64,000 nucleotides of DNA from Patescibacteria group bacterium. Lineage in GTDB: Bacteria; Patescibacteriota; JABMPQ01; JAQVVF01. The stretch is from contig JBAZSC010000004.1 of assembly GCA_041662665.1 (NCBI GenBank), positions 10,464 to 74,463 on the forward strand, written 5' to 3'. Positions within the stretch are counted from its first letter, which is position 1, and the number at the start of each line of letters is the position of its first letter. Positions 1 through 64,000 of this stretch are shown piece after piece. The notes beneath the pieces are model-generated. The model did not search any database. It was not told the origin of the DNA and saw only the letters and a program-made list of their open reading frames with translations. Both the position numbers and the translations under genes were made by a program.

Positions 1-367
1 ATATTCCAACTAAAAGATAAGTCAAAAAAACAGTCACAATGTAAATTCCGCCAATTTTAAGAATTTCTTTAAACTTTTTGCCATTATCTTTTTCTTCAGG
101 ATGAACAAAAATAATTAAATAGCCTAAAAGCAAAATTATCAATCCAATCGCGCATGGATTTATGCCATCAATCAATCCAGCAACTATCACAATAGGCAAA
201 GTTAATTGTTCGGCATTCAAATGCAACATTTGTCCGACATCACAACCAAAAATAACAATTTTTTGCGCTTTACAAGTCGCTTCCGCAGCCAAAACTTGGT
301 TAGTAACTAGCAAACAGTAACTAGTAATTAGCAAAATAAAAACACTGATTTTTCTAAAATATTTCAT
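1..367 (-). CDS. CcdA/DsbD-family thiol-disulfide / cytochrome c biogenesis-type membrane protein, N-terminal part (gene runs past the window start)
   Basis: Minus-strand ATG at 367. My translation gives MKYFRKISVFILLITSYCLLVTNQVLAAEATCK...GINPCAIGLIILLLGYL, with the INPC motif typical of CcdA/DsbD TM1. The ORF is open to position 1. Confidence 0.4.
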   Translation of the reverse strand, partial: MKYFRKISVFILLITSYCLLVTNQVLAAEATCKAQKIVIFGCDVGQMLHLNAEQLTLPIVIVAGLIDGINPCAIGLIILLLGYLIIFVHPEEKDNGKKFKEILKIGGIYIVTVFLTYLLVGI

Positions 368-568
368 AAACTAAATCTAACACAAAAATTTATTCGGAAC
401 AATATTTCACCCTTCGGGTGACCACCCGCAGGGTGGCAATATTCAATATTCAATTCTAGCATCCAATCTTCGTAACAATATCCAAATTTCCTAATTTCCG
501 AATATCTTAATATCCGAATATATTTCGAAATACTTTATAAACTTTAAGAACTTTATAGACTTTACAAA

Positions 569-2209
569 CTAGAGTATCTCTTCCCGTTTTTCCTTGATAT
601 ACACAATCCAATCTTCAATAATTTCAATCATTAATTGGAATGGCGCTTCAATCAAAAAATCCATAATAAAAATAAAAACATTAACTCTAGAAAAAGTATT
701 AGAGATCCATCTGCCAAATCTCAAAATTGGCAAAGTAAAAATATCAAAAATAAATGTGATTATATTCTCTTTTTCTGTTTGTAAAATCAATTCTCGAACA
801 CTTTGCCGTAAAGAAACGCCAAAGAAACAAACGATACTGAATAACACAATGAAAATACCACCAGAAACAACATTAAAATCAAGTTTATGTAAAGACCAAA
901 TAATAAAACCAAACGTCATTGAAAAAACTAACAGATACAATGCCGAAAAAATAAAATTAAAAATAAATTTTCTTTTTCTCAATAAAACTTTTTCTTTGAC
1001 AAAAATTTTTCTTTTTACATCATCGTAAACAATTTCTTTTATGCCAGAAATAATTTTGTCAGAATTTTTTTCACCTGGTACTCGAACAAGCAATGCTACC
1101 AAAAATATCAAAAATGGCGGAACTAAAATATTCACAATAAATGCTGGATAATTTATCAATGACAAAAAAATCAATTCATACGGCACTTCTATAACTAATG
1201 CCAATAATATTTTTGTTAGCAAAATGTAAATAACTGCTCTAACAGCTTTGCGTCTTAATTTTGTTTTAAATTCTGCATATTTTTCTGAACAAACAGAACG
1301 CAATTTATCTTCCAATGATAAAATATCTGGCGGTGCAAAAGGATCAAATTCCAACGATGGCTCTGGCGGATTGATAAATAATTCCTTAGCATTCTCTGGA
1401 CTCTGTTCAATAAAACTTTTTAAAATCACAAACGGCGCCACATATTTTCGAACTAGCTGGTACAACCGATTCGCCATTTTATGATTCAATTGCCGATCTA
1501 TTCCATCTTTAATTAAATCAATATCATTCGCAATTTTTTCAATTGTTTGATATGAAGGCGTAGCAAACCAATTTGGAAAATGCAATCTAAACAAATGGTA
1601 AGACAAAATATCATCATCTGACTTTATCAATGCTCGATGAATCGCAATATAAACTTGAATATCTTTCTCGCCTTCCTTAATTCCTTGCTGCTCTAAAGAA
1701 ATTTTCTTAGCCAGCATATCGTACATGCAATTTACTAATGCTGTTTCCACTATTTTCGGTTTTAATAAATTATCAATTTCACAAGCTGAAATTGCCAGCA
1801 ACCATTCAATTTTTTTCAATGAACCTGGCAATTGCCTTTTTGCCAATTGATTATTTAAAAAAATATATTTATTCAAAATCGCGCTGATTTCTTCAACTGT
1901 TTCTTCAGTCACGCTCATATTTTTCAAATGCCTTGATCTAATCAATTCTCGAACTAACGAATCAGCAATAATTTTTGCCTTATTTTTATGGACAAATCTT
2001 CTTTTCAGAATTCTCAAAATTGCGCTTTTTCGTAATAAATGCTCTTCGCGATAATCAACTGCTGTTCTAATTTTTTCATAAAAAAAAGACAAAGTGGAAA
2101 TAACTTCATTTACTTTTATTACGGATCCTTTTCTCTTCTTATCCAAAGTCGATGCTTCGAAGAAAGCATCAAACAAATCATTGGCTTTTTTAGATAATCT
2201 TTTTTGCAT
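569..2209 (-). CDS. Hypothetical large membrane-associated protein (soluble N-terminal about 300 aa plus multi-TM C-terminus)
   Basis: 546-aa ORF with AT-rich host-like codon usage. Hydrophobic C-terminal helices; no family recognised. Confidence 0.5.
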   Translation of the reverse strand: MQKRLSKKANDLFDAFFEASTLDKKRKGSVIKVNEVISTLSFFYEKIRTAVDYREEHLLRKSAILRILKRRFVHKNKAKIIADSLVRELIRSRHLKNMSVTEETVEEISAILNKYIFLNNQLAKRQLPGSLKKIEWLLAISACEIDNLLKPKIVETALVNCMYDMLAKKISLEQQGIKEGEKDIQVYIAIHRALIKSDDDILSYHLFRLHFPNWFATPSYQTIEKIANDIDLIKDGIDRQLNHKMANRLYQLVRKYVAPFVILKSFIEQSPENAKELFINPPEPSLEFDPFAPPDILSLEDKLRSVCSEKYAEFKTKLRRKAVRAVIYILLTKILLALVIEVPYELIFLSLINYPAFIVNILVPPFLIFLVALLVRVPGEKNSDKIISGIKEIVYDDVKRKIFVKEKVLLRKRKFIFNFIFSALYLLVFSMTFGFIIWSLHKLDFNVVSGGIFIVLFSIVCFFGVSLRQSVRELILQTEKENIITFIFDIFTLPILRFGRWISNTFSRVNVFIFIMDFLIEAPFQLMIEIIEDWIVYIKEKREEIL

Positions 2210-2357
2210 AACAAGCTATCTTAGCTAAATATGCAATTTTAGTCAACAAAAAACCCAAATAATTTTAGGTTTTTAGATATAAGATATCTGTGTTATCTGT
2301 ATAGAATCTGTGTTATCTGTATAGAATCTGTTTTAAATCTGTGTAAAATCTGTAGCA

Positions 2358-3602
2358 TTAGACTTCAATATATCCTTTTTCCCAATTATCAATAATCATT
2401 TTTTCCATCATTGTTTTACCGCCGACATATTCATAGAAAATCTTATTCCATAATGATTCTTGATGGTGATAAAGATATTTAATCATCTCTTTTCGCTTCG
2501 CCAAACCCATTTCATTATCAATCAAATTAAAACTAATCAGTTCATCATTCAAATCGCCTTTAAAAAAATCTCCGACAAAATTCAAACCTTCCCAAAAAGC
2601 AAATTCTAAACCTTTAAATTTAACATCGAGTTTTGATAATGATTCTTCTGCTTTTGACCAATGAATTGTTTCTGGATTTACATGCGGTTCAAATAACCTG
2701 AAGTCATTTTCATCATCTTTTGCTAAATATCTTTGTACAATTCTAAAAAAACCAAATGGCATTTTTTCACTCAACACATCGCCACGAATTAATGAATCTA
2801 AATTATTTGCAAATTTTCCATCTGTTTTATGTTTTTCAATTAATTTAGAATAAAAAGGAATTTCGTTCAAATAATGCAAAATCAAAGAAAACATTCTCAA
2901 GGTTTCACCTGCAATTCCAGATGAGATTGGAATAATAAAAATTATTCCTAATTCTTTTAAATGGCTTAAATTATGATATTTTTTCTTAATAAATCTTTGG
3001 GCAATTCTTAACCATTTTTCATTTAAAACAATTACTTCGATATCACGATACTCAAAATCTGATGGCTGTAACTTTAGATAAGCTTTACTAAAAACATTAT
3101 TCATCCAATCTCTTGATTCAACAAATCTAAGTGCCGCATATACTTCTCTCCAATCTTCTTTTTCTAACAATAATTCCATACTTTTGTACTTCAAAGCTGA
3201 CAAAATATTCGGCGGCGGATTTTTTAATAAAAATTCTTTTGCCTTGTCTTTTTTTATAAAAAAACCTCGCTTATTATCTGTAATCTCCAATGCTACTTGT
3301 ATTGCTTTAGAACAAGATTCTTTTTTTTCACAAATCGGTTGACCAAGCATTTCAAACAAAGCTCGATCATCTCTTTTTAATTTTAAAATAATTGCTTTAT
3401 GAATAGTCAACGCATGACTATTTTTCGGCAATTTCAAAATTCCAAGCAATTCCTTTATTCGAAAATTATTTTCCGAAACAATTTTATCCAATACTAAAGA
3501 TTTTTTAAACTTTTTTTCCATCAACTCCGCAGTTTTTAAAACAGTAACCTTGTCGGTTCTCAAAATTCTCGCAATTTTTTCCGCTGAAACATAGTTTGCC
3601 AT
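2358..3602 (-). CDS. Hypothetical protein
   Basis: 414-aa ORF with no recognisable motif. Confidence 0.45.
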   Translation of the reverse strand: MANYVSAEKIARILRTDKVTVLKTAELMEKKFKKSLVLDKIVSENNFRIKELLGILKLPKNSHALTIHKAIILKLKRDDRALFEMLGQPICEKKESCSKAIQVALEITDNKRGFFIKKDKAKEFLLKNPPPNILSALKYKSMELLLEKEDWREVYAALRFVESRDWMNNVFSKAYLKLQPSDFEYRDIEVIVLNEKWLRIAQRFIKKKYHNLSHLKELGIIFIIPISSGIAGETLRMFSLILHYLNEIPFYSKLIEKHKTDGKFANNLDSLIRGDVLSEKMPFGFFRIVQRYLAKDDENDFRLFEPHVNPETIHWSKAEESLSKLDVKFKGLEFAFWEGLNFVGDFFKGDLNDELISFNLIDNEMGLAKRKEMIKYLYHHQESLWNKIFYEYVGGKTMMEKMIIDNWEKGYIEV

Positions 3603-3671
3603 AAAATATAAGTTAATAGAAAACAGAAAACAGAAACAACGACGACGTTACTGTTTCCTATTTTCTGTTTT

Positions 3672-4619
3672 CTAGAGCAGATAATTCTCTACTTTCACTT
3701 TATCAAATTTATTTAATCCACTCTTCGTCATTAATCCATTCTTTGCTCCAATTTTTTTCACAACTGATGATGCATTAGCAGTTGCTAATTGAATTGCATA
3801 ATTAACATCATTTTTAAAAAATAGTCCAGAAACAAATCCAGATCCAAAAGCATCTCCAGCACCAGTACTTTCAACAGCCTTACCTCCCATTGCCTTTGCT
3901 TTATAACAAGTTTTTCCGCTACAAGCTTCAACACCTTCCATTCCATTTGTAATTACTACTATTCCATCAGTCAAACTGTCTAATTTTTCAAAAATTTCTT
4001 TTGCATTTTTTAAACCAGTCAATTCTTTTGCTTCATCAAGATTTAAAATCAACACGCCAACTTTTGCTAAAAAAGGTTTTAAAGAAGTCATGCCTAATTT
4101 TATTTCCGAATTTCCAGGATTCCACGCAATTCTTATTTTTTTATCATTTGCACAATCAAAAATAGTTTTCAGAACTTTTACATTACCAGACAAAGAAGTA
4201 ATGTAAAACCATTTTGCATTAATTTTATTACATGGAATATCAGACTCTTTAAAATATTCACTTGTCCCTCGATGCACCAAAGCAACTCTGCCATTTTCAG
4301 TTGAAATAATAATTGAATAAGCTGTATATAGGTCTTTAGTTTCAGTAATAAATTGTGAACTAATCCCAAATTTTTTTAAATCTTCTAACACTGCCATACC
4401 TCCTGGATCATTTCCAATTCTACTAATACAAGCAGTATTCAATCCAAAATTTGAAAAAGTTGCTGCTGCATTAGTTGCTCCTCCGCCAGTAAAAAAGAAA
4501 ATCTCATCAACATCATTTTTTGATCCCAAATCAAAAGATAATTTATCTTTAGTTATAGGAAATTTTCCTTTCAAAAAAACATCGCGAGTCGCTGATCCAA
4601 TTGTAATTACATCAAACAT
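3672..4619 (-). CDS. PfkB-family carbohydrate/nucleoside kinase (ribokinase-like)
   Basis: N-terminal VITIGSATRDVF plus GGGATNAA, and C-terminal GAGDAFGSGF anion-hole motif of the PfkB family. Confidence 0.8.
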   Translation of the reverse strand: MFDVITIGSATRDVFLKGKFPITKDKLSFDLGSKNDVDEIFFFTGGGATNAAATFSNFGLNTACISRIGNDPGGMAVLEDLKKFGISSQFITETKDLYTAYSIIISTENGRVALVHRGTSEYFKESDIPCNKINAKWFYITSLSGNVKVLKTIFDCANDKKIRIAWNPGNSEIKLGMTSLKPFLAKVGVLILNLDEAKELTGLKNAKEIFEKLDSLTDGIVVITNGMEGVEACSGKTCYKAKAMGGKAVESTGAGDAFGSGFVSGLFFKNDVNYAIQLATANASSVVKKIGAKNGLMTKSGLNKFDKVKVENYLL

Positions 4620-4644
4620 AAATAAAAATATTAATAAAAAATAT

Positions 4645-5001
4645 TTAAATTATTCTATTGCCTAATCCTTCTATCATTTTTTTCATCGCCTGTATCATTT
4701 CTTCTTTATCAGATGAGCCTTTGGTCAAAACAGAATTAGCATTAGTTGCTAAGAAAGTATGGACTTCTTTTAATGATGGAGTAACTTCGGATAATTTAAA
4801 AATATTACCAACCTTTTCTATATAAATTCCTTCACCCTTCACATTTCTAAAACCATTTTCATTTTGATGAAAAGTTTTTGATGCCAATTCTTGAATTTCT
4901 TGAAAAGCTCTTTCAAATTGTTCAAAATTAAGTTCCTGAAGATCTAAATTTTCGAAATTCTTAGGTCCCTCAACATCTAAAGCAGGATGTTCTCCTATCA
5001 T
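4645..5001 (-). CDS. Hypothetical small protein
   Basis: 118-aa ORF in an operon-like position between gap and the PfkB kinase. Confidence 0.4.
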   Translation of the reverse strand: MIGEHPALDVEGPKNFENLDLQELNFEQFERAFQEIQELASKTFHQNENGFRNVKGEGIYIEKVGNIFKLSEVTPSLKEVHTFLATNANSVLTKGSSDKEEMIQAMKKMIEGLGNRII

Positions 5002-5031
5002 AATTTTGTTATTTAGTTATTTATAATTTCG

Positions 5032-6048
5032 TTATTTTATTAATGCTCCAGATTTAACAACATGCTCTACTAAAGTAACAGCGTATCCCCATTCATTGTC
5101 ATACCATGCCATAACTTTAACCAAATTTCCGCCAACAACTTTTGTAAATTCTGAATCAACAATACTAGCATGAGAATTCTTAATAATATCATGTGAAACG
5201 ATTGGTTCCGTAGAAAATTCTAATAAATTTTTCCATCGATCTTCTTTGCTCGCATCTTCCAAAATTTTATTTACTTCGGAAACGTTTGTTTCTTTTTTTG
5301 AAATAAATGTCACATCAGCAATAGAGCCACAAACAACCGGAACTCTAACAGCAATGCCATCAAATTTATCTGCCAATTCAGTTATTGCTTCAGTAGTTGC
5401 TTTTGCAGCTCCAGTTGTTGATGGCACCAAATTTTGCCCTGCTGATCTTCCACGTCTCATATCTTTCAAATCAGCTGGACCATCAACCAAGCTTTGAGTT
5501 GCAGTATAAGCATGAGTTGTATTCAACAACGCTTTTTCAATTCCTAATTTTTCATTTAAAATCGCAACAACCGGTGAAATAGCATTTGTTGTACAAGATG
5601 CGTTTGAAGTAATCACATCATCTTTCATTTTTTCTTCATTAACTCCTAATAAAATAGTTGGCACGCCTCCTTTTGCTGGTGCAGAAATTACCACTCTTTT
5701 TGCGCCAACTGTTAAATGCATTTTTGCCTTTTCTTTTTCCGTAAACACGCCAGTACATTCAACACAAACATCAACATTCAATTCTTTCCATGGCAATTTG
5801 CTTGGATCTTTTTCTTGAGAAAAATTAACTTTCTTGCCTTCCACAACTAAATTTCCATCAACAACTTCAACTTTCTTATCATATTTTCCATAGACCGTAT
5901 CATACTTCAAAAGATAAGCTAAATTTTCTAAATCTCCCAAATCATTAATTCCTACAATTTCCATTTCATCTTGCCGATCAAACGCAATTTGAAAAAATTG
6001 TCTGCCGATCCTGCCAAATCCATTGATTGCTACTTTTATTTTGTTCAT
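5032..6048 (-). CDS. gap: Glyceraldehyde-3-phosphate dehydrogenase
   Basis: INGFGRIGR Rossmann motif and the SNASCTTN catalytic Cys signature. Full-length 338 aa. Confidence 0.95.
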   Translation of the reverse strand: MNKIKVAINGFGRIGRQFFQIAFDRQDEMEIVGINDLGDLENLAYLLKYDTVYGKYDKKVEVVDGNLVVEGKKVNFSQEKDPSKLPWKELNVDVCVECTGVFTEKEKAKMHLTVGAKRVVISAPAKGGVPTILLGVNEEKMKDDVITSNASCTTNAISPVVAILNEKLGIEKALLNTTHAYTATQSLVDGPADLKDMRRGRSAGQNLVPSTTGAAKATTEAITELADKFDGIAVRVPVVCGSIADVTFISKKETNVSEVNKILEDASKEDRWKNLLEFSTEPIVSHDIIKNSHASIVDSEFTKVVGGNLVKVMAWYDNEWGYAVTLVEHVVKSGALIK

Positions 6049-6129
6049 AAAAATTCTTTTTTAAATAATAAAAACACCTGCTTCCCCTCCTTATAAAACA
6101 ATTATAACAAATTTTAACAATTCAGCCAA

Positions 6130-6160
6130 ACCAAAAAAGGGCACGTGCCCTTTTCAAAAA
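6130..6160 (-). terminator. Rho-independent terminator for the 6233-8623 gene
   Basis: Hairpin aagggcacgtgccctt flanked by A/T runs. Confidence 0.5.
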
Positions 6161-6232
6161 AGTTATTAGCAAATTATGAGCAAGTTAAAAAAATTGAATA
6201 AATTTTTTTAACAGCAAAAGATTAACGATTCT

Positions 6233-8623
6233 TTATTCAAAAAAGAAATCTTGGCTATCCGATGTTTCTAAATTAGTTGAATTAGATAAGGCATTCTTCT
6301 CAGCAATCACGAATTTAATCTTTTTTAATGTTCTGAAGTAAAATGATGGAGCAAATGGTCTGTTCTTTGTCTTGATATCTAAAGGATTTGGAACAGGATT
6401 TTTAGGTATCTTTACAAGATAATTTCTAATCTTAAATTTCAAAGTATGAGTTGTTTTGTTTTGATAAATTCTGTATGGTCCTCGCCAAATTCCGTCTCTA
6501 TCTTTAATAAATAGTCTTAAATTCTTTTCTTTGATCTTTGTCTTGTTTAATTTAGATTTTGAATATCTAACAGAGACTCTGAAATTAATATGTTTATTAA
6601 CATTTTTCTGATAGGCTCTTTTGACTGTACCAATATTTGATAATAGCTTTAAGTATCCTGGATAGCTGTTTTTCTTTGTAAAACCATTTAGATGTTTCTT
6701 TTTGTTTCTAATTAATTTGATATATAGATCGTTGATTGATTTTTGTTTAGGAAGAAGATAGAAAAGAAGATCTGCATTATCTTGTTGACTTTGATAAGTT
6801 TGGTTTAAAATTACATTTTCTAAATTAAGTTTTTCAATGAAAGGAATAACTGGAGCTTCAGTATTAATAATATATTCTTCAGTTTTTACACTTTCTGAAT
6901 TTCCAACATTATCAACTGAAAAGAATTTTAGAGTTGTTGTTTCAGAAATTTCGATTGGCGAAGAATAGACTAATGATGAAGTAGTTGGTTCTGTGCCATC
7001 AGTTGTGTAATATGTTGTAGCGACGCCAGAATTATCATCAACTGCTGTCAAGGTAACAGATTGAACTGATGTGTAAGTTTCACCAATTGGAGAAGCAGTG
7101 GTTATTGGTGCTACTGTATCAATAACATAAATCTCTGTTTTCACAGCTTCTAAATTACCAATGGCATTTTCTGAAAAGAATTTTAAGGTTGTATTCGTTA
7201 AAATATCAATCGGACTAGAATATGTTGGTGAAGCTTCTGTTGGGTCTGAACCATCTGTTGTATAGTATGTTGTTGCTGTCTTATTTGGAGTCAAAGTAAT
7301 TGATTGAGCGCTATTGTATGTATCACCTACTGGAGAGGCAGTTGTAACTGGAATATCACTATCCAATACATCGACAATTGTTTGGGCAATTTCCGTATAC
7401 CCTGCTACATTTTCGTGTACTCCATCACCAGAATCATATATGGCCTGTATATCCCAGTAATTACCAGCGTCTCCACCAACTCTAAATTGCCCGATATGTG
7501 GTTTGCTGTCAACTACTATGGCGGACGAGTACGAAGTGGCTATCAGATTTACAAGGTGTGTTTCCCAATCACTTCTTATCTGCCAGTTAGCATTCGACCT
7601 TGCAGTGAATGGTGTCGATAGCAGAACTACAGGTATAATATTATTAGTTACACAGGCATCAAGCATTGAAGTCCAATTGGCAAGAAAGATTGCCTCGGCC
7701 CCTTCTGCACTTGTGTCATCATTTGCGCTGGCTTCTATTATTGCCATCCTGGGGTGTAAATTAACCACATCATTCGTAAATCTTGCAGCAATTTGGGTAG
7801 ATGTTTGACTTCCAATACCCATATTCTGATATGTTGCAGAATGCAAAAGAGAGAATTGGTAACTAATAGAACTACTAAGTGAATATGTCGTACTGTTTTC
7901 AATAAACGAATAGTTTGCTGGATGTCCAGCCACAATAGAATCTCCAATATATACTATTTGAGGAGCTTGCATATAAACTTTGACAGGAAGTATTGAAGTG
8001 TATGGAGATTGTGCCGACCAATTATAATTAGTCGCACTAGGAGTCGCATCGTAAGCAAAATAGGCTGAGTTAGCCGCTTGACCAATTAATACATTCCATT
8101 GGTTACTACCTGCTCCACTAATAACTATTCCACATGCGATATAGTCTCCCTCTTGCACTGTCCAGGTAGTAGAGGGTGTAATATTTTTAGTCGCAGGTAA
8201 ACCAGTTAATTGGGCTAATACGTCTTCTTGATAAATTCTATCAAAAGTTGCGCCATTCTTACGCCATATCTGTATATAATAATTAGTTATATTAGTAACA
8301 TTATTTACGTGAATAGACAAATGGTCTATGACTCCATTTTGTCTAATACGCGACCTGTTATTATTAAGTAACCGATATCCGCTTGTATGTAATGACCCAT
8401 CGACACCCGAGTTGCCACCAACAGTTAATATTGCATCATAGCCACCAGCTTCAACAATATTCGAATTTGGAGCCATATCCCATGCATATGTAGAAGTAGG
8501 TACAAGCAAAATAAGTATCGGGATTAACAAGACCGCAAGTAAAATTAAAAAAGAGTTAAAAATTTTTACTTTTCCATTAAGCCCCCCCCCTCGTACTTTT
8601 TTGTTTATATTTAAATTATCCAT
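6233..8623 (-). CDS. Secreted SGNH/GDSL-family hydrolase with two chitobiase/hexosaminidase-C-like (YYTTDG...) beta modules and a lysine-rich C-terminal domain
   Basis: N-terminal TM/signal peptide. SGNH block I VYIGDSIVAG and block V DSGDGVHEN. Two tandem copies of about 85 aa (TTYYTTDGSDPT...LKFFS). Basic C-terminal 200 aa resembling the C-termini of the 22030-33614 paralog family. Confidence 0.65.
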   Translation of the reverse strand: MDNLNINKKVRGGGLNGKVKIFNSFLILLAVLLIPILILLVPTSTYAWDMAPNSNIVEAGGYDAILTVGGNSGVDGSLHTSGYRLLNNNRSRIRQNGVIDHLSIHVNNVTNITNYYIQIWRKNGATFDRIYQEDVLAQLTGLPATKNITPSTTWTVQEGDYIACGIVISGAGSNQWNVLIGQAANSAYFAYDATPSATNYNWSAQSPYTSILPVKVYMQAPQIVYIGDSIVAGHPANYSFIENSTTYSLSSSISYQFSLLHSATYQNMGIGSQTSTQIAARFTNDVVNLHPRMAIIEASANDDTSAEGAEAIFLANWTSMLDACVTNNIIPVVLLSTPFTARSNANWQIRSDWETHLVNLIATSYSSAIVVDSKPHIGQFRVGGDAGNYWDIQAIYDSGDGVHENVAGYTEIAQTIVDVLDSDIPVTTASPVGDTYNSAQSITLTPNKTATTYYTTDGSDPTEASPTYSSPIDILTNTTLKFFSENAIGNLEAVKTEIYVIDTVAPITTASPIGETYTSVQSVTLTAVDDNSGVATTYYTTDGTEPTTSSLVYSSPIEISETTTLKFFSVDNVGNSESVKTEEYIINTEAPVIPFIEKLNLENVILNQTYQSQQDNADLLFYLLPKQKSINDLYIKLIRNKKKHLNGFTKKNSYPGYLKLLSNIGTVKRAYQKNVNKHINFRVSVRYSKSKLNKTKIKEKNLRLFIKDRDGIWRGPYRIYQNKTTHTLKFKIRNYLVKIPKNPVPNPLDIKTKNRPFAPSFYFRTLKKIKFVIAEKNALSNSTNLETSDSQDFFFE

Positions 8624-8725
8624 TTTGTTTTAATTAATTTGTATTTTTAATTCTAAAAAATACAAAACAACTCACAGAGTTTTATCAAAATTATTATAGC
8701 ACAAAATATTATTTTCTAAAAATCA

Positions 8726-9010
8726 TCACACAAAAAACTTATCCACATCTATTTTATTTTTCTTAATTTCAATTCCTTCTTGTCTTAACAATTTTATTTT
8801 CTTTTTTAATCCTTTATTATATCCTCCAACAAAACCATCACTTCTTATCACTCTATGACATGGCACTTCTTTATTAAAATTTTTATTCAAAATATTACCA
8901 ACAGCACGATAAGCTCTAGGTTTATTTATCTTCTTTGCAATTTTTTTATAAGTAATAATTTTACCTTTTGGAATTTGCTTACAAATTTTATAAACTTCTT
9001 CTTTAAACAT
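8726..9010 (-). CDS. MGMT-family (methylated-DNA-protein-cysteine methyltransferase) DNA-binding domain protein, stand-alone C-terminal domain
   Basis: 94 aa with the PCHRVI active-site Cys motif and a helix-turn-helix region. Confidence 0.6.
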   Translation of the reverse strand: MFKEEVYKICKQIPKGKIITYKKIAKKINKPRAYRAVGNILNKNFNKEVPCHRVIRSDGFVGGYNKGLKKKIKLLRQEGIEIKKNKIDVDKFFV

Positions 9011-9083
9011 AAATTTATTATATCAAAAAAGCCTACTAAAATTGAAGTAGACTTTTTTTAAATTTTTAAAAATGATATTTAAA

Positions 9084-9155
9084 TACCGCCTAGGGGAATC
9101 GAACCCCTGTTGTCAGGATGAAAACCTGATGTCCTAGCCACTAGACGAAGGCGGC
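9084..9155 (-). tRNA. tRNA-Glu (anticodon UUC)
   Basis: The reverse complement, GCCGCCTTCGTCTAGTGGCTAGGACATCAGGTTTTCATCCTGACAACAGGGGTTCGATTCCCCTAGGCGGTA, folds as a cloverleaf with a TTC anticodon and a GGTTCGATTCC T-arm. It resembles bacterial tRNA-Glu. Confidence 0.8.
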
Positions 9156-9223
9156 ACAATTATTCTATATACACAGAATAATACTAAAATTACTTAAAGT
9201 CAATACTCAAACAATATATTATT

Positions 9224-9232
9224 TGTTATAAT
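9224..9232 (+). promoter_or_regulatory. Extended -10 promoter element (TGtTATAAT) upstream of the M23 peptidase gene
   Basis: tgttataat sits 24 nt upstream of the ATG at 9256. Confidence 0.35.
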
Positions 9233-9255
9233 AAAATAAATATTACATAAAATTC

Positions 9256-10782
9256 ATGAAAATAAAAACAACAATTTTAATTTTGTTATGTTTTCTTTTT
9301 ACTCCTTTTTTAACATTAGCGGAAGGCTCATCTGCCATATCCTACAGTTTTACTTGGCCATTAGATAAATGGATCTTTGACATGGAAGGTCAAAAATTTG
9401 GCACTATCAGAGGATCTGGGATTTATCATCTTGGCGATGATATTGGAATACAAGCAAACTCACCAGTTTATGCAATTGCCACAGGAGTTGTAAAAAATAT
9501 TGGCGTTTATACTGATTTCGGCACTGTTATTTTAATTGAACACACATTAGCAAATCAAGAAAAAATTGTTTCATTATATGGTCATCTTGGACGAGACACT
9601 CAAGTTGAAAAAGGACAATTTGTTAATAAAAATCAAATTATTGGTTATATCGGTACTACAGATGTTAATGGAGGCTGGCCAGAACATCTTCATTTCGGAA
9701 TCAGAAAAGGCGCCTATGTTACAAATTGGGTCTATTGGGGCTTAGGGTCAAAGGACAAATTAAATGATTGGCATAATCCAACTGATTTTTTATGGTACAA
9801 AATTAATAATCCAGATGTTAATTCTGGAAAAATTGTAACCTCCCCAAATTATCCTGGACGATCACACATTAGAATTTTTGACGAACAAGGTCTTGCCATT
9901 CCAACTTTTGATTTCTTCGCTTACCCTCCAAAGAACAAACAAGGATCTCAAATTTCTCTTGGCGATATCAATAATGATCAAAAACAAGAATTAATAATTA
10001 GCTCAAATAGTTATAAACCACAAATAAAAATTTTTAACAAAAATTCACAAGACTTTATTGCCAAATTCAAACCATTCTCCAAAAAATATAATGGCCAAAT
10101 TAATCTTGCAACGACAGATTTAAATTTAGACGGTCAAGATGAAATTATTGCCACATCTAGTTCAAATCAATATCCAAAAATAAAAATATTTTCTTTATCC
10201 GCCGAAGTCCCGCAGGACGAAGGCGGACTATACAAAACAACAAACACTTTTATAGAATTAACAAAAATTCCAAGTCCATTTAGCCATAAAATAAAATGCG
10301 GAATTAATTTAACAACTATTGATCTAAATAATGATGGCAAGAAAGAGATTCTCGCTACACCAGCCAATAATAAAAAATCAGTTTTAAAATATTGGGACGG
10401 CACAACTTGGCAAATTTTAAAATCCAGGATTTTCAAAAAAACTACCGCAAAATTAACAACTGGCGATATTGATGCAGATGGCAATGAAGAAATAATTGCT
10501 GGCTCACAATCAAATACAAGATCAGTCATCAAAATTATTAATAAAAATGGACACATCAGAAAGAAAAAAATTAAACCATTTGCCAGATATAATCAAGACG
10601 GAATAAATATTTCAACAGTTGATTACAATAATGATGGCATTACTGAAATAATTACTTCAATTGCCAAAAATGGCTCGCCTAGAATTAAAGTTTTTCAATA
10701 TCCTCAAAATATTGCCATTGCCAATTTTTTAGCCTATAATGAAAATTTCACTGGTGGTGTAAATATAGTGGGAATAAAATAA
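9256..10782 (+). CDS. Secreted M23-family metallopeptidase fused to FG-GAP/VCBS-like repeats
   Basis: Signal peptide. M23 motifs HLGDDIG (HxxxD) and EHLHFGI (HxH). At least five DxNxDGxxE repeats (DINNDQKQE, DLNLDGQDE, DLNNDGKKE, DIDADGNEE, DYNNDGITE). Confidence 0.8.
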   Translation: MKIKTTILILLCFLFTPFLTLAEGSSAISYSFTWPLDKWIFDMEGQKFGTIRGSGIYHLGDDIGIQANSPVYAIATGVVKNIGVYTDFGTVILIEHTLANQEKIVSLYGHLGRDTQVEKGQFVNKNQIIGYIGTTDVNGGWPEHLHFGIRKGAYVTNWVYWGLGSKDKLNDWHNPTDFLWYKINNPDVNSGKIVTSPNYPGRSHIRIFDEQGLAIPTFDFFAYPPKNKQGSQISLGDINNDQKQELIISSNSYKPQIKIFNKNSQDFIAKFKPFSKKYNGQINLATTDLNLDGQDEIIATSSSNQYPKIKIFSLSAEVPQDEGGLYKTTNTFIELTKIPSPFSHKIKCGINLTTIDLNNDGKKEILATPANNKKSVLKYWDGTTWQILKSRIFKKTTAKLTTGDIDADGNEEIIAGSQSNTRSVIKIINKNGHIRKKKIKPFARYNQDGINISTVDYNNDGITEIITSIAKNGSPRIKVFQYPQNIAIANFLAYNENFTGGVNIVGIK

Positions 10783-10796
10783 CTGCACTAAAATTA

Positions 10797-10890
10797 CAAA
10801 TCCCAAATTCCAAACAAATTACAAACCACAAATTACAAATCGCTTTTTTGTGATTTGAAATTTGGGATTTGTTTGGAATTTGGAATTTGT
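10797..10890. repeat. Long imperfect inverted repeat of the caaattccaaa / tttggaattg oligo-repeat family
   Basis: The left arm (caaatcccaaattccaaacaaattacaaacc...) is the reverse complement of the right arm (...atttgggatttgtttggaatttggaatttg) around a ttttttg loop. Confidence 0.7.
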
Positions 10891-10904
10891 TATTTAAGAC
10901 ACGT

Positions 10905-11978
10905 ATGTTAATTTTAGGTATCGACACATCCTGCGACGACACATCAGCCGCCATAGTCAAAGACGGCTCTTTTGTTTTATCAAATATTGTTTCTTCTCAA
11001 ACAGAAATCCATAGACAATTCGGCGGAGTTGTTCCAGAAGTTGCAGCAAGATCTCACATTGAATTAATCATTCCTGTTATTAAACAAGCTTTGCAAGAAG
11101 CAAATATAAAAAAAGAAGAATTAGATTTAATTGCCGTCACCAATGGTCCAGGTCTAATTACATCTTTAATGGTCGGCATTGATACTGCCAAGTCATTAGC
11201 CTATTCTTTAAATAAAAAAATCATCGCTATCAATCACATCGAAGGCCATATTTACTCCAACTGGCTCGTTCAAAAAAATAATTTCCGAATTTCCGAATTT
11301 CCCCTGTCCGCCGAAGCCAAACAAAGTGAGGCGAAGGCGGAGAATTTCCAATTTCCAATATTATGTTTAATAGTTAGTGGTGGTCACACTGAATTAATTT
11401 ACATGAAAGATCATCTAAATTACAACGTCATCGGCCAAACCAGAGACGATGCTGCTGGCGAAGCCTTTGATAAAGTCGCTAAATTATTAGATATCGGCTA
11501 TCCAGGCGGACCAATTATTTCCAAATTAGCAGAATCTGGAGATGATCAAGCTTACAATTTTTCTCGGCCAATGATTAATTCTAAAGATTTTGATTTTAGT
11601 TTTTCTGGATTAAAAACAGAAGTCTTAAGATTAACAAAAGAAAATAATATTTTTTCAAAACAACAAATTAACGATATTTGCGCTTCCTTCCAAAAAGCAG
11701 TTGTTGATACTTTAATTTTTAAGACAATAAATGCCGCCAAAAAATATAATGTCAAAACAATTATGTTGGGTGGCGGAGTTTCTGCAAACAAATCTTTACG
11801 AAAAAACCTTGAACAAAAAATCCAACAAGAGATCCCAGACTCTCACTTCTCAATTCTCAATTCCCAATTCTCAAGCGATAATGGAGCGATGATCGCTAGC
11901 ACAGCCTATCAATACGCTAAAAATAACAAGTTTAGCGATTTCTCAAAAATCATTCCAGAAGCAAATCTTTCGCTATAA
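10905..11978 (+). CDS. tsaD: tRNA N6-adenosine threonylcarbamoyltransferase TsaD (Kae1/YgjD family)
   Basis: MLILGIDTSCDDTSAAIV N-terminus and the HIEGH metal-binding motif. The true start is probably the ATG at 10905, since the 12 codons upstream in the ORF track lie inside the inverted repeat. Carries a roughly 25-aa in-frame repeat-derived insert at 11283-11358. Confidence 0.9.
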   Translation: MLILGIDTSCDDTSAAIVKDGSFVLSNIVSSQTEIHRQFGGVVPEVAARSHIELIIPVIKQALQEANIKKEELDLIAVTNGPGLITSLMVGIDTAKSLAYSLNKKIIAINHIEGHIYSNWLVQKNNFRISEFPLSAEAKQSEAKAENFQFPILCLIVSGGHTELIYMKDHLNYNVIGQTRDDAAGEAFDKVAKLLDIGYPGGPIISKLAESGDDQAYNFSRPMINSKDFDFSFSGLKTEVLRLTKENNIFSKQQINDICASFQKAVVDTLIFKTINAAKKYNVKTIMLGGGVSANKSLRKNLEQKIQQEIPDSHFSILNSQFSSDNGAMIASTAYQYAKNNKFSDFSKIIPEANLSL

Positions 11979-12024
11979 ATCTTAAACTGCCAAAATATGA
12001 CAGTTTTTTTACAAAAAAAATCAG

Positions 12025-12501
12025 CTAACATCGTAGCTGAGAATCACAAAGTACATCATCATCAACAACATAATTTTCCAAATCAAATCTCAATTCACCA
12101 GATCTAAAAAGCATCAACACAAAATTAACAATTGCATTATTATGACAATTGTCCGTCAAAAAAATCCGCCGATAACTACCATCAGAATCATAATAGAAAT
12201 AGATATCTGGACTGAAATCACTAATTTCTGCAAGTGTTACTTCCTTTAGATCATCTCTTTGCACATAGCCACCTAGACAATGCTCATCATTAAAAGAATA
12301 TTTTTTCATCTCCACAACAAAATACCTTATTTTTGCAACACTATGATCATATCTTGAAATTGGCTTGATGATCAAAGCTCTTAGACTTTGTTCGATCAAC
12401 ATTGCCGGTTCCTCCTCTTGTAAAAGGGCATCTTTTCTGATAGAATTAATCTCGAAATCGGTAAAACAATTTATTTTAGTACTAAATTCATAAAATGTCA
12501 A
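12025..12501 (-). CDS. Hypothetical protein
   Basis: 158-aa ORF with no recognisable motif. Confidence 0.4.
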   Translation of the reverse strand: MTFYEFSTKINCFTDFEINSIRKDALLQEEEPAMLIEQSLRALIIKPISRYDHSVAKIRYFVVEMKKYSFNDEHCLGGYVQRDDLKEVTLAEISDFSPDIYFYYDSDGSYRRIFLTDNCHNNAIVNFVLMLFRSGELRFDLENYVVDDDVLCDSQLRC

Positions 12502-15044
12502 GTCTTTCCAAAAAATATAATATTTTAGAACAAGAACAAAAATGGCAGAATTTTTGGGATCAAAACAATATTTATAAGTTCAATTCTAGCTCAAAAAAGC
12601 CAATTTTCTCAGTTGACACTCCTCCGCCTTATGCTTCAGCAGCTCATCTTCATGTCGGCCATGCCATGTCTTATACTCAAGCCGAATTTATCATCCGTTT
12701 CAAAAGAATGCAAGGTTTTAATGTTTTTTATCCCATGGGTTTTGATGACAATGGCTTACCAACTGAAAGATATGTTGAACAAAAATACAAAATTGCTGAT
12801 AAATCAAAAATTTCTCGCGAAGAATTTATTCAATTATGTTTAAAAGAAACCAAAGAAGTTGCCAAAACTTATACTTCTCTTTGGAAATCTTTAGGCCTTT
12901 CAATTGACTGGTCTTTATTATACTCAACAATCAGCGAATCATCTCGTCGTATTTCTCAAAAATCATTTTTAGATTTATACAAAAAAGGCTTATTAGAACA
13001 TCGCGAAGAGCCAACAATTTGGTGTCCGCACGACCAAACAGCATTAGCTCAAGCAGATCTTGAAGATGCCGAAGAAAAATCTACACTAAACTATATATCG
13101 TTCGAACTTAAACACTCAAACACTGAAACACCGGAACACTCTGACGATCCGACGCTCCGACGTTCTGACGCTCTCATTATCGCCACTTCCAGACCAGAAT
13201 TATTACCTGCATGTGTAGCTCTCTATGTCAATCCAGACGATGTCCGTTACAAAAACTTAATAAACAAAACTGCCATTGTTCCATTGTTTAATTATGAAAT
13301 CAAAATAAAATCCGACCCCACTGTTGATCCAAAATTTGGGACTGGCTTAATGATGGTTTGTACTTGGGGCGACTCCGAAGATGTTGCCAAATGGAAAAAA
13401 GACAAACTAGACACTAGATTAATTTTTGATAAATCTGGCCATCTTAATGAATGGGCAAAAACTTATCAAGGCTTAGATATAAAAACAGCTCGCACAAAAA
13501 TTTTAGAAGATTTACAAAAACAAAATCTTTTAGTCAAACAAGAAGATATTACTCATGTTTTAAATGTTCATGAACGTTGTAAAACTCCTGTTGAATTTTA
13601 TTTAACTAAACAATGGTTCATTAAAATTTTAGACAATTTAGAGGATTTTAAAAAACAAGGAAACAAAATAAATTGGTTTCCGCTCTTCATGAAAAAGAAA
13701 TATGACACCTGGCTAGATGGCTTAAAATGGGATTGGAATATTTCAAGAGAGCGCTATTATGGCGTCCCATTTCCAGTTTGGTATTGCAAAAAATGTCATG
13801 AAATAATTTTACCTGACGAAAAAGATTTGCCAATTGATCCATTACAAGATCAACCAAAACATCCTTGCCCAAAATGCCAATCGGAAGAATTTGTTCCAGA
13901 AAAAGATGTAATGGACACATGGATGACATCATCATTGACTCCACAAATTAATTCTCATTGGCAAGAACAAGATGAAAACAAAAAACTTTATCCAATGTCT
14001 TTACGGATTCAAGCTTTTGAAATTATCAGAACTTGGCTTTTTTATACAGTTGTAAAATCTTGGTACCATGAAAAAAAATTACCATGGCAGGATGTTATGA
14101 TTTCAGGCCATGGCTTGGATGAACAAGGCCGAAAGATTTCTAAATCATTAGGCAATTATGAACCAGTTGCTAATATAATTAAACGCTATGGTTCTGATGC
14201 TCTGCGTTATTGGTCAGCTGGATCAAATTTAGGAAATAATTTGAGATATAAAGAAGAAGAAGTCAAAGATGGCAAAAAATTAATCACCAAATTATTCAAC
14301 GCTTCAAAATTTAGCTTAATGTTTTTGCAATCCGTCAATCCGTCCGACTTTAAGAACTTTATGAACTTTAAAAACTTTCAACTTCAACCTCTTGATCAAT
14401 GGATATTAAGTAAACTTCAAACAACAATTAAAAACGTTACTGAACATTTTAACACGTACGAGTATTCAAAAGCCAAAAAAGAAGTTTACAACTTTTTCTG
14501 GAAAAATTTTGCTGATAATTATATTGAGCTTGCAAAATCAAGACTTTACAATGATGAAAACAAAGTAGCTAAAACATCAGCTCAAGCAACATTATATATT
14601 TGTTTAATAAATATTTTAAAAATGTTCGCGCCAATCTTGCCTCACATCACTGAAGAGATTTGGCAAGCGTTGCGAGAATTAAACAACGAAACAAAAAAAC
14701 AAGAAAACAGTCCAACTATCGAACAATCAATTCATATTAGTGCTTGGCCAAAAGTTGATAAAAAATTAGTTAACGAAAAGCAAGAAAAACTTGGTGATCA
14801 GATTGTCGAAATTTTAGCCGAAGTCCGAAAAACAAAATCGAATACTAATCTTGCAATGAATAAAGAAATCAAAGAAATAATTATTGATTCTAAAGAAAAA
14901 GATTTAGAAAAATTCTTTCCAGATCTAGCCAATGCCACACATGCCGAACAAATTTCATTTGGCACTGGCGATCTTCACCCTACGAGTGACCACCCGAAGG
15001 GTGGGAAAATTTCTGAAAATCTTAAAATAAAAATTGTTTTGTAG
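12495..15044 (+). CDS. valS: Valyl-tRNA synthetase (class I aaRS; Val assignment from the PPPYAS...HVGHA motif)
   Basis: HIGH region PPPYASAAHLHVGHA and KMSKS region KISKSLGN; 849 aa. Contains in-frame repeat-derived inserts at 13137-13176, 14332-14386 and 14962-15003. Confidence 0.75.
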   Translation: MSSLSKKYNILEQEQKWQNFWDQNNIYKFNSSSKKPIFSVDTPPPYASAAHLHVGHAMSYTQAEFIIRFKRMQGFNVFYPMGFDDNGLPTERYVEQKYKIADKSKISREEFIQLCLKETKEVAKTYTSLWKSLGLSIDWSLLYSTISESSRRISQKSFLDLYKKGLLEHREEPTIWCPHDQTALAQADLEDAEEKSTLNYISFELKHSNTETPEHSDDPTLRRSDALIIATSRPELLPACVALYVNPDDVRYKNLINKTAIVPLFNYEIKIKSDPTVDPKFGTGLMMVCTWGDSEDVAKWKKDKLDTRLIFDKSGHLNEWAKTYQGLDIKTARTKILEDLQKQNLLVKQEDITHVLNVHERCKTPVEFYLTKQWFIKILDNLEDFKKQGNKINWFPLFMKKKYDTWLDGLKWDWNISRERYYGVPFPVWYCKKCHEIILPDEKDLPIDPLQDQPKHPCPKCQSEEFVPEKDVMDTWMTSSLTPQINSHWQEQDENKKLYPMSLRIQAFEIIRTWLFYTVVKSWYHEKKLPWQDVMISGHGLDEQGRKISKSLGNYEPVANIIKRYGSDALRYWSAGSNLGNNLRYKEEEVKDGKKLITKLFNASKFSLMFLQSVNPSDFKNFMNFKNFQLQPLDQWILSKLQTTIKNVTEHFNTYEYSKAKKEVYNFFWKNFADNYIELAKSRLYNDENKVAKTSAQATLYICLINILKMFAPILPHITEEIWQALRELNNETKKQENSPTIEQSIHISAWPKVDKKLVNEKQEKLGDQIVEILAEVRKTKSNTNLAMNKEIKEIIIDSKEKDLEKFFPDLANATHAEQISFGTGDLHPTSDHPKGGKISENLKIKIVL

Positions 15045-15046
15045 AA

Positions 15047-15148
15047 ATTCTACCTGGCTTTAGCCAAGGGTTGTAGGACTTTAGTCCTAGTTCGTCATAA
15101 ATAATACGAGAACTAAAGTTCTCCTAACCCCAGCTAAAGCTGGGTAGA
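15047..15148 (+). other. Closed array of four short hairpins (cTTTAg/cTAAAg palindromes) immediately 3' of valS
   Basis: Outer stem ttctacc/ggtagaa encloses the hairpins ggctttagcc, taggactttagtccta, gagaactaaagttctc and cccagctaaagctggg. Confidence 0.4.
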
Positions 15149-15159
15149 ATCACCAAAAT

Positions 15160-15190
15160 AAAAGACCGTTTTCACGGTCTTTTTAAATTA
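15160..15190. terminator. Bidirectional rho-independent terminator (valS / 15204-15452 ORF)
   Basis: Hairpin agaccgttttcacggtct flanked by A-runs and T-runs. Confidence 0.6.
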
Positions 15191-15203
15191 ACAATTTTTA
15201 TTT

Positions 15204-15452
15204 CTAAAGAAGATCCTTGCCAACATCCTCATTATCTACATTATCGCTTTTTAGACCCTTTTTAGACCACTTTTCTATTACTGCAATAAGATCCCCTTTT
15301 AACTCATTTAGCTCTTCATCACTCATTTTTTCCAAAACATCACTACTCAACGTATCAATGTACTGACAAGCAGTATTCAATTGTGCTTCAATTCTTTCTC
15401 TTTTAGTTTGCATTTCTCCTTCTAACGAACCTTCGACTTGTTCTATTGGCAT
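15204..15452 (-). CDS. Hypothetical small acidic helical protein
   Basis: 82-aa ORF immediately downstream of pilB on the same strand. Confidence 0.35.
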   Translation of the reverse strand: MPIEQVEGSLEGEMQTKRERIEAQLNTACQYIDTLSSDVLEKMSDEELNELKGDLIAVIEKWSKKGLKSDNVDNEDVGKDLL

Positions 15453-15482
15453 ATTATTTTTATATTAATTAATTAATAAAAT

Positions 15483-17135
15483 CTACACTACTCTTCCCAC
15501 TTCCTCAACCGTTGTAATTCCATCAACAGCTTTTAACAAACCATCCTGCTCCATAGTCATCATTCCTTGAGCAATTGCTGCCTTTTGAATTTCGATATTT
15601 GAAACTCGATATCCAATCGCCTCTTCAATTTTATTATCAACTTCAAACATTTCATAAATTCCAGTTCTACCTTTATAACCAATATTATCGCAAACTTTGC
15701 AACCTTTTGCTTTATATAATTTTTTAATTCCTGTTTTTGGATAAAATTTGCCTAATTTTTCTTTCAATTCTTTTTCTTCATCTGCATCTGGATTATATTC
15801 TTGTTTGCATTTATCGCAAATTCTTCTAACTAATCTTTGCGCAATCACTAATCTCAAAGCCGGCGCTAATTCTTCTGGGCGCAACCCCATACTAATTAGA
15901 CGTGGAATTGCACCTGCTGCATCATTAGTATGCAAAGTTGATAATACTAAATGACCAGTCAAAGAAGCTTGAACTGCAATTTCAGCTGTATCTTTATCCC
16001 TAATTTCACCAACCATTACTACATCTGGATCTTGTCGCAGTACTGATTTTAGGGCATTTGAAAAATCCAGTCCTTTTTTTGGATCAATTTCTGTTTGTGA
16101 AATTCCTTTTATTTTATATTCAATTGGATTTTCTAATGTAATAATATTTTTCGCTGGATCATTAACTTCAGTGATGCAAGCATACAAAGTTGTTGATTTT
16201 CCAGAACCAGTTGGACCAGTTGTTAATAGCAAACCAGATGTTTTTTTAATTGCTTTACTAACAAGATCATGTTCTCTTTTTCTCATTCCCAAATCTTCAA
16301 GTTTTAATCCAACAGTACCAGTTCCAAGAAGTCTCATAACTAATGTTTCGCCATAAGCTGTTGGCAATGTTGACACTCTCAAATCAATTTCCTTATTTTC
16401 CATATCAATCGAAAACCTACCATCTTGCGGTTGATCAATCACATTAATTTTTAATTTTGAAACCAGCTTTACTCTCGATAAAATTTTTAATGCCACTTCA
16501 TTTGGCAATTCCATAATATCTTGCAATACTCCGTCAATTCTATATCGTAATTTTGCCTTTTCTTTTTCTGGTTCAATATGAACATCAGAAGCATCAACGC
16601 TCAATGCGCCAGCCAAAATATAGTCAATCATTTCAGTTACTTTAACTTTTTTGATCGTCTCTTTCAAATCAGTTAAATTTTGAATCTGTTCTTTTGCGCT
16701 TAATATTTCTTCTTTGCCAACTTTTATTTCATCCTTTTGCGGAATAACAATTTTAACTTTTTTGTATATTTCTAATGCGCTTTCCAAACCTTCCAAAGAA
16801 ATTACATAAAATTGATATTTATAGCCCATCTTTGATAATTTTTCTATAACTAAATTTAAACTTGGATTATTTTTATCCACAATTCCAATTCTAACTTCAG
16901 AGTCTTTAATCAAAAAACAAACAGCTTGCGCTTTTCTTGCTAAATCTTCAGGAATCAAAGTTATTGCTTCCTTATCAAGAGGAAAAATCCTCAGATCAAT
17001 ATAAGGCAGATTAACTGTCAAAGAATAAGCCATCGCTTTCTTTTCTTTTATCTTTTTTTCGGAAGCTGTTAGTTTCTCTTTTAATTTTCTTTCACGTTCC
17101 TGCTCTAAAATTTTATCAGCATCAGTTTTTGCCAT
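15483..17135 (-). CDS. pilB: Type IV pilus assembly / type II secretion ATPase (PilB/GspE family)
   Basis: Walker A GPTGSGKSTT, the GspE/PilB N-terminal domain, a Walker B/Asp-box region and a C-terminal CxxC zinc motif. Confidence 0.9.
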   Translation of the reverse strand: MAKTDADKILEQERERKLKEKLTASEKKIKEKKAMAYSLTVNLPYIDLRIFPLDKEAITLIPEDLARKAQAVCFLIKDSEVRIGIVDKNNPSLNLVIEKLSKMGYKYQFYVISLEGLESALEIYKKVKIVIPQKDEIKVGKEEILSAKEQIQNLTDLKETIKKVKVTEMIDYILAGALSVDASDVHIEPEKEKAKLRYRIDGVLQDIMELPNEVALKILSRVKLVSKLKINVIDQPQDGRFSIDMENKEIDLRVSTLPTAYGETLVMRLLGTGTVGLKLEDLGMRKREHDLVSKAIKKTSGLLLTTGPTGSGKSTTLYACITEVNDPAKNIITLENPIEYKIKGISQTEIDPKKGLDFSNALKSVLRQDPDVVMVGEIRDKDTAEIAVQASLTGHLVLSTLHTNDAAGAIPRLISMGLRPEELAPALRLVIAQRLVRRICDKCKQEYNPDADEEKELKEKLGKFYPKTGIKKLYKAKGCKVCDNIGYKGRTGIYEMFEVDNKIEEAIGYRVSNIEIQKAAIAQGMMTMEQDGLLKAVDGITTVEEVGRVV

Positions 17136-17244
17136 ATGTTTTAAAAATATAAAAATATAAAAAAAATATTCTCACTTCAAGAATAGCAAATTTTAAATAT
17201 TTATACCAGATTCAAAAGTATTCAAAAAAATATCAATCAAAAAA

Positions 17245-17275
17245 CAAAAAAAGGGCAATTACCCTTTTTTTCAAA
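17245..17275. terminator. Bidirectional terminator downstream of the glutamate dehydrogenase gene
   Basis: Hairpin aaagggcaattacccttt with flanking T/A runs. Confidence 0.5.
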
Positions 17276-17280
17276 AAATA

Positions 17281-18585
17281 TTATTTCTTAATCTTTTTTG
17301 TTATTCTCTCAACTGCCAAAGCATCAGCGCCCATTCTCAAGTCAACTTTATATTTTTCCGCCATTTTCCAAACATCAGCAAAAGATTTTTTAATTATCTT
17401 ATTTAATTTTCCGTTCACTTCGTCTAACTTCCAATACTTTCCATCCATATTTTGCAACCATTCAAAATATGAAACAGTCACACCACCTGCATTTGCCAAG
17501 ATATCTGGAATCACCACTTTTTTCTTTTTAAACAAAATTTTATCAGCATCAGGAGTTGTTGGACCATTTGCCATTTCTAAAATTATATTTGCTTTAATTT
17601 TATCAGCATTATCGGATGTTACTTGATTTTCAATTGCTGCTGGCACTAAAACATCAACATCTAATTCCAATAATTCAGCATTTGTAATCTTTTTTGTATC
17701 AGCCAATCCACTAACACTTCCAGTTTTCTTTTTCTGATTCATTATTTTTTCCAAATCAATTCCTTCTTTTTTAAATACACCGCTTCTAGAATCAGAAACA
17801 GCAACAATTGTAAATCTATTATCAGCAGATAAAATCTTGGCAATATAGTAGCCCACATTTCCCACGCCCTGTACCGCAACAGTCAGTTTTGTTTTAGTGT
17901 TTAAGTGTTTCGGTGTTTTTTTCAACGCTTCACATAGCGTAAAATATCCGCCCAAAGCAGTTGCTTCTGTTCTTCCCAAAGATCCGCCTTTTTTAATTGG
18001 TTTGCCAGTAAAAGTTCCCAACCATTCATTATCTTTAATTTTAAAATTTTTGCGTTTTTGTCCGCTTTTGTGCTTTTGTGGTTGCAGTTTTTTTATTGTC
18101 AATTTCTTAAACTCATCTGACATCCAAGCCATAATTTCCGGAGTTGTATTAACATCAGGTGCTGGAATATCTTTGTTTGGCCCAATACAATCAAAAATTG
18201 CTCGCACATATCCTCTTGATAGATTCTCCAATTCTTTTTTAGATAATTTTTTTGGATCAACAATTACTCCACCTTTTCCACCACCCAAAGGAATATTTGC
18301 AACTGCACATTTCATTGCCATCCAAAAAGACAATGCTTTTACCTCATAATCAGAAACTTCTTGATGGAATCTTATTCCGCCTTTGTACGGCCCTCTTGCA
18401 GAATTATATTGCATTCTAAATCCTTGAAACATTTTAATTTTTCCGTCAGCCATTTTAACTGGAAAATTAACATTAATTTCTCGTTCTGGTTTTGATAAAA
18501 TTTCTAAATAAGTTTTATCTAGTTTTATCAATTCAGCTACTCGTCCAAGCTGAGTTAGAGCATTCTCGAATACATTTTCTGGCAT
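17281..18585 (-). CDS. gdhA: Glutamate dehydrogenase (Glu/Leu/Phe/Val dehydrogenase family)
   Basis: GPYKGGIRFH and LGGGKGG motifs and a C-terminal NAD(P) Rossmann fold. Carries an in-frame low-complexity insert (KKLQPQKHKSGQKRKNFKIK) encoded by cttttgt oligo repeats near 18050-18110. Confidence 0.9.
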   Translation of the reverse strand: MPENVFENALTQLGRVAELIKLDKTYLEILSKPEREINVNFPVKMADGKIKMFQGFRMQYNSARGPYKGGIRFHQEVSDYEVKALSFWMAMKCAVANIPLGGGKGGVIVDPKKLSKKELENLSRGYVRAIFDCIGPNKDIPAPDVNTTPEIMAWMSDEFKKLTIKKLQPQKHKSGQKRKNFKIKDNEWLGTFTGKPIKKGGSLGRTEATALGGYFTLCEALKKTPKHLNTKTKLTVAVQGVGNVGYYIAKILSADNRFTIVAVSDSRSGVFKKEGIDLEKIMNQKKKTGSVSGLADTKKITNAELLELDVDVLVPAAIENQVTSDNADKIKANIILEMANGPTTPDADKILFKKKKVVIPDILANAGGVTVSYFEWLQNMDGKYWKLDEVNGKLNKIIKKSFADVWKMAEKYKVDLRMGADALAVERITKKIKK

Positions 18586-18652
18586 AATTTTATTTTAGTT
18601 TATTAGTTGATTAGTTTATTAGCAATTAGTTAACAATTAACAATGAAACAAT

Positions 18653-18847
18653 TTACTTCTTGTTGATCTCATCGATTATTTCTTTTATTTTTTTATCGTC
18701 TAAACCATGAGCCATACAACCTTGTTCAATTGTTTCACCATGCGCCATCAAGCAACCAACGCAAGGCAAACCATGCTTAACCAAAACATCAACAGTTTCT
18801 GGTTTTTCCTCAACTGCTTTACTAATTAAAGTATCTTTTGTGATCAT
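18653..18847 (-). CDS. Small redox protein, DUF1858-like (CxxC-containing)
   Basis: 64 aa with GLPCVGCLMA...GCMAHG Cys pairs; adjacent to the ferredoxin gene. Confidence 0.45.
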   Translation of the reverse strand: MITKDTLISKAVEEKPETVDVLVKHGLPCVGCLMAHGETIEQGCMAHGLDDKKIKEIIDEINKK

Positions 18848-18855
18848 AAAATAAA

Positions 18856-19056
18856 TTATAATTTTGTAATTTTAATACATTGCACTGGACATGCATCAGC
18901 AGCCTCTTGGTTACAACTAATTTCATCTACTTCTGGATTTTTTGGAAATGATTTATTATTTTCACCCTTTAATTCAAAATTTTCCGGACAAATTGTTGTG
19001 CAAGCACCACAGCTAATACATTTTTCTTGATCAATTTCGATTTTAAATTTCGCCAT
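18856..19056 (-). CDS. 4Fe-4S ferredoxin (single-cluster type)
   Basis: 66 aa with CISCGACTTICP plus CP C-terminal cysteines. Confidence 0.75.
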   Translation of the reverse strand: MAKFKIEIDQEKCISCGACTTICPENFELKGENNKSFPKNPEVDEISCNQEAADACPVQCIKITKL

Positions 19057-19075
19057 ATTTTTTTATTAAATAATA

Positions 19076-19101
19076 TAATACAAATATACAAATTTATGCA
19101 A
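19076..19101 (-). promoter_or_regulatory. Conserved promoter-like block (TTGCATAAATTYGTATATTTGTATTA) upstream of ferredoxin
   Basis: The reverse complement matches the block upstream of hsp20 and ruvB and lies 19 nt from the ATG. Confidence 0.45.
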
Positions 19102-19185
19102 ATGATACAAATTGCGAATACGTCGATTCGTAATTCGCAACATTCGTATTATTCGTATTCGCATTCGTATTATATTTTATGTTTT

Positions 19186-20355
19186 TTAAAAAGACAATTG
19201 CTTTAATTTCTCTAGCACCACTTTTTCCACATCCAACAAACTAATATTATCAAAATCAACTAAAATTAAGCCGTTCACTTTCTTACCCATAAAAATATCT
19301 CTGATTTTTTCTTTTGCTGAATCTTTATTGGTTTTGAAAATTGCTTTAACTCGTCCTTGCTGAAATTCATAAAAAATTATCACAATTTCTGCTAAATTCA
19401 CTGACATTGAAATTTCTTCTTCAACTCCCAAAATATCATTTTCTTCCTTTGATCCAGTCTTTTCAAAATCTTGATAATTAACTAATGTCCAAGCAATCTT
19501 TTTCGCATCATCAAATTTTACTCGAGCCAAAGCTCTGCCCCATAATTTCAAAGTTGATAATGATTTATTCTTAAAAATTGATTTAATAATTTTTTGCTGA
19601 TCTGCACCAAGCGCAATTAATTGCGCTGCAATTGTAAAAGATCTTGGTGTTGTTGTTGATGTTTGAAAACTCTTTGTTGATGACACGATTCCTGTCAACA
19701 AACAATTTGCAATTTCCTCATCAACTATTTTTTCGCCAAAAGATTCTAACAAAGTATACACAACTTCGGAAGTTGAAGAAGCTGTTACATCAACTAAATT
19801 CACTTCTCCATATTGCTCATTTGATGAACTGCTATCAATATTTATAATTGGAGTTTCATAAAATAATTCTGTATTTTCTTCATATATTTTTCCAAGCTTT
19901 TCTAAATCTGGAACATCAATACAAATTATCAAATTATATTTAAAACCAGAAGGTTTTGTTATCACATTGCTTGCATCATAATTTCCTTTTTCTGGAGTAA
20001 TATAAATATTTAATTTATTTCCATCCTCATCAAAATCATAAGAAAATTGAGCGACTTTTGCTTTTGATGTGTCTAATGTAATCACAAAATTCTTAGAGCC
20101 ATCAATTGTTTTTCCTAATTTAGAAATATTAGGCAAAAATGATAATGTCGAAGATATCGGTGCAGAACAAACCATATCAACTTCATGTCCGCCCATTTTT
20201 TCCAAAACTAAACCCAAGGAAAGCAAACTTCCAATCGAATCTTCATCAAAATCGGCCTTTGTTACTAATAAAATATTCTTGCTCTTTTTTATTAATTCAA
20301 AAATCTGTTGCTTAGATGATAATTCCATAAAATTTAAAAAAATTACAATATACAA
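19186..20355 (-). CDS. DHH-family phosphoesterase-like protein (NrnA-like architecture with degenerate catalytic motifs)
   Basis: The NrnA-like N-terminal layout is present but DxD/DHH are replaced (DEDSIG; no DHH), and a DHHA1-like C-terminus follows. The first about 9 codons lie in the inverted repeat at 20344-20452, so the start is probably the downstream ATG near 20328. Confidence 0.45.
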   Translation of the reverse strand: MYIVIFLNFMELSSKQQIFELIKKSKNILLVTKADFDEDSIGSLLSLGLVLEKMGGHEVDMVCSAPISSTLSFLPNISKLGKTIDGSKNFVITLDTSKAKVAQFSYDFDEDGNKLNIYITPEKGNYDASNVITKPSGFKYNLIICIDVPDLEKLGKIYEENTELFYETPIINIDSSSSNEQYGEVNLVDVTASSTSEVVYTLLESFGEKIVDEEIANCLLTGIVSSTKSFQTSTTTPRSFTIAAQLIALGADQQKIIKSIFKNKSLSTLKLWGRALARVKFDDAKKIAWTLVNYQDFEKTGSKEENDILGVEEEISMSVNLAEIVIIFYEFQQGRVKAIFKTNKDSAKEKIRDIFMGKKVNGLILVDFDNISLLDVEKVVLEKLKQLSF

Positions 20356-20452
20356 ATCTCAAATTCCAAACAAATACCAAATCACAATACACAAAGATTT
20401 TTGGAATTTGGAATTTGGAATTTGTTTGGGATTTGGAATTTGGGATTTTAAT
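20344..20452. repeat. Long inverted repeat, caaattccaaa family
   Basis: tacaaatctcaaattccaaacaaatacc... pairs with ...ttggaatttggaatttggaatttgtttgggatttggaatttggg. Confidence 0.7.
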
Positions 20453-20564
20453 AAGTAATTCTATAACTCCAAAAATAATCTGTCAAATGTGGATTATTTT
20501 GTTAATTTTTGTTATCATAAATTTAGTTTAAATTATAATAAATATTAATTAACACAGTTACTGA

Positions 20565-21023
20565 TTGCTAGTTACTAGTTACTTCAAAATGGAAATTATT
20601 TCTAAATCATCGCAACAAACACAAGATATCGCTCACAAACTTGCTCAACAATTAAATGGTGGCGAAATTTTATGTTTCTCTGGTGAATTAGGTGCCGGAA
20701 AGACCACTTTTATTCAAGGCCTAGCCAAAGGATTAGAAATCAAAGAAAATCTAACTAGCCCAACTTTTGTCATCTTCAAAAAATATCCTGCCAAAAACAA
20801 TCTCGAATTTTATCATTTTGATTTATACAGAATTCATGATCCACAAGAAATTTTAGATTTGGGCTATACCGAAATCATTAATAACAAAAAAAATATATCA
20901 GCAATAGAATGGTCAGAAAAAATTAAGGATCAAATTCCACTCAAAAATGTAATTCATATTAACTTAGAATATCTCGACAAAGATCAAAGAAAAATAATAA
21001 TCAACGAGAATAATGAATTATGA
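20565..21023 (+). CDS. tsaE: tRNA threonylcarbamoyladenosine biosynthesis ATPase TsaE
   Basis: GELGAGKTT P-loop and SPTF motif; about 150 aa. An alternative start at 20589 is possible. Confidence 0.8.
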   Translation: MLVTSYFKMEIISKSSQQTQDIAHKLAQQLNGGEILCFSGELGAGKTTFIQGLAKGLEIKENLTSPTFVIFKKYPAKNNLEFYHFDLYRIHDPQEILDLGYTEIINNKKNISAIEWSEKIKDQIPLKNVIHINLEYLDKDQRKIIINENNEL

Positions 21024-21162
21024 ATCAAGAATTATGATTAGAATTATGAATTACTGAATAACGATTTTTTTAATTTTCATAATTCTCAATTCAATATTCA
21101 AATCATCATTCATAATTCATCATTCATAATTCATAATTCATAATTCATAATTCATAATTCAC
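21010..21162. repeat. Imperfect inverted oligo-repeat (gaattatga / tcataattc words)
   Basis: gaattatgaatcaagaattatgattagaattatgaatt lies opposite (cataattcat)n x about 6. Confidence 0.6.
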
Positions 21163-21166
21163 GTCT

Positions 21167-21862
21167 ATGATTTATCTTTGGTACATTTTTGTCGCCTTAT
21201 TGCCAGGTTTATTCTGGCTCTGGTTTTATCGTCGAAAAGACAGACAAAATCCAGAACCATTAAAACAAATTTTCAAAATCTTTGTTTGGGGCATGGCTGC
21301 AACAATTCCTGCTATTGCTTTGGAATTCTCCGCTGATTTTTTTATTCCTTATGCTTCGTCAACAAAATATTTAGCCATGGTTTTAAGCTCATTTTTAATC
21401 GTCGCTCCGATTGAAGAATTTTTTAAATATTTAGTTTTAAAGCACAAAGCAGCAGAAAGCAAAGAATTCAACGAACCAATTGATGGAATTATTTATGGCA
21501 TTGTTGTTGGCTTAGGCTTTGCGACATTAGAAAACTTTTTGGTAACTTTAAGCGATGGCGGAACAGTTATTATTTTACGCTTTGCAACTGCTACTTTAAT
21601 GCATGCGATTTGTTCTGGTATCGTTGGTTATTATCTTGCTCGTCAAAAATTCCATCCTCAAGGCAACAAATCAAGCGTCATGAAAGGACTTTTCCTTGCC
21701 ATTTTTTTGCATGGCTTATACAATTCCGTCGCCTCTTACAATTCATCATATTCAATCATTTTGCTCGCTATTTTAATCATTGTCATGTATCTGATGCTTT
21801 CTCAAGATATTAAAGCCATAAAAAGATTAAAAATTACTGCTCAACAAAATAATCAAGAATAA
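21167..21862 (+). CDS. PrsW-family intramembrane metalloprotease
   Basis: Multi-TM protein with the EEFFKYL (EExxK), FATATLMH and HGLYN motifs of the PrsW family. Confidence 0.65.
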   Translation: MIYLWYIFVALLPGLFWLWFYRRKDRQNPEPLKQIFKIFVWGMAATIPAIALEFSADFFIPYASSTKYLAMVLSSFLIVAPIEEFFKYLVLKHKAAESKEFNEPIDGIIYGIVVGLGFATLENFLVTLSDGGTVIILRFATATLMHAICSGIVGYYLARQKFHPQGNKSSVMKGLFLAIFLHGLYNSVASYNSSYSIILLAILIIVMYLMLSQDIKAIKRLKITAQQNNQE

Positions 21863-21947
21863 TTCATTAGTACACCATTCGCAAACACTTGTCCACCGAA
21901 GTCCCGCAGGACGCAGGTGGATTCGAAAATTAATTAGAGTGTACAAC

Positions 21948-21982
21948 CAAAACTCCAAGAAATTTCCTGGAGTTTTTTTTGC
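21948..21982 (+). terminator. Rho-independent terminator after the prsW-like gene
   Basis: actccaagaaatttcctggagt followed by a T8 run. Confidence 0.6.
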
Positions 21983-22029
21983 CTGCACATTGCCAAGTCT
22001 CTGTATTCAATCTTTTAATCTTGAGTAGA

Positions 22030-24078
22030 TTATCTACCTATGGCATAATATCTTTCTGAAAAATCAAATGGAGAATTCAAATAAATCGTAAAAGTATTTT
22101 CTTTGTTATTTTGTCTGGCGTCTAAATCAGACCATTCTCTTAGTTCAACATCATATAATTTTAAATGCAAGTCGCTTTCTTTTAAGCCAGTCATTTTCTT
22201 TTTTAAAACTTTAAATTCTTTTTTAGTATAATAAAAAATCACTTTAATTTTAAAGCTATCAGACAATTGATTTAAATCAGTTGTTATCAACCAATTTTTT
22301 TTCAACAACATATTTTCTGCATTAACATAAGTTATTGGATATTTTTTAAATCTTTGCACTTGCCAATAATAATTATATTTTTTAAGACTCTTAGAATATT
22401 TCTTAAAAACAAAATCAAAATCATTAGCAAAATAATTATGGTTTTTTCCTTTAATCTTGACTGTTTTATCGTTTGCTTTCTTAGTTACAAATTTAGCTTT
22501 TTTAATTACATACTTTTTACTGACAACAGAAGATTGATTGCCAGCATTATCAATTGCCATAAATTTCAAAGTCATGTCTTTGGAAACAACAATTTTCTTG
22601 CTGTAAACATCGGAAGTTGTTTTTGGCTTCTTGCCATTAGTTGTATAATAAATTTTATCCACGCCAGAAAGAGCATCAGTTGCTGACAAAGCAACTTTTT
22701 TAATATTTTTATAAGTGCCTTTTTTTACTGATGCCAAAACTTCTGGAGCTGTCGCATCATAAACAATGCTGGCTGACACTGCTGCTGTTTCTGCATACCA
22801 AGTATCTCGAAATTTTGCATAAACAGTTTTTGTCCCCTCGCTAGCTGATAAAGTAAAAGACTGCGAAGTTCCATATGTCGTCCATGCTGATCCAAAAGAA
22901 CTGCTGTTTTCTGTTGTTGCCATTTCTAATGTATCGCTTGAAGAAGACAAACCAAGCGTTAAACTTGAAGAATTAGTGTAAGTTGCTCCAGAATTAATTA
23001 TTAATGCTGCTAAAGACGGACCAGGAGTATAGGTATAAACCAAACCAGTAGCAATATCATAATTACACACTTGCGACCGATTATTAGAATCAACATCAAT
23101 AGAAGTATAATAGCCAGAACTAGAAGCACCTATAGTATATGTCGCCCAAGAGCCAGACACATTAGTCGCATATTTCAAACCATTGCCAGAATAAGTAATT
23201 CTAACTTTATCATTAGAATCAATTGCCAAAGAATTATTTGATCCCACAGTGCCAGAACTGTCTAAAATTTGTACTGTCCCCCAAAAGCTGGGCCTACCAG
23301 TAATATACTTCAAATCATAACTTACATTATCAAAATAACAAATATGAACATTATCGCCGGAATCAACGCCAAGATCCATATGCGTAGAAGTATAGTCACC
23401 CATATCAACATCATCCAAAGTTTCTCTCACCCAACTCCCAGAAGAATTTGTTACAAATCGCAGATGATTATTAGTATCATCATAATAACTTATCTGCGGA
23501 TAGTTATTGGAATCTAACTCAATTGCTGTATATTTTCCCATATCAGTACTTGTATCATCAACCACTTCTGTGCTCCAAGAACCATAATGGCCTTTGGCAT
23601 ATTTCAAATCTTGTCCTGTTGAATAATAATAAGAAATATGCGCTTCGCTGTCAGATCCAACCGCAATTGAAGTGTACCTGCCTACAACACCAGTTGCATC
23701 TACCTGTTCCGTCTGCCATGATCCAGAAACATTAGTTGCATATTTCAAAGAAGTATTATCTGTATCATAATAACTGATATGCGCTTTATTATTAGAATCC
23801 AATGCTAATGAAGAATATCTACCAACATCGGGACCGCCAAAACCATCTACTATCTCGCTTGTCCAAGAACCAGTTAAATTATTGACATATACCAAATCTT
23901 CATCACCTATAGCATAATAACAAATATGAATTTTATCATTCGTATCAACTTTTAATTCAGTGTCTGTAATATTTGCTAATATCGTAATTGTACTCGCTGA
24001 CCAGTCAGCCGCTTTTACATTTTGCCCAACAAAAATTACACTAATTAAAATTAAAAATAACCACAAAATTTTTCGCAT
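22030..24078 (-). CDS. Secreted repeat protein, paralog 1 of 6: signal peptide, YATN-type propeller-like repeats, chitobiase-C-like module and lysine-rich C-terminal domain ending YYAIGR
   Basis: Signal peptide MRKILWLFLILISVIFVGQNVKAADW; repeats of about 46 aa (SLALDSNNKAHISYYD.TN..LKYATNVSGSW); a KIYYTTNGKKP...KFMAIDNAGN module; lysine-rich tail. Confidence 0.8.
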   Translation of the reverse strand: MRKILWLFLILISVIFVGQNVKAADWSASTITILANITDTELKVDTNDKIHICYYAIGDEDLVYVNNLTGSWTSEIVDGFGGPDVGRYSSLALDSNNKAHISYYDTDNTSLKYATNVSGSWQTEQVDATGVVGRYTSIAVGSDSEAHISYYYSTGQDLKYAKGHYGSWSTEVVDDTSTDMGKYTAIELDSNNYPQISYYDDTNNHLRFVTNSSGSWVRETLDDVDMGDYTSTHMDLGVDSGDNVHICYFDNVSYDLKYITGRPSFWGTVQILDSSGTVGSNNSLAIDSNDKVRITYSGNGLKYATNVSGSWATYTIGASSSGYYTSIDVDSNNRSQVCNYDIATGLVYTYTPGPSLAALIINSGATYTNSSSLTLGLSSSSDTLEMATTENSSSFGSAWTTYGTSQSFTLSASEGTKTVYAKFRDTWYAETAAVSASIVYDATAPEVLASVKKGTYKNIKKVALSATDALSGVDKIYYTTNGKKPKTTSDVYSKKIVVSKDMTLKFMAIDNAGNQSSVVSKKYVIKKAKFVTKKANDKTVKIKGKNHNYFANDFDFVFKKYSKSLKKYNYYWQVQRFKKYPITYVNAENMLLKKNWLITTDLNQLSDSFKIKVIFYYTKKEFKVLKKKMTGLKESDLHLKLYDVELREWSDLDARQNNKENTFTIYLNSPFDFSERYYAIGR

Positions 24079-24152
24079 ACTTTTTTATTAATTAGTAGTG
24101 ATATTCCTGCCTGATAACAGTCAGGTATAACAAAATTTGCGTAAATTCACAA

Positions 24153-26000
24153 TTATCTTCCGATTGCATAATATCTTTCCGAATAATTAAATGGCGAACT
24201 TAAATAAATCATAAAAGTATTTTTTTTAGTATTCGGCTTGACTTGCAAATCCGCCCATTCTCTTGATTCAGAATTATATAATTTTAGATAAAGATTTTTC
24301 TCTTTCAAACCTTTTACCTTTTTCTTTAAAGCCTTAAATTCTTTATTAGTATAAGAAAATACTAATTTTAATTTTACTGGTTTGCTAGAATTATATTTTT
24401 GATAATCAGTTTTAATTTTCCAATATTTCTTTATCAAATTATGCTTTGCGTCAACAAAAAGTTTCGTATACTTTTTTTGCCTCTCAACCAAAAAATATCT
24501 TTTTGTCTTTTTAAAACTTTTTGGAAATTTTTTGAAAGTCAAATTTAATTCTCTTGCATAATATTTTTTATTTTTTTTCTTGATTTTAACTTCATTCTTT
24601 TTCTTGGATTTTTTTGTTGTAAATTTTGGATTGCCAACATATTTAACAATTTGTGAAACAACATCTGATTCAGCATGCCAAGCATCTCTATATTTTACAT
24701 AAACAGTTTTCTTGCCTTTTTTTGCTGGCATTTTAAATGTCTTATCAGCCAAATAACTTTGCCAAGTTTTGTTTGAAAAATCAGATTTTGTTGACACAAT
24801 CATTTCGACCGGACTTTCAGTCAAAGAAGATGTAATATGAATTTTTCTATAAGCAGAATATTTACGTCCATAATTTATTTCTGTTATTTGATTTGAAGGA
24901 CCAGGAGTATTAGCAAGTTTTAATTTCTCGCTTGTCTGATCATAATATGCGATATAGGCTCTGTTTTTTGAATCCACATCCAAAGATGGATAACCAACAA
25001 CATCGCTGTCATTCAAAGTATTTTTTACAAAAGAATCAGTTACATTGCTCATATAGCCTATCCAATTTCCTCCTCCAACTGTTCCGCCATAATAACTTAA
25101 ACGAACCTTATTATCAGAATCTAAAGCTAAAGAATTATTAAATGCTGTAAAATCAGGCAAGATTTCACTATCCATATCGCTTATCGTCCAATTACTGTCT
25201 GCCGTTGTTTTAGTCGCATATTTAAGCGTCGTATTAGGATTAGCTAAATACAAATAAGCCAAATGTGCTGTATTATTGCTATCAAACTTCAAAGAATTAA
25301 AATAACCAGTTCTATAAGTACTATCAATCGCGCTCAATACCCAACTGCCGGAAACATTAGTCGCATATTTCAAATAATCATTTGTCCCTTCAAAATAAGC
25401 AATATGAACTTTATTATTAGAATCAATAGCCAGAGAATTAAACGTTCCACTATTATCAACCGTATCCAAAGTCTCATAAACCCAATCACCAGTAACATTA
25501 GTCGCATATTTCAAATGATCATTAGTACCATCATAATAAGCAATATGCGCCTTATTATTTGAATCCAAGGCTAAAGACGGATATGAACCAGCTTCAATTG
25601 TCGGATCTAAAATTGTTACTTGCCAAGAACCAGAAGCATTAGTCGCATACCGCAATTGATCTTCAATCATAGCATAATAAGCCAAATAAAAATTATTATT
25701 AGAATCAACTGCCGAAGAAATAAATAATCCTGCATAAAGAGTATCATCAACAGTCTGTTGCTCCCAAGCCCCAGAAGCATTTGTAGCATACTTTATTTTA
25801 TGATCAGTATTATCAAAATAACCAATATAAATCTTATCATTACTGCCAACTTTTAAAGAAACAACAGCCGCACCTTCTGACACCATTGGCACGTTTCCCA
25901 TATCAGCCACATCGCTAAAAACCCAATCAGCAGCCTTAACATTTTGGCCAAAAATAAACAAAGTAAAAACAACAATCAAAATTAACAATCCTTTTTTCAT
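24153..26000 (-). CDS. Secreted repeat protein, paralog 2 of 6
   Basis: Same architecture: signal peptide, 7 repeats, beta module after the TPGPS linker, and a lysine-rich C-terminal domain ending RYYAIGR. Confidence 0.8.
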   Translation of the reverse strand: MKKGLLILIVVFTLFIFGQNVKAADWVFSDVADMGNVPMVSEGAAVVSLKVGSNDKIYIGYFDNTDHKIKYATNASGAWEQQTVDDTLYAGLFISSAVDSNNNFYLAYYAMIEDQLRYATNASGSWQVTILDPTIEAGSYPSLALDSNNKAHIAYYDGTNDHLKYATNVTGDWVYETLDTVDNSGTFNSLAIDSNNKVHIAYFEGTNDYLKYATNVSGSWVLSAIDSTYRTGYFNSLKFDSNNTAHLAYLYLANPNTTLKYATKTTADSNWTISDMDSEILPDFTAFNNSLALDSDNKVRLSYYGGTVGGGNWIGYMSNVTDSFVKNTLNDSDVVGYPSLDVDSKNRAYIAYYDQTSEKLKLANTPGPSNQITEINYGRKYSAYRKIHITSSLTESPVEMIVSTKSDFSNKTWQSYLADKTFKMPAKKGKKTVYVKYRDAWHAESDVVSQIVKYVGNPKFTTKKSKKKNEVKIKKKNKKYYARELNLTFKKFPKSFKKTKRYFLVERQKKYTKLFVDAKHNLIKKYWKIKTDYQKYNSSKPVKLKLVFSYTNKEFKALKKKVKGLKEKNLYLKLYNSESREWADLQVKPNTKKNTFMIYLSSPFNYSERYYAIGR

Positions 26001-26050
26001 TATTTTATTTTAATTAACTTTTAACTTTAGATTTTAGACTTTTAACTCAC

Positions 26051-27895
26051 CTATCTGCCGATAGCATAATATCTTTCCGAATAATTAAATGGCGAATTTA
26101 GATAAATAATAAAAGTATGATTAGTTGTATCAGGTTTAACTTGTAAATCAGCCCAACTATCAGATTCAGAAACATAATATTTCAGATGCAAATTCTTTTC
26201 TTTTAATCCTTTAACTTTCTTTTTCAAAACTTTGAATTCATCGCTAGTATACTGAAATACTAATTTTAATCTAACTTGCTTGCTTCCTGTATATTTATTA
26301 AAGTCAGTATTTACTTTCCAATATTTTTTTAACAAATTGTGCTTTGCATCTGCAAAAAGTTTTGTGTATTTTAATTGTCTTTCAATTAGAAAATATCGCT
26401 TTGTATTTTTGAATTTAGTTGGATATTTTTTGAATTTAAGCTTTAGATCTCTTGCGTAATAAGTTTTATTCTTTTCTTTAACTTTCACTTCATTAGATTT
26501 CCTTGCTTTTTTTGTTACAAACTTTATTGGATTGCCAGTATATTTTACTTCTTGAGAAACAACATTAGATTCAGCATGCCAAATATCTCTGAATTTCATA
26601 TAAACAGTATTTTCACCTTTTTCTGATGGCATTCTAAATGTTGTATCAGCTGAATATGTTTTCCAAGTTTTATCTGAAAAATCAGATTTTGTTGAAACGA
26701 TCATTTCTGTTGGAGTTCCTGCAACTGTTGATTTTATATTAATATTTCTTGTTGCTGAATAATTTCTACCATTATTTATTTCAGAAGAAGTGATACTTGG
26801 ACCAGGAGTGAAAGCATAATTCAAATCATTATCAGTAGTATTATAATATGAAATATGAATACGATTATTTGAATCTACGTCAAGTGAAATTTGATTATAG
26901 TATCCAAATAATACCACTATGTATGATCCAACATTATCAATCACATTATATGTCCATGACCCTGAAGTATTAGTTGCATACTTTAATTGTTGCTCAGTAA
27001 CATCATAATAACCAATATGTACACCATTATTGTTATCAACAGCTATCGAAGTATTATATCCTGCTTGATTTGCCGTATCCAAATTCGTTGCAACCCAAAC
27101 ACCAGTAGAATTAGTAATGTATTTCAAATCTAAATTTGTAGCATCTAAATAACTAATATGGATGCTATTGTTAGTCCCAATCGCCAAAGAAGAATACCAT
27201 CCAGCCTCAACTGAATTATCTAAAGTACTTGTTGACCAAACACCAGACAAACTATTCGTCGCATATTTTAGAGTACTATTAGTTTCATCACGATAACTAA
27301 TATGCGCAAACCCATTTGAATCAATACCAAGCGAATTAAAAATGCCCACATCACCAACTGAATCAACTGTTGTCAACACCCAAGAACCGGTTGCATTAGT
27401 TGCATATTTTAAATCACTATTAGTTGAATCATAATAGCTAATTTGAACCGCATTATTTGCATTCAATACTATTGATGTATTATTTATATCAAAAATACCT
27501 ACTGTAATAGTACCTGAATTATCAACAGTTGTAGCAACCCAAGAACCAGAAGCATTTGTGGCATATTTCAAATTACTATTAGTATCATCAATATAACTAA
27601 TATGAGATTTGTTATTACTATCAATTGCTATTGAAACACCTTCGCCTACGTTTCCTGCACTATCTACAGTTGTAATAGCCCACGAACCTGACTCATTTGT
27701 TATATATTTCAAATCATTAGTACCAACTTCAAAATAAGCAATATGCACAAAGCCATTATGATCAACAGCAATCGCATTATCAGCGCCAGTATTTACAGCA
27801 TCGATTGAAGATTTCTGCCAATCCGCAGCCTTCACATTTTGGCCAAAGATAAACAAACCAACAATGGCCAGACAAATTAATAAATACTTCCGCAT
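26051..27895 (-). CDS. Secreted repeat protein, paralog 3 of 6
   Basis: Same architecture; ends RYYAIGR. Confidence 0.8.
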   Translation of the reverse strand: MRKYLLICLAIVGLFIFGQNVKAADWQKSSIDAVNTGADNAIAVDHNGFVHIAYFEVGTNDLKYITNESGSWAITTVDSAGNVGEGVSIAIDSNNKSHISYIDDTNSNLKYATNASGSWVATTVDNSGTITVGIFDINNTSIVLNANNAVQISYYDSTNSDLKYATNATGSWVLTTVDSVGDVGIFNSLGIDSNGFAHISYRDETNSTLKYATNSLSGVWSTSTLDNSVEAGWYSSLAIGTNNSIHISYLDATNLDLKYITNSTGVWVATNLDTANQAGYNTSIAVDNNNGVHIGYYDVTEQQLKYATNTSGSWTYNVIDNVGSYIVVLFGYYNQISLDVDSNNRIHISYYNTTDNDLNYAFTPGPSITSSEINNGRNYSATRNINIKSTVAGTPTEMIVSTKSDFSDKTWKTYSADTTFRMPSEKGENTVYMKFRDIWHAESNVVSQEVKYTGNPIKFVTKKARKSNEVKVKEKNKTYYARDLKLKFKKYPTKFKNTKRYFLIERQLKYTKLFADAKHNLLKKYWKVNTDFNKYTGSKQVRLKLVFQYTSDEFKVLKKKVKGLKEKNLHLKYYVSESDSWADLQVKPDTTNHTFIIYLNSPFNYSERYYAIGR

Positions 27896-27951
27896 AATTT
27901 TTTTGTTTTAAATTTTTAAATTTCTGAAACTAAATTTATATAAATTATATA

Positions 27952-29802
27952 TTATTTACCAATTGCATAATATCTTTGCGAAAAATTAAACGGAGATTTC
28001 AAATAAACCGTAAAAGTATTTTTCTTTGTATTGCGTTTAGCTGACAAATTAGTCCACTTTTTTGATTTCAAATTATATGCTTTTAGATATAAATTCTTTT
28101 CTTTCAACCCTTTTACTTTTTTCTTTAATTTTTTAAATTCTTTTTTAGAATATGAAAATACTAATTTTAATTTAACATTCTTACTTAATTTATATTTTGA
28201 AAAATCAGTATTAATTTTCCAATATTTTTTTAACAAATTATGCTTTGCATCCACAAAAAGTTTTGTAAATTTCTTTTTTCTCACAACCAAAAAATATCTT
28301 TTTGTTTTTTTAAAAGCTTTTGGATATTTTTTGAAAGTCAAATTTAATTCTCTAGCATAATATTTTTTATTTTTCTTTTTAATCCTTACTTCATTTTTTT
28401 TCTTCGCTTTTTTTGTAACAAACTTTGGATTACCGACATATTTGACATTAAAAGATACAACAGCAGATTCAGCACTATAGACATCTCTAAATTTAACGTA
28501 AATTGTTTTTATGCCTTTTTTTGAAGGCATTTTAAAAATCGTATTAGCCAAATAACTGCTCCAAATCTTATTAGAAAAATCAGACTTTGTCGAAACAATC
28601 ATTTCAGTAGGACTGCCAGAAACTGAAGATGCAATATTAATTTTTCTATAAGCTGAATAATCCCTTCCATTATTTATTGTTATTGTTTGAACTGAAGGTC
28701 CAGGAGTATAAGTATAATTCAAACTAGTATTAACTAAACCAGCACTAGTTTTAAAATAAATAACATGTGTTCGATTCATTGAATCTATTCCTAACGATAT
28801 TGGACGATAATATGCATTAAAAGTTTCAAAAGAAAACAAAAGACTGTACGATCCAGTATCCTGTTGATTATAAATTGACCATTGTCCAGAAACATTTGTC
28901 GCGTATTTTAATCTGCCATTTAAAATATCATGATAAGCAACATGCAATTTATTATTATCATCAATTTTTAATGAAGGATAATAGCCCACTTGACCTGCAC
29001 TGTCATTATCAATAACACTTGCAACCCATGCTCCTGAAATATTAGTAATATATTTTAAATCAGAGTTAGTATAATCCAAATAAGCAATATGAATTTTATT
29101 ATTTGAATCAATCGCTATGGAAGACTGAAGACCTACCGATCCATTAGAATCTAAAACTACAGATAGCCAAGAACCACTATCATTAGTAATATATTTTAAA
29201 TCGGAATTAGTAGTATCACGATAAGAAATATGCACCTTATTATTTGAATCCAATGCCAAAGAAGAACTACCTCCAACATCAGTACTAGAATCTATTGTTT
29301 CATTTGCCCATGAACCAGACACGTTTGTCGCATATTTCAAATTGCTATTATCTGAATCATAATAGCTTACATATATTTTTTTATTTCCATCCAAAGCCAT
29401 TGATACTTGTCCCAAGCCAATAGTTCCACTATTATCAATTATCTCGAAAACCCATGTTCCATTAACATTATTCGCATATTTTAACCAATCATTCGTTCTA
29501 TCTTCATAAACAATATATACTTTTCCATTAACATCTATTCCCAAAGAAGAATTACCAACATTAACAGAGTTATCAACAATTTCTGCCATCCAAGTACCAG
29601 AAGAATTAGTCGCATATTTCAAATCAGAATTAGTATTATCAAAATAACTAATATGAACTTTGTTATTTTGATCAATTGCTAATGCATTAACACTTCCAGC
29701 AGATGCCTCCAATTCCTGCGACTGCCAATCAGCAGCCAAAACATTTTGGCCAAACAGAAACAGACCAACAATGGCCAGACAAATTAATAAATACCTCCGC
29801 AT
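27952..29802 (-). CDS. Secreted repeat protein, paralog 4 of 6
   Basis: Same architecture; the 7 repeats are counted explicitly; ends RYYAIGK. Confidence 0.8.
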   Translation of the reverse strand: MRRYLLICLAIVGLFLFGQNVLAADWQSQELEASAGSVNALAIDQNNKVHISYFDNTNSDLKYATNSSGTWMAEIVDNSVNVGNSSLGIDVNGKVYIVYEDRTNDWLKYANNVNGTWVFEIIDNSGTIGLGQVSMALDGNKKIYVSYYDSDNSNLKYATNVSGSWANETIDSSTDVGGSSSLALDSNNKVHISYRDTTNSDLKYITNDSGSWLSVVLDSNGSVGLQSSIAIDSNNKIHIAYLDYTNSDLKYITNISGAWVASVIDNDSAGQVGYYPSLKIDDNNKLHVAYHDILNGRLKYATNVSGQWSIYNQQDTGSYSLLFSFETFNAYYRPISLGIDSMNRTHVIYFKTSAGLVNTSLNYTYTPGPSVQTITINNGRDYSAYRKINIASSVSGSPTEMIVSTKSDFSNKIWSSYLANTIFKMPSKKGIKTIYVKFRDVYSAESAVVSFNVKYVGNPKFVTKKAKKKNEVRIKKKNKKYYARELNLTFKKYPKAFKKTKRYFLVVRKKKFTKLFVDAKHNLLKKYWKINTDFSKYKLSKNVKLKLVFSYSKKEFKKLKKKVKGLKEKNLYLKAYNLKSKKWTNLSAKRNTKKNTFTVYLKSPFNFSQRYYAIGK

Positions 29803-29874
29803 AATTTTTTTGTTTTTATTCCACCAAAGTTCCGCAGAACGTAGGTGGATTAATTTTTAAAAACTTAAAATAAA

Positions 29875-31686
29875 CTATTTTATTCCAATCCCAAAAGTCC
29901 TTTTGCTAAAAGAAATTGGAGAATCAATTATTAAAGTAAAAGTTCTCTTTTTTAAATTTAAAGTTGCAAATGAATTTTTCCACTTTTTCTTTAATTTATT
30001 GTAATATAATAATTTCAAATCACTTTGTTTTAATGTCTTATTATTCTTTTTTAATTTTTTGAATTCTTTTTTAGAATAATTAAAAGTCACTTTTAATCTG
30101 AAATTATTCTTGGCTTTTTTATAAGTATATTTATTTAAATCATCTGTCACTAGCCAATATTTTTTTAATAGCTTATTTTTGTCTATTTTCTTAAAATAGT
30201 TACTGAATAATTTTGATTGAACAAAATATTTTTCTTTTTTTAAATTTTTTGGATATTTTGTCATTACAAAATTCAAATCTCTCGCAGAATAAACCTTGCC
30301 TTGCTTTTTCAACAAAACTTCATTAACTTTTCTAGCCTTTTTTGTTACAAATTTTGGATTTTTAATGTATCTAATTGTCTTTGTTAAAGCACCTGATTCA
30401 GCAAACCATTGATCTCTGAAATTGACATAAACTGTTTTTGTTCCATCAACTTTTGATAAAGTAAAAATCTTTGATGTATCATAAGCTTCCCAATTTGCAT
30501 TTGCAAAATCAGCATTTTCAGAAATTATCATTTCAGTTGGACTGCCTGCTGAAGATAAAGACAATGCTACTGTTCTTAAGGCAGTATATGCTTTATTAGA
30601 ATTAATCTTTAAACTTGTATTTGTTGGTCCCATAGAAGCAGCGTATTTTAAATCGCCATTTGTATGATCCTGATAAGCAATATGAATTCTATTTAGATCA
30701 TCAACCTTAATTGAAGTTTGAAAACCTAAAATTAAAGTATCGCTTCCTTGATCAACAATATATTTCTGAAAGGTTCCTGAAATATTTGTCGCATATTTCA
30801 AAGAATAATTTGGATAACCATCATGATAACTAATATGAGCATAATTATTTTTATCCAAGCTCAAACTAGAAAACATTCCAGTCAATCCTCCTGCTAAAAC
30901 TGCAGTATCAATTGTTGTTTTCTGCCAACTTCCAGATAAATTTGTAATATATTTCAAAGCTTGCACTCCGCCATCATAATAGCTAACATGCACTTTATTA
31001 TTTGTATCAACAGCAATTGAAGAATATTGTCCAACTCCTCCATTATCAATTGCTGAGCTTAAAAAAGATCCTGATTCATTTGTTGCGTATTTTAACCATT
31101 GATTACTGCTATCATAATAGCTAATATGAGCTTTGCCATTTGAATCAACTGCAATTGATGTATTGCTTGTAGAAGATAATGTTTCTACATCGTAGAAAAA
31201 CCAAGTTCCAGATGACTTGATTGCATATCTAACTTTTGATCCATTATAATAGCTAATATTCAATCGATCACTTGAATCAATCGCCATATCCACAAAAGTC
31301 CCGCCCAAAGCATCTAAAACAGAATTTCCCCAATTTCCTCCAGCATTTGTGGCATATTTCAAATCATCATTTACAGCATCATAATAAGCAATATGAATTT
31401 TGTTCGCTGAATCAACCACTAAAGAAGGATAAAGCCCAACCATTACTGAACTCTCGTCAATTATCGTAATTTGAAAACTGCCAGAACTATTAGTCGCATA
31501 TTTTAATTTACCATCACCAAGATATGCAATATGAACATATCCTAACGAATCAACACTAATTGATGTTCCATCTCCAGCAAAACCAGTTGCATCAACTGTT
31601 GTTTTTTGCCAATCTGCTGCCAACACAGTATGACCAAACAACATCAGGCAAAACATTGCCACCAAAATTAATAATTTCTTTTTCAT
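29875..31686 (-). CDS. Secreted repeat protein, paralog 5 of 6 (more divergent)
   Basis: Signal peptide, LKYATN repeats, beta module and a lysine-rich tail ending FGIGIK. Confidence 0.75.
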   Translation of the reverse strand: MKKKLLILVAMFCLMLFGHTVLAADWQKTTVDATGFAGDGTSISVDSLGYVHIAYLGDGKLKYATNSSGSFQITIIDESSVMVGLYPSLVVDSANKIHIAYYDAVNDDLKYATNAGGNWGNSVLDALGGTFVDMAIDSSDRLNISYYNGSKVRYAIKSSGTWFFYDVETLSSTSNTSIAVDSNGKAHISYYDSSNQWLKYATNESGSFLSSAIDNGGVGQYSSIAVDTNNKVHVSYYDGGVQALKYITNLSGSWQKTTIDTAVLAGGLTGMFSSLSLDKNNYAHISYHDGYPNYSLKYATNISGTFQKYIVDQGSDTLILGFQTSIKVDDLNRIHIAYQDHTNGDLKYAASMGPTNTSLKINSNKAYTALRTVALSLSSAGSPTEMIISENADFANANWEAYDTSKIFTLSKVDGTKTVYVNFRDQWFAESGALTKTIRYIKNPKFVTKKARKVNEVLLKKQGKVYSARDLNFVMTKYPKNLKKEKYFVQSKLFSNYFKKIDKNKLLKKYWLVTDDLNKYTYKKAKNNFRLKVTFNYSKKEFKKLKKNNKTLKQSDLKLLYYNKLKKKWKNSFATLNLKKRTFTLIIDSPISFSKRTFGIGIK

Positions 31687-31763
31687 GATTTTCCCTCGTC
31701 CGCCATGCTTCTTCGCTTAAGCGAAGAGCGAAGGCGGATATTAAATAGTAATTATTTTAAAAT

Positions 31764-33614
31764 TTATTTTTTTCCTATTGCATAATAAATTTCATTCCAA
31801 GATATCGGCGAAATCAAAGTGATAGCAAATGTCCTATTTTTCACAGAATGTACGGCATTTAAATTATGCCATTTCTTTTCTTTAACATTATAATATTTTA
31901 AAACCAAACTACTTTCTGACAAACCTTTATTTCTATTTTTTAAAGTCTTGAATTGCTTTTTTGTATATTTAAAAACAAATTTAGTTTTAAAATTATCAGC
32001 TAATTTATATTTATTAAAATTACCTTTTATTTTCCAATATTCTTTAATCAAATTTTTCTTGGCTGCAATATAAGTTTTTGAATATTTTCTATATCTTTTT
32101 ACTTGCCAAGAATATTTTGCTTTTTTCAAACCTTTTGGCAATTTCAAAAATTTTAAATAAAATTTTTGAGCAGTATATTTTTTATTTTTCTTTTTTATTA
32201 AAATTTCTTTGCTTTTTGCATTTTTTGTTACAAAAGTTGGATTTGGCAAATATTTAATTGAATCAGAAACAGTTGCTGATTCCGCATACCATTGATCTCG
32301 AAATTTTACATAAATAGTCTTTTTGCCAACCCTAGAAGACATTTCAAAAACTTTATTCACATTATATGTTTCCCATTCTGCTCCAGCAAAAGTAGAATAT
32401 TCAGACAACATCATTTCTGTTGGATTGCTAGTTGCAGATAAAACCAAATCAACATCTTTAAAATTTGTATATTTTTTACCTGCTTCTATTACAACTTCTG
32501 GACTTATTGGACCAAGTACATCAGCAAATTTTACTTCACCATCCCAAGGAGAATAAGTATGCAGATAAAATAGACCAACGTAAAGTCTGTTTGAAGAATC
32601 CATAGCCAAAGAAATTGGCTGTTCAGCTGTATGAATTGCATCTCCAATATCACTAACAGCTACAGTTGAAAAACTTGTCCCAACATTATTTGCCAGCTTA
32701 AAATCAAAGTTATCCACATCATAATATCCAATTCTTACTCTTGAATTGCTATCAACTACTAGAGAAGAATATATTCCAACATCTCCAGCAGTATCAACTG
32801 TCGAATTTGACCAATAGCCCAACATATTATTTGCGTATTTCAAATCTCGATTCCCGCGATCATAATAACTAATATGAACGAAATCACTATCGTCAATTTT
32901 TATTGAACTAAACTCACCAACATTACCGCTATCAACGGTTTGAGCCACAAAATTTCCAGAAGAATTTGTAATATATTTTAAAGATAGATTTGCCGAATCA
33001 TAATAACTGATATGGACTTTATTGTAATCATCAACAGTTAATGAAGAAAATAGTCCGACAAAAGTACTACTGCTATCTATTGTTGATAATGTAAAACCAG
33101 TTCCATTAGAATTTGTTGCGTATTTTAAATCGTCATTTGTTAAATCATAATAACTAATATGCACATAACCTAATGAATCAACACCAATCGAATCATACAT
33201 ACCAACTTCGCCTGTTGTATCAATTGATGATGCTGCCCACACTCCAGAAGCATTAGTCGCATATTTCAAATCAGAATTAGCATAATCATAATAACTAACA
33301 TGCGCCTTATCATTATAATCTATTGCAATTGATGGATACTGTCCCAAACCAGAACCAAGATCAATTGTTTCACTCACAAAACTGCCAGATGCGTTTGTTG
33401 CATATTTTAGATAATAAGTTGCACCAGTTGTCTCTAAATAAACCAGATGCGCTTTGCTATTTGAATCCAAAGCAATTGCCACAATAGGACCAACACCTAC
33501 TCCTCTCGACAATGACTCAAATTGCCAATCCGATGCCTTTGCTTGACCAAAAAAACAAAAGACACAAGACAACGTTGCAAAAACCACTCCTAAAATTAGA
33601 GATTTTTTTCTCAT
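31764..33614 (-). CDS. Secreted repeat protein, paralog 6 of 6 (more divergent)
   Basis: Signal peptide, LKYATN repeats and a lysine-rich tail ending YYAIGKK. Confidence 0.75.
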   Translation of the reverse strand: MRKKSLILGVVFATLSCVFCFFGQAKASDWQFESLSRGVGVGPIVAIALDSNSKAHLVYLETTGATYYLKYATNASGSFVSETIDLGSGLGQYPSIAIDYNDKAHVSYYDYANSDLKYATNASGVWAASSIDTTGEVGMYDSIGVDSLGYVHISYYDLTNDDLKYATNSNGTGFTLSTIDSSSTFVGLFSSLTVDDYNKVHISYYDSANLSLKYITNSSGNFVAQTVDSGNVGEFSSIKIDDSDFVHISYYDRGNRDLKYANNMLGYWSNSTVDTAGDVGIYSSLVVDSNSRVRIGYYDVDNFDFKLANNVGTSFSTVAVSDIGDAIHTAEQPISLAMDSSNRLYVGLFYLHTYSPWDGEVKFADVLGPISPEVVIEAGKKYTNFKDVDLVLSATSNPTEMMLSEYSTFAGAEWETYNVNKVFEMSSRVGKKTIYVKFRDQWYAESATVSDSIKYLPNPTFVTKNAKSKEILIKKKNKKYTAQKFYLKFLKLPKGLKKAKYSWQVKRYRKYSKTYIAAKKNLIKEYWKIKGNFNKYKLADNFKTKFVFKYTKKQFKTLKNRNKGLSESSLVLKYYNVKEKKWHNLNAVHSVKNRTFAITLISPISWNEIYYAIGKK

Positions 33615-33796
33615 TATTTTTGTTTTTTATTTTAATAAATTTTAATTACTGATATCTTAACATTTTTTTACCTATTTAACAAAAAAGCTATCCACTGCCA
33701 AAATTTACATTATGCCAATAATAATGTATAATAAAATTAATCAAATATCATTTTTAAAAACAGAATTAAAATTAGAAAAAGTATTTGCATTATTTG

Positions 33797-33836
33797 CATA
33801 TTCGCAATATTTGCATAAATTCGTATATTTGTATTA
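33797..33836 (+). promoter_or_regulatory. Conserved about 40-nt promoter-like block ending at the hsp20 start codon (candidate leaderless promoter: TTCGCA-17-TATATT)
   Basis: catattcgcaatatttgcataaattcgtatatttgtatta is near-identical (1 mismatch) to the block upstream of ruvB and is related to the block upstream of ferredoxin. Confidence 0.5.
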
Positions 33837-34393
33837 TGCCTAAACAATCTTTTTTCGCAAGATTTTTACAATCAAAACAAGTTGCTGACAATCCTACGCC
33901 GCCAAAACCACCAGTTGGACATCTGCCAACTCCAAAGACTTCTCAGCCAGATCCAGCTCCAATCCAAGTTCAACAGCAACAACAACCACAACCTCAACAA
34001 AATTCTTCTCAATCTTCACAAGATAGTCAAGAAAATTACGAAGGCCAGCTTGCTATTGATGTTTATCAAACTCCTCAAGAAATAGTTATTAAATCAACAA
34101 TTGCTGGTGTTAATCCAGAAAACATTGACATCAATATCGATAATGACATGGTTACAATCAAAGGCGAAAGAAAAAATATCACTGAAGCAAAAGAAAATGA
34201 TTATTATTATCAAGAATGTTATTGGGGCTCTTTTTCAAGATCAATTATCTTGCCAGAAGAAGTCGTTGCTGATAATGCTGTTGCTGAATTAAAAAATGGA
34301 ATTCTGACAGTCAGATTACCAAAAGCAAATGCCGTTAAAACCAAAAAAATAGAAGTCAAAATGGCGAGCGATACAGTGACTAGTAATCAATAA
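33836..34393 (+). CDS. Hsp20/alpha-crystallin family small heat-shock protein with a Q/P-rich N-terminal extension
   Basis: Alpha-crystallin domain (LAIDVYQT...VTIKGER...AELKNGILTVRLPK). The start is assigned to the ATG at 33836 (MPKQSFF). Confidence 0.85.
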   Translation: MPKQSFFARFLQSKQVADNPTPPKPPVGHLPTPKTSQPDPAPIQVQQQQQPQPQQNSSQSSQDSQENYEGQLAIDVYQTPQEIVIKSTIAGVNPENIDINIDNDMVTIKGERKNITEAKENDYYYQECYWGSFSRSIILPEEVVADNAVAELKNGILTVRLPKANAVKTKKIEVKMASDTVTSNQ

Positions 34394-34466
34394 CTAGCAA
34401 CAAGAAATCCAATTGCCAATTACTAATTTTTCTAGTTACTTGTTACTTGTTAATACATTATATTTA

Positions 34467-34500
34467 CCCGAGCTACAGCTCGGGATTATTATTGTTTTTT
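34467..34500 (+). terminator. Rho-independent terminator after hsp20
   Basis: cccgagctacagctcggg followed by a T-rich tract. Confidence 0.65.
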
Positions 34501-34558
34501 ATTCTTTACAAATTAAAAAATAGCTGTTATATTATTTCATTAAGATTTCAATATTTTT

Positions 34559-34846
34559 TTGTTTATAATGCAAACGATAAAAGTAATTTTAGATCGATTT
34601 TTCGATGATTCCGTAATATTAATTACCGAATCTGGCAAACAAATTTTATGGCCAAAAGACAAGCTTCCAGAAGAAGCAGAACTTGGTCAAACTTTGAATT
34701 TGACTTTAAATATAAATTCGCCTGCAATAAATTTTGTTAAAAAAAATAAAGATAATGCAATTCAAATACCGCAAGATCATACCAAAATCGCCAAAGCAAT
34801 TTTAGAAGAAATCTTAAATAGCAACGAACAAGAAATCTTAAAATAG
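34559..34846 (+). CDS. Hypothetical small protein
   Basis: 95-aa ORF. Confidence 0.4.
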   Translation: MFIMQTIKVILDRFFDDSVILITESGKQILWPKDKLPEEAELGQTLNLTLNINSPAINFVKKNKDNAIQIPQDHTKIAKAILEEILNSNEQEILK

Positions 34847-34871
34847 TACCCTAAACAAAAGGAGAACCGAA

Positions 34872-35246
34872 GTGGAACAATCAGAAGGATACGCGATCTT
34901 TGATTTTAATTTAGATCCTTCAAAAAGAAGTAAATGGTCAACTGGTTCTTTTCTTGAACCAAATTCTCCATTCTTTTCAAAACATGTAGAAATCGGAATT
35001 AGCCAACGCAATTCACAATCGCGACCAGACTCTCAACATTTTCACCGCGAAACCAAAGAATTTTATTTGGTTATTTCTGGACAACTTGTTCTGCAAATCA
35101 ACAATAAAACAATTATCCTAAAACCTCTTGAAATGGTTGTTGTTTTACCTAATTCAATTCATGCAGTAATAAAAGCAGTTGATGACACAAAATTCATTGT
35201 CATCAAATCACCTTCGGGACTTAATGACAAAGTAATCGTTCCCTAA
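34872..35246 (+). CDS. Cupin-fold protein (GTG start, SD-bearing)
   Basis: G(X)5HXH-like HRETKEFYLVISGQLVL and PNSIHAV cupin motifs. aaggag sits 8 nt upstream of the GTG start. Confidence 0.5.
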   Translation: MEQSEGYAIFDFNLDPSKRSKWSTGSFLEPNSPFFSKHVEIGISQRNSQSRPDSQHFHRETKEFYLVISGQLVLQINNKTIILKPLEMVVVLPNSIHAVIKAVDDTKFIVIKSPSGLNDKVIVP

Positions 35247-35248
35247 AC

Positions 35249-35272
35249 ACCTACTCTCGTAGGTTTTTTTAT
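35249..35272 (+). terminator. Terminator after the cupin gene
   Basis: cctactctcgtagg followed by a T7 run. Confidence 0.55.
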
Positions 35273-35333
35273 TTCAATATTCAAATCATAATTCTTTATT
35301 CTTTATTCATAATTCTCATGCTAGAATAATTTA

Positions 35334-37073
35334 ATGCCTAAAAAAATATTTAAAACTTTTTTTATAATTTCAATCATTTTCTTAACCACGTTAAGCCTTT
35401 CTTTAATTGTCTTAAATTTTTATTACAAAGATAAATTTTATCCAGGTACAACAATTGCTAATTTTAATGTTTCTGGAAAAACAAAACAACAAGCAACTGA
35501 TTTTTTAAATAATAAATTAGAAGAATTTAATCAAGGAATTAGTTTTGTTAATAAAGATTATAACCAAAAAATAAAACCAGAACTTTTTGGCGTTGAAATT
35601 GATTTAGAAAAAACAATCAATCAAGCTTTTGATAAAACAAATTCTGGAAGCAAACATAATCGAAGTTTCAATATCATTAAAACTTTAATTTTAAAAGATC
35701 ATAATAATTTAATTTATTCGATCCAATCAAATAAATTAGAAAATTTTTACAATCAAGAATTATCCAAATTAGACCAGCAAAAAAAAGAGACCAACATCTC
35801 TTTTCAAAAAAATAATTTAAAAATAATTTCTGGAAATTCGGGCTTTTCTTTAAACAAGCAATTTTTAACAAGCTTAATAAATTCCAGAATTAAAAATTTA
35901 TCAGCTGACGAAATAAATGTTCCATTTCAAAAAATCAATCCTGAAAATAATAAAAAAATAATTTTTAAAACAAGTCTTGAAGCCAAAAATATTGTTTCAC
36001 AAAAAATTATTTTGCAATACGAAAAAGATAAGTGGATAATTGACCAAGATACGTTAAAATCCTGGGCTAATTTTGCTGTTCAAAAAACACCAATTACTAG
36101 TTATCCAAGTCTAAATAAAAATTATCCAGTACAAAATCTAATTTATAATTCTTTATCAACTAAACAAAAAAATAATTTTCAAGATCAACTAGTTGCCTAT
36201 TTTGACCGACAAAAAATCGGCGATTATTTATCAAAAGAAATTGCGCCAAAAATCAATCAAGCTCCTCAAAATATCCGCTTGCAAATGCAAAATAATGAAT
36301 TAACAATTTTTCAGCCTGCCAAAAAAGGCAAAGAATTATTAATCGAAGGCAATCTAAAAAATATTATTGATAATATCAAAAATCAAAATACCAAAATTAA
36401 ATTATTAACCAAATCTTTAGGCGCTGAAATTAACAAAAAAAATATCAAAGAACTTGGCATCAAAGAATTATTAGGCAAAGGCGAATCAAATTTTTCTGGA
36501 AGTCCTACCAATCGCATTCAAAATATTACTGTTGCCGCCCAAAAACTGAATGGTATTTTAGTAAAACCAAATGAAGAATATTCTTTAGTTAATAATTTAG
36601 GCGAGGTCAATGCTGAAGCAGGATACCTGCCAGAATTAGTTATTAAAGAAGACAAAACCATCCCAGAATATGGAGGAGGTTTATGCCAAATCGCCACCAC
36701 TAATTTTCGTGCTGCGCTAAATTCAGCCTTACCAATCACCGAACGCCAATCGCATTCTTATGCAGTCCAATATTATGATCCGCAAGGAACAGATGCTGCA
36801 ATTTACATTCCTCATCCAGATCTAAAATTTTATAACAATACTAAAAATTATATTTTAATTCAGACATCAATCTTTAATGATATTTTAACTTTTGAATTTT
36901 ATGGAACTAATGATGGCAGATCTGTCAGATTTGAGGGTCCAGAATATTGGGACCAAAAACCTGACAAATCATTCAAGGCAAAATATTCCCAAATTATTAC
37001 CTATCCCGACAAAACCGAAAAAAAATCAACCTTCTTTAGCTATTACGATAATCCTGATAAATACAAACACTAG
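35334..37073 (+). CDS. VanW-family protein with N-terminal TM anchor
   Basis: C-terminal VanW-like region (GGGLCQIATTNFRAALNS...YIPHPDLKF) and an N-terminal signal anchor. Confidence 0.6.
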   Translation: MPKKIFKTFFIISIIFLTTLSLSLIVLNFYYKDKFYPGTTIANFNVSGKTKQQATDFLNNKLEEFNQGISFVNKDYNQKIKPELFGVEIDLEKTINQAFDKTNSGSKHNRSFNIIKTLILKDHNNLIYSIQSNKLENFYNQELSKLDQQKKETNISFQKNNLKIISGNSGFSLNKQFLTSLINSRIKNLSADEINVPFQKINPENNKKIIFKTSLEAKNIVSQKIILQYEKDKWIIDQDTLKSWANFAVQKTPITSYPSLNKNYPVQNLIYNSLSTKQKNNFQDQLVAYFDRQKIGDYLSKEIAPKINQAPQNIRLQMQNNELTIFQPAKKGKELLIEGNLKNIIDNIKNQNTKIKLLTKSLGAEINKKNIKELGIKELLGKGESNFSGSPTNRIQNITVAAQKLNGILVKPNEEYSLVNNLGEVNAEAGYLPELVIKEDKTIPEYGGGLCQIATTNFRAALNSALPITERQSHSYAVQYYDPQGTDAAIYIPHPDLKFYNNTKNYILIQTSIFNDILTFEFYGTNDGRSVRFEGPEYWDQKPDKSFKAKYSQIITYPDKTEKKSTFFSYYDNPDKYKH

Positions 37074-37189
37074 ACAAGAATACAAATCTACAAATAACGC
37101 TAATCTACGAATATACGAATCGTCGTATTCGCATATTCGCTATATTGGCATTATTCGTATATTCGTATTTTACCCAACAAAAAACTGTA

Positions 37190-37330
37190 GGCTAATGTCC
37201 CGTGCTACCTTATGTGAACGCATATTTCACAGAAAATAGCGCGGGACGAAGTAACAATCCCAAGTGATTCAGTAGTAAAACACCGCCGAATCCTTTCTGA
37301 TTGTTCCTTATAAAATAGCTGCCTACAGAT
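37190..37330 (+). ncRNA. Candidate structured ncRNA (GC-rich nested-stem element in an AT-rich 436-nt intergenic region); strand uncertain
   Basis: Outer stem ctgtaggc (37194-37201) pairs with gcctacag (37319-37326). Inner stems include gtcccgtgc/gcgcgggac and tgtgaa/ttcaca. No match to the tRNA, tmRNA, SRP or RNase P signatures that I can recall. Confidence 0.25.
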
Positions 37331-37465
37331 TTTTGGCCACGAAAAACATTACTTTTTTTTCATGACTAAACAGCTTAGCATATTATATTTCGCCTGTCAA
37401 TACTTTTTGCTATAATATAATACGAATATGCAAATCTATGCAAATAATACGAATATACAAATTCG

Positions 37466-37505
37466 TATATTCGCAACATTTGCATAAATTCGTATATTTG
37501 TATTA
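37466..37505 (+). promoter_or_regulatory. Conserved about 40-nt promoter-like block upstream of ruvB
   Basis: gtatattcgcaacatttgcataaattcgtatatttgtatta ends 5 nt before the ATG at 37511. Confidence 0.5.
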
Positions 37506-37510
37506 CATAA

Positions 37511-38533
37511 ATGATAAAAAACACAACACCAAAAATCATCGCACCAGAAGAAAAATTAGAAGACAAAGCTCTTGATTTTACCTTAAGACCAAAAAAATTA
37601 GATGAATTTATTGGCCAAAACAAGCTAAAAGAAAACCTCAAGATCTTAATTCAAGCTGCAAACATGAGAAAAGAACAAATTGATCATTTGTTACTTTATG
37701 GCCCTCCTGGTACTGGAAAAACAACACTTGCCAACATTATTTCTTGTGAAACAAACGTCAATATCAGAGTCACTTCAGGACCAGCCTTAGAAAAAGCCGG
37801 AGATCTAGCTGCCATTTTAACAAACCTAAAAGATAATGATATTTTGTTTATTGATGAAATACACAGAATGAACAAAAACATTGAAGAAGTCCTTTATCCT
37901 GCCATGGAAGACTATTCTTTAGACATCGTTCTAGGCAAAGGTCCTTCTGCCAAAACAGTCAGATTAGATTTGCCAAAATTTACTCTTATCGGCGCAACTA
38001 CCAGAATTGGTTTATTATCATCACCTCTTCGCGATCGTTTTGGTGCAATTTATCATTTAGATTTTTATGAAGATCACGAATTAGAAAAAATTGTCACTAG
38101 ATCAGCCAATATTCTAAATATAAAAATTGAAGCTTCGGGTTCATCAGAAATCGCTAAAAGATCTAGAAAAACTCCTCGAATTGCCAACAGATTATTAAAA
38201 CGAGTTCGCGATTTTTCTCAAGTAAAATCAGATGGTACAATTACTCAAGCAACTGCTAAAAAAGCTTTAGATTTATTAGAGATTGATAGCTTAGGATTAG
38301 ATGCCGTTGACCGCAAAATTTTAATGACTATTATCCAAAAATTTAATGGCGGACCAGTAGGTATTAAAACAATTTCTCAATCAACTGCCGAAGAACAAGA
38401 TACATTAGAAGAAGTTGTTGAACCATTTTTATTGCAACTCGGTTTTATCAATCGTACAGCCAAAGGCCGAGAAACAACCAGTCTTGCTTATCAACATTTA
38501 GGCATTACTAACATCAAAGAATGGAAAAAATAG
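37511..38533 (+). CDS. ruvB: Holliday junction branch-migration helicase RuvB
   Basis: [11 protein letters not shown] Walker A, DEIHRMN Walker B and the RuvB C-terminal winged helix. Confidence 0.95.
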
Positions 38534-38573
38534 TTTTTTTACTTTTTAATTTTTCCTTTTTACTTTTTTTAAC

Positions 38574-38798
38574 ATGCCAATTTACATCATCTATATAATT
38601 TTTTATGCCCTTCTCGCAATCTACATCATTGCCAGTTTTTTAGTCATTAATTATATTTATAAATATAAACATTTAGGTCCAGCTGTAAAATATCTTATTC
38701 CGCTTTATATTGCCGTATCATTAATCATTATAATTATTGCTAATTTTTATATATTAAAGACCGGCTTTTCCGAAATTATCACTTTAAATATTTTTTAA
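38574..38798 (+). CDS. Hypothetical small membrane protein
   Basis: 74 aa with two hydrophobic helices. Confidence 0.35.
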   Translation: MPIYIIYIIFYALLAIYIIASFLVINYIYKYKHLGPAVKYLIPLYIAVSLIIIIIANFYILKTGFSEIITLNIF

Positions 38799-38830
38799 TT
38801 TTATTTACTTATTACTAGTTACTTTCGCTC

Positions 38831-39346
38831 ATGCTAAATTACACTCTTAATCCAGACGAAAAATTAATAATGCTTATTAGAAAACATAAGATCTACTATC
38901 TAAAACATGCTTTAGTAATATTATTTTTATCAATTTTACCAATTTTATTATATCTATTTTTAGCCTTAAATTTTGAAGATCTATTCAATCCAATAATTGA
39001 TACTTTATTTATAATCATAAGTTCTATCTATTATTTAGCTATTCTTTTTTTCTCACTTATCAGCTGGATGAATTATTATCTTGATGTTTGGTTGGTTACT
39101 AATGAAAGAATAATTGAATACGAACAGAAAAGCCCATTTCGTCGCGAAACTGGTGAATTAATGCTTGAATCAATTGAAGATGTCTCAGTTAAAGTTGAAG
39201 GCATTATTCCATCAATTATAAAATCTGGCAACATTTATGTTCAAACTGCAGGCCAAGCCGAAAGATTTATTTTTACAGATGCGCCAAGACCTGAAGAAAT
39301 TAAAGAAACAATTGTTAAACTAACACATCAATCACTGCATCAATAA
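38831..39346 (+). CDS. Hypothetical membrane protein (two TM helices plus a C-terminal bPH/YdbS-like region?)
   Basis: 171 aa; TM hairpin followed by a soluble domain. Confidence 0.4.
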   Translation: MLNYTLNPDEKLIMLIRKHKIYYLKHALVILFLSILPILLYLFLALNFEDLFNPIIDTLFIIISSIYYLAILFFSLISWMNYYLDVWLVTNERIIEYEQKSPFRRETGELMLESIEDVSVKVEGIIPSIIKSGNIYVQTAGQAERFIFTDAPRPEEIKETIVKLTHQSLHQ

Positions 39347-39361
39347 AATTATAAAAATAAA

Positions 39362-39392
39362 TTAAGCCTTGATAATCTTCAAGGCTTTTGTT
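39362..39392 (+). terminator. Rho-independent terminator
   Basis: aagccttgataatcttcaaggctttt followed by gttat. Confidence 0.6.
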
Positions 39393-39395
39393 ATA

Positions 39396-39518
39396 TTTGG
39401 CAGAAGAATCTTGAATCTAGAATTTGGAATCTAGAATGAATAATGAATTTAGAATACAGAATTCTCGATTCTAAATTCCAAATTCTATTCCAGATTCTAG
39501 ATTCCAGATTCTATATTC
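39396..39518. repeat. Inverted oligo-repeat element (gaatctagaat words)
   Basis: ttgaatctagaatttggaatctagaatg is paired with cagattctagattccagattctat. Confidence 0.6.
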
Positions 39519-39526
39519 TAATTTTT

Positions 39527-40570
39527 ATGTCCACAAAACTTTCAGACTACGACTACAATCTTCCACAAAAACTAATTGCCCAAACACCAGCTTCTCCAAG
39601 AGACAAAGCACGTCTTTTAGTTTTGAATCGAAAAAATGACAAGATTTTTCATCACAAATTTTTCGAAATTGACAAATTTTTGAAAAAGGGCGATGTCATA
39701 GTTTTAAATAATACCAAAGTCATTCCAGCCAGATTATATGGCAAAAAAGAAACCGGCGGTAAGGTCGAAATTTTATTATTAAATCCTGTAGCGACAGGGC
39801 ACTGCCCTGTCGCGGTCTGGTCGTGTCTCACCAAGCCAGGCTTAAAACCAAATACTAAAATAATTTTTAATAACAAAATTTCTGCCAAAATAATTTCTCG
39901 TGAAAATGAAAAAGCAACTATAGAATTTGATTTAAACAAAAAACAATTTAACCAATTTTTAAAAAAATCTGGCAATGTCCCATTACCTCCATACATCTCA
40001 CCAAAACAAAAAAACAATAAAACAAAAAAACAATACCAAACCGTTTTCGCAAAATTTGATGGTTCTGTCGCCGCTCCAACTGCTGGTCTTCATTTCACGA
40101 ACAGATTAATCAAAAAATTAAAAAATAAAGGTATTAAATTTGAATATATAACTTTACATGTCGGTTTAGGCACTTTTCAGCCAGTCAAAGAAAATGATAT
40201 TACTAAACACAAAATCCATTCAGAATACGCTGAAATTTCTGCACAAACCGCTAAAAACTTGAACAATGCAAAGAAAAAAGGCCATCGCATTATCGCTTGT
40301 GGAACAACAGTAGTTCGAACACTCGAAGCCGCAGCAATTAACAATTTAGCAATTAAACAATTTAGCAATAATACATCAATTTTTATCACGCCAGGCTATA
40401 AATTCAAATTCGTTGACGCGATGATCACGAATTTCCATTTACCAAAATCAACACTATTAATGTTAATTTCTGCTTTTTCTAATTTAAAACAAATTAAAAA
40501 AACTTATAAAGTCGCCATAAAAAACAAATACAAATTTTATTCTTTCGGTGACGCAATGTTAATATTGTAA
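39527..40570 (+). CDS. queA: S-adenosylmethionine:tRNA ribosyltransferase-isomerase QueA
   Basis: MSTKLSDYDYNLPQKLIAQTP N-terminus typical of QueA. The start is assigned to the ATG at 39527. Carries an in-frame GC-rich palindrome at 39786-39833. Confidence 0.85.
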   Translation: MSTKLSDYDYNLPQKLIAQTPASPRDKARLLVLNRKNDKIFHHKFFEIDKFLKKGDVIVLNNTKVIPARLYGKKETGGKVEILLLNPVATGHCPVAVWSCLTKPGLKPNTKIIFNNKISAKIISRENEKATIEFDLNKKQFNQFLKKSGNVPLPPYISPKQKNNKTKKQYQTVFAKFDGSVAAPTAGLHFTNRLIKKLKNKGIKFEYITLHVGLGTFQPVKENDITKHKIHSEYAEISAQTAKNLNNAKKKGHRIIACGTTVVRTLEAAAINNLAIKQFSNNTSIFITPGYKFKFVDAMITNFHLPKSTLLMLISAFSNLKQIKKTYKVAIKNKYKFYSFGDAMLIL

Positions 40571-40582
40571 AACAAATTTTAA

Positions 40583-40618
40583 ACTAATTTTCCGACGCTC
40601 TGACGTTCTGACGCTCTG
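40583..40618. repeat. 8-nt tandem microsatellite, about 4 units of CTCCGACG/GACGCTCT
   Basis: tccgacgctctgacgttctgacgctctg. Confidence 0.7.
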
Positions 40619-40620
40619 AT

Positions 40621-40648
40621 TTTCCGAAATAAAAAAGAGCCCATTAGG
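40621..40648 (-). terminator. Terminator of island gene A
   Basis: The minus-strand RNA forms agaguccuaaugggcucu followed by U6. The identical sequence recurs at 41431-41458. Confidence 0.65.
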
Positions 40649-40666
40649 ACTCTATAAAAAAGAGCT

Positions 40667-41203
40667 TCAGTTCATCTTCATCCTGTAAGCTTCACAAACC
40701 TTGAAAGTCAGACTTCCCCGAAAATCATAATAGTTGGTAGCACGCTTGCCATTTCCATTCACTGGCAAGTTTTCATAATCGTAAAAAGTTGAATCGTCAA
40801 TGTGACTCAACGAAATCTTTCGAGCCATTTTGCGATTCACATTGATTGCAGTCATCATTCGACCCTTGTATCGCTTCGGCCGATGTCCACCGATCAACCG
40901 CTCAGCGCGACGATTGTCTTCACCAACCTTCACGCCAACAGTCAACAGATGACGCCGCCTCAAGTTCGAATAAGGAGTGCCATTCCCACGTTCACCATGA
41001 TGTTTTCCAGTCCCGGCAACAGGCTTGCCCCGAACCGGATCTCTCATCCATTCCATCACATTCTTCTTCTCTTCACGCTTCCTTTCCACTTGCTTTCGCA
41101 CTTCTTCGTCATACGACATCCTGTTCTCAATTTCTCTTCTCTGATAGTCTCTGTCAGCAGTATTCTTGTTTGCAACACAAGCAGTATCTCGATGAATGCC
41201 CAT
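40667..41203 (-). CDS. Island protein A, hypothetical (AGTGKHHG-motif family)
   Basis: Start reassigned to the ATG at 41203, preceded by ggagggaaagag (SD). The ORF-track N-terminal extension (TTG start at 41311) contains the sigma70 promoter. The product is charged and R/K/E-rich. Confidence 0.6.
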   Translation of the reverse strand: MGIHRDTACVANKNTADRDYQRREIENRMSYDEEVRKQVERKREEKKNVMEWMRDPVRGKPVAGTGKHHGERGNGTPYSNLRRRHLLTVGVKVGEDNRRAERLIGGHRPKRYKGRMMTAINVNRKMARKISLSHIDDSTFYDYENLPVNGNGKRATNYYDFRGSLTFKVCEAYRMKMN

Positions 41204-41273
41204 CTCTTTCCCTCCACGCGCCTGTTTTTCCAGGCTGTTCGTCCCTCCACGACACCAGAAAACAGAATAAAAC

Positions 41274-41301
41274 ATTATATCACAACCATATAATTTGTCA
41301 A
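41274..41301 (-). promoter_or_regulatory. Canonical sigma70-type promoter of island gene A (TTGACA-N16/17-TATAAT)
   Basis: The minus strand reads ttgacaaattatatggttgtgatataat. Confidence 0.65.
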
Positions 41302-41378
41302 GATTTTTCAATATTTAAGCTTATTTAAAACAAAAAAACTACAAACATTTCCGAAAATCTGACAATCAGAAGCTCAGA

Positions 41379-41428
41379 AGTCTGACGCTCCGACGCTCCA
41401 ACGCTCCGACGTTCCCACGTTCCCAAAT
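41379..41428. repeat. 8-nt tandem microsatellite (CTCCGACG)n, about 6 units
   Basis: gtctgacgctccgacgctccaacgctccgacgttcccacgttccc. Confidence 0.7.
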
Positions 41429-41430
41429 AA

Positions 41431-41458
41431 AAAAGAGCCCATTAGGACTCTACAAAAA
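41431..41458 (-). terminator. Terminator of island gene B (identical to that at 40621-40648)
   Basis: aaataaaaaagagcccattaggactct. Confidence 0.65.
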
Positions 41459-41477
41459 GGTACAAATTACAAATAGT

Positions 41478-42248
41478 TCAATCGAATACAACTGGTACGA
41501 ACCCACCCTGATTGTGCCAAGGCATATGCTCTCCCATCGCAAATCCGAAAGGATCTTCAAACCGACGATCTTCCAGATCCTCAATCTTTGGAACCTTCCA
41601 ATTCGAACTCCGATCTGTAACAACTCGATTCAGCTTAGGATCGAACATTCTGAATTGAAGCCCATCTTGACTGAAAAGATCCGCATTGAAATGGATTCCT
41701 CCATTCCTATCTTCTGCATCTTCATCTTCATCATGTTCATCAAACTGCTCAAAACTCTTCCCATCAGAAGAATTGTCATCATCTTCACAATCGTCTTCAT
41801 CCTTATCATTCACATCATCAGCACAAATGTAAGCAACAGCCGGTTCAGGCACATCGTTGATAGTCTTTTTCTTTGAAATGGCCACAAGTTCCTCAATCGT
41901 AACCTGATGCTCTTCCCTGAATTGCCGATCGATCTCAGCTTCCCATTCCTGAATGGTCGAATCATCAGCTTCACTCAAAGTCATCTTCCTCAAAACCAGA
42001 TCACGATGTTCACTTTCCATATCATGCACACCCTTCGGCTGTTTCGTTCCAATCAACCTTGTTCCACACTTCAAACGAATTGTACAAGTTGATTCACCTT
42101 GTCCAGAATCACCATGATGCTTTCCAGTTCCAGCAATTGGAAAACCCCTTTCCGGAGCAATGTAAGTTCGCTTCTCCCCTTTCTCTGCAAGTTCGTTCAG
42201 CCTCATCGTATGATAAACACGCTTCTGATCCTTGGACAACCGAGCCAT
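41478..42248 (-). CDS. Island protein B, hypothetical paralog of A (AGTGKHHG motif) with a long poly-acidic tract
   Basis: Start reassigned to the ATG at 42248, preceded by gcggagggaaagagaa (SD). Shares RGFPIAGTGKHHGDSGQG and RLIG with protein A. Contains the acidic stretch DDVNDKDEDDCEDDDNSSD...DEHDEDEDAED. Confidence 0.6.
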   Translation of the reverse strand: MARLSKDQKRVYHTMRLNELAEKGEKRTYIAPERGFPIAGTGKHHGDSGQGESTCTIRLKCGTRLIGTKQPKGVHDMESEHRDLVLRKMTLSEADDSTIQEWEAEIDRQFREEHQVTIEELVAISKKKTINDVPEPAVAYICADDVNDKDEDDCEDDDNSSDGKSFEQFDEHDEDEDAEDRNGGIHFNADLFSQDGLQFRMFDPKLNRVVTDRSSNWKVPKIEDLEDRRFEDPFGFAMGEHMPWHNQGGFVPVVFD

Positions 42249-42372
42249 TTCTCTTTCCCTCCGCGCCACCAAAACTTCTTGTTTGGTGGTCGTTTTCCCG
42301 CTTTTTTCTCTTGCGGGTCCCATCGATCTCGTACCCAAAATAACATAGAACTAACCAGAAATATAGCATTTT

Positions 42373-42401
42373 ATTCTATCATTAAAAAATAAAAATGTCA
42401 A
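42373..42401 (-). promoter_or_regulatory. Sigma70-type promoter of island gene B (TTGACA-N17-TAGAAT)
   Basis: The minus strand reads ttgacatttttattttttaatgatagaat. Confidence 0.6.
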
Positions 42402-42467
42402 TAGAAATCAAAAATACCAACTTTTTGGCTTTAAAAAGACAAGAAAAATATCATAAATTTGAGTGGT

Positions 42468-42546
42468 GGCGTTCTGACGATCCAAAGCTCCCACGCTCCG
42501 ACGCTCCGAAAGTCCCACGCTCCGACGCTCCCACGTCCCACGTTCC
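42468..42546. repeat. 8-nt tandem microsatellite, about 9 units (CTCCGACG/CTCCCACG)
   Basis: gttctgacgatccaaagctcccacgctccgacgctccgaaagtcccacgctccgacgctcccacgtcccacgttccc. Confidence 0.7.
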
Positions 42547-42548
42547 CA

Positions 42549-42580
42549 AATAAAAAAATGGCATCAAAGCCATTAAATAA
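42549..42580 (-). terminator. Terminator of island gene C
   Basis: The minus strand forms aatggctttgatgccatt followed by T7. Confidence 0.6.
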
Positions 42581-42587
42581 AGAACAA

Positions 42588-42941
42588 CTACAACTTTTTT
42601 GCTTCTACTCTTCTTTCAATTTCTCGCCTTACAGCCGACAACACACCTTGAGGCATCAGCTTCGAATCAAAATTCGTCCAACGAAAAATTTCAAAACCTA
42701 CTTTGATTTCACCCAAAGCAATCACTTCTCTCGCAATTTCCAACCTTTTCTGCAAATAATCCAAATCTTCCTTTCTGCACCATCCTCTCCTTTCAAATCC
42801 AAATTCATCAAAACCCCAGTCTGCCAAAACATCATCTGGATGATCAAAAAAATCTGTTTTGTGATCACCCTCGAAAGGATAAAAAACAGTACCACGCCTA
42901 ACAAAAATATCATTCAATGCATACTTCCGACCCTTATCCAT
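42588..42941 (-). CDS. Island protein C, hypothetical 117 aa
   Basis: Strong SD aaaggagagg 5 nt from the ATG; a 7-bp GC hairpin in the leader. No recognisable domain. Confidence 0.55.
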   Translation of the reverse strand: MDKGRKYALNDIFVRRGTVFYPFEGDHKTDFFDHPDDVLADWGFDEFGFERRGWCRKEDLDYLQKRLEIAREVIALGEIKVGFEIFRWTNFDSKLMPQGVLSAVRREIERRVEAKKL

Positions 42942-42994
42942 TTCCTCTCCTTTGCCTGTCTCCCCCTTTTGACAGGCTTTTTTTGCACCTTAAA

Positions 42995-43022
42995 AGTATA
43001 TCAAAATTTTTCATAAAGTCAA
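42995..43022 (-). promoter_or_regulatory. Sigma70-type promoter of island gene C (TTGACT-N16-TATACT)
   Basis: The minus strand reads ttgactttatgaaaaattttgatatact. Confidence 0.55.
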
Positions 43023-43052
43023 TATTATATTATAATCATAATATCAAAACCC

Positions 43053-43081
43053 TTGACTTTAAATAAAAAAGATATTATAAT
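43053..43081 (+). promoter_or_regulatory. Sigma70-type promoter of island gene D (TTGACT-N17-TATAAT), divergent from the gene C promoter
   Basis: ttgactttaaataaaaaagatattataat, followed by the SD aagggggg 5 nt before the ATG at 43118. Confidence 0.6.
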
Positions 43082-43117
43082 CAACCGTTCGTTCTCTTGA
43101 CAACAAGGGGGGAAAAA

Positions 43118-43918
43118 ATGCCTCCATTCAGCCAAACAAGATTAAATATCAACAAAATGCTTTTTGAACGAAAATGGTTTCAAAATACTGATGCTAATAT
43201 CGTTCAAAAACTCTTCAATTTGCCTGAAGCTTGTAATGGTTTTTTGGAAGATCTAGCAATTCGTCCTGAACAAATTGGCAAATGGACACTTTCCAAAATC
43301 TCTGAAATCTTCATTCCATTCAATGAACGTGCCTGGAACATTTACATCGTTTTTGAAATCAAAAATCAGAATGATGAAATCAGTCATTTCCAATACCATT
43401 CTTGGCAAAAAGGACCTTCGTCTGGAGTCAAAGGCATTGTTTTGATCAAAGATAAGACTTCTGGAAAAATCTCACACTTTGTTTTATTACAAGGCTATAA
43501 ATTTGGAGCAGGAGTACTAACTTTCGATTGTATTGGTGGCTTTGCTGAAGATGGTGAAGAAAATGAAGCCGGAATGACACAACGATTCCGCACTGAAATG
43601 AAAGAGGAGCTGGGACTTCCAACCTTGCCTCCTCATCAAATTGTTTCTCTTGGCAGATTTAATCCAGATGCTGGGATTTCCAATAACAGACCTTTCTTGA
43701 TGGTTGCAATTGTTTCTTCTGAACATTTGCCATACATCGAAACATCAAATCTCCCTAATCCAAGCACATTTGAAAACGTTGCAAAAATCATTGTTCCAGT
43801 TTCCGAACTTGCAAGATTTGTTGACAATTGCGAAGACTCGTTCTTTCATGTCTGCATTACCAGACTTTTAGCCAAAGGCATTACTCTTTCCACCAGCCCC
43901 ATCTCAACTCACCCTTAA
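43118..43918 (+). CDS. Island protein D, hypothetical with a degenerate Nudix-like box in its C-terminal half
   Basis: GGFAEDGEENEAGMTQRFRTEMKEELGL approximates the Nudix box GX5EX7REUXEEXGU with a one-residue shift. Start at the ATG after the G-rich SD. Confidence 0.45.
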   Translation: MPPFSQTRLNINKMLFERKWFQNTDANIVQKLFNLPEACNGFLEDLAIRPEQIGKWTLSKISEIFIPFNERAWNIYIVFEIKNQNDEISHFQYHSWQKGPSSGVKGIVLIKDKTSGKISHFVLLQGYKFGAGVLTFDCIGGFAEDGEENEAGMTQRFRTEMKEELGLPTLPPHQIVSLGRFNPDAGISNNRPFLMVAIVSSEHLPYIETSNLPNPSTFENVAKIIVPVSELARFVDNCEDSFFHVCITRLLAKGITLSTSPISTHP

Positions 43919-43934
43919 GTGAGTTTTTTTATTC
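43903..43934 (+). terminator. Terminator of island gene D
   Basis: actcacccttaagtgagt followed by T7. Confidence 0.6.
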
Positions 43935-44101
43935 CTTGTCAACCGTAATGCCTTCAAAATTTAGTTTCAAAAATTAAGGGATTTAGAAAATAAGAAAATT
44001 AAAATAAATTCATATCATATTTTTAAGGCATGAAGGTTGAACAAAAAAATCGCAATAGCGATTTAATTTAGAGTTATTTAAATAAATAAAAGTTTATTTT
44101 T

Positions 44102-45469
44102 TCAATTTTCTTTTTCCGTTTTCAATTTTGTAATAATCATCAAAGCAATAATCAACCAAAATAAAATTGACAAATCATTTTTAAAATACGGCACATCAAC
44201 AATACCATGCATAATTATACAAACCATCGCACCCATCAAAGCAATTTCCAATTTCCAATTTCCAATTTCCAATTCTCCCATCCCAGTTTGTAATTTGTTG
44301 TTTGTAATTTGTTTGTTTTTTTGTTCTTTTGTTTTTTTGTTTTTTTCAAAACCTTGCCAAAAGAATAAAACTAAAATCCAAACAAAAGAAATTAATCCGA
44401 GCACCCCCGTCTCCACCCAAAAATTCAAAATAATATTATGCGGATAAACTAAAATTTCAGTATGCTTATTTAATTTATAATTTGGATAAGCTTTTTGAAA
44501 TCCAGCTAAACCAGCTCCAAAAATTGGATTTGCTTTTATTAAATTCCATGTTCCTTCCCAAAGAACAAGTCTCACATCGCCTGAAGTTTCTTGAAAAGTA
44601 ATAATTGGCACCACTTTTTTTGAAGTTACTGGAACTATCAAAATAGAAATTATCGAAACAATCGCCAGTCCAACCACCCACCATCTGAATTTCGTAAACA
44701 TCAGCATAAAAAACAATCCGATCAAAATTCCAAAAATCGCACCCTTAGACACAGCCAAGACAACTGCTATTACTCCTGCTAAAACAACCAAACAATAAAA
44801 CAATAAAACAAAAATCGACACAATTTGTTTTCTTGTTTTATTGTTTTCTTGTTTCATGCCGACAATCAACCCACTAAACAATACAACTATTGGTGCGACA
44901 TATAAACCGATCGCATTTGGATAATCAAACACGCTCGTTGCTCGTTTTAAATTTGGCAAATTATAATCTACTGGAATATTAATATTAAAAATGTATTGAA
45001 TAATCGCATAAACAGAAATAACTAATGATGACAAACCTAATGCCCACAAAATTAAATTTAATTGCTTTTTAGATCTTAAGACATCAAGCAAAATTAAAAA
45101 AACTAAAATTGGTTCTACAAAATATGCTCTAAATCTTCCCAAAGCATGTTTAAAATCAGCCGAAACAAAAACTGAAATTATCGCAGCCAGCAAAAATAAC
45201 AAAATTGGCAACCACCATTTTTTCAACAGTTCTCGCCAATTCGCAACAGTCTGCTTTATCTCTTTATTTAAAATCTTCTTAACAACAAAAATTAGAGTTA
45301 AAACTAATACCATCAATTCCAAAAATGTTGACGGCAATGGCCCAAGATTAAATCTCAACAAATACAATGGCATGGCAAAGACAACTAGACTTAATCCAAT
45401 ATCAACTCTTCGCCAACAAATAATGGCGTAAATAATCAATAGTGAAAATACAATAATTATGTTTAACAT
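44102..45469 (-). CDS. O-antigen ligase / Wzy-like polytopic membrane protein with an in-frame repeat insert
   Basis: 10-12 TM helices in Wzy_C-like topology. The repeat at 44243-44310 is translated in frame as KQITNNKLQTGMGELEIGNWKLEI. Confidence 0.55.
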   Translation of the reverse strand: MLNIIIVFSLLIIYAIICWRRVDIGLSLVVFAMPLYLLRFNLGPLPSTFLELMVLVLTLIFVVKKILNKEIKQTVANWRELLKKWWLPILLFLLAAIISVFVSADFKHALGRFRAYFVEPILVFLILLDVLRSKKQLNLILWALGLSSLVISVYAIIQYIFNINIPVDYNLPNLKRATSVFDYPNAIGLYVAPIVVLFSGLIVGMKQENNKTRKQIVSIFVLLFYCLVVLAGVIAVVLAVSKGAIFGILIGLFFMLMFTKFRWWVVGLAIVSIISILIVPVTSKKVVPIITFQETSGDVRLVLWEGTWNLIKANPIFGAGLAGFQKAYPNYKLNKHTEILVYPHNIILNFWVETGVLGLISFVWILVLFFWQGFEKNKKTKEQKNKQITNNKLQTGMGELEIGNWKLEIALMGAMVCIIMHGIVDVPYFKNDLSILFWLIIALMIITKLKTEKEN

Positions 45470-45518
45470 AAACTCAAAGCACTAATTTCGTTAAAAGCTT
45501 CTAAGGTCGCTTTTAACT

Positions 45519-45626
45519 CCTAAACAAATTCAAAACTCAAATTTCAAATTCCAAAACATTGACGACGAGTTTTGAAAATTTTGATTTTGAGCATTTAGAT
45601 TTGTTTAGAATTTAGGATTTAGGATT
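45519..45626. repeat. Long inverted repeat (caaattcaaaa / tttggaattt-type words)
   Basis: Left arm cctaaacaaattcaaaactcaaatttcaaattccaaaac pairs with right arm gagttttgaaaattttgattttgagcatttagatttgtttagaatttaggatttagg. Confidence 0.65.
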
Positions 45627-45634
45627 TTCTAAAA

Positions 45635-47515
45635 TTATTTTTCAGGTATATTATAAACCAAAATTGATCCGCCAATTATTGTTACTGGCTTATATTTTTC
45701 AAGCCAAGAATAATCTTTTTCTCCGTTAACTCTCGCATAATATTTTGAATTCTGATAATAAGTTGCTGAAACTGCCAGCCAACCAGTTGTTTCGCCAAAA
45801 CTCGATCGCCATAATTCTTGTTTATCACCCATATAATAAGATGGTACTGATCCGCCAAAATAATCAACTTTTATTTTTTCAATTTTATTATCATCAACAA
45901 ATTTTGCCAATCTCTTCAAATCCTGACCCCAATCAGTATTAGAATCAACTGAATATTTATAGCCATTTTTGTACCCACCAACTAACTCATTATAATACGC
46001 TAAATAATGAGGCCAAATTTCAAATTGAACAACAATATACCACAAAATTAACAAAGTACCAAAAATAATTCTCGGAATTTTAAATTTCATTGTCTTGTTC
46101 ACTTGATCTGTTCCTAGCTCCCGCATTCGAGACTCATTCGAAAAATCGATTCGAGTGAGCTTCGCAAAGCCCCATCCGCACAGCATTATCATAAATGGCC
46201 ACAAACCTAGAATATGCCTTAAACCAATATTTAAATTTCCTAATATACCAACCATCATAAACATTGTTATGCAAGTAATTGCAATAAAGAAAAATAAATA
46301 ATCATTCATTATTTTCACAAACTCATTCCAAAATCGATTCCATTTTCCATGAATATCAAGCTGTTCTTGATCTTTTTTTACTCGTTTATAAATACAATAG
46401 CCTAATACAATTAATGAAAATCCCAACAACATCTGCAAAACTAAAGTAGTTTTAATTAAAAATGACACTGGATAAAAATACCACCAAGATTGATTAGATG
46501 TCTGACCTAAAAAATAAGTCGTATTTCCACCAGCTACTCTAGCAAAAACCATTCTAAGTCCCAAACCATAATATGCGTATGGACGTAAAACTCGATTATC
46601 CGACATTTTATTCAGAACATTTTTAATCTGAATTGACAGATTATCAGTTTGCTCTAAAGAACCATTTATTGTTTGATGAATTTTGTCTACAGGCATTCTA
46701 CAAGTAAACAATGCATAAGTTGCTCCAACTATTGAAAATCCGATCGCACAAATTAAAATAAAAGAAATTGAGAACATCCATAATCTTCCAAACCATGCTC
46801 GTTTAAATTTATTATATCCCAAAAAAGTAGTCGGGCTAGTTGGTCTCCAAACAAACACTAAAACAAAAATTAATAAAATCATGTAGACAACTAACAGAAT
46901 ATTTGAAAATTTTGCTAATTGCGCGATTCCAAAAAATATTCCGCTTGCCCACAAATACCAGCCTTGCGGTTTTTTTATAAATTTATAAAAATAATAAATT
47001 GCAAAAAAGAAAGTTGCTGTCGCGCCCAAATCAGTTGTTACCAATCTAGAATGAGCCAAAATATTCGGCGATAAACAATAAAAAAATAAACAAACAAGTC
47101 CAACTTTCCAACCCCACAATTCTCGTGCAAAACGATAAATAAATAATCCAAAGATTAAGGCTAAAATCAAAACTGGAATTCTAGTCAGCAATAAAATTTG
47201 ATCTGCATTGTTACCCATTCTATAAATAAATTCCCAACCGCATTCCCATTGTCCATTTGTATCAGTTGTCCAACAAATTTTATCAACTGGAAATTTCAAA
47301 TTCTTAACAAATAATAATGGCAATGCATCCCAAACTTTAATCAATGGCGGATGTTCTGGATTTAACCTATAATCTAAATATTTTATATAAGAATAACCAG
47401 CTGGAATATGTGCCACTTCATCCGTTGTACCAGAATCGCCTTTCAAAGAATAAAGACCCAAAACAAACATGGTCCCTAGCATTAATAAAACAAATAGCCA
47501 TTGAAATTTTTTCAT
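45635..47515 (-). CDS. GT39/GT83-type (PMT/ArnT-like) membrane glycosyltransferase
   Basis: N-terminal TM, then DEVAHIPAGYSYIKYLDYRLNPEHPPL, which fits the dolichyl/undecaprenyl-phosphate-sugar-dependent family. Multi-TM, 626 aa. Confidence 0.65.
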   Translation of the reverse strand: MKKFQWLFVLLMLGTMFVLGLYSLKGDSGTTDEVAHIPAGYSYIKYLDYRLNPEHPPLIKVWDALPLLFVKNLKFPVDKICWTTDTNGQWECGWEFIYRMGNNADQILLLTRIPVLILALIFGLFIYRFARELWGWKVGLVCLFFYCLSPNILAHSRLVTTDLGATATFFFAIYYFYKFIKKPQGWYLWASGIFFGIAQLAKFSNILLVVYMILLIFVLVFVWRPTSPTTFLGYNKFKRAWFGRLWMFSISFILICAIGFSIVGATYALFTCRMPVDKIHQTINGSLEQTDNLSIQIKNVLNKMSDNRVLRPYAYYGLGLRMVFARVAGGNTTYFLGQTSNQSWWYFYPVSFLIKTTLVLQMLLGFSLIVLGYCIYKRVKKDQEQLDIHGKWNRFWNEFVKIMNDYLFFFIAITCITMFMMVGILGNLNIGLRHILGLWPFMIMLCGWGFAKLTRIDFSNESRMRELGTDQVNKTMKFKIPRIIFGTLLILWYIVVQFEIWPHYLAYYNELVGGYKNGYKYSVDSNTDWGQDLKRLAKFVDDNKIEKIKVDYFGGSVPSYYMGDKQELWRSSFGETTGWLAVSATYYQNSKYYARVNGEKDYSWLEKYKPVTIIGGSILVYNIPEK

Positions 47516-47533
47516 TTTTGTTTTTTTGATTAT

Positions 47534-48139
47534 TTATTTTGTTTCTTCTTCAACAACCTTGAATAATTGCTTCTTCAAATACATTACAATAAAAATTACA
47601 ATAACACCTACAACAACAATCAAGGTCACAAACAAAATACTATTTTGCACATATTGCCTTAAAACTTGCCAAGATTCTCCGAAAAAATAGCCTAAGAATG
47701 TCATAACAGTTGCCCAAACAAAACTGCCAACCGCATTCAACAATAAAAATTTTCCGAAATTAATTCTTAATGCTCCAGCCAAAATCAAAACCATTGCTCT
47801 GACTCCATAAACAAATCTTACCAACAAAATTGTTTTGCTAGCATGTTTTTTCAACAGTTGATCAAGACCAACAGCTTTTTCTTTTTTTCCAATTAATACT
47901 TTTTGTAATCTGTTTACCAAGGCCTTCTCTCCAAATCTTCCAATTACGTACCAAACAATATCAACTAATAATACTGCAATTGTTGCGAAAAAAATCACCC
48001 AAACAACATTAAAATAACCTTGGGCTGCCAAAAATCCAGCTGCTAAAAGTAAAATTTCTCCACCAACAATAACACCGGCAAAAATTCCAATGTAACCATA
48101 TTGTATTAAAATTGCCGAAAGCGCGGAAATTTCTAACAT
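47534..48139 (-). CDS. DedA/TVP38-family membrane protein
   Basis: YGYIGIFAGVIVGGE...G motif region and four TM helices. Confidence 0.75.
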   Translation of the reverse strand: MLEISALSAILIQYGYIGIFAGVIVGGEILLLAAGFLAAQGYFNVVWVIFFATIAVLLVDIVWYVIGRFGEKALVNRLQKVLIGKKEKAVGLDQLLKKHASKTILLVRFVYGVRAMVLILAGALRINFGKFLLLNAVGSFVWATVMTFLGYFFGESWQVLRQYVQNSILFVTLIVVVGVIVIFIVMYLKKQLFKVVEEETK

Positions 48140-48146
48140 AGTAATT

Positions 48147-48258
48147 AAATCTCAAATTACAAACAAATCTCAAATCACAAAGATACAAACTTTAAATCCT
48201 ATTTTGTAATTTGTCTTTTGTAATTTGTTTGGAATTTGGAATTTGGAATTTTCGTAAC
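48147..48258. repeat. Long inverted repeat, caaattccaaa family, overlapping the 3' end of the 48192-49766 gene
   Basis: Left arm ctcaaattacaaacaaatctcaaatcacaaag; right arm gtaatttgtcttttgtaatttgtttggaatttggaatttggaatt. Confidence 0.7.
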
Positions 48259-49766
48259 GCTAAATTCTGTCCAGCAATAATCAATCCAATCAAAAACCAA
48301 ATATGAATAATATATAAAGAAGAAAAAGTCATGTATTGAATTAAAATTCCAGCAAATGCAACTGTCAGTCCGACAACCAAAGTTTTATCCATAAAATCAT
48401 CGCTCTTAAACCAAACTTTCAGCGTTCTAAAAAAGATAAAAAATATCATTGCCAAAAAAATCAGCAATCCAAAAATTCCAGTCTCTGCCCAAATTTCTAA
48501 AAATTCATTATTTACAATTGCCCAACCATTCTTTGGAATGGAAATTGGACCTTGCGCTACCTCTGGTCCAAAACCTCCAATCCCAACTCCCAAAATCGGA
48601 TTCCTCTGAATCAAAAACCATGCCTGTTTATAAGTTGAATATCTTTCTTCAATTGATGCACCTTCTTCAAATTCTGTTGCTTGAGCTGTAAAATTTTTAA
48701 TATTTACATCTTTCCTTGTAAATTTTAATAAATATATTGTCGATACAATTGCAATTATCGCAATCGCCGCAATTATAATAATTCTTTTCGGCGAAAAAAA
48801 AGATTTAAAATAAAATAATGCAAACAAAACCAACATTCCAGCAAATCCCAAATAAGCACCGCGCGAGACCGTCAAAACCAAATTCAAAACCATCAAACCA
48901 AGTATTACAAATAACACAATTGGCGCACTCAAATTTAGAAGCCGGTTTGTTTTATTGTTTTTTTGTTTTTTTGTTTCTTGCCCTAAAATCAAACCATTGT
49001 CAATTTCATCTTGTTTGCCTCGTTTTCTACTCAATATCATCGCCAAACATATTCCCAAAGGAATTAACAAAAAGTTACCAAAATATAATGGCTCAGAAGA
49101 TGTCCCTTGAATTCTTGGAAAACCGAATACTTGTGATGTATATATATCTCTCAAACCTGTTATTTCTTTTGGAATACCAATCATATCTCCGACAAATTGA
49201 AAAAGTCCATAAATAGACACTACTAATCCAGACAGCAATATCACCCAAACAATTTTTTTAAATAATTCTTTTGAATTAATCAAGCTTGGAATAACTAATG
49301 CCACCAGCATTACAAAAAAATTAAAACCTAAAATTGTCAAACTTCTTGAAATATTTTGAGCATTAGCTAAAGATAAAACAGAAACGCCAGTAAACAAAAA
49401 AACAAAAATTATTAATGGATTTTTAACATAATTATTTTTTTTCTTTGCCAAACTAACCAAAAAAAATGCAATCAAAGTTATCAACGCAAAAACTTGTGAA
49501 ATTCTCACTGTCATACTTCCCATTTCAAACGATCCTAATCTTTCAAAAGGCAGAAAAAAAGCGACTAAAAATAAACCAAAATAAGGTTTTTTAAAAATTG
49601 CCAAAGAAAGCCCAATAAAAATCATCGCACCAACCAAAAACAGAAAAACAGATTTATACTGATCATTTACTAAAACTCCAGTAATAGCGCAAACAACTAA
49701 AACAACCAAAGTCTTAATTAAGTTTTCTTTGCTAAAAATATTCAGTTTTTCAATTGCTTCAGCCAT
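48192..49766 (-). CDS. O-antigen ligase / polymerase (Wzy)-like polytopic membrane protein; C-terminal tail encoded by a repeat element
   Basis: At least 10 TM helices. The last about 20 aa (KFQIPNSKQITKDKLQNRI) are encoded by the inverted repeat. Confidence 0.55.
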   Translation of the reverse strand: MAEAIEKLNIFSKENLIKTLVVLVVCAITGVLVNDQYKSVFLFLVGAMIFIGLSLAIFKKPYFGLFLVAFFLPFERLGSFEMGSMTVRISQVFALITLIAFFLVSLAKKKNNYVKNPLIIFVFLFTGVSVLSLANAQNISRSLTILGFNFFVMLVALVIPSLINSKELFKKIVWVILLSGLVVSIYGLFQFVGDMIGIPKEITGLRDIYTSQVFGFPRIQGTSSEPLYFGNFLLIPLGICLAMILSRKRGKQDEIDNGLILGQETKKQKNNKTNRLLNLSAPIVLFVILGLMVLNLVLTVSRGAYLGFAGMLVLFALFYFKSFFSPKRIIIIAAIAIIAIVSTIYLLKFTRKDVNIKNFTAQATEFEEGASIEERYSTYKQAWFLIQRNPILGVGIGGFGPEVAQGPISIPKNGWAIVNNEFLEIWAETGIFGLLIFLAMIFFIFFRTLKVWFKSDDFMDKTLVVGLTVAFAGILIQYMTFSSLYIIHIWFLIGLIIAGQNLALRKFQIPNSKQITKDKLQNRI

Positions 49767-49892
49767 ATATAAACTTATCCATATTTTATCCCATTTTTAA
49801 CATTTTAGCAATTCGAAAAAACATTCGCTTTATTCGCAAATTCATTCGAGTGAGCAACAAAAAAAGAGCACAAAATGCTCAAAAAAGTTCTA

Positions 49893-50261
49893 TCACTTTC
49901 TCATCGTAAGTTTCAAAACAATAACTCCTCTTTCTTCATCATTTTTCAGACCAAAATGATCATCCTCACAAAATGTAAACCCATCCTTTCTATAACTTTC
50001 AATTACGGGAAAAAGCAACAACAATGTTTCAATGGTTATGCATATTCCTGATTTTAAATCGTCTTTGTCTTCATGAGTTTTAGGCAAAAAACCAATTTTC
50101 ACAAATGGCACTTCTAGATCTACTGATGTCACTTCAGGTTTGCATTCTAAATGAACAGTTCTAACGATACCGCCACCCAAAGTATCCTTTTCCATAAGAC
50201 ATATTAATCCAGATTTTTCTTTCGATTTATCATCTGAACGAACAACTACTATTTCTCCCAT
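49893..50261 (-). CDS. Hypothetical protein (SD-bearing, GC-richer)
   Basis: Start assigned to the ATG at 50261, preceded by aaaaggaggagaaa. The ORF-track start at 50333 lacks an RBS. Confidence 0.4.
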   Translation of the reverse strand: MGEIVVVRSDDKSKEKSGLICLMEKDTLGGGIVRTVHLECKPEVTSVDLEVPFVKIGFLPKTHEDKDDLKSGICITIETLLLLFPVIESYRKDGFTFCEDDHFGLKNDEERGVIVLKLTMRK

Positions 50262-50378
50262 TTTCTCCTCCTTTTCGCCTAGGACATAAAAAAGTACAAT
50301 AAAATATTTTACTAAATTAAAATACAAAGTCAATATTTAATTTCGTAATTTTCAATTTCGATAATTTAATCTATCTAA

Positions 50379-51467
50379 CTAATCTATTATTTTTAACTCG
50401 TTATAAACTTCTAATGTTTCTTCAGCACATTTTTTCCAAGAAAATTTATCAGCTTGCTTTAATCCATCTGCTTTCATCATGATCTGTTTTTCAGGACTTT
50501 TCAAAACTTCTATAATATTTTTCACCCATACTTCTTTATTTTTTGGATCAATTAAAATTCCTGCATCACCGACAACTTCTGGCAACGATGAAGAATTTGA
50601 AGAAATAACTGGCACTCCACATTTCATTGCTTCTAATATCGGCAAACCAAAACCTTCATAAATTGACGGAAATGCAAACAGTTTCGCACCATTATATAAA
50701 TACGGCAAATCACCTTCTTCAACATAATCCGTAAAAATAACTTTATCTTGAAGATTTAGTTCTTTAATCAGTAAAAATATATTTTCATACCTCCACCCTT
50801 TTTTACCCGCAATAACAAGCTTCAAATCTCCAATATCCGAATATCTTAATTTCCGAATATCATTAAATACGTTTACCAAAAATTCTAAATTTTTTCTTGG
50901 CTCAAGTGTCCCAACATTCAAAATATAATTTCCACTAATTCCATATTTTTTCTTAACCTCTTCAATTCTATTCAAATCAGTTATCACTCTAAATTCTGAG
51001 CCCGCTGCCTCATAAATCACTTTTATTTTATTTTCATCTAATCCAAGTTTTTCCACTAAATCTTTTTTCGCACTTTCTGAAATTGTAATAATATAATCTG
51101 CAAACTTATACGACCAAGGCATTAATTTTGTAAAATAAAACCTTGAACTCATTGAAAAATTTTCTGGATAAAGAATTGGAATAATATCATGAATTGTCAC
51201 CACTTTTTTAAAATTTCCAAATTTCGGCACAGAAAAACAAGTTTTGTGAACAACATCTGGTTTTATTAATTTTACTTTTTTTACAAATTTTACCTGATCC
51301 CACCAAATTCTTTCATAAGTTCTCAAATCTTTATTTTTTCCTGAATCAATTAAAAAATACTCATTTTGAGTATCAATTTTTTTTAGATTTTCAACTAAAT
51401 TTTTAACATAAAAACCAAACCCGCTCTTCTTTCCCAACATTGTCTGTGTATCGATGACTATCCTCAT
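50379..51467 (-). CDS. GT4-family (GT-B, glycosyl transferase group 1) glycosyltransferase
   Basis: C-terminal EGFGLPILEAMKCGVPVISSNSSSLPEV signature. Confidence 0.85.
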   Translation of the reverse strand: MRIVIDTQTMLGKKSGFGFYVKNLVENLKKIDTQNEYFLIDSGKNKDLRTYERIWWDQVKFVKKVKLIKPDVVHKTCFSVPKFGNFKKVVTIHDIIPILYPENFSMSSRFYFTKLMPWSYKFADYIITISESAKKDLVEKLGLDENKIKVIYEAAGSEFRVITDLNRIEEVKKKYGISGNYILNVGTLEPRKNLEFLVNVFNDIRKLRYSDIGDLKLVIAGKKGWRYENIFLLIKELNLQDKVIFTDYVEEGDLPYLYNGAKLFAFPSIYEGFGLPILEAMKCGVPVISSNSSSLPEVVGDAGILIDPKNKEVWVKNIIEVLKSPEKQIMMKADGLKQADKFSWKKCAEETLEVYNELKIID

Positions 51468-51477
51468 TTATAAGCAC

Positions 51478-51700
51478 TGTCATCCTGAACCGCAGTGAAG
51501 GATCCCGTTGCTAAATAAATAATCACGGGATTCTTCGGCTTCGGCCTCAGAATGACAATATCTAAAAATATATTTTTCTAAAAAAATAAAAACAGATATT
51601 GGCAAAAATTATTTTTTTCTGAAGGCGAGGATTGTCTGAGCCCCGAACCGCAGTGAAGGGGCGAGTTCCGCAGCCTGAAGAAAAAAATAATTTTTGACAA
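51478..51700. other. Two GC-rich structured elements sharing gaaccgcagtgaagg, separated by an AT-rich spacer
   Basis: tgtcatcctgaaccgcagtgaaggatcccgt...acgggattcttcggcttcggcctcagaatgaca and ctgagccccgaaccgcagtgaaggggcgagttccgcagcctgaag. Confidence 0.4.
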
Positions 51701-51725
51701 TCAACACAAAACATCTTTTTCAACA

Positions 51726-53180
51726 TTATTTAACCTTAATGCCTTCTTTAACCAATTCCTCTTTTCTCAAAGAAATAATTTCTTTAACCTCGCCTATCAA
51801 AATTGCTTTAATTAAAAATGCAATCCCAAAATAAACAGCAACAGCAATCAATCCTCTGATCGCAAAATTCCAAGATTCAGGCATTATAAATAATGCTATT
51901 GCCATAAAAATTCCAGCGATCAAAGATTTGCCAGCAATTTTATAATTCAATCCAACTTTTTCCAGTTTCCAAATTATTAATGCTGTCAGAACTGCAACTG
52001 CAACTTCAGAAACAACTGTTGAAATTGCTGCACCATAATATGAATATTTTGGAATCAACCACAAACATAATACAACTGCCAAAATTGCCGTAAAAATATA
52101 AACCCACATTGTTTTATGCTGTTTATTTGCTGCAACTGCAGCATTTCCAAAAAGATGAGAGAAAAAGATCGCGCCAGTTGCGATAATCAATAATTTCAAA
52201 ACATTTCCAGAATCAGAAAAATCACTACCTCCAAAAAATGCCATTATTGGTTCTGCAAGAAACAACGTTCCTATAATTAACGGAATTACAAAAATAATCA
52301 AAATATCAAATCCTTTTTTATAAATTTCTTCAAACTTCTTTCTATCTTCTTCAAAAAACTTCGACATTACAGGCAACAATAATCCAGCAAAAATCGCTGC
52401 AAAAGTAATTAAGACTTCCAAAACTTTGTATGCCGCGCCGTATACACCGACATCGCTTTCTGATTTCATAATTGATAAAAACAAAGTATCAACTTTAAAA
52501 TAAATTAAATTAAAAACTACTGAAAAAGCCAAAGGCGCAGTCATGATCAAAATCTTTTTCCACAATGCAAAATCAAAAGCTAATTTAACTTTTACATATT
52601 TTCTGGAATAAAGGAACAGCACCAAAAAATTTACAAAATTGGACAACGCAATTCCAAAAATCATATACAAAATTGAAGCGTTTGCATTAATAACAAGTAT
52701 AACAGCAACCAACCAAACAATTCTGCCAGCAACTTCAGCAACTGCCACTTTATACATTGAAAAATATTTTTGAAAAACACCGATTAAAGTTTGATTTAAT
52801 AAAATAAATAAATAAGAAGCAGCTCCAACCACAACGCCCCATTTTACAATTGGATCATAAGGAAAAAGCCAAATTACCAAAGAACCAATCGTCAGAATTA
52901 ACAATCCTGACAATCCTTTTATTGTCATTGCATTACTGACAAATTTATCTTGATCAATATTTTTCTTTGATATTTCACGAGTTACAACCAAATACAAACC
53001 CAAATCAGCCATAATTGAAAAAACAGATAGATAAGCCATAATTGTCGTATATTGTCCAAATCCAGACTGGCCTAAATATCGAAGCATTAATGATACTGTC
53101 ACCAATGCCAAAACCATTCCAATTCCTTTGCCGACAAATTGTATCAGCGTATTATGCGCAACTTTTCTAGCTAAAGACAT
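51726..53180 (-). CDS. Polysaccharide/oligosaccharide flippase, Wzx (MOP superfamily)
   Basis: 14 TM helices with a PST-family N-terminus (LIQFVGKGIGMVLALVTVSLMLRYLG). Confidence 0.75.
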   Translation of the reverse strand: MSLARKVAHNTLIQFVGKGIGMVLALVTVSLMLRYLGQSGFGQYTTIMAYLSVFSIMADLGLYLVVTREISKKNIDQDKFVSNAMTIKGLSGLLILTIGSLVIWLFPYDPIVKWGVVVGAASYLFILLNQTLIGVFQKYFSMYKVAVAEVAGRIVWLVAVILVINANASILYMIFGIALSNFVNFLVLFLYSRKYVKVKLAFDFALWKKILIMTAPLAFSVVFNLIYFKVDTLFLSIMKSESDVGVYGAAYKVLEVLITFAAIFAGLLLPVMSKFFEEDRKKFEEIYKKGFDILIIFVIPLIIGTLFLAEPIMAFFGGSDFSDSGNVLKLLIIATGAIFFSHLFGNAAVAANKQHKTMWVYIFTAILAVVLCLWLIPKYSYYGAAISTVVSEVAVAVLTALIIWKLEKVGLNYKIAGKSLIAGIFMAIALFIMPESWNFAIRGLIAVAVYFGIAFLIKAILIGEVKEIISLRKEELVKEGIKVK

Positions 53181-53318
53181 TCGTTTAAAAAACTAAAAAT
53201 ATAAAAATCACTAACTCATATTATCATTTTTTCTATGCAACAGCAAACAAAAAAGAGCAGAATGCTCTTAATTTCTAATTTCCGAATTTTTATATTTTTA
53301 ATTTTTTATATCCGTACG

Positions 53319-53882
53319 CTATTCCGTATCTTTCATTACAACATCAGAAATCATCTCTTTTTGCTCAAGCTTTGCAGAAACAGGCTTACGTTGTTCTTCA
53401 CGTACTAAATCATCCTTCACAACAATAGCTTTTTTACTAATCGAAACAATTTTATCAAAAGAAATAATTAATTGGCCTTTAAACAATTTTCTTAAAAAAC
53501 CTGTTTTTACATACATTTTTTCAAGTCTATAAGAAATATCATCCATTTCAAAATCAACAACTTTGCCTAATTCTTCTCCACTCTCTGTTACAACATTATT
53601 ATCTTTGATTTTAATTTCTTTTTTCAAAAGTTCTTCAAACAAACCAAAATTATTTAATGGCTTTACTGACATCTCACTATCAACAAAAACATTTCCATCT
53701 CTAATTTCTTTTACATCTTCAATTCGTAAAATTCGCTGTTCTTTCAATAAACCTTCAGACAACTGAAAACCTAATAATTTTCCAGTTTCAAAATTAATTA
53801 TGAATTCATTTATTTTGCCAATTTCTTTATTGCTAGAAACAACCAAAATAGTCGCACCAATTGTCTCGTTGTAATCAATCAT
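53319..53882 (-). CDS. Hypothetical protein, possibly tandem PRC-barrel-like domains
   Basis: Two related halves of about 85 aa; weak PRC-barrel resemblance. Confidence 0.35.
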   Translation of the reverse strand: MIDYNETIGATILVVSSNKEIGKINEFIINFETGKLLGFQLSEGLLKEQRILRIEDVKEIRDGNVFVDSEMSVKPLNNFGLFEELLKKEIKIKDNNVVTESGEELGKVVDFEMDDISYRLEKMYVKTGFLRKLFKGQLIISFDKIVSISKKAIVVKDDLVREEQRKPVSAKLEQKEMISDVVMKDTE

Positions 53883-53884
53883 AA

Positions 53885-53962
53885 ACGTGAATTAAGAATC
53901 ATGAATTAAGAATTATGAATTTTATCATAATTCTTGATTCTTTATTCATGATTCTCGTGGCT
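53885..53962. repeat. Inverted oligo-repeat (gaattaagaatcatgaatt / aattcttgattctttattcatgattc)
   Basis: Related to the words at 21010-21162 and 35270-35330. Confidence 0.55.
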
Positions 53963-54446
53963 TAATTACTATTTTTCTATTCGGATCTTCGCCAATACTT
54001 TCTGTACAAACTAGCTCATTATTTGCCAAACACATATGAACAACTCTCCGCTCATAAGCAGTCATTGGTCTTAATACGATTTCTTTGTTAATTCGAACTA
54101 CTTTTTCCGCAGTATCCAAAGCTATCTTTTTTAAATATTCTTCTTTTTCTTGGCGATAATTATTCACATCAATGTAGAATGGAATTTCAGAAACGCTATT
54201 TTTTCTTTTTAAAAATACTTTTGCTAAATGTTGAATTGCAAATAAATTGCAGCCTCGCTGTCCAATCAAATAATTTGCATCATCAGCCTCAATATTCAAA
54301 CAAACAATTTCCTTTCCTTCTTTTTCGTCAATTCGAGCATTTGTCTTTCCATTGATTCCCATTTTCAGAATTAAATCTTCAACTACTCCTTTTACCTCCT
54401 CGATACTTGTTGCATTGATTTCATTCATATGTTTTAAAATAATCAA
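53946..54446 (-). CDS. jag: Jag/KhpB-type R3H RNA-binding protein
   Basis: KH-like domain plus R3H (LIGQRGCNL...; YERRVVH). Located downstream of yidC. Confidence 0.75.
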   Translation of the reverse strand: MIILKHMNEINATSIEEVKGVVEDLILKMGINGKTNARIDEKEGKEIVCLNIEADDANYLIGQRGCNLFAIQHLAKVFLKRKNSVSEIPFYIDVNNYRQEKEEYLKKIALDTAEKVVRINKEIVLRPMTAYERRVVHMCLANNELVCTESIGEDPNRKIVIKPRES

Positions 54447-54585
54447 TAATCAATTACCAATAATCAATAAATAATCAATTTCCAATAACTAAATAATCAA
54501 TAAAATCGTCGCAATTTTGATTATTAAATTATTGGTTATTGGTTTTTTACTGATTATTGAAATTTGATTATTGGTTATTTAAGCC
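54440..54585. repeat. Inverted oligo-repeat (aataatcaat / attgattatt words)
   Basis: aataatcaataatcaattaccaataatcaataaataatcaatttcc... lies opposite ...ttgattattaaattattggttattgg. Confidence 0.6.
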
Positions 54586-55286
54586 GCTGTTACTCCCGAA
54601 ACTCCAGTTTTCTTAGTCATTATATATTGTTGCGCAATTGCAAATAAAGTTGTTGTAATCCAATAAATTGCTAAACCTGCTGGCAAACTCATCGCAATAA
54701 AAACTGTCATTACTGGCATAAAATATGTCATTTGTTTTCCTAACATTCCTGCCATTTTATCGCTTGTTTTCTTTTGTTTTGAAAATACCATCCATGATTG
54801 CACAAATTGTAAAAGCCCAGCAATAATTGCCAAAATCAAATTTGGAGTTGTCATACTAACTAATCCAAACAACATTGGATTAATGCTTTCTGGTTTTGAA
54901 ACAAAAGAATATAGCAAATCCATGCTAGAATTTTGTAAACCTTTTTGAAATACTCCATACAAAGCAAAAATAATTGGCAATTGAACTAATAAAGGTAAAC
55001 AAGAAGACATTGGATTAATTTTGTTTTCTTTATAAAATTTCATCAATTCTTCGCTTTGTTTTTGCTTGTCGTCTTTAAATTTATTTTTAATCTCATCCAT
55101 TTTTGGTTGCAATCCTTGCAAAGATTGTTGCGATTTCATTGACTTTAATGACAAAGGCAACAAAACAAAACGAATCAAAATCGTTACAATAATAATTGCA
55201 ACACCAATATCACCAATCATGTTATACAGCCAAACTAATAAATTTAATAATGGCTGAAATAAAATTATATTATATAGTTGAATCAT
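54579..55286 (-). CDS. yidC: Membrane protein insertase YidC (short form)
   Basis: GVAIIIVTILIRFVLLPLSLKS and NPMSSCLPLLVQLPIIFALY motifs of the YidC/Oxa1 family. Confidence 0.85.
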   Translation of the reverse strand: MIQLYNIILFQPLLNLLVWLYNMIGDIGVAIIIVTILIRFVLLPLSLKSMKSQQSLQGLQPKMDEIKNKFKDDKQKQSEELMKFYKENKINPMSSCLPLLVQLPIIFALYGVFQKGLQNSSMDLLYSFVSKPESINPMLFGLVSMTTPNLILAIIAGLLQFVQSWMVFSKQKKTSDKMAGMLGKQMTYFMPVMTVFIAMSLPAGLAIYWITTTLFAIAQQYIMTKKTGVSGVTAA

Positions 55287-55302
55287 AGTTTTAAAAATTT
55301 AT

Positions 55303-55416
55303 AAATTACAAATCCCAAAATCCAAACAAATCCCAAATAACAAATTACAAAATATCTTTTGTGGTTTGTAATTTGGAATTTGTAATTTGTTTGGTATTTG
55401 AAATTTGGAATTTCAC
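55303..55416. repeat. Long inverted repeat, caaattccaaa family, overlapping the 3' end of yidD
   Basis: Left arm aaattacaaatcccaaaatccaaacaaatcccaaataacaaattacaaa; right arm tggtttgtaatttggaatttgtaatttgtttggtatttgaaatttggaatttc. Confidence 0.7.
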
Positions 55417-55671
55417 AGGTACGTTATCCACTCCGCCATGACTCCACGGATTACATCTTAACACACGCCAGCCAGCCAACAAAGAGCCTTTAAAAATTCC
55501 ATGTTTTTCAATTGCTTGATATCCATATTCTGAACAAGTCGGATGATATTTGCAAACACCATAAGGAAGATAATTAGATATTAAGCCATGATCAGGAGAA
55601 ATGGTTTTCTGATAAACTTTAATCAAAAGCAATAATGGCAATCTAAATATATACATAAATACAATTATCAA
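55345..55671 (-). CDS. yidD: Membrane protein insertion efficiency factor YidD, with a repeat-encoded C-terminal tail
   Basis: ISPDHGLI...[17 protein letters not shown]...RCNPWSHGG core. The C-terminal 23 aa ([23 protein letters not shown]) lie within the inverted repeat. Confidence 0.75.
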
Positions 55672-55790
55672 TTCACAATTACCAATTTACAATCAATTAA
55701 TCAATGATCAATAATCAATTTTCGACGAAGTTTTGTAAATTGTAAATTAGTAAATTTATTGAAAATTGATAATTGGTAATTGAAAATTAA
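55655..55790. repeat. Inverted oligo-repeat (caattatcaat / attgataattg words)
   Basis: caattatcaattcacaattaccaatttacaatcaattaatcaatgatcaataatcaatt lies opposite aaattgataattggtaattgaaaatt. Confidence 0.55.
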
Positions 55791-56131
55791 ACTATTCCCG
55801 CCATACTCAAAACTCTATCCAAAGCCTGATTAACTTCGGTATAGCTTTTTCCAATAATTTCCGGCCTCACCAGTACAATTATATCAAATCCTTTTTTCAA
55901 TTTACAATTTTTTATTTTTAATCTAAATACTTCTCTTAGAATTCTTTTAATTTTGTTCCGAATTACAGCCTTTTTTGAGATTTTTAATCCAACTAAAAAA
56001 CCAACGCGCGTTACATCTAATCCGTTTGGTAAAAATCTTATTGCTAGAAACTCGTCGCCACAGAATCTGCCTCTTTTATGAATTCTGCCAAAATCATCTT
56101 TCTTTGTCAGCCTGTTTTCTTTTTGAAGCAT
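55787..56131 (-). CDS. rnpA: RNase P protein component
   Basis: Conserved RNR-like basic motif (KAVIRNKIKRILRE); 114 aa; between rpmH and yidD. Confidence 0.85.
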   Translation of the reverse strand: MLQKENRLTKKDDFGRIHKRGRFCGDEFLAIRFLPNGLDVTRVGFLVGLKISKKAVIRNKIKRILREVFRLKIKNCKLKKGFDIIVLVRPEIIGKSYTEVNQALDRVLSMAGIV

Positions 56132-56225
56132 TATCTTAGTTCTAAAAGTTATAAAGTTATAAAGTTCGTAAAGTCCGTAACTTTATAAACTTTATAACTT
56201 TATGAACAGCACGAACTAACGCAAA

Positions 56226-56366
56226 CTAAACAGTCAGTTTTTTTCGGCCTTTTGCTCTTCTTCTTTTCAGCACATTTCTTCCGCCTTTTGTGCTCATTTT
56301 CTGCAAAAAACCATGAGTTCTAGCTCTTTTTCTCTTTTTCGGTTGATATGTTCTTTTTGTTGCCAT
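56226..56366 (-). CDS. rpmH: 50S ribosomal protein L34
   Basis: [46 protein letters not shown]. The ORF-track N-terminal extension is discarded. Confidence 0.9.
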
Positions 56367-56499
56367 ATGTCTCAATTTACCAGAAAAAAACTGATTAGTC
56401 AATCCAATTACGATATTGAGAAAACAATAAAATCTTGTTAATATAAAAATATACTGAGGCAAAAAATAATATTTTTGGCTCTAATTTACCTAAAAAAGT

Positions 56500-57582
56500 A
56501 TGCCAGAACAAAAAACAAATACGCAAAAAATTCAACCAGTAAAAAAATATCAAAAAAATAAAAAAATAATCGTTGCCTGTTGTTCAATTTTTGCTGGATT
56601 TTTTATTATTTTATTTTTTACATTTATCGCAATTTGGTTTTTTGTTTTGCCAAAAAGTTCTAATCCTCCAAAAAATCTCCCCAACATTTCCCAAAATATT
56701 GCTTTAAATTCACCAGCAGAATCTAACTCCCAAAATTATTTAATTTCCGAAAATATCATCCTACAAAATATTGGCCTGCAAGATTCTTATATGCAAACTG
56801 TCTATATTGCTAAATTCCATGATCTTGCTCCTTATCAAGATGTTTTAGAAGAAACAATCTCACCAACAAATTATGAAATTATTAAAGATGAAAATAATAA
56901 TGAATATCTAAAATATACTTTTTATAACTTGTCTGCAAATGAATCAAGAAATTTTAATCTTCAATACAAAATAAAAATAAATGCAGTTAATTATGATTTA
57001 AAAAATTGCCAAGGAAATTCTACGAATCAATTTTTATTGCCAGAAAAATCAGTTGAATCAGACAATCCAGAAATAATTGATTTAGCAAAAAGTATCACCA
57101 AAAATTCTCAAAATCAATGCCAGGCTTCGAAAGACATTTACAATTGGATTGGTGACAATATTAGCTATCCAGGCTATATTCCAGATGCCAAAGGCGCATT
57201 ATGGGCATTAGAAAATAAACAAGGAGATTGCACAGAATTTGCTGACCTAAATATTGCTTTAAATCGCGCTGATAATATTCCTGCTCGTTTTGTTGAAGGT
57301 TTAGTTTATCAATCCGATCAAGAAACAGATCCATCACAAATGAAACATGATTGGTCGCAAGTTTATTTGCCAAGCACAGGATGGGTGCCAGTTGATCCAA
57401 CTTTTGGCAGACTATCAACAAATCGCAAAGATTATTTTGCCGAAATTCCAGATAATCATGCCATTTTAACAATTGGGCAGAATTTAGAAATATTGCATGG
57501 CTTTTATTTTTATTATTATGAATATAATGGATCAACCATAGAAACAACTCAAGAAAATTGGCGAATGCAAAAGACAAATTAA
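56500..57582 (+). CDS. Transglutaminase-like (Cys-His-Asp papain-fold) domain protein with an N-terminal TM anchor
   Basis: KQGDCTEFADL (Cys), HDWSQVYLP (His) and WVPVDPT (Asp). Confidence 0.75.
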   Translation: MPEQKTNTQKIQPVKKYQKNKKIIVACCSIFAGFFIILFFTFIAIWFFVLPKSSNPPKNLPNISQNIALNSPAESNSQNYLISENIILQNIGLQDSYMQTVYIAKFHDLAPYQDVLEETISPTNYEIIKDENNNEYLKYTFYNLSANESRNFNLQYKIKINAVNYDLKNCQGNSTNQFLLPEKSVESDNPEIIDLAKSITKNSQNQCQASKDIYNWIGDNISYPGYIPDAKGALWALENKQGDCTEFADLNIALNRADNIPARFVEGLVYQSDQETDPSQMKHDWSQVYLPSTGWVPVDPTFGRLSTNRKDYFAEIPDNHAILTIGQNLEILHGFYFYYYEYNGSTIETTQENWRMQKTN

Positions 57583-57589
57583 AAATTTT

Positions 57590-57660
57590 TCAAAATACCT
57601 TATCTTAAAGGTATTTTTTTGACACAAAAAAAGCTAGATAAATCTAGCTAACAAGGTACT
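57590..57660. terminator. Bidirectional terminators (aataccttatcttaaaggtatt-T7 for the + strand; agctagatttatctagct-T7 for the minus-strand operon)
   Basis: Two hairpins, each followed by a T-run on the appropriate strand. Confidence 0.55.
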
Positions 57661-57671
57661 ATTCACAACTC

Positions 57672-57941
57672 TTATGCCGACAAAGCTTGATCAATCAAGA
57701 CTCGCAAACCTTGATCAGTAATCCTATACAATCTTCTTCGAGGTCTTCTCAAACTAACATGTTCCTCTCTGCGACTTGCAATATCATTTCTATCTTCCAA
57801 TTGATCCAGCCAAACATATACAGTTCCACGCTTCAATTTTCCTGAAGATCTTTCGATAATATCCAATCCATACATCTCATTTCCATTTTCTTGCAAAATT
57901 TCCAAAATCAATATTTCCAATCCAGAATAATCATTCATCAC
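57672..57941 (-). CDS. Winged-helix transcriptional regulator, PadR-like
   Basis: LEILILEILQENGNEMYGLDII...GTVYVWLDQLEDRNDI resembles the PadR wHTH. The SD aggaagaggagg precedes the ATG. Confidence 0.45.
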   Translation of the reverse strand: MMNDYSGLEILILEILQENGNEMYGLDIIERSSGKLKRGTVYVWLDQLEDRNDIASRREEHVSLRRPRRRLYRITDQGLRVLIDQALSA

Positions 57942-57960
57942 AGCCTCCTCTTCCTAAAAT

Positions 57961-58452
57961 TCAGGAAATCGCCGAACTGATTGTGTTAGCAAGATAACTA
58001 AAACGCATAGGCAACAAATAACTTCCTCTCGGATTTTTCGCAAGATGCTCTTTCGCCTCCATAATATGTAGAGTCCACACTGCAACACTCGGAACATTCA
58101 AGGGCTTTATCCATTCAATTAGCTCCTCAACGGAAATTGCATACTTCTTCCTCTCGCAAAAATAATTCGATAAATTAGGCAAAAATCGCCTATGACTATT
58201 ATGATTATCACGATCACTTGCGACAGCAAAATAAATGTTTCTCGAAGATTGCACATTTCTCACAATACCAAAACCGATCAATCCACAAGGTGACTTCACT
58301 GCATTTGTCCACTCAATAACCAGAATAGTTCCAGAACTAACAATTTCATTAACCGTATCATCAGTCAATAATCTTTCTAAAAATCCACGAACCGGCATTT
58401 CTTCTAAATGCAACATTACTTGTTCTGTTCCACCTTTAAACATCGTCACCAT
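57961..58452 (-). CDS. Hypothetical protein, paralog A2 (tandem paralog of 58490-58954)
   Basis: Start at the MVTMFKGG ATG at 58452, preceded by aaaaaggaggaagaca. Shares about 45% identity by eye with the upstream paralog. Confidence 0.55.
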   Translation of the reverse strand: MVTMFKGGTEQVMLHLEEMPVRGFLERLLTDDTVNEIVSSGTILVIEWTNAVKSPCGLIGFGIVRNVQSSRNIYFAVASDRDNHNSHRRFLPNLSNYFCERKKYAISVEELIEWIKPLNVPSVAVWTLHIMEAKEHLAKNPRGSYLLPMRFSYLANTISSAIS

Positions 58453-58489
58453 TGTCTTCCTCCTTTTTCCTATGAAAAGCAATCAAGAA

Positions 58490-58954
58490 TTATAATGCCG
58501 AATTAATTGGATAAATACAAAAACGCAATGGAAGAAAGCTATCACTACGACCAGAAGAAGATTGTTCTTTTGCTTCCATAATATGATACGCCCATATATC
58601 AGCTGCAGGAATATTCAATGGCTTTATCCAATCCATTAATTCATCAACAGAAATTCCGGTCATTTTCCTATCGCAACAAACTTTATTAATTGCAAAAAAC
58701 TTACCTTCTCCTTGATCCTTTGCACCAGCAAAAAATACATTTTTTGAAGTTTCCATATCTCGTAAAATTCCAAACCCAATCATTCGACAAGGCCTTTTTA
58801 CTGCACTCGTCCATTCCAAAACCAAGATAGTTCCATCACTAACAATTTGATCAACTACGTCATCTCTCAATAATTTCTCCAAAAATTCACGAACTGGCAT
58901 CTCTTCAAAACGTCTTTCCAATTCTTCTTCAGTCCCTTCAAACATTGTTACCAT
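58490..58954 (-). CDS. Hypothetical protein, paralog A1
   Basis: Start at the MVTMFEG ATG at 58954, preceded by aaaaggaggagaaaagaca. Conserved blocks EEMPVR.FLE.LL.DD, GTILV.EWT.AVK.PC..IGFGI and HIMEAKE. Confidence 0.55.
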   Translation of the reverse strand: MVTMFEGTEEELERRFEEMPVREFLEKLLRDDVVDQIVSDGTILVLEWTSAVKRPCRMIGFGILRDMETSKNVFFAGAKDQGEGKFFAINKVCCDRKMTGISVDELMDWIKPLNIPAADIWAYHIMEAKEQSSSGRSDSFLPLRFCIYPINSAL

Positions 58955-59110
58955 TGTCTTTTCTCCTCCTTTTCTGCGAACGATAATTTTTAAAGAGCAT
59001 TTTTCAATATATAATAAACTGAACAAAAAAACAAGACTAAAACCTTGTCTTTGTGTAACTACAAATTTTAGATTGCCAAAAGGCTTAAGTAAGATTAAAA
59101 TAACAATATT

Positions 59111-59198
59111 GGAGAGGTGCCAGAGAGGCCGAATGGGCTGGTCTCGAAAACCGGTATGCCCGAAAGGGCATCGTGGGTTCGACTCCCACCCTCTCCGC
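59111..59198 (+). tRNA. tRNA-Ser (anticodon CGA)
   Basis: GGAGAGG acceptor stem; anticodon loop CTCGAAA; long variable arm GTATGCCCGAAAGGGCATC; T-arm GTGGGTTCGACTCCCAC; discriminator G. Confidence 0.85.
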
Positions 59199-59310
59199 CT
59201 TCGCCCGCCGAAGCTTTAGCAAAAGCGAAGGCGGGATAGTCAAATACACGAATCAATGTTTCTGTTTTTTCTAATTCACGGGCGGGCTTCGGCGGACAAA
59301 GTCCGTTAAG
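59196..59310. repeat. GC-rich palindromic elements (CCGCC-GAAG...GAAG-GGCGG family) abutting the tRNA-Ser 3' end
   Basis: cccgccgaagctttagcaaaagcgaaggcggg and cgggcgggcttcggcggacaaagtccg. Confidence 0.6.
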
Positions 59311-59385
59311 AAATATTAATTTTAACTTAAATAAAAAATTATCCATACAAATCCGCGTGTAATCCGCATTAATCCGCGCGTAAAA

Positions 59386-60837
59386 CTAGAGTTTTCCTAA
59401 ATCCAATTCTTCATCAAATCTTATTTGTTTTACAAAATCAGGCATGTGACTGACCATGATCATCGCTCCTTCGTAGTCATTAATTGCTTTAGCAATAATT
59501 GGCAAATGACGAAAATTAATATGATTAGTTGGTTCATCCAAAATTAATAAACCTGGCTTCATTAAAGTTAATCTTGCAAAATTCAATAATCCTTTTTGCC
59601 CTTCTGACAAATCTCCAACTTTATGGCTCATCATGCTGCCATCAATCAAAAAACCAGATGCAACTGAACGCATGTTATGTTCATCTAGTCCTTCAGCTAA
59701 AATGCTTGAAAGAGAATCATAAACAGTTTGATCAAAATCTAAATTAGAAAAATCTTGGCTATAATATCCAACTTTAACATCTTCTAAAATTTTAGCATTT
59801 TCATCTTTATTGTTTACTAGAGTTCGAAGCAATGTACTCTTGCCTATTCCATTTGGTCCAACAACTAAAAGATGCATTCTTTTTCGAATCACTTTTTCAG
59901 TTTCTTTCAAAACTGGCTCGTGATTTTTAATCACTTTAACTGCTTTAATTTTTACAATTTCTCCAGAAATATCTTGAACTGGAATTTCAAATTCTCTAAT
60001 CGTCTTATCTTCTTTTCTAACATCAACCATATTTTCTTCCATTTCTTGAGCTTCCAATTTTAATTTTCTTGCCAATTGACGCATCTTTCCGCCTTTGTTT
60101 GCAAAAAAATTAACTTTTTCTTTGCGATCAATAATTGATTTTTTTAACTGAGCATTTTTTCTTTGCTCTCTAAGAACTCTACTTTTTATTTCCTCTACTA
60201 CTGAAAAATAATCGCCGACATAAGTTTCAATCTTATGTGTAAAAACATCAAGATAAATAACGCCTTCAGTAAAACAATTCAAAAAATCAGCATCGTGCGA
60301 AATCACAATTACTGTCTTATCATACATCACTAAAAATTCAATCAAGTGTTCAATGCCGGCTTGATCAAGATTATTAGTCGGCTCATCCAATAACAAAATA
60401 TCTGAATTTTGAATCAACGCATTTGCCAACAATAATCTTGCTTGTTGTCCGCCAGATAAATCTCCGACTTTTCGATCAGTTGGCACATCTAAATTTACTG
60501 CTTGTAAAACCTTGAATATTTTACTTGCCATATCAGGCTGTTCTACTTCAAAAGCTTTCTCAAAATACTCGCTAACCTTCAAAGAAAAATCTTCTCGCTT
60601 CATCACTTGGCGAGCAGTTGCAATTGTTGCTCCATTTGAAATATGAATTTGACCAGATGTTGGCTGTAATTCTCCCATAATTAAAGCAAATAACGAACTT
60701 TTTCCAGCGCCATTTTGACCCATCAATGTTATTTTAGCTCCTTTTCGAACACTAAAACTGACCTCGTCCAAAACAGGCTTATCATGATCATATTCAAAAT
60801 TTACTTCATCAAATCTTAAAATTACTTCTTCAGCCAT
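59386..60837 (-). CDS. ABC-F family ATPase (tandem ABC domains, no TMD; EttA/Uup-like translation factor)
   Basis: Two Walker A motifs (GQNGAGKSS; GPNGIGKST), two signatures (LSGGQQ; LSEGQK) and two Walker B motifs (LLLDEPTN; LILDEPTN). Confidence 0.9.
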   Translation of the reverse strand: MAEEVILRFDEVNFEYDHDKPVLDEVSFSVRKGAKITLMGQNGAGKSSLFALIMGELQPTSGQIHISNGATIATARQVMKREDFSLKVSEYFEKAFEVEQPDMASKIFKVLQAVNLDVPTDRKVGDLSGGQQARLLLANALIQNSDILLLDEPTNNLDQAGIEHLIEFLVMYDKTVIVISHDADFLNCFTEGVIYLDVFTHKIETYVGDYFSVVEEIKSRVLREQRKNAQLKKSIIDRKEKVNFFANKGGKMRQLARKLKLEAQEMEENMVDVRKEDKTIREFEIPVQDISGEIVKIKAVKVIKNHEPVLKETEKVIRKRMHLLVVGPNGIGKSTLLRTLVNNKDENAKILEDVKVGYYSQDFSNLDFDQTVYDSLSSILAEGLDEHNMRSVASGFLIDGSMMSHKVGDLSEGQKGLLNFARLTLMKPGLLILDEPTNHINFRHLPIIAKAINDYEGAMIMVSHMPDFVKQIRFDEELDLGKL

Positions 60838-60948
60838 AAAAATAAAATAAAAATGCGCCTTTCACGCAAGTGGAATTAATATAACATATTATCCAAAAAT
60901 GTACAGACTATTTGATTTAAAAAAATAAATAAAAAATAACACAAAAAT

Positions 60949-61626
60949 ATGTTCGAAAATCTCACCTTTACTATTATTATTTCTATTGCCAGTTTAGCTA
61001 TCCTTGACAGCATCAATCCGCTTGAACTATTAGCTGCCTTATTCATTTTTTCTATTAAAAAACCGATCAGCCGTTTTCTACCTTATGTTATTGGTATCTT
61101 TTTCTTTCACTTTTTAGTAGGATTCATTCTTTATTACACTCTTCATTTTATCCTAAATCTTAACATCTTTAATTCGCCTATCTTTGACCGCTCTCTTGAA
61201 ATCATTGCAGGCATTCTTTTAATCATTGTTGGACTAAAAATGAAAAAACATAATAAATCAACAATTAAAACAATTCTTAATCCAAAACCGCTCTATACTT
61301 TTCTGCTAGGTCTAGGCATTACAGCTTCTGCTCTCCCAAGCTCTGCCGTCTATTTTTCTGCTTTAGGAATTATTGCTAATGATGATCTAAAATTTGCAAG
61401 TCTTGCCCTGCTTTTGCTTATCTATAATATTATCTTTGTTTTACCGCTCTTTATTTTGCTGGCGATTTATTTATTATTTCAAAAACGTTCAGAAAAAGTA
61501 TTTTCCAAAATCAGAAATTTTATTCAGCATCGTTTAAATTCAATTTTAAAAGTAATTATAATACTAGTCGGATCATTTTTAATTTTAGACTTTATTCTTT
61601 ATCTTTTTCACACGCCAATTCTCTAA
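60949..61626 (+). CDS. Hypothetical polytopic membrane protein (DsbD_2/LysE-like topology, no Cys pair)
   Basis: Six TM helices with an N-terminal LAILDSINPLELL motif. Confidence 0.4.
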   Translation: MFENLTFTIIISIASLAILDSINPLELLAALFIFSIKKPISRFLPYVIGIFFFHFLVGFILYYTLHFILNLNIFNSPIFDRSLEIIAGILLIIVGLKMKKHNKSTIKTILNPKPLYTFLLGLGITASALPSSAVYFSALGIIANDDLKFASLALLLLIYNIIFVLPLFILLAIYLLFQKRSEKVFSKIRNFIQHRLNSILKVIIILVGSFLILDFILYLFHTPIL

Positions 61627-61660
61627 AAAAATAAAAAAGACCAAATCAATTGGTCAAAAC
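61627..61660. terminator. Bidirectional terminator
   Basis: gaccaaatcaattggtc flanked by A-runs and T-runs. Confidence 0.5.
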
Positions 61661-62349
61661 GCACTATGGGTGCATTCACAAGGATCTTTATGACAATTAT
61701 GACAGCCATTGCCATAATATTTCAAAACAACTGCCTCCAAATCAATATTCAATAAATTTGCAATTGCAATCGTCCAAGCTAATGTATCAGCTAATTCCAA
61801 TGCAAATTCTTTTTCCATCTCATCTAAAGTTAAACTTCTTTCAGGAATTCTCATCAACAGTTGCAACAACTCGCTAATCTCTTTAAACAAACGATTCAAA
61901 CAGTTTTCTAAACCTTTCTGCTCATTCCTTTTTCCATAAATCTCTTTCATTGAAGCACACCATTCTTTTAAAGTCCATTCCATCTGAACCACAAAATCTA
62001 TAACAGCATCAGGATCGTAAGACAATTTTGGATCCAATCTCCTTTCCGAACATTTGCATGATTTTTGCAAACAATAACTGCAAACACCTCTTGGATATTT
62101 TCTTGCCATATATTCCACCAACGGCAATTTCCAAAAATGGTTAGCAACGCAGAAAATCCTTGCTACTACACTTGCCAATTCTTTTTCAACATCACCATTT
62201 TTTCGAATTGCATCCTGCAAATTTCCGATTCCAACATTCAAAAAATTAATTCGCGCAGACAAACTTGGCAAAAATATTCTGTTGCGCCTTTCATAAAGTC
62301 CCCAAAAATGAATCATCAAATCCTGCAAACTTCTCTCTTCTTTTTCCAT
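61654..62349 (-). CDS. MazG-like nucleotide pyrophosphohydrolase with Cys-rich (CxxC) insertions (SD-bearing)
   Basis: Two MazG-like EExxE/D helices (EFALELADTLAWTIAIANLLNIDLE) plus CSYCLQKSCKC and CHNCHKDPCEC. The SD gaaaaggaggagaaaggg precedes the ATG. Confidence 0.45.
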   Translation of the reverse strand: MEKEERSLQDLMIHFWGLYERRNRIFLPSLSARINFLNVGIGNLQDAIRKNGDVEKELASVVARIFCVANHFWKLPLVEYMARKYPRGVCSYCLQKSCKCSERRLDPKLSYDPDAVIDFVVQMEWTLKEWCASMKEIYGKRNEQKGLENCLNRLFKEISELLQLLMRIPERSLTLDEMEKEFALELADTLAWTIAIANLLNIDLEAVVLKYYGNGCHNCHKDPCECTHSAF

Positions 62350-62441
62350 CCCTTTCTCCTCCTTTTCGAAGTTCTAAATATTTTGTTGTAACAAAGAACG
62401 AATTATTATAAGATAATATGAATATTAATTAAAGTCAAATC

Positions 62442-63170
62442 ATGACCATCTTAAAACAAATAGACCGAGAATTAAAACAACATATTGATCAAGGATACAA
62501 AGCAGGATCAATTAGATATTTCAAAGAAAAAATAAAAGTAATTGGCGTAAGAAGTAAGATTGTCAACAAGATTTCCCAAAAATATTGGAAAAATTTATCC
62601 ACCGAAGTCTCGCAAGACGGAGGTGGATCAAAATTAGAAATCTTTAATCTTTGCGAACAACTATTAAAAACTGGTTATAGTGAAAAAATCAGCATTGCCT
62701 TAGATTGGACATTTAGACTTAAAAAAGATTTTGAAAAATCAGATTTTAAAATTTTTACGTCTTGGCTTTCAAAGTATATTAGCAATTGGGCATCTGATGA
62801 CGATTTATGCACTCACCCATTAGGCTATCTTATTTATAAATTTCCAGAATTTTTACCGCAATTGCAAAAATTAACCAAATCAAAAAATAGATGGGAACGA
62901 CGTGCTTCAGCAGTCACATTTATTTATCCAATCCGCTATGATAAAAAATTTCTGCCACATGTTTTTAAAACTGCCAAAATCTTATTGCAAGATCAAGATG
63001 ATCTAGTCCAAAAAGGTTATGGCTGGATGTTAAAAGTTGCCAGCCAAAAATTTCCAGCAGATGTTTTAAAATTTATCAATCAACACAAATCCAAAATGCC
63101 ACGCACAGCTTTAAGATATGCCATTGAAAAATATCCACAAAGGATAAGAAGAGAAATCTTGAAAAATTAG
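62442..63170 (+). CDS. DNA alkylation repair protein, AlkD/AlkC-like HEAT-repeat family
   Basis: Helical repeat protein of matching size (242 aa) with a conserved Trp/Tyr layout. Carries an in-frame GC-rich hairpin insert at 62597-62630. Confidence 0.45.
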   Translation: MTILKQIDRELKQHIDQGYKAGSIRYFKEKIKVIGVRSKIVNKISQKYWKNLSTEVSQDGGGSKLEIFNLCEQLLKTGYSEKISIALDWTFRLKKDFEKSDFKIFTSWLSKYISNWASDDDLCTHPLGYLIYKFPEFLPQLQKLTKSKNRWERRASAVTFIYPIRYDKKFLPHVFKTAKILLQDQDDLVQKGYGWMLKVASQKFPADVLKFINQHKSKMPRTALRYAIEKYPQRIRREILKN

Positions 63171-63296
63171 CTTCTACCCTGCCCACGGCAGGAGTTAATC
63201 AACGCACAAAATAAAGACTTTTTCGCAAAACACGAACCCTTGCCACGCCTGCCCACCGTAGCATGTGCGAAGGTGGGGGCAAGGTAGAAAACTAAA
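63171..63296. other. GC-rich multi-hairpin structured element (candidate small RNA or REP cluster)
   Basis: Outer pairing ttctaccctgcc/ggcaaggtagaa; inner hairpins cctgcccacggcagg and cccaccgtagcatgtgcgaaggtggg. Confidence 0.4.
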
Positions 63297-63367
63297 AAAA
63301 TATCCGCAAAAAATCAAAAAACAAATTCTAGCAAAGACTTTATAAACTTTATAACTTTACAAACTTT

Positions 63368-64000
63368 ATGAACTTGTCTAACCGCGCATCAAACACGCCC
63401 GCTTCTCCTATTCGAAAATTGTTCCCCAAAGCATCAGAAGCCGAAAAAAAAGGCATCAAAATTTACAAATTGAATATCGGCCAGCCAGATTTAAAAACTC
63501 CTAACTGCATTAAAAAACGTTGCCAAAATTATCCAAAAGATTTAGTCTATGAACCTTCACCTGGAATTCCTGAATTAATTTCAACTTGGGCAAAATATTT
63601 TGCCAAAGATAATTTGCCAGTCACAGATAAAGACTTAATTATTACAACTGGCGGCAGCGAAGCTATTGTTTTTTCACTTCTTGCCACTTGCGATCCAAAT
63701 GATGAAGTTATTGTTTTCGAACCTTTTTATGCCAATTACAAATCTTACGCTATTCAAACTAGCGTCAAATTAGTTCCAGTTACTTTAAAAATTGAAGATA
63801 ATTTTCATCTTCCAAATGCTGAAGAAATTGAAAAAAAGATAACTTCAAAAACCAAAGCAATTTTAATCAATAATCCAAGCAATCCAACTGGAGCAGTTTA
63901 CAAAAAAAATGAATTGCAGATGATTACTGATTTAGCTATCAAGCACAATTTATTTATCATTTCTGATGAAGTCTATAATGAATTTGTTTTAGACAAAAAA
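63368..64000 (+). CDS. Class I/II pyridoxal-phosphate aminotransferase (aspartate aminotransferase-like), 5' part; gene runs past the window end
   Basis: ATG at 63368. My translation is MNLSNRASNTPASPIRKLF...IYKLNIGQPDLKTP...ITTGGSEAI...FEPFYANY...LINNPSNPTGAVY, typical of AspC-family enzymes. Open to position 64000. Confidence 0.8.
   Translation, partial: MNLSNRASNTPASPIRKLFPKASEAEKKGIKIYKLNIGQPDLKTPNCIKKRCQNYPKDLVYEPSPGIPELISTWAKYFAKDNLPVTDKDLIITTGGSEAIVFSLLATCDPNDEVIVFEPFYANYKSYAIQTSVKLVPVTLKIEDNFHLPNAEEIEKKITSKTKAILINNPSNPTGAVYKKNELQMITDLAIKHNLFIISDEVYNEFVLDKK

Follow-up and report, generated by a model that had tools for sequence, protein, structure and literature searches.

A G9 tract in the leader-peptide region of a secreted SGNH esterase gene from a CPR/Patescibacteria-type bacterium: a probable slipped-strand phase-variation locus

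The esterase gene and its leader peptide

The stretch of 64 kb analysed here, referred to as the window, derives from a metagenomic organism of the CPR/Patescibacteria type and carries on its minus strand an ORF whose product combines a signal peptide and a conserved N-terminal domain with an SGNH/GDSL esterase domain, two CHB_HEX_C domains and a basic C-terminal domain (Table 1). The initial annotation had recognized a secreted SGNH hydrolase, and this assignment holds: the protein matches PF13472 (Lipase_GDSL_2) with 37.7 bits at a cut-off of 32.9 and GDSL-like proteins of the PDB at E = 3e-9, and its signal peptide could be assigned by hand. Catalytic blocks I (G227-D228-S229), II (G269/G271), III (N301-D302) and V (D400-x-x-H403) are present, and the catalytic residues are invariant or nearly so across an alignment of 22 sequences. 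In another Patescibacteria MAG, the basic C-terminal domain makes up a secreted protein of its own (P0082, 64% identical). Look-ups of the exact products starting at ATG 8623, TTG codon 32, TTG codon 39 or ATG codon 50 returned no record, which is uninformative because the homologue database also missed the fragments known on contigs L003, L004 and L008. The GC content of 38-40% at 7000-8500 was considered as a sign of recent transfer and discarded, as other housekeeping stretches reach 37-40%.

As judged by hand, the N-terminus has the hallmarks of a Sec-type cleavable signal peptide, that is a charged n-region (aa 1-22, net charge +4 from 5 basic and 1 acidic residues), an h-region (~aa 23-41) forming the single hydrophobic peak in the hydropathy profile, and small residues at positions -1 and -3. 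Cleavage likely occurs between A and W in T-Y-A-W, and homologues have signal peptides of the FAYP/TFA type at the same alignment position. The first alternative in-frame start is codon 32, a TTG that falls within the h-region, and the charged n-region cannot come from any alternative start. The promoter-like site upstream of the gene implies a 5' UTR of ~60 nt.

Table 1. Coordinates of features at the esterase locus, numbered from the first letter of the window
Feature	Position	Strand	Basis
Promoter-like TTTAGA-16 nt-TATAAT with TG extension, 10/12 matches	8693..8720	-	Consensus match; count in region not above shuffles
796-aa ORF (span includes stop)	6233..8623	-	ORF list, Pfam, homologues, PDB GDSL matches, motifs, hydropathy
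ATG start; sole canonical ON-frame start upstream of tract; AAC in L008	8621..8623	-	Sequence, L008 alignment
Signal-peptide coding region, aa 1-47	8483..8623	-	Hydropathy, homologue alignment; hand-assigned
L008 variant patch: nine substitutions in 38 nt, all transversions, including ATG to AAC	8604..8641	-	L008 alignment
G9 homopolymer (C9 on plus strand), Gly codons 12-14, proposed slippage tract	8582..8590	-	Sequence
TAA stop of G10 (+1) frame; 15-aa product MDNLNINKKVRGGGA	8577..8579	-	L008 alignment, simulation
TAA stop of G8 (-1) frame; 18-aa product ...RGGGLMEK	8566..8568	-	Simulation
SGNH/GDSL catalytic domain, aa 223-414	7382..7957	-	Pfam, PDB matches, alignment, motifs
Two CHB_HEX_C_1 / Fn3_assoc domains, ~aa 430-585	6869..7336	-	Pfam; internal repeat seen
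Basic C-terminal domain, aa 597-796; 42 K+R vs 14 D+E	6236..6835	-	Composition, homologue

The G9 tract and the reading frame

The n-region contains three consecutive glycines encoded by a run of nine G. Direct inspection of the sequence confirmed the coding-strand reading AAA GTA CGA GGG GGG GGG CTT, corresponding to CCCCCCCCC on the plus strand at 8582-8590, exactly as described in the initial annotation; its numbering of the GGG codons (11-13) has to be shifted by one, since M1 lies at 8623-8621, and its GC estimate of ~28% corrected to 31.4% for the window. As had been suspected, no other G/C run in the window exceeds a length of 6, with one G6 and four runs of 5 coming next, and the tract is also the only homopolymer of at least nine residues of any base. 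First-order and third-order Markov models predict 0.023 and 0.003 G/C runs of this length per 64 kb, respectively, compared to one observed, and the same models predict 18-33 A/T runs of nine or more per window, compared to none observed. Moreover, GGG accounts for 6% of the Gly codons in the other long ORFs of the window, and in ~495 kb of related loci the L008 copy of the tract and a single G9 in L006 are the only other G/C runs of at least 8. By Markov expectation, A/T-run deficit and GGG codon share alike, the tract is over-represented relative to base composition; it is a strong outlier, real and exceptional. With nine units it also lies above the length of ~7-8 from which G/C homopolymers are regarded as hypermutable.

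Positioned between the ATG and the sole hydrophobic segment, the tract controls the frame of everything that follows. In frame simulations, G9 yielded a product of 796 aa, G8 one of 18 aa and G10 one of 15 aa, i.e. somewhat more than the ~13 residues initially foreseen for the truncated protein, and G6, G9 and G12 all restored the ON frame. Thus, a change by one unit ends the ORF early. The alternative frames terminate at once, so no second product would be made.

G-runs may also act at the level of RNA, and we considered whether the tract could make ribosomes pause as an internal Shine-Dalgarno (SD)-like site, stimulate frameshifting or belong to an mRNA structure rather than act as a switch in the DNA. 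Elsewhere, a G6 (at 43107) precedes ATG 43118 by 5 nt and the G9 of L006 precedes a start codon by 6 nt, two cases which show that G-runs in this gene pool can stand where an SD sequence would. An ATG also follows the window tract at a distance of 4 nt. However, this ATG lies in another frame, where it starts an ORF of no more than 3 codons (MEK*), there is no in-frame start within 18 nt downstream of the tract, and SD sequences are missing from most genes in the window, the A-rich, SD-less leader of the esterase ATG being typical of these genes; a role of the run as SD sequence for a downstream start was rejected on these grounds. The 5' region folds no better than shuffled sequences (z = -1.3) and matches no Rfam family, alternative frames give no second product, and the (GA)n repeats found in homologues (see below) do not resemble SD sequences. 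An RNA-level function of the tract is therefore very hard to sustain, and a DNA-level switch remains the preferred reading.

Tract length and 5' repeats in related sequences

A second copy of the locus is available in JGI contig L008 (3300014208), which is 99.7% identical to window positions 10342..6732 over 3,612 bp and in which G10 is the sole indel. A search of metagenomes with an exact DNA pattern across the tract gave no match, as the flank is different in L008; it was through the neighbouring MGMT gene that the locus was found. Since this independent contig contains the tract together with an identical downstream flank, the notion that the window G9 is an assembly artefact, caused for instance by poly-G read tails or a chimeric join, is effectively refuted. 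Poly-G artefacts do exist on two-colour Illumina chemistry, but here the run lies inside a coherent ORF, keeps its frame and is followed by a normal signal peptide, and among all explanations considered this one is the least credible.

Tract length thus appears not to be uniform across related strains, uniformity at G9 being the outcome that the initial annotation had named as counting against a switch, but the difference in repeat number is a single variant flanked by a cluster of error-like transversions. All 10 mismatches of L008 are transversions. Nine of them sit 13-51 nt beyond the run and also destroy the start codon, the tenth lies elsewhere, and those in the coding sequence are non-synonymous or disruptive. 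The variation in contig L004 has a more natural appearance: of its 10 differences 8 are transitions and 2 transversions, and the distances between the sites are all multiples of 3, as would be the case if a single codon position varied; this third-position divergence at 6665-6731 does look real. For the patch in L008, either sequencing or assembly error or local hypervariability beside the repeat may be responsible. The cluster may reflect error-prone sequencing next to the homopolymer, which would weaken the G10 call, and because this unnatural-looking series of nine transversions adjoins the tract, G10 may itself be an assembly error. In line with poor k-mer support, contig L005 from another assembly ends at 8628, i.e. 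inside the same patch. It could accordingly be argued that the tract is stably G9 and that the G10 and the adjoining substitutions are errors caused by the homopolymer, with no real polymorphism behind them. We consider this improbable, as a contig of 3.6 kb implies a coverage at which the consensus should not adopt nine coincident errors, and inspection of the alignment by eye revealed no simple dephasing pattern in the substitutions. Even if true, it would remove one line of evidence, whereas the outlier statistics and the (GA)n-bearing homologues would stay.

Other origins of the patch at 8604-8641 were also considered. Repeat-associated error-prone repair that also hit the start codon is a possibility, albeit a more exotic one. 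A diversity-generating retroelement (DGR) target was rejected, as the window holds neither a second copy of the patch nor a YxDD RT-like ORF and the substitutions are not confined to adenines on either strand; in contig L067, a TR/VR pair was likewise not found. The lack of a second copy within the window also spoke against a cassette donor or template switch, and a small inversion was rejected on testing. Contig break points were dismissed as evidence for a variable island, being too confounded by the generally fragmentary assemblies.

Homologues provide a second view of the same position. In total, 81 homologues of the esterase were found, the best of them 51-53% identical and the closest located on a phage-like contig, and a search of a genome collection gave a single match, from a member of the Peribacteraceae (39% identical). 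Three homologues from CPR bacteria, L068 and L069 (both from ERZ27247363) and L070 (GCA_042568285.1), which are 38-46% identical to the window protein, carry a repeat of the (GA)9 type at the same position, that is between the ATG and the hydrophobic core. The repeats span 5920-5937 in L068, 3040-3057 in L069 and 2879-2896 in L070. According to frame simulation, (GA)9 is in frame in L069 (P0025; 729 aa, ON). In L068 (P0003) it is out of frame, and the frame set by the ATG stops after 31 aa (OFF); (GA)10 would give 730 aa and (GA)7 728 aa. In L070 (P0020), a TAA follows immediately on (AG)9 (OFF), and (AG)8 would give 500 aa. Thus, repeats at one site occur in both in-frame and out-of-frame states, L068 and L070 being OFF by exactly one repeat unit with full-length ORFs intact downstream. 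Repeat numbers are equal in L068 and L069 and their frames differ by two extra bases upstream of the repeat; for this reason, ON/OFF differences between species are on their own no proof of switching. The three proteins are 59-69% identical to one another and their flanks have diverged, and still the repeat is kept. No other dinucleotide repeats of at least 7 units occur in the 595 kb of sequence covered.

The gene family extends to viruses. While a single-protein scan of viral contigs found nothing, a profile scan of IMG/VR viral contigs uncovered 19 homologous loci. A 5' repeat in the esterase gene is absent from all 19, as well as from L006 and L001. The window protein shares with the SGNH/GDSL superfamily, which includes phage members (PHROG 6102 'lipase'), an above-threshold Lipase_GDSL_2 match and blocks I, II, III and V, in addition to its relationship to the viral loci and to the closest homologue on the phage-like contig. 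Distinguishing features of the window protein are its signal peptide, the pair of CHB_HEX_C domains and a basic C-terminal domain specific to the lineage; the viral loci and the L006 gene, moreover, lack a 5' repeat.

These data also bear on a further explanation, according to which the tract is real and mutable but unselected. In this case, Gly codons in the unconstrained n-region would have expanded by chance, and G10 and the OFF states of (GA)n would be inactivating mutations marking incipient pseudogenes of a dispensable accessory gene. Indeed, L008 has lost its ATG as well as its frame, which resembles inactivation more than reversible switching; the gene counts as accessory, as judged from the modest identity of its best homologues and the phage-like context of the closest one, and the diverged allele L004 is present in the population. 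However, the downstream ORF is intact in every OFF case (1.87 kb downstream of the tract are 100% identical to the window in L008, and L068 and L070 are full-length), (GA)n has been kept across the diverged proteins, two repeat types arose at one position, and the sequence is otherwise free of homopolymers of nine or more. We therefore judge an unselected tract to be unlikely, although less so than a stable one.

A candidate contingency switch on the cell surface

Considering the frame logic, which is as predicted in the initial annotation, the G10 in L008 and the (GA)9-type repeats of the homologues, the sequence data support a reading in terms of phase variation. The G9 run is probably a simple-sequence contingency switch in the leader-peptide region of a secreted and likely surface-retained SGNH esterase, and the locus a probable slipped-strand phase-variation locus. 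Slipped-strand mispairing at replication would change the length of the run at high frequency and reversibly, and a clonal population would always be a mix of esterase-ON and esterase-OFF cells. Because the three glycines fall in the presumably unconstrained n-region, the tract would be free of cost in the ON state. The homologous CPR genes would use (GA)n at the corresponding site to the same end, and the occurrence of this repeat there suggests that the trait belongs to the cellular, signal-peptide-bearing esterase group. Such loci typically, though not necessarily, go together with weak or absent mismatch repair; among ~32 of the larger ORFs of the window, which covers 64 kb of the genome, a Pfam scan gave no match to MutS or MutL.

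In the AT-rich species Campylobacter jejuni, the modal polyG/C tract of phase-variable genes comprises nine residues, and G8 and G9 tracts switch at high rates (PMC3401435). The locus described here resembles these genes in that an intragenic G/C homopolymer stands out against the base composition of an AT-rich genome (~30% GC) and a change by +1 or -1 shifts the frame and truncates the product. C. jejuni contingency genes such as cj1139 (G8) and cj0031 (G9) encode enzymes modifying capsule or LOS, and both systems would hence concern enzymes acting on surface structures, which is a prediction in our case. Differences are that the present organism belongs to another phylum, that the tract lies specifically in the signal-peptide n-region, and that a single tract is seen in 64 kb. 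Repeats in leader-peptide coding regions are well known from Neisseria opa genes, which contain (CTCTT)n, and from outer-membrane genes of Helicobacter pylori (oipA, sabA and others) with 5' (CT)n. As in these genes, the repeat follows the start codon and precedes the hydrophobic core of the signal sequence, and repeat number would decide whether an exported protein is read in frame; the (CT)n motif is moreover the complement of the (GA)n present in L068, L069 and L070. In contrast, the repeat in the window is mononucleotide, the gene encodes a secreted esterase and not an adhesin or porin, and the organisms are uncultivated.

What the enzyme acts on is a matter of speculation. The cellular enzyme might de-O-acetylate a surface glycan recognized by phages as a receptor or acting as a ligand in host attachment, a role suggested because many of its relatives are encoded on viral contigs, and ON/OFF switching of the esterase might represent bet-hedging. 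The phage-receptor or host-attachment rationale is something we only infer. In its widest form, the idea would be that CPR-type bacteria run contingency loci in which secreted SGNH esterases shared with phages have come under leader repeat control at least twice independently (G9 and (GA)n), phase-variably modifying or destroying a surface glycan that functions as phage receptor or host-attachment ligand, either as a bet-hedging defence or as a host-range switch. This whole chain we put forward very tentatively, as rather unlikely to hold in full.

Simple-repeat phase variation is textbook knowledge in host-adapted Campylobacter, Neisseria, Haemophilus and Helicobacter. CPR cells spend their lives attached to other microbes, and little is known of their surface biology. 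The slipped-strand mechanism is classical, and for its occurrence in the Candidate Phyla Radiation we found no report of simple-repeat phase variation in the literature. A repeat-switched esterase with many phage-encoded relatives could provide a testable handle on how ultra-small bacteria vary their surface towards phages or hosts, and the convergent G9 and (GA)n repeats mark a gene family for direct screening in population metagenomes. For P0003 and P0020, the gene caller chose an internal TTG as start, which removes the n-region. Because gene callers truncate in this way, OFF-phase genes may be mis-annotated as encoding proteins without signal peptides.

A G9 tract in the leader region of an esterase gene

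The tract under study lies as C9 on the + strand at exactly 8582-8590, and the minus strand reads AAA GTA CGA GGG GGG GGG CTT, as given in the initial annotation; however, the GGG triplets are codons 12-14 of the ORF, one later than stated there. Likewise, the GC content of the window is 31.4% and not about 28%. The description of G9 as the sole long G/C homopolymer holds; after it come a single G6 and four runs of length 5. Markov simulations of first and third order predicted 0.023 and 0.003 G/C runs of at least nine per window, respectively. Under the same models 18-33 A/T runs of at least nine were expected versus none observed (maximum 8), and the window therefore appears depleted of long homopolymers, G9 excepted. 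Across 24 further long ORFs, GGG makes up only 6% of the glycine codons; coding needs do not account for three of them in succession. That the tract is an assembly artefact of the window is scarcely credible.

The affected gene encodes a secreted SGNH hydrolase, as previously proposed (see table for domains). Its product matches GDSL proteins in the PDB (E = 3e-9) and has complete SGNH blocks (GDS 227-229, G269/G271, N301-D302, D400-x-x-H403) as well as a single hydrophobic segment (aa 23-41), flanked by the basic n-region MDNLNINKKVRGGGLNGKVKIF on its N-terminal side and by TYA|W on its C-terminal side, where FAYP-type signal-peptide ends of homologues align. Almost all window genes lack a Shine-Dalgarno sequence and have A-rich leaders like that before ATG 8623, making this start credible. 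The neighbouring genes encode GAPDH, PfkB, MGMT, an M23 peptidase with FG-GAP repeats, TsaD, a class I aminoacyl-tRNA synthetase, a PilB-type ATPase, RuvB, QueA and Wzy-like glycan functions, which together with the named relatives fits a genome of the Candidate Phyla Radiation (CPR)/Patescibacteria.

Editing the run length in silico, with translation from ATG 8623, gave 796, 795 and 797 aa for G9, G6 and G12, respectively, whereas G8 and G10 led to stops after 18 and 15 aa. Thus, a change by one nucleotide does truncate the protein early, albeit not after the predicted 13 or so residues. No canonical in-frame start occurs 3' of the tract before TTG codon 32; since this codon lies within the hydrophobic core, a cell in the OFF state, i.e. 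with the ATG frame shifted to an early stop, is predicted to be unable to make an exportable protein. An RNA or translation element as the function of the tract is very improbable.

Features of the window and of related loci
Feature	Locus	Position	Strand	Details
796-aa ORF containing the tract	window	8623..6233	minus	
Lipase_GDSL_2	window protein	aa 226-409		Pfam, above gathering threshold
Two CHB_HEX_C_1 / Fn3_assoc domains	window protein	about aa 430-585		Pfam
Promoter-like TTTAGA-16-TGcTATAAT	window	8720..8693	minus	
P0025, (GA)9	L069 (ENA ERZ27247363)			in frame = ON, 729 aa; n-region ...KIERERERV...
P0003, (GA)9	L068 (ENA ERZ27247363; same gene order as L069)			ATG frame stops after 31 aa
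P0020, (AG)9 then TAA at once	L070 (NCBI Patescibacteria MAG)			ATG frame stops after 20 aa
Perfect hairpin ATTCCCGC-GAAA-GCGGGAAT	L068	5944-5963		right after (GA)9, n-region-coding segment
G9	L006	4345-4353		6 nt upstream of ATG (4360), Shine-Dalgarno position
Tandem heptamer arrays	window	21076-21161, 20400-20448, 48203-48251, 10791-10891, 39405-39521		intergenic, just 5' of gene starts
GC-rich octamer arrays (GACGCTCC + variants)	window	40594-40619, 41384-41423, 42476-42548		surroundings AT-rich
Five tandem ORFs of similar size (603-616 aa)	window	24153-33614	minus	signal-peptide-like N-termini
ORF with CHB_HEX_C domain	window	22030-24078		beside the tandem ORFs
G6	window	43107-43112		5 nt before ATG 43118

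A length variant in a near-identical contig

Exact-protein look-ups of neighbouring genes led to short contigs from this organism in three further data sets. Searching with MGMT as the query protein recovered L008 (JGI 3300014208, 3,612 bp), which is 99.7% identical to window 10342..6732 and whose sole indel is one added G in the tract, yielding G10. This is the kind of length difference among relatives by which the initial annotation had proposed to test its claim. Of the ten L008 substitutions, nine are confined to 38 nt directly upstream of the tract (window 8604-8641; L008:1701-1740); all nine are transversions, altering three codons and converting the ATG to AAC, so that L008 lacks a start codon 5' of the tract in all three frames. 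This patch is either a homopolymer-associated sequencing or assembly error or a real burst of change beside the repeat, and in the former case the G10 is doubtful as well. A stable G9 confronted with an erroneous L008 sequence seems to us quite unlikely. As sources of the patch, a donor copy (no second copy was found in the window), inversion (the patch is not an inverted segment) and a diversity-generating (DGR) origin (no DGR signature, changes not A-specific) were rejected.

Contig L004 (ENA ERZ27249449) matches the window without a mismatch as far as 6664; in the stretch that follows (6665-6741) it has ten differences, all within 6665-6731, eight of them transitions and all spaced by multiples of three. 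Judged by this pattern, the variation, unlike the L008 patch, looks to be of a natural type in the same population and points to a diverged esterase allele with a putative recombination boundary close to where the second CHB_HEX_C domain ends. JGI contigs L003 and L008 each break at 6689-6732. L005, an ENA contig from another assembly, ends at 8628, inside the L008 patch; the independently assembled L005 and L008 also share the start coordinate 10342 inside the M23/FG-GAP gene, suggesting that a repeat or strain break point common to both lies there.

Repeats in cellular homologues and their absence from viral ones

Long (GA)n repeats are present in three cellular homologues, each in a CPR-like chromosomal context, at the site that G9 has in the window, after the ATG and before the hydrophobic core (see table). 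One is ON, its frame being open into the full esterase. In frame simulations, the frames of the other two were restored by (GA)10 or (GA)7 in P0003 (730 or 728 aa) and by (AG)8 in P0020 (500 aa). The three proteins share only 59-69% identity with each other and 38-46% with the window protein; although the flanks have diverged, the repeat and the subsequent GTAAA are conserved. No other dinucleotide repeats of at least seven units occur in the 595 kb fetched, and in about 495 kb of related loci G/C runs of at least eight are confined to the window/L008 tract and a single G9 on L006, a phage-like contig. Public gene calls of P0003 (L068:6001) and P0020 (L070:3001) use an internal TTG start and miss the n-region (MFCVGFLF..., MSSFAYP...); such loss in OFF-phase annotations looks like a systematic artefact of repeat-switched genes. 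The hairpin in L068 is absent from the syntenic L069.

The best protein relatives of the window esterase are 51-53% identical. The closest with context, P0002, resides on L006. On this 23.9-kb contig small genes run co-directionally, and it codes for a phage-type primase/helicase and an RNase H. Among IMG/VR viral contigs, 19 further relatives were recovered by a profile scan; the family is thus common to CPR cells and phages. No 5'-end repeat is present in the esterase gene of any of the 19 viral loci, L006 or L001. The G9 on L006 precedes the gene of a 58-aa membrane protein and may represent a repeat-tuned translation start.

The tract, its position, the frame consequences of its length, its statistical excess and both ON and OFF homologues are directly established, one contig shows a putative length variant, and to this extent the proposed phase-variation switch is supported; we infer that the locus would switch reversibly at high frequency and that this would be adaptive. 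G9 is probably a classical slipped-strand contingency locus, in which a hypermutable repeat within the sequence for the leader peptide would toggle translation of a secreted esterase, and the same device may have arisen, with two repeat types, among the cellular members of this enzyme family. The alternative that an accessory gene is decaying non-adaptively we consider unlikely. Repeats in the leader-peptide region are also known from Neisseria opa and from genes for outer-membrane proteins of H. pylori, a placement that G9 shares. The proposed mechanism is the same as that of the polyG contingency genes of C. jejuni, which belong to an AT-rich genome, show a modal tract length of nine and code for surface-modifying enzymes (PMC3401435). 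A full-text literature search found no description of repeat-mediated phase variation in CPR/Patescibacteria; the combined-term match was, by title, on a host bacterium and its phage. It is a speculation, suggested solely by the many phage-encoded relatives, that the esterase modifies a surface glycan needed by phages or for host attachment.

Other repeats and genes

The C-terminal 200 residues of the esterase are very basic (42 K+R versus 14 D+E), and at 64% identity this domain recurs in a Patescibacteria MAG as P0082, a secreted protein of 228 aa that stands alone. Within L067:107-2788, P0082 directly follows a bAvd gene and a reverse transcriptase, which form a DGR-like cassette; no TR/VR pair was found in the contig part examined. 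Among the five tandem ORFs, two N-termini are near-identical (MRKYLLICLA, MRRYLLICLA), and a Pfam search with one of the five gave no match. The heptamer arrays, which could themselves be variable, consist of TTCATAA (x12.6), TTTGGAA (x7), AAATTAC- and AGAATCT-type units. The G6 is a rare Shine-Dalgarno-like case in the window, whose + strand has a strong base bias (12,295 C versus 7,815 G).

Follow-up and report, generated by a model that had tools for sequence, protein, structure and literature searches.

A dispersed GC-rich hairpin repeat is read in frame within housekeeping genes of a Patescibacteria group bacterium

The M23/FG-GAP peptidase gene of this Patescibacteria group bacterium contains a GC-rich hairpin (CCGCCGAAGTCCCGCAGGACGAAGGCGG, 10199-10226), and its open reading frame is read through the hairpin as ...IFSLSAEVPQDEGGLYKTT..., with the element itself encoding SAEVPQDEGG. 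The locus raises the question of what has been kept here: the peptide, an RNA structure or the DNA element. The preliminary description had recognised this in-frame hairpin and a second copy in an AlkD-like gene, read in the same frame as STEVSQDGGG, and the sequence and its open reading frames confirm both. It viewed the two as independent insertions that are tolerated, or selected, as small coding inserts, or else as conserved only because of RNA structure. We analysed the whole 64-kb stretch of DNA that carries these genes (the window), together with orthologous and related sequences. The element probably belongs to a family of small, GC-rich hairpin repeats that are dispersed in the genome and proliferate at the level of DNA, with the peptide as a by-product.

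Coding copies, their orthologs and their place in the protein

The palindrome in the M23 gene is laid out as TCCGCC-GAA-GTCC-CGCA-GGAC-GAA-GGCGGA, and the positions of all members of its family in the window are collected in Table 1. The net insertion amounts to 33 nt (10195-10227), which comprises a preceding TTA and the hairpin and is read as L-SAEVPQDEGG. Aligning orthologs and mapping the inserts onto predicted structures had both been suggested as checks on the insertions. The M23 insert is absent from 17 of 17 aligned orthologs; proteins at 77-80% identity are without the 33 nt, as is the ortholog DNA in the contigs L015, L016 and L018. Likewise, the AlkD-like insert is missing from all 16 aligned orthologs, with a net gain of +21 nt in the nucleotide comparison. 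Absent as they are from every aligned ortholog, both segments are true lineage-specific insertions. In the AlphaFold2 models, both inserts are low-confidence surface loops placed between secondary-structure elements, and the remainder of each protein is confident. The M23 insert (residues 319-328) lies in a loop with pLDDT <50 that joins strands 309-314 and 332-337, and the AlkD-like insert (residues 53-62) lies in an inter-helix loop with pLDDT <62.

Table 1. Positions of the hairpin family members and of the other palindromic elements in the window
Feature	Position	Strand	Location	Score (bits)	Remarks
Canonical 30-nt hairpin	10198..10227	+	inside M23/FG-GAP peptidase gene 9256-10782	62.6	
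Variant copy	11303..11341	+	inside TsaD gene (about 10905-11978)	31.7	
Intergenic copy	21892..21921	+	30 nt past stop of gene 21167-21862 (+), between convergent genes, upstream of a terminator-like hairpin belonging to gene 21167-21862	59.3	
Intergenic copy	29820..29849	+	between minus-strand genes 27952-29802 and 29875-31686, antisense to local transcription	54.3	inner stem GTTC/GAAC, a compensatory change
Divergent intergenic member	31699..31738	+	just upstream of the start of minus-strand gene 29875-31686	16.7	E of 0.003; fold z of -4.3; outer stem TCCGCC/GGCGGA as in the canonical copy, longer apical hairpin; weakest accepted member
Divergent intergenic member	59204..59235	+	directly after tRNA-Ser (59111-59199)	29.2	CCCGCC-GAAG-CTTT-AGCA-AAAG-CGAAGG-CGGG
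Hairpin copy TCCACCGAAGTCTCGCAAGACGGAGGTGGA	62598..62627	+	inside AlkD-like DNA alkylation repair gene 62442-63170	57.6	
Divergent intergenic member	63252..63277	+	82 nt past the AlkD-like stop codon	13.7	E of 0.03; marginal; CCCACC-GTAG-...-CGAAGG-TGGG
Second family, double hairpin	408..436				
Second family, double hairpin	14976..15005		inside class I aminoacyl-tRNA synthetase gene		in frame, +10 aa relative to L016
Third family, GTAG-tagged palindrome	39787..39813		inside QueA gene		in frame

A third sense-strand coding copy lies in the TsaD gene, in the frame shared by the M23 and AlkD-like copies. It has the outer stem and the GAA/GAA internal loop of the canonical copy with a different apical part. 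The insertion is exactly 39 nt, is read as (P)LSAEAKQSEAKAE and is surrounded by an in-frame (GAATTTCC)n tract; in L015 the flanks are identical and the 39 nt are missing, and in L016 neither the hairpin nor the octamer tract is present. The NrdG gene of a related genome carries an antisense copy, also in frame, whose peptide (DPPTSCGTLAD) is quite unlike those of the sense-strand copies, and the called start of this gene is truncated exactly at the element. Two genomes have the NrdG site filled without being each other's closest relatives, which requires parallel insertion or gene conversion.

All five coding copies are in frame, with the hairpin in three cases partly replacing older sequence rather than being a pure addition, and the element is free of stop codons in all six frames. 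The net gains (+39, +33, +21, +18 and 0 nt) rule out an element of constant length that would keep the frame simply by being 33 nt long. An untranslated or bypassed insert is ruled out as well, since five of five in-frame cases would arise with a chance of about 0.004 if frame were irrelevant. The earlier view of independent, in-frame and tolerated coding inserts stands, given the orthologs without them, whereas the count of two does not: the family has eight members in the 64-kb window, three coding and five intergenic, at a roughly regular density of about 1 per 8 kb.

Base pairing, strand polarity and what they say of the alternatives

The family consensus is YTTG-TCCRCC-GAA-GTYY-CGCA-RRAC-GNA-GGYGGA, about 30-34 nt long in a genome of 31% GC. 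A 28-nt degenerate form of it, allowing up to 3 mismatches, finds three sites in the window versus 0.00 expected from dinucleotide-preserving shuffles. Each copy folds into one common two-stem hairpin, with RNA energies of -14 to -20 kcal/mol (z of -2.4 to -4.4, on either strand) and DNA energies of about -9 to -10 kcal/mol (z of -2.6 and -3.3). The outer stem and the internal loop are conserved and the apical part is variable; in the 3' internal loop, G and A are fixed and the middle base varies (GAA, GCA, GGA, GTA). Paired positions are 100% standard pairs across the copies. Both partners have changed in three pairs, one of the outer stem (GC/AU) and two of the inner stem (CG/UA each time). 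The covariation score is 0.242; it is 0.129 in shuffles, 0 of 500 of which attain the observed value, and no higher than 0.06 in slid controls. A further compensatory transversion, TCCTCC/GGAGGA, is seen in the contig L027. Between the M23 and AlkD-like copies, the peptide changes from A to T, P to S and E to G, and pairing is retained through silent changes in the partner positions. Finally, L022 and L026 have intergenic copies whose 30 nt match those of the M23 copy exactly. Because the stems covary as the peptide changes, and because an intergenic copy can be identical to the coding one, it is the nucleotide hairpin that is conserved, not the peptide.

The orientation of the copies is equally regular. 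The C-rich (lagging) strand carries 16 of 18 sites (binomial p of 0.0013; on short contigs, this polarity is not separable from gene orientation), the exceptions being L026 and a weak match in L036. In the window, 8 of 8 copies lie on the + strand; this strand stays C-rich where it carries genes itself, and the opposite strand has 71% of the coding sequence. The copies are sense in M23, TsaD and AlkD, and antisense between minus-strand genes and in NrdG. This polarity does not depend on gene direction in the window and suggests that the spread occurs at the level of DNA and is linked to replication. The sense orientation that the window's coding copies share largely follows from it: nearly all copies are on the C-rich strand, so that any copy entering a lagging-strand gene is bound to be sense. 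What is left to explain is the choice of frame, in which the three sense coding copies agree (p of about 0.11), and this weakly favours the acidic, Gly/Pro-rich frame as the one best tolerated.

These data bear directly on the suggestion that the hairpin is a functional RNA element that selection maintains for its RNA structure, for instance to stabilise a 3' end, to serve as an RNase target or to bind a protein, with the coding copies serving as regulatory structures in mRNAs. We consider this unlikely. The strong stem covariation, the complete pairing and the stable RNA folds are what it would predict, the variable 3' loop would fit sheared G-A pairs, a common feature of protein recognition, and three copies (21892, 63252 and the one in L026) are just past stop codons. 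However, the replication strand and not transcription sets the orientation, with copies being sense or antisense depending on the transcript, which argues for a reason at the level of DNA rather than RNA. The positions of the copies also differ between related genomes, which is unusual for a gene-specific cis-regulator. A search of the whole window against Rfam at gathering thresholds returned two tRNAs only, and a permissive search around an intergenic copy returned nothing for the hairpin. An intrinsic terminator is ruled out, as no T-run (U-tract in the transcript) follows any canonical copy and the terminator scan omits them. Of the proposal that RNA structure alone accounts for the conservation, then, the conserved base pairing holds, and a cause at the level of RNA is unlikely.

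Quite improbable, in our judgement, is a replication-oriented DNA motif that benefits the host, whether as a site bound or cleaved by a host protein such as gyrase, a nucleoid protein or a recombination/repair factor or as a DNA-uptake signal, and that is kept even within genes for its density on the chromosome. Its strict polarity relative to GC skew and its roughly regular spacing would suit such a role, and the constant outer stem and internal loop with a variable apical part resemble a protein-recognition module; there is also the precedent of the E. coli REPs, which the available text of PMC2817692 gives as known binding sites for host proteins. Yet two relatives, L015 (21.5 kb) and L016 (19 kb), have no copy in their syntenic regions of 20 kb, so that no local requirement is apparent, and the distribution of the family is very narrow. 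Moreover, the polar motifs KOPS, Chi and uptake sequences are 8-12 nt long and are not 30-nt hairpins.

Selection of the peptide itself, as a module that supplies an acidic flexible loop in which the palindrome is incidental, can be set aside as very improbable: although the three sense-strand coding copies use one frame, (L)S-A/T-E-..., all three coding copies of the window lie in + strand genes (29% of its coding sequence; chance of about 0.025), and no other frame among the six is less basic or less hydrophobic than those in use, purifying selection against basic or hydrophobic frames explains the bias in frame equally well, the copies are mostly intergenic, and the host proteins are functionally unrelated, with all orthologs managing without the loop. 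The earlier idea of a selected peptide finds no support in view of the intergenic copies in L022 and L026 that are identical to a coding one, the changes that alter the peptide and keep the pairs, and the different peptide read from the opposite strand in NrdG. An integron attC site was also rejected, the size being wrong and the R-box motif lacking.

Spread and distribution of the repeat

If the repeat proliferates as DNA, its new copies would be placed in a single orientation with regard to replication, namely on the C-rich (lagging) strand. Most probably, a strand-specific enzyme at the replication fork would act on the element as a single strand folded into a hairpin, as for IS200/IS605 and REP/RAYT hairpins, and such movement would explain the near-absolute lagging-strand polarity. 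Selection would then leave only harmless copies, either in spacers or in genes where the frame is kept and the insert falls in a surface loop. Read-through in a lagging-strand gene would add a short acidic, Gly/Pro-rich loop such as SAEVPQDEGG, the peptide not being the feature under selection. We infer both the single-strand transposition mechanism and the identity of the enzyme. A Y1/HUH transposase or RAYT was not found among 20 ORFs of the window (Pfam and NCBIfam; no PF01797-type match) or in the called-gene tables of L015, L016, L027 and L035, a weak negative as these cover less than ~15% of a genome. Comparisons of filled and empty sites gave no consistent target-site duplication and no fixed insert length. 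The 5' flank is conserved as YTTG or TTA; YTTG seems to be part of the insert in TsaD and L025 and seems to be pre-existing in the empty NrdG site.

Additional copies were found in the related contigs L012, L020, L021, L022, L026 and L027; L020 has a tandem cluster of copies in direct orientation, and an inverted pair occurs only in L025, an unrelated contig. The same copies are present in independent NCBI, JGI and Logan assemblies, which rules out an assembly artefact. A 21-nt core pattern matched 14 loci among 185,579 species representatives, one of them a true relative (L012); the other 13 were discarded as chance matches in high-GC Actinomycetota and similar genomes. A 30-nt degenerate pattern with free stem positions matched only eight metagenome stretches, nearly all from one sample and three of them from the window's own genome, and the family is therefore very narrowly distributed. 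Extension of the genome beyond the window by means of flanking proteins gained only about 6 kb, with no further copy. In viral contigs, the strict pattern had no match. A looser pattern matched GC-rich phage contigs that contain hairpins of similar architecture, for which kinship and chance are not separable.

The window also contains two other hairpin families that enter genes in frame, the double hairpin of the class I aminoacyl-tRNA synthetase gene and the palindrome of QueA (Table 1). We tentatively raise the possibility that these elements belong to a previously undescribed class of ~30-nt hairpins, with at least three families, that move as single-strand DNA at the fork and have repeatedly remodelled the surface loops of housekeeping proteins.

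Relation to known repeats and implications

One of the closest parallels, here in behaviour, is provided by the Rickettsia palindromic elements (RPEs). As described in the available text of PMC10969869, which summarises Ogata et al., these are palindromic repeats of a reduced AT-rich genome that occur between genes and in frame in unrelated housekeeping genes; they are stop-free, read through, surface-located, apparently compatible with the fold and about 100-150 bp long. The element described here is likewise intergenic and in frame (in M23, AlkD, TsaD and NrdG), stop-free and absent from orthologs, and in the M23 and AlkD models it is also at the protein surface and fold-compatible. It differs from the RPEs in being 30-39 nt long and adding 0-13 residues, in having no sequence relationship to them and in belonging to another phylum. 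To our knowledge, strict replication-strand polarity is not a described feature of RPEs. Their source studies are reportedly those of Ogata et al. in 2000 (Science 290:347) and 2002 (Genome Res 12:808).

REP/RAYT systems offer a likeness in form, since REPs, in the available texts, are dispersed and mostly extragenic GC-rich imperfect palindromes of 20-40 nt (PMC2817692, PMC3333891, PMC3116915, PMC3733652). In both, the stem has a short conserved sequence at its 5' foot, and the single-strand hairpin mechanism of REP/RAYT would explain the polarity seen here. However, REP palindromes are marked at one end by a conserved tetranucleotide, GTAG or CGTC (PMC3733652), whereas neither is terminal here and GTAG is only internal, in two copies with a GTA 3' loop. 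Nor does the window contain BIME/REPIN inverted pairs, all eight copies having one orientation; three of the eight are intragenic, and a RAYT was not seen in the sequence covered.

The mobile GC clusters of yeast mitochondria (for example GC42, PMC4478555) are short GC-rich hairpins that spread, mostly between genes, in a very AT-rich genome. In both cases the stems are more conserved than the loops. They differ in being organellar rather than bacterial, in lacking sequence similarity and in the AG target duplication of GC42, which is not seen here. Allomyces mtDNA has double-hairpin elements, according to the citation of Paquin et al. 2000 in the available text of PMC4478555, and the window too holds a double-hairpin family. 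Finally, the IS200/IS605 insertion sequences, which also have non-autonomous hairpin derivatives, move as single-strand DNA at the lagging-strand template, are recognised via a sub-terminal hairpin and share with the present repeat an orientation tied to replication direction (PMC5027513, PMC6006769). Unlike the single gene-less hairpin described here, their two ends differ and they carry tnpA, sometimes together with tnpB. No fixed target tetranucleotide is established for our element, and neither a duplication nor a TnpA was found.

The way in which hairpins this short move, a question that REPs and mitochondrial GC clusters pose as well, can be tested through the strong replication-strand polarity seen here. 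Inserts of this kind inflate the apparent divergence of proteins and can mislead gene callers, as at the start of NrdG. Palindromic selfish DNA in frame within genes has hitherto been treated as a peculiarity of Rickettsia. The elements described here are far smaller than RPEs and fall into at least three unrelated families, and their presence in an ultra-small Patescibacteria genome suggests that such insertion follows generally when hairpin repeats spread through genomes that are compact, AT-rich and short of spacer DNA.

In-frame insertions in protein-coding genes

The gene at 9256-10782 encodes a 508-aa protein with an M23 peptidase domain and FG-GAP/VCBS repeats (Pfam domains), and it contains a GC-rich hairpin whose 10199-10226 portion is CCGCCGAAGTCCCGCAGGACGAAGGCGG. 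The complete palindrome, TCCGCC-GAA-GTCC-CGCA-GGAC-GAA-GGCGGA, is translated as ...KIKIFSLSAEVPQDEGGLYKTT..., and the copy in an AlkD-like gene (62442-63170), TCCACCGAAGTCTCGCAAGACGGAGGTGGA, is read in the same frame of the hairpin as STEVSQDGGG. The preliminary description of these two in-frame copies is confirmed in the sequence, and ortholog alignments bear out their status as insertions: the segment is unique to the window protein when aligned with 17 M23 homologs, and is missing from 16/16 AlkD homologs. The three closest M23 homologs (77-80% identity) read KIKIFSYNT-----------TTN where the window protein reads KIKIFSLSAEVPQDEGGLYKTTN, and the orthologous DNA of three related contigs (L015, L016 and L018) shows a clean 33-nt gap opposite the hairpin. 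Between two conserved AlkD codons there are 39 nt in the window versus 18 in the related contigs L035 and L036, a net gain of 21 nt. The orthologs of neither gene carry the peptide as an ancestral, protein-level feature, the outcome that the preliminary description would have taken as refutation.

The 39-nt insertion in TsaD is the cleanest case of all, since the L015 gene has identical flanks, ...GAATTTCC joined directly to GAATTTCC..., without the insert. It translates as LSAEAKQSEAKAE, in the frame of the M23 and AlkD copies. This variant interrupts an in-frame stretch of tandem octamers, (GAATTTCC)n, which encodes ...FRISEFP...NFQFP... and is common to the window and L015 and missing in L016. 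An NrdG activase gene on the metagenomic contig L021 contains the element in antisense, read as DPPTSCGTLAD; L028, its closest ortholog (79% identity), is without it. Two genomes have this NrdG site occupied, each by a different stem variant, but closer relatives have it empty; such a distribution requires either parallel insertion or gene conversion. In the related metagenome-assembled genome GCA_964574655.1 (L027, 10001-10612), NrdG is called from the start MVGDPPSSC..., exactly at the hairpin. This start removes the CxxxCxxC radical-SAM motif, a complete ORF is intact upstream, and the gene caller appears to have been misled by the element.

The proposed check on surface loops came out in favor of tolerance, as AlphaFold2 places both inserts in predicted low-pLDDT loops. 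In the M23 model (mean pLDDT 85), residues 315-325 fall in the loop that joins strand 309-314 to strand 332-337, and pLDDT is below 50 at residues 319-328. AlkD residues 53-62 (model mean 94, block 61, residues 59-61 below 50) are predicted to form the end of helix 38-58 and the loop preceding helix 64-77. The frame is kept in all five coding cases, with net gains of +33, +39, +21, +18 and 0 nt. Because these gains differ, frame preservation reflects selection and not a fixed element length, and it argues that the inserted segment is translated rather than skipped.

Hairpin copies and other repeat features in the window
Feature	Position	Strand	Context
Canonical copy	10198-10227	+	M23 gene
Divergent copy	11303-11341	+	TsaD gene
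Canonical copy	21892	+	intergenic, past stop of + strand gene
Canonical copy	29820	+	intergenic, flanked by two minus-strand genes
Divergent copy	31699-31738	+	covariance-model/fuzzy match
Divergent copy	59204-59235	+	directly 3' of tRNA-Ser
Canonical copy	62598-62627	+	AlkD-like gene
Divergent copy	63252-63277	+	covariance-model/fuzzy match
Octamer tract	11281-11302, 11342-11356		TsaD gene
Double hairpin	408-436	+	intergenic
Double hairpin	14976-15004	+	class I aminoacyl-tRNA synthetase gene (12495-15044), near 3' end
GTAG palindrome	39787-39813		QueA gene (39443-40570)
CGCTCCGA-type repeats	13137-13175, 41379-41424, 42478-42549		
GC island	40600-43950		38-39% GC
Paralogous ORFs	40667-41311, 41478-42338	minus	GC island

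The hairpin and its distribution

The conserved feature is the hairpin, not the peptide. Each copy folds to the same two-stem hairpin, as RNA and as DNA. Among ten distinct copies, all pair cells hold standard pairs, and three pairs are altered on both sides (GC/AU once, CG/UA twice). Covariation scores 0.242 versus 0.129 in shuffles (0/500 reach 0.242), and at most 0.06 in a slid-partner control; 2/3 copies in L027 carry the compensatory transversion TCCTCC/GGAGGA. In the AlkD copy relative to the M23 copy, one arm has amino-acid substitutions (A to T, P to S) and the other has silent changes (GGC to GGT, CAG to CAA), and intergenic copies in L022 and L026, both metagenomic contigs, are identical to the M23 copy over 30 nt. 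In the 3' internal loop, G and A are constant and only the middle base varies (GAA, GCA, GGA, GTA), and both copies with 5' AAA carry 3' GTA. This pattern would fit sheared G-A pairs or GNA-type loops.

As the window is only 28-39% GC, GC-rich 30-mers are conspicuous, and a degenerate consensus finds 3 sites versus 0.00 in shuffles. Fuzzy matching and a covariance model from the ten distinct copies give eight members in the window, four canonical and four divergent, the latter keeping the outer stem and the GAA/GAA internal loop with a different apical part; the family lies mostly outside genes. Among genome species representatives, a stricter 21-nt core pattern finds one true relative, L012, from the same assembly as L015. 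In metagenomes, a 30-nt pattern with stem positions free adds sites in L020, L021, L022 and L026, and one further site in L025, an unrelated contig of 53% GC; the covariance model adds two in L027 and one in L012. The contigs L015 (21.5 kb) and L016 (19 kb), syntenic with a two-copy part of the window, have no copies, so copy positions are not conserved among relatives, the pattern that a mobile repeat should give.

Downstream of tgt in L020 (1225-1314, minus strand) is a tandem direct cluster of a canonical copy, a degenerate copy (inner stem GCTC/GAGC) and a 5' fragment, each unit starting with TTGTCC. Next to the tRNA-Leu(GAG) of L025 (OBEQ011417422.1, 2-205) is a partial duplicate of its anticodon and variable arm, in which the near-consensus copy (CCTG plus 30 nt) is embedded. 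A second copy, inverted and divergent, lies at the end of the contig, 30 nt from the first. The arrangement could stem from horizontal spread or be a scar of integration. Two IMG/VR contigs of 58-60% GC, L029 (6091, 10786, 13907) and L031 (5332, 12626), hold several hairpins of the same architecture (5' CTTG, T/CCCGCC stem, GAAG...CGAAGG, variable apex). The search pattern accounts for just one match per contig, and these hairpins may be either kin of the element or chance in GC-rich DNA.

Strand polarity and reading frame

The eight window copies all occupy the + strand, which is C-rich (GC skew -0.12 to -0.34 in 31/32 2-kb bins), even where genes are on the + strand. Given this skew, and with the minus strand holding 71% of the coding sequence, the + strand is the lagging strand. 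In L027, with a skew of +0.27, 3/3 copies are on the minus strand, and both copies in L012 follow the C-rich strand, as do those in L020, L021 and L022. Overall, 16/18 sites are on the C-rich strand (±3 kb local skew, p 0.0013), the exceptions being L026, a 1.9-kb contig, and L036, a weak 17-bit match. Since the window copies in M23, TsaD and AlkD have the sense orientation and those at 29820 and 31699 are antisense to the minus-strand genes that flank them, orientation tracks replication, not transcription.

This polarity, a new aspect relative to the preliminary description, alters the reading of the shared peptide frame. The shared frame is real, and most of the coincidence is explained by polarity, because insertion into a lagging-strand gene is necessarily sense; for the remaining choice among three frames, the 3/3 agreement has p about 0.11. 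Only two frames yield a peptide that is not strongly basic or hydrophobic, and these are the ones in use: sense frame 0 (SAEVPQDEGG) and, on the antisense strand, frame 1 (PPTSCGT). This usage fits purifying selection based on loop tolerance. By comparison with L035, window 53300-56500 holds the rpmH-rnpA-yidD-yidC-jag gene set, usually a marker of the origin region. There is no GC-skew sign change there, and the replication origin is apparently elsewhere.

Other repeats and a model for spread

A second family is a double hairpin, CACCC-NNNN-GGGTG-A-CCACCC-NNNN-GGGTGG; its synthetase copy is in frame and adds HPTSDHPKGG, a segment missing from the L016 ortholog. A third, the GTAG-tagged perfect palindrome GTAGCGACAGGGCACTGCCCTGTCGC, resembles a classical REP and is in frame in QueA (VATGHCPVAV, net +5 aa versus T. 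maritima QueA, 1vky), with an identical intergenic copy in L026 (1089-1111); this family hints that a RAYT is possible in the genome. Tandem repeats of about 8 nt, GC-rich and of CGCTCCGA type, also occur. The aminoacyl-tRNA synthetase gene has one in frame, shared with L016 (DDPTLRRSDAL), and two border the GC island, which stands out from a roughly 30% GC genome. Similar repeat-encoded peptides (GIFGASELRSFGASEL) are inserts in NrdG of related genomes (proteins P0245, P0255). The two paralogous island ORFs have the common motif P[VI]AGTGKHHG, two more ORFs lie alongside, and none of the four has a Pfam or NCBIfam match.

The best-supported picture is of a non-autonomous DNA hairpin repeat that would spread in a strand-specific, replication-linked manner, its copies then being filtered by selection. 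The closest mechanistic precedent, and by analogy a possible route for the element, is single-strand "peel and paste" transposition, as IS200/IS605 and the related REP/RAYT systems act on hairpins and favor the lagging-strand template (PMC3333891, PMC5027513). The transposition model is weakened by finding no Y1 transposase in the limited sequence searched (20 window ORFs and gene tables of relatives) and by the 5' YTTG, which is ambiguous between target and element end. The model is weakened, too, by several coding copies that partly replaced older sequence and by the NrdG distribution.

Among known systems, Rickettsia palindromic elements have the same outcome (PMC10969869), and yeast mitochondrial GC clusters have a similar genomic setting (PMC4478555). 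REPs are alike in size and shape, but the element has neither their GTAG/CGTC tag nor their extragenic habit (PMC3733652). Full-text literature searches on the Candidate Phyla Radiation and Patescibacteria gave no relevant report of elements of this type. Most notable here are the strand polarity and the presence of in-frame coding copies in all three hairpin families.

Follow-up and report, generated by a model that had tools for sequence, protein, structure and literature searches.

That selfish hairpins can become part of proteins is a known phenomenon, of which the hairpin in the Patescibacteria tsaD gene described here is a new example. RPE-1 type elements, selfish palindromes lying in frame in genes of the reduced Rickettsia genome, were reportedly described by Ogata et al. 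in 2000. RPEs resemble the element described here in their in-frame entry into essential and housekeeping genes and in being translated in tolerant loops, a likeness drawn by description; however, RPE-1 is Rickettsia-specific and 100–150 bp long, whereas the element here measures 33–39 nt. The GC clusters of yeast mitochondria are likewise short GC-rich palindromes spreading in an AT-rich genome, are mostly intergenic, and show length polymorphism and occasional in-frame insertion, as in var1 (PMC8811140). They differ in being organellar, in their unrelated sequence and in having AG/TAG terminal repeats that are taken as target duplications; in Magnusiomyces, GC clusters are bypassed during translation (PMC8811140). 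Nearest to the hairpin among known elements are the REPs tagged CGTC/TGTC, which, in Di Nocera et al. (2013; PMC3733652), include Neisseria dRS3 and the Rickettsia conorii elements RPE-4 and RPE-6, and are found in five phyla, with some copies inside ORFs. The same text knows of no dedicated enzyme for CGTC REPs, and reads G-U-tolerant pairing in REP stems as a sign of RNA-level function.

The tsaD gene occupies 10905..11978 on the plus strand of the 64-kb stretch of DNA that was analysed (the window), in an AT-rich Patescibacteria genome, and encodes an essential enzyme. The CDS (357 aa plus stop) is intact and was identified by the profile TIGR03723 (411 bits against a cut-off of 296) and by PDB matches to TsaD, including that of T. 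maritima (6nak_B, E = 3e-81). The in-frame insert of repeat-element origin that an earlier note had proposed for this gene proved to be real: about 21 extra residues lie between the HxxxH helix and the SGGHT strand, and the alignment with T. maritima TsaD has a 22-residue gap exactly where the peptide NNFRISEFPLSAEAKQSEAKAENFQFPI (residues 124–151) sits. All invariant columns of a 28-sequence TsaD alignment are kept, including H111, H115, SGGHT (158–162) and D325/N326; in the same alignment, F150 is nearly invariant and P151 invariant.

At the DNA level, the insert begins with a short-repeat tract, (AATTTCCG) x2.9 with 100% matches (TRF; 11280..11302, plus strand), which codes for NFRISEFP and is the older layer. 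There follow a 39-nt hairpin insertion (11303..11341, plus strand; 13 codons, L134–E146), defined by a clean indel, by its fold and by a covariance model, and a right short-repeat tract, (AATTTCC) x2.4 (TRF; 11342..11359, plus strand), which overlaps the NFQFP codons and runs into the strand ILCLIVSGGHT. These codons, AAT TTC CAA TTT CCA, are themselves two AATTTCC units. The hairpin, very GC-rich against a background GC content of 31%, consists of a 4-nt tag and a 35-nt palindrome, laid out as CCTG-TCCGCC-GAA-GCC-aaacaaagtga-GGC-GAA-GGCGGA. Next to the tag CCTG, with TGTC at 11305–11308, stem 1 pairs 11307–11312 with 11336–11341, a GAA/GAA internal loop is formed by 11313–11315 and 11333–11335, and stem 2 pairs 11316–11318 with 11330–11332 around an 11-nt loop (11319–11329). 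Its RNA fold has a predicted energy of −17.7 kcal/mol (z = −3.8 versus shuffles), and a covariance model built only from the other copies of the family scores it at 34.4 bits (E = 1.6e-7 within the window).

The flanking words had been taken for the same words that build the intergenic inverted repeats. They are of the same class but not identical, the inverted repeat between the M23 peptidase gene and tsaD being built of words like CAAATTCC and ACAAATTA. The word GAATTTCC is mildly enriched window-wide (nine matches, 4.4 expected) and is notable for its local clustering within tsaD; the exact 7-mer AATTTCC also occurs elsewhere, for example at 44242–44274 within a Wzy-like gene.

Comparison with related tsaD genes, which the earlier note had named as the test that could refute an element origin, came out in favour of that origin: the TsaD homologues P0002 and P0003 have none of the insert, and P0004 is without the hairpin. 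At the locus encoding P0004 (L001; 77% identical), the AATTTCCG/AATTTCC tract is present and the hairpin absent, while loci L002 and L004 have neither the hairpin nor the left tract; identity to the relatives without the hairpin is 77–78%. Relative to these three loci, those of the closest relatives, the hairpin is a clean 39-nt indel within the repeat tract, with no target-site duplication. What had been described as a composite repeat does hold both tract and hairpin, but as two nested events, an older repeat tract and then a younger hairpin, since L001 has the tract only. Pure short-repeat expansions at the NFQFP site occur in other lineages, for example NFQFPISNFQYP and, at L030, (AATTCCC)2(AATTTCC)2, and we infer that the AATTTCC tract in tsaD grew locally by slippage and was not imported.

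We consider it probable that the insert was formed in two layers, by local AATTTCC expansion and then by insertion of a REP-like mobile hairpin, which was tolerated in a TsaD linker. In the first, a cryptic tandem 7-mer (AATTTCC AATTTCC A) in the NFQFP codons would have expanded by replication slippage to (AATTTCC[G])n, and in-frame expansions of the tract would persist, since they fall in a flexible linker that joins the enzyme's two halves. In the second, the 39-nt member of a dispersed family of GC-rich palindromes would have inserted into this tract without target-site duplication; judged from the sequence comparison, it appears to have landed recently and in frame. The hairpin would then be translated as LSAEAKQSEAKAE, a hydrophilic loop that is modelled without confidence, and the enzyme would stay intact.

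Short-repeat tracts are prone to slippage and breakage. With such a tract at the site and no target-site duplication, the hairpin could instead be no mobile-element insertion at all, being either ancestral and precisely deleted elsewhere or the product of gene conversion or template switching at a fragile tract. Consistent with this, two lineages have hairpins with TCCGCC/GGCGGA stems at nearly the same nucleotide position in tsaD, and a Pfam scan of 30 ORFs from the window, itself 64 kb of the genome, turned up no transposase of any type. However, ancestral presence needs many precise independent losses (P0002/3, P0004, P0005, P0006, P0008, P0010–12), and the two filled TsaD sites differ, in that one has a single long hairpin whereas the other has a pair of minimal hairpins read in a different frame. 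Moreover, the 30-nt palindrome of the copy in the M23 gene recurs in intergenic copies that other contigs of this metagenome carry (L012, L024), which fits recent copying, whatever the mechanism. We therefore regard an origin other than mobile insertion as decidedly unlikely.

The mobile family to which we assign the hairpin has eight covariance-model matches in the 64 kb, all on the plus strand, two of them between minus-strand genes. Its members share a tag (TGTC or CGTC), a first stem of 6 bp (TCCRCC/GGYGGA), an internal loop of the form G-N-A/G-N-A, a second stem of 3–4 bp and a short loop. The M23 peptidase gene (9256..10782) carries a copy at 10194..10231 (57.4 bits), which is a clean 33-nt in-frame insertion (hairpin at 10195–10230) missing in three relatives (L001, L002, L004); it is read LSAEVPQDEGG, and the tsaD and M23 inserts are, as had been suggested, of the same kind and in the same frame. 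The copy at 62594..62631 (51.4 bits) lies in an AlkD-like DNA alkylation repair gene (62442..63170; PF08713), where it is read LSTEVSQDGGGS; this insert, missing in 13 homologues, adds a net 7 aa and is accompanied by the loss of about 12 nt. The M23 and AlkD-like copies are thus recent insertions, as in tsaD. Net insertion lengths in tsaD, M23 and the AlkD-like gene (39, 33 and 21 nt) are each a multiple of three, and the boundaries of the hairpin insertions are ambiguous by 1–3 nt.

The other copies are intergenic or adjoin a tRNA gene. One, at 21888..21925 (55.4 bits), begins about 30 nt past the stop of ORF 21167..21862. Both the copy at 29816..29853 (36 bits, E = 6e-8), which is antisense to its two neighbours, and a weak, diverged copy at 31695..31742 (13.3 bits, E = 0.14), whose tag is CGTC and whose apical stem is longer, lie between two minus-strand genes. 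A further copy directly follows tRNA-Ser (59111–59199) at 59200..59239 (26.6 bits), and the AlkD-like gene has the last one on its downstream side, at 63248..63281 (25.8 bits), embedded within a longer palindrome. We also observed that a terminator-like hairpin with a T-run behind it lies downstream of the copy at 21888..21925, and that a partial inverted copy (59277–59299) is found near the tRNA-Ser copy. A rule that the hairpin is always sense to transcription was ruled out, the copies at 29816, 31695, L012 and L016 being antisense to flanking genes.

Most copies, including that in tsaD, have the tag TGTC, while the tag is CGTC at 31695 and TATC in the M23 and AlkD-like copies; a 5' YTG/TGTC tag is conserved across the family, the TC of the tag pairs with a 3' GA, and no conserved 3' tail was seen in the family copies. 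The loop is CGCA in the main subfamily, 11 nt long in the tsaD copy and 10 nt long in the tRNA-Ser copy. Canonical-looking TGTC REPs are also present in the window, at 51478–51506, with a stem that begins AT.

As described in the REP survey (PMC3733652), CGTC/TGTC REPs share many traits with this family: a palindromic stem-loop of roughly 30–40 nt, tagged at one end by TGTC or sometimes by CGTC; a 4-nt loop (here in the main subfamily only) and G-T pairs in the stems; a dispersed, multi-copy, mostly intergenic distribution with inverted doublets and no known dedicated transposase; and some copies translated within ORFs, several of them in repair genes. The tag and the size and copy number that define the class (a 20–40-bp palindrome in many copies) were found here, while a stem of 8–9 bp with A-T at positions one and two was not. 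In that description, published stems are uninterrupted, begin with A-T pairs, enclose a loop of 4–5 nt and have a short unpaired CCA tail, whereas the stem here is bipartite (6 bp, a 3x3 internal loop, 3–4 bp) and starts TCC/CCC, with no CCA tail evident. In addition, the host phylum Patescibacteria is new relative to that account. The published REPs are mostly head-to-head dimers; the copies in our window are singletons, and those elsewhere form mixed doublets. The hallmark of RPEs, a palindrome in frame in ORFs whose orthologues are empty, was observed in three ORFs. Further candidates were rejected on anatomy: a bulge-helix-bulge intron, because the 3-nt loops face each other and are not offset by 4 bp; an integron attC site, which has RYYYAAC/GTTRRRY boxes that are absent here; and a solitary CRISPR repeat, a K-turn, or an adapter or linker artefact.

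All three coding copies (n = 3) are in one L-S-A/T-E frame. Since the length of the tsaD hairpin is a multiple of three and its frame is free of stops, it would simply be translated, and the insert is presumably neutral. Alternatively, the ribosome might skip the hairpin, in a byp-like or T4 gene 60-like manner, or the hairpin might be removed from the mRNA. There is precedent for bypassing (PMC8811140), and a stable GC hairpin in an AT-rich CDS, flanked by identical GAATTTCC words as possible take-off and landing sites, would suit it. However, each of the three coding copies has a length divisible by three and no stop in the frame used, which would be unneeded if they were skipped, and the in-frame lengths argue against bypassing of the Magnusiomyces kind. 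The two GAATTTCC words are in different codon phases; matching take-off and landing codons, as in bypass elements, were not found, nor was an insert free of the frame. Finally, Rfam detected no intron or ribozyme family: a gathering-threshold scan of the window returned two tRNAs and nothing else, and an E-value scan of the M23 copy only (10170–10260) gave a best E of 2.5. Skipping or removal thus seems very improbable.

In an AlphaFold2 model of TsaD (mean pLDDT 88.4), the sole segment below 50 comprises residues 126–144. Modelling of the fold, which the earlier note had recommended for placing the insert, therefore singled it out as the only low-confidence segment, while its position relative to the active site and the interfaces is argued from topology. 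TsaB contacts TsaD at helices alpha1/alpha2, and TsaE contacts it at alpha4/alpha6 and the beta6-beta7 hairpin (PMC6009658); the insert would accordingly lie in the alpha3-beta6 linker, outside both interfaces. The HxxxH-to-SGGHT segment ranges from 26 to 82 aa across 120 homologues, and insertions have struck the linker repeatedly across lineages. A further lineage has a second empty/filled pair at this site (L030 and L029), and in other Patescibacteria the same loop holds other palindromes. One of these (L031) is a textbook TGTC-REP dimer in frame, with a stem that begins AT; it and the TGTC REPs at 51478–51506 share a GAA...CGCA/GC...GA inner architecture with our family.

That GC palindromes occupy the same TsaD loop in several lineages may also be read as a sign that the hairpin is a selected cis-element at this position, an RNA structure acting through ribosome pausing, mRNA stability or protein binding, or that its acidic loop gives TsaD a new property, such as modulated tRNA or TsaE binding. 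The single frame of the three coding copies and the conservation of the core across phyla would fit this explanation, as would the pairing pattern, in which stems keep G-U but never A-C. At the three stem positions that the search pattern did not fix, every one of the 51 cells is paired (GC/AU/GU), with nine compensatory changes, six G-U and no A-C, where by a rough estimate about six A-C would be expected without pairing; covariation over all ten pairs is 0.240 versus 0.150 for shuffles, a value reached by 0 of 500 shuffles. Nevertheless, relatives that are 77–78% identical manage without the hairpin, and the element also occurs between genes and within unrelated ones, oriented either way relative to the flanking genes. 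The TsaD-loop palindromes of other lineages belong to different families and are in different frames, and low confidence in the AlphaFold2 model is confined to the insert. We thus consider selection for such a function in tsaD unlikely. Purifying selection probably explains why coding copies are found only in plus-strand genes and in one acidic, hydrophilic frame.

On the probable reading given above, the family is mobile in this lineage now or has been so recently. The sister loci L001, L002 and L004 have no family copies in the syntenic 20 kb, while the sister genome has copies elsewhere (L006); a search of 185,579 species-representative genomes with a narrower core pattern gave one match, in the sister MAG. 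Palindromes can arise as chimeric artefacts, and the window's own TsaD is absent from the contig index, so that an assembly or sequencing artefact had to be considered. This is extremely unlikely: the TsaD protein belongs to a cluster with NCBI and JGI members, copies of the family reappear, flanks included, on separate JGI contigs and in the Logan assembly of a different run (L007–L009, L013, L020), related copies are present in unrelated metagenomes, and the frame is kept in three genes.

In GC-rich genomes, including at least one of the Acidobacteriota, the family core is intergenic and often forms doublets, which are head-to-head (L027, L010), tail-to-tail (L023) or in tandem (L025); one of these GC-rich genomes shows Vicinamibacterales-like neighbours. 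For REPs, such near-identity of the core between distant phyla is unusual, and simple selfish spread does not account for it. The 35-nt family consensus had no match among PLSDB plasmids, nor a broader core pattern among IMG/VR viral contigs; neither search thus points to a plasmid or phage as vector. Searches of the literature with family sequence strings and the peptide returned primers only, no paper on REPs in Patescibacteria was found in the literature searched, and CPR reviews mention insertions for rRNA genes only.

Insertion orientation tracks the DNA strand and not the direction of transcription. At five of six low-GC loci, the C-rich strand is the one that carries the hairpin in sense, a bias based on eight copies in one replichore and a few short contigs. 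Orientation by DNA strand points to a single-stranded DNA or replication-linked mechanism, as proposed for REPs and IS200/IS605, and we suggest that the family transposes in this way. The active strand of IS608 is on the G-rich lagging-strand template, whereas the tagged strand of our family is on the C-rich strand. GTAG REPs/REPINs with their RAYTs and IS200/IS605 are similar in that the hairpin is recognised as such, in the lack of target duplication and in REPIN-like doublets in some genomes, and GTAG REPs and IS200/IS605 also in the tie between orientation and replication strand. However, a GTAG at the 5' end was not found, G(A/T/G)AG occurring only inside the internal loop and the 5' end being YTG(TC). 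No RAYT, TnpA or TnpB genes were found in the window, and the remaining syntenic ORFs are without a transposase family in the relatives' precomputed Pfam annotation.

A more far-reaching and speculative reading, which we put forward tentatively, is that a REP lineage of Patescibacteria is transposing actively and strand-specifically on single-stranded DNA, with slippage-prone AATTTCC tracts among its preferred sites, and that, along with the expansion of short repeats, it turns particular linkers of core enzymes, for instance the alpha3-beta6 linker of TsaD, into hypervariable, phylum-wide hot spots of insertion. If this were true, part of the unexplained extra sequence of CPR proteins would be exonised selfish DNA, and the near-identity of the Acidobacteriota core would mean that either horizontal spread or a conserved host factor is involved.

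The orthologous empty sites show that GC-rich palindromic repeats enter, and persist in, essential genes of a streamlined CPR/Patescibacteria genome. Hairpin insertion thus offers a simple explanation of where a part of the lineage-specific insertions in Patescibacteria proteins may come from, and annotators and structure predictors should be warned that such protein segments are repeat-derived. With its strict strand orientation and a core shared across phyla, the family is tractable for studying how tag-bearing REPs without a known transposase move.

The ORF at 10905..11978 (+) encodes TsaD (TIGR03723, 411 bits, cut-off 296), aligning with T. maritima TsaD at E = 3e-81. This pairwise alignment has a 22-residue gap exactly at the additional peptide reported in the earlier note (TsaD residues 124-151), between the HIEGH helix, which contributes the metal-binding histidines H111/H115, and the strand ILCLIVSGGHT. 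At the DNA level, we distinguish a left short-repeat tract, (AATTTCCG) x2.9, at 11280-11302; a GC hairpin, CCTG-TCCGCC-GAA-GCC-aaacaaagtga-GGC-GAA-GGCGGA, at 11303-11341; and a right short-repeat tract, (AATTTCC) x2.4, at 11342-11359. The hairpin, in which a 3x3 internal loop separates a 6-bp stem from a 3-bp stem capped by a loop, folds on both strands as DNA and at -17.7 kcal/mol as RNA (z = -3.8). The family match, the alignment gap and the folding thus bear out that tsaD contains a GC hairpin encoding an in-frame extra peptide.

The closest TsaD homologues, P0002 and P0003 (78% and 77% identical, both 336 aa) and P0004 (77% identical, 347 aa), are encoded in loci syntenic with the window, which is part of a Patescibacteria MAG (M23 peptidase, tsaD, small ORF, valS), except that in the P0004 locus, L001, additional genes separate the small ORF from valS. 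As would be expected if the hairpin were an inserted element, as the earlier note proposed, the whole insert is missing from P0002 and P0003, and P0004 carries NIRISEFPNFQFP, i.e., the short-repeat part without the hairpin. When the DNA is compared with that of these relatives, the hairpin stands out as a clean 39-nt indel, with no target-site duplication; the two GAATTTCC octamers on either side of it directly adjoin each other in L001. The earlier note had described a single composite repeat; although repeat tract and hairpin are both present, they represent two nested events, since P0004 has the former without the latter. There is an overlap between this tract and the conserved NFQFP codons, AAT TTC CAA TTT CCA itself being two AATTTCC units, and pure tract expansions occur in other lineages (NFQFPISNFQYP; (AATTCCC)2(AATTTCC)2 in locus L030); the flanking tract is therefore probably a product of local slippage.

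A first pattern scan of the window yielded six copies of the hairpin family, and a covariance model, trained on 17 distinct copies with that in tsaD excluded, then identified eight: inside the M23 peptidase gene (10194), inside tsaD (11303), at 21888, in spacers between minus-strand genes (29816 and, weakly, 31695), directly 3' of tRNA-Ser (59200), inside an AlkD-like repair gene (PF08713; 62594) and at 63248. In M23, the copy amounts to a clean insertion of 33 nt that all three relatives lack, and the AlkD-like copy, a net gain of 7 aa, is missing in 13 homologues. All three coding copies share a single reading frame, being read as LSAEVPQDEGG (M23), LSAEAKQSEAKAE (tsaD) and LSTEVSQDGGGS (AlkD-like), bearing out the likeness of the tsaD and M23 peptides already remarked upon; because every coding insert is in frame, translational bypass or RNA excision of the hairpin is unlikely. 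No family copy was found in the relatives' syntenic 20-kb loci, and the genome encoding P0004 has copies elsewhere (L006). The simplest reading is that the family spread recently in the window's lineage. An assembly or sequencing artefact is unlikely, as family copies recur with their flanks in separate assemblies. A selected function of the hairpin or the loop is conceivable, though unsupported given that the hairpin is missing from close relatives and that the same element occupies unrelated places.

In the stretch 59199-59299, the copy 3' of tRNA-Ser(CGA) begins one base past the end of the tRNA, and a partial inverted copy follows ~40 nt beyond, between the convergent tRNA and an ABC-ATPase gene, in an arrangement like a tail-to-tail REP pair. 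The copies at 29816 and 31695 lie between members of a minus-strand array (22030-33614) of six tandem paralogous genes of 603-682 aa with internal repeats of ~141 nt (47 aa); no Pfam match was found for the single member scanned (27952..29802).

At the three stem positions left free by the search pattern, 51 of 51 cells pair (GC, AU or GU), with 9 compensatory changes, 6 G-U and no A-C pairs, where by rough estimate about six A-C would be expected without pairing. Furthermore, the covariation score over all ten pairs lies above all 500 shuffles and all slid controls. The internal loop retains G-N-A opposite G-N-A, and the apical stem and loop are variable; a subfamily whose apical stems are GC-started comprises the tsaD, tRNA-Ser and L006b copies.

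Every one of the eight copies in the window lies on the + strand (two-sided binomial p ~0.008). As two of the eight lie between minus-strand genes, and some copies on other contigs are antisense to both neighbouring genes, hairpin orientation tracks the DNA strand rather than transcription. Of six low-GC loci, five have the hairpin sense on the C-rich strand. The window (31% GC) has an unusually strong GC skew of about -0.22 on the + strand, uniform whatever the gene orientation and negative in every 2-kb bin but one (6001-8000: +0.04). The rnpA-yidC-jag cluster, which is often near the replication origin, lies at 53.9-56.1 kb with no skew switch alongside. The strand bias is of the kind expected from a single-stranded-DNA or replication-linked mechanism; alternatively, it may have arisen because copies with the more stable strand on the lagging-strand template are selected against.

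Scanning metagenomes for the 28-nt core identified 19 contigs, some of 53-69% GC. In these GC-rich contigs the core is intergenic, its 5' flank, though outside the search pattern, is again YTG(TC), and copies are often doublets (head-to-head, tail-to-tail or tandem); in one, the element lies ~31 nt upstream of a kinase gene, and the named relatives of this gene belong to the Vicinamibacterales (Acidobacteriota). CGTC-tagged REPs, whose tag is often TGTC, have been described from five phyla as mostly inverted dimers with G-T pairs in their stems and no known dedicated transposase; copies occur inside ORFs, and Rickettsia RPE-4 and RPE-6 are included (Di Nocera et al., PMC3733652). Since the stem of the tsaD family, unlike theirs, is bipartite and not AT-initiated, we treat it as related to, or a new member of, the tagged REPs and not as belonging to any of the four CGTC families already published. 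No Rfam family matched the hairpins, a gathering scan of the window giving two tRNAs only and an E-value scan of the M23 copy nothing better than E = 2.5, and our literature search found no paper on REPs in Patescibacteria. The window also contains two canonical-looking REPs of the published CGTC/TGTC type, TGTC-ATCCT-GAA-C-CGCA-G-TGA-AGGAT-CC, at 51478-51506 and 51641-51664 (the latter with stem CCCC/GGGG), flanking an AT-rich spacer between two minus-strand genes; the 51478-51506 type and the tsaD family have a common GAA...CGCA...GA inner architecture.

Among 120 Patescibacteria TsaDs, the HxxxH-to-SGGHT segment ranges from 26 to 82 residues (mode 30; window 52), the additional residues consisting of either low-complexity periodic strings or peptides of the kind that GC palindromes typically encode. 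In L029 (P0013, ~60% identical to the window TsaD), two minimal hairpins, TCCGCC-NNN-GGCGGA, lie in the AATTTCC tract of this loop, a few nucleotides from the tsaD hairpin position and in another frame, while in its close relative L030 (P0011) the tract is empty. An unrelated GC palindrome of ~65 nt (L028 3389-3456) and a tail-to-tail dimer of textbook TGTC REPs (L031 514-590) occupy the same loop in two other Patescibacteria loci. Independent gains at a permissive, possibly preferred, site are more parsimonious than many precise losses; an ancestral hairpin, precisely and repeatedly lost, is thus an unparsimonious explanation.

Patescibacteria TsaDs have a second variable site after LKTAVLY, with inserts of up to ~50 aa, e.g., LNLEDRKKNVKLQNSGADFNSAKFHPDFRQ (alignment A1 columns 314-400). 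In the 3' part of tsaD, (TCTCAAT) x4.9 at 11841-11874 encodes HFSILNSQFS, a near-identical peptide being present in close relatives; as this segment is of the same length as in other TsaDs, the 7-nt periodicity here exists without insertion.

In an AlphaFold2 model based on a 28-sequence alignment (mean pLDDT 88.4, pTM 0.86), the sole segment with pLDDT below 50 is the insert (residues 126-144); all residues invariant in the alignment are retained, and the window encodes TsaE (20565..21023). The insert lies in the alpha3-beta6 connection, at the crossover of the chain between its N- and C-terminal halves. The TsaB interface is on alpha1/alpha2 and that of TsaE on alpha4/alpha6 and the beta6-beta7 hairpin (PMC6009658). 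Judging from topology, the linker, running from the distal end of alpha3 to the distal end of beta6, is probably directed away from the metal site. The insert may still influence domain motion, since alpha3 is said to belong to the hinge that joins the two domains (PMC6009658).

Short repeats are also found elsewhere in the window. In valS (12495..15044 +), an in-frame period-8 tract at 13106-13173 (ACTCAAAC / AAACACCG / GACGATCC / TCCGACGC words) encodes about HSNTETPEHSDDPTLRRSDAL; ValRS has 849 aa, vs 808-830 aa in the three relatives. Between genes, octamers of the TCCGACGC type recur as arrays (40583-40643, 41373-41441, 42465-42557) with AAATAAAAAAGAGCCCA after each; such arrays bracket a block of higher GC, 0.38-0.39 (40001-44000), with four ORFs of 185-286 aa without Pfam match, that may be foreign or mobile DNA. 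Within the coding region of a minus-strand Wzy_C-like gene (44102..45469), the tsaD 7-mer appears as (CAATTTC) x4.7 with 100% identity, followed by TTTGTAA and TTTTTTTG repeats, the whole spanning 44242-44346; the coding strand reads ...ELEIGNWKLEI..., and a similar LEIGNWK periodic peptide fills the loop of the TsaD homologue P0009. Long intergenic inverted repeats (10788-10898, 20381-20448, 48147-48251, 55346-55413), with arms of up to 52 nt and 83% complementarity, are composed of 7-8-nt A/T-rich words, e.g., CAAATTCC and TTTGGAAT; the repeat separating M23 from tsaD is missing from the relatives' loci L002 and L004, in which these two genes share a one-base overlap. GAPDH and M23 genes are directly adjacent in L001, L002 and L004, but in the window a gene for a 796-aa GDSL-lipase/CHB_HEX_C protein and a tRNA-Glu separate them (6233-9156), a lineage-specific gene insertion.

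We conclude that the tsaD feature is real: a REP-like GC hairpin has recently inserted, in frame, into a short-repeat tract that already existed in a tolerant linker. Intragenic insertion of the REP/RPE type is already known as a phenomenon, with no description from Patescibacteria in the literature searched; the points of interest are the strand bias, the cross-phylum core and the repeated use of one TsaD loop.
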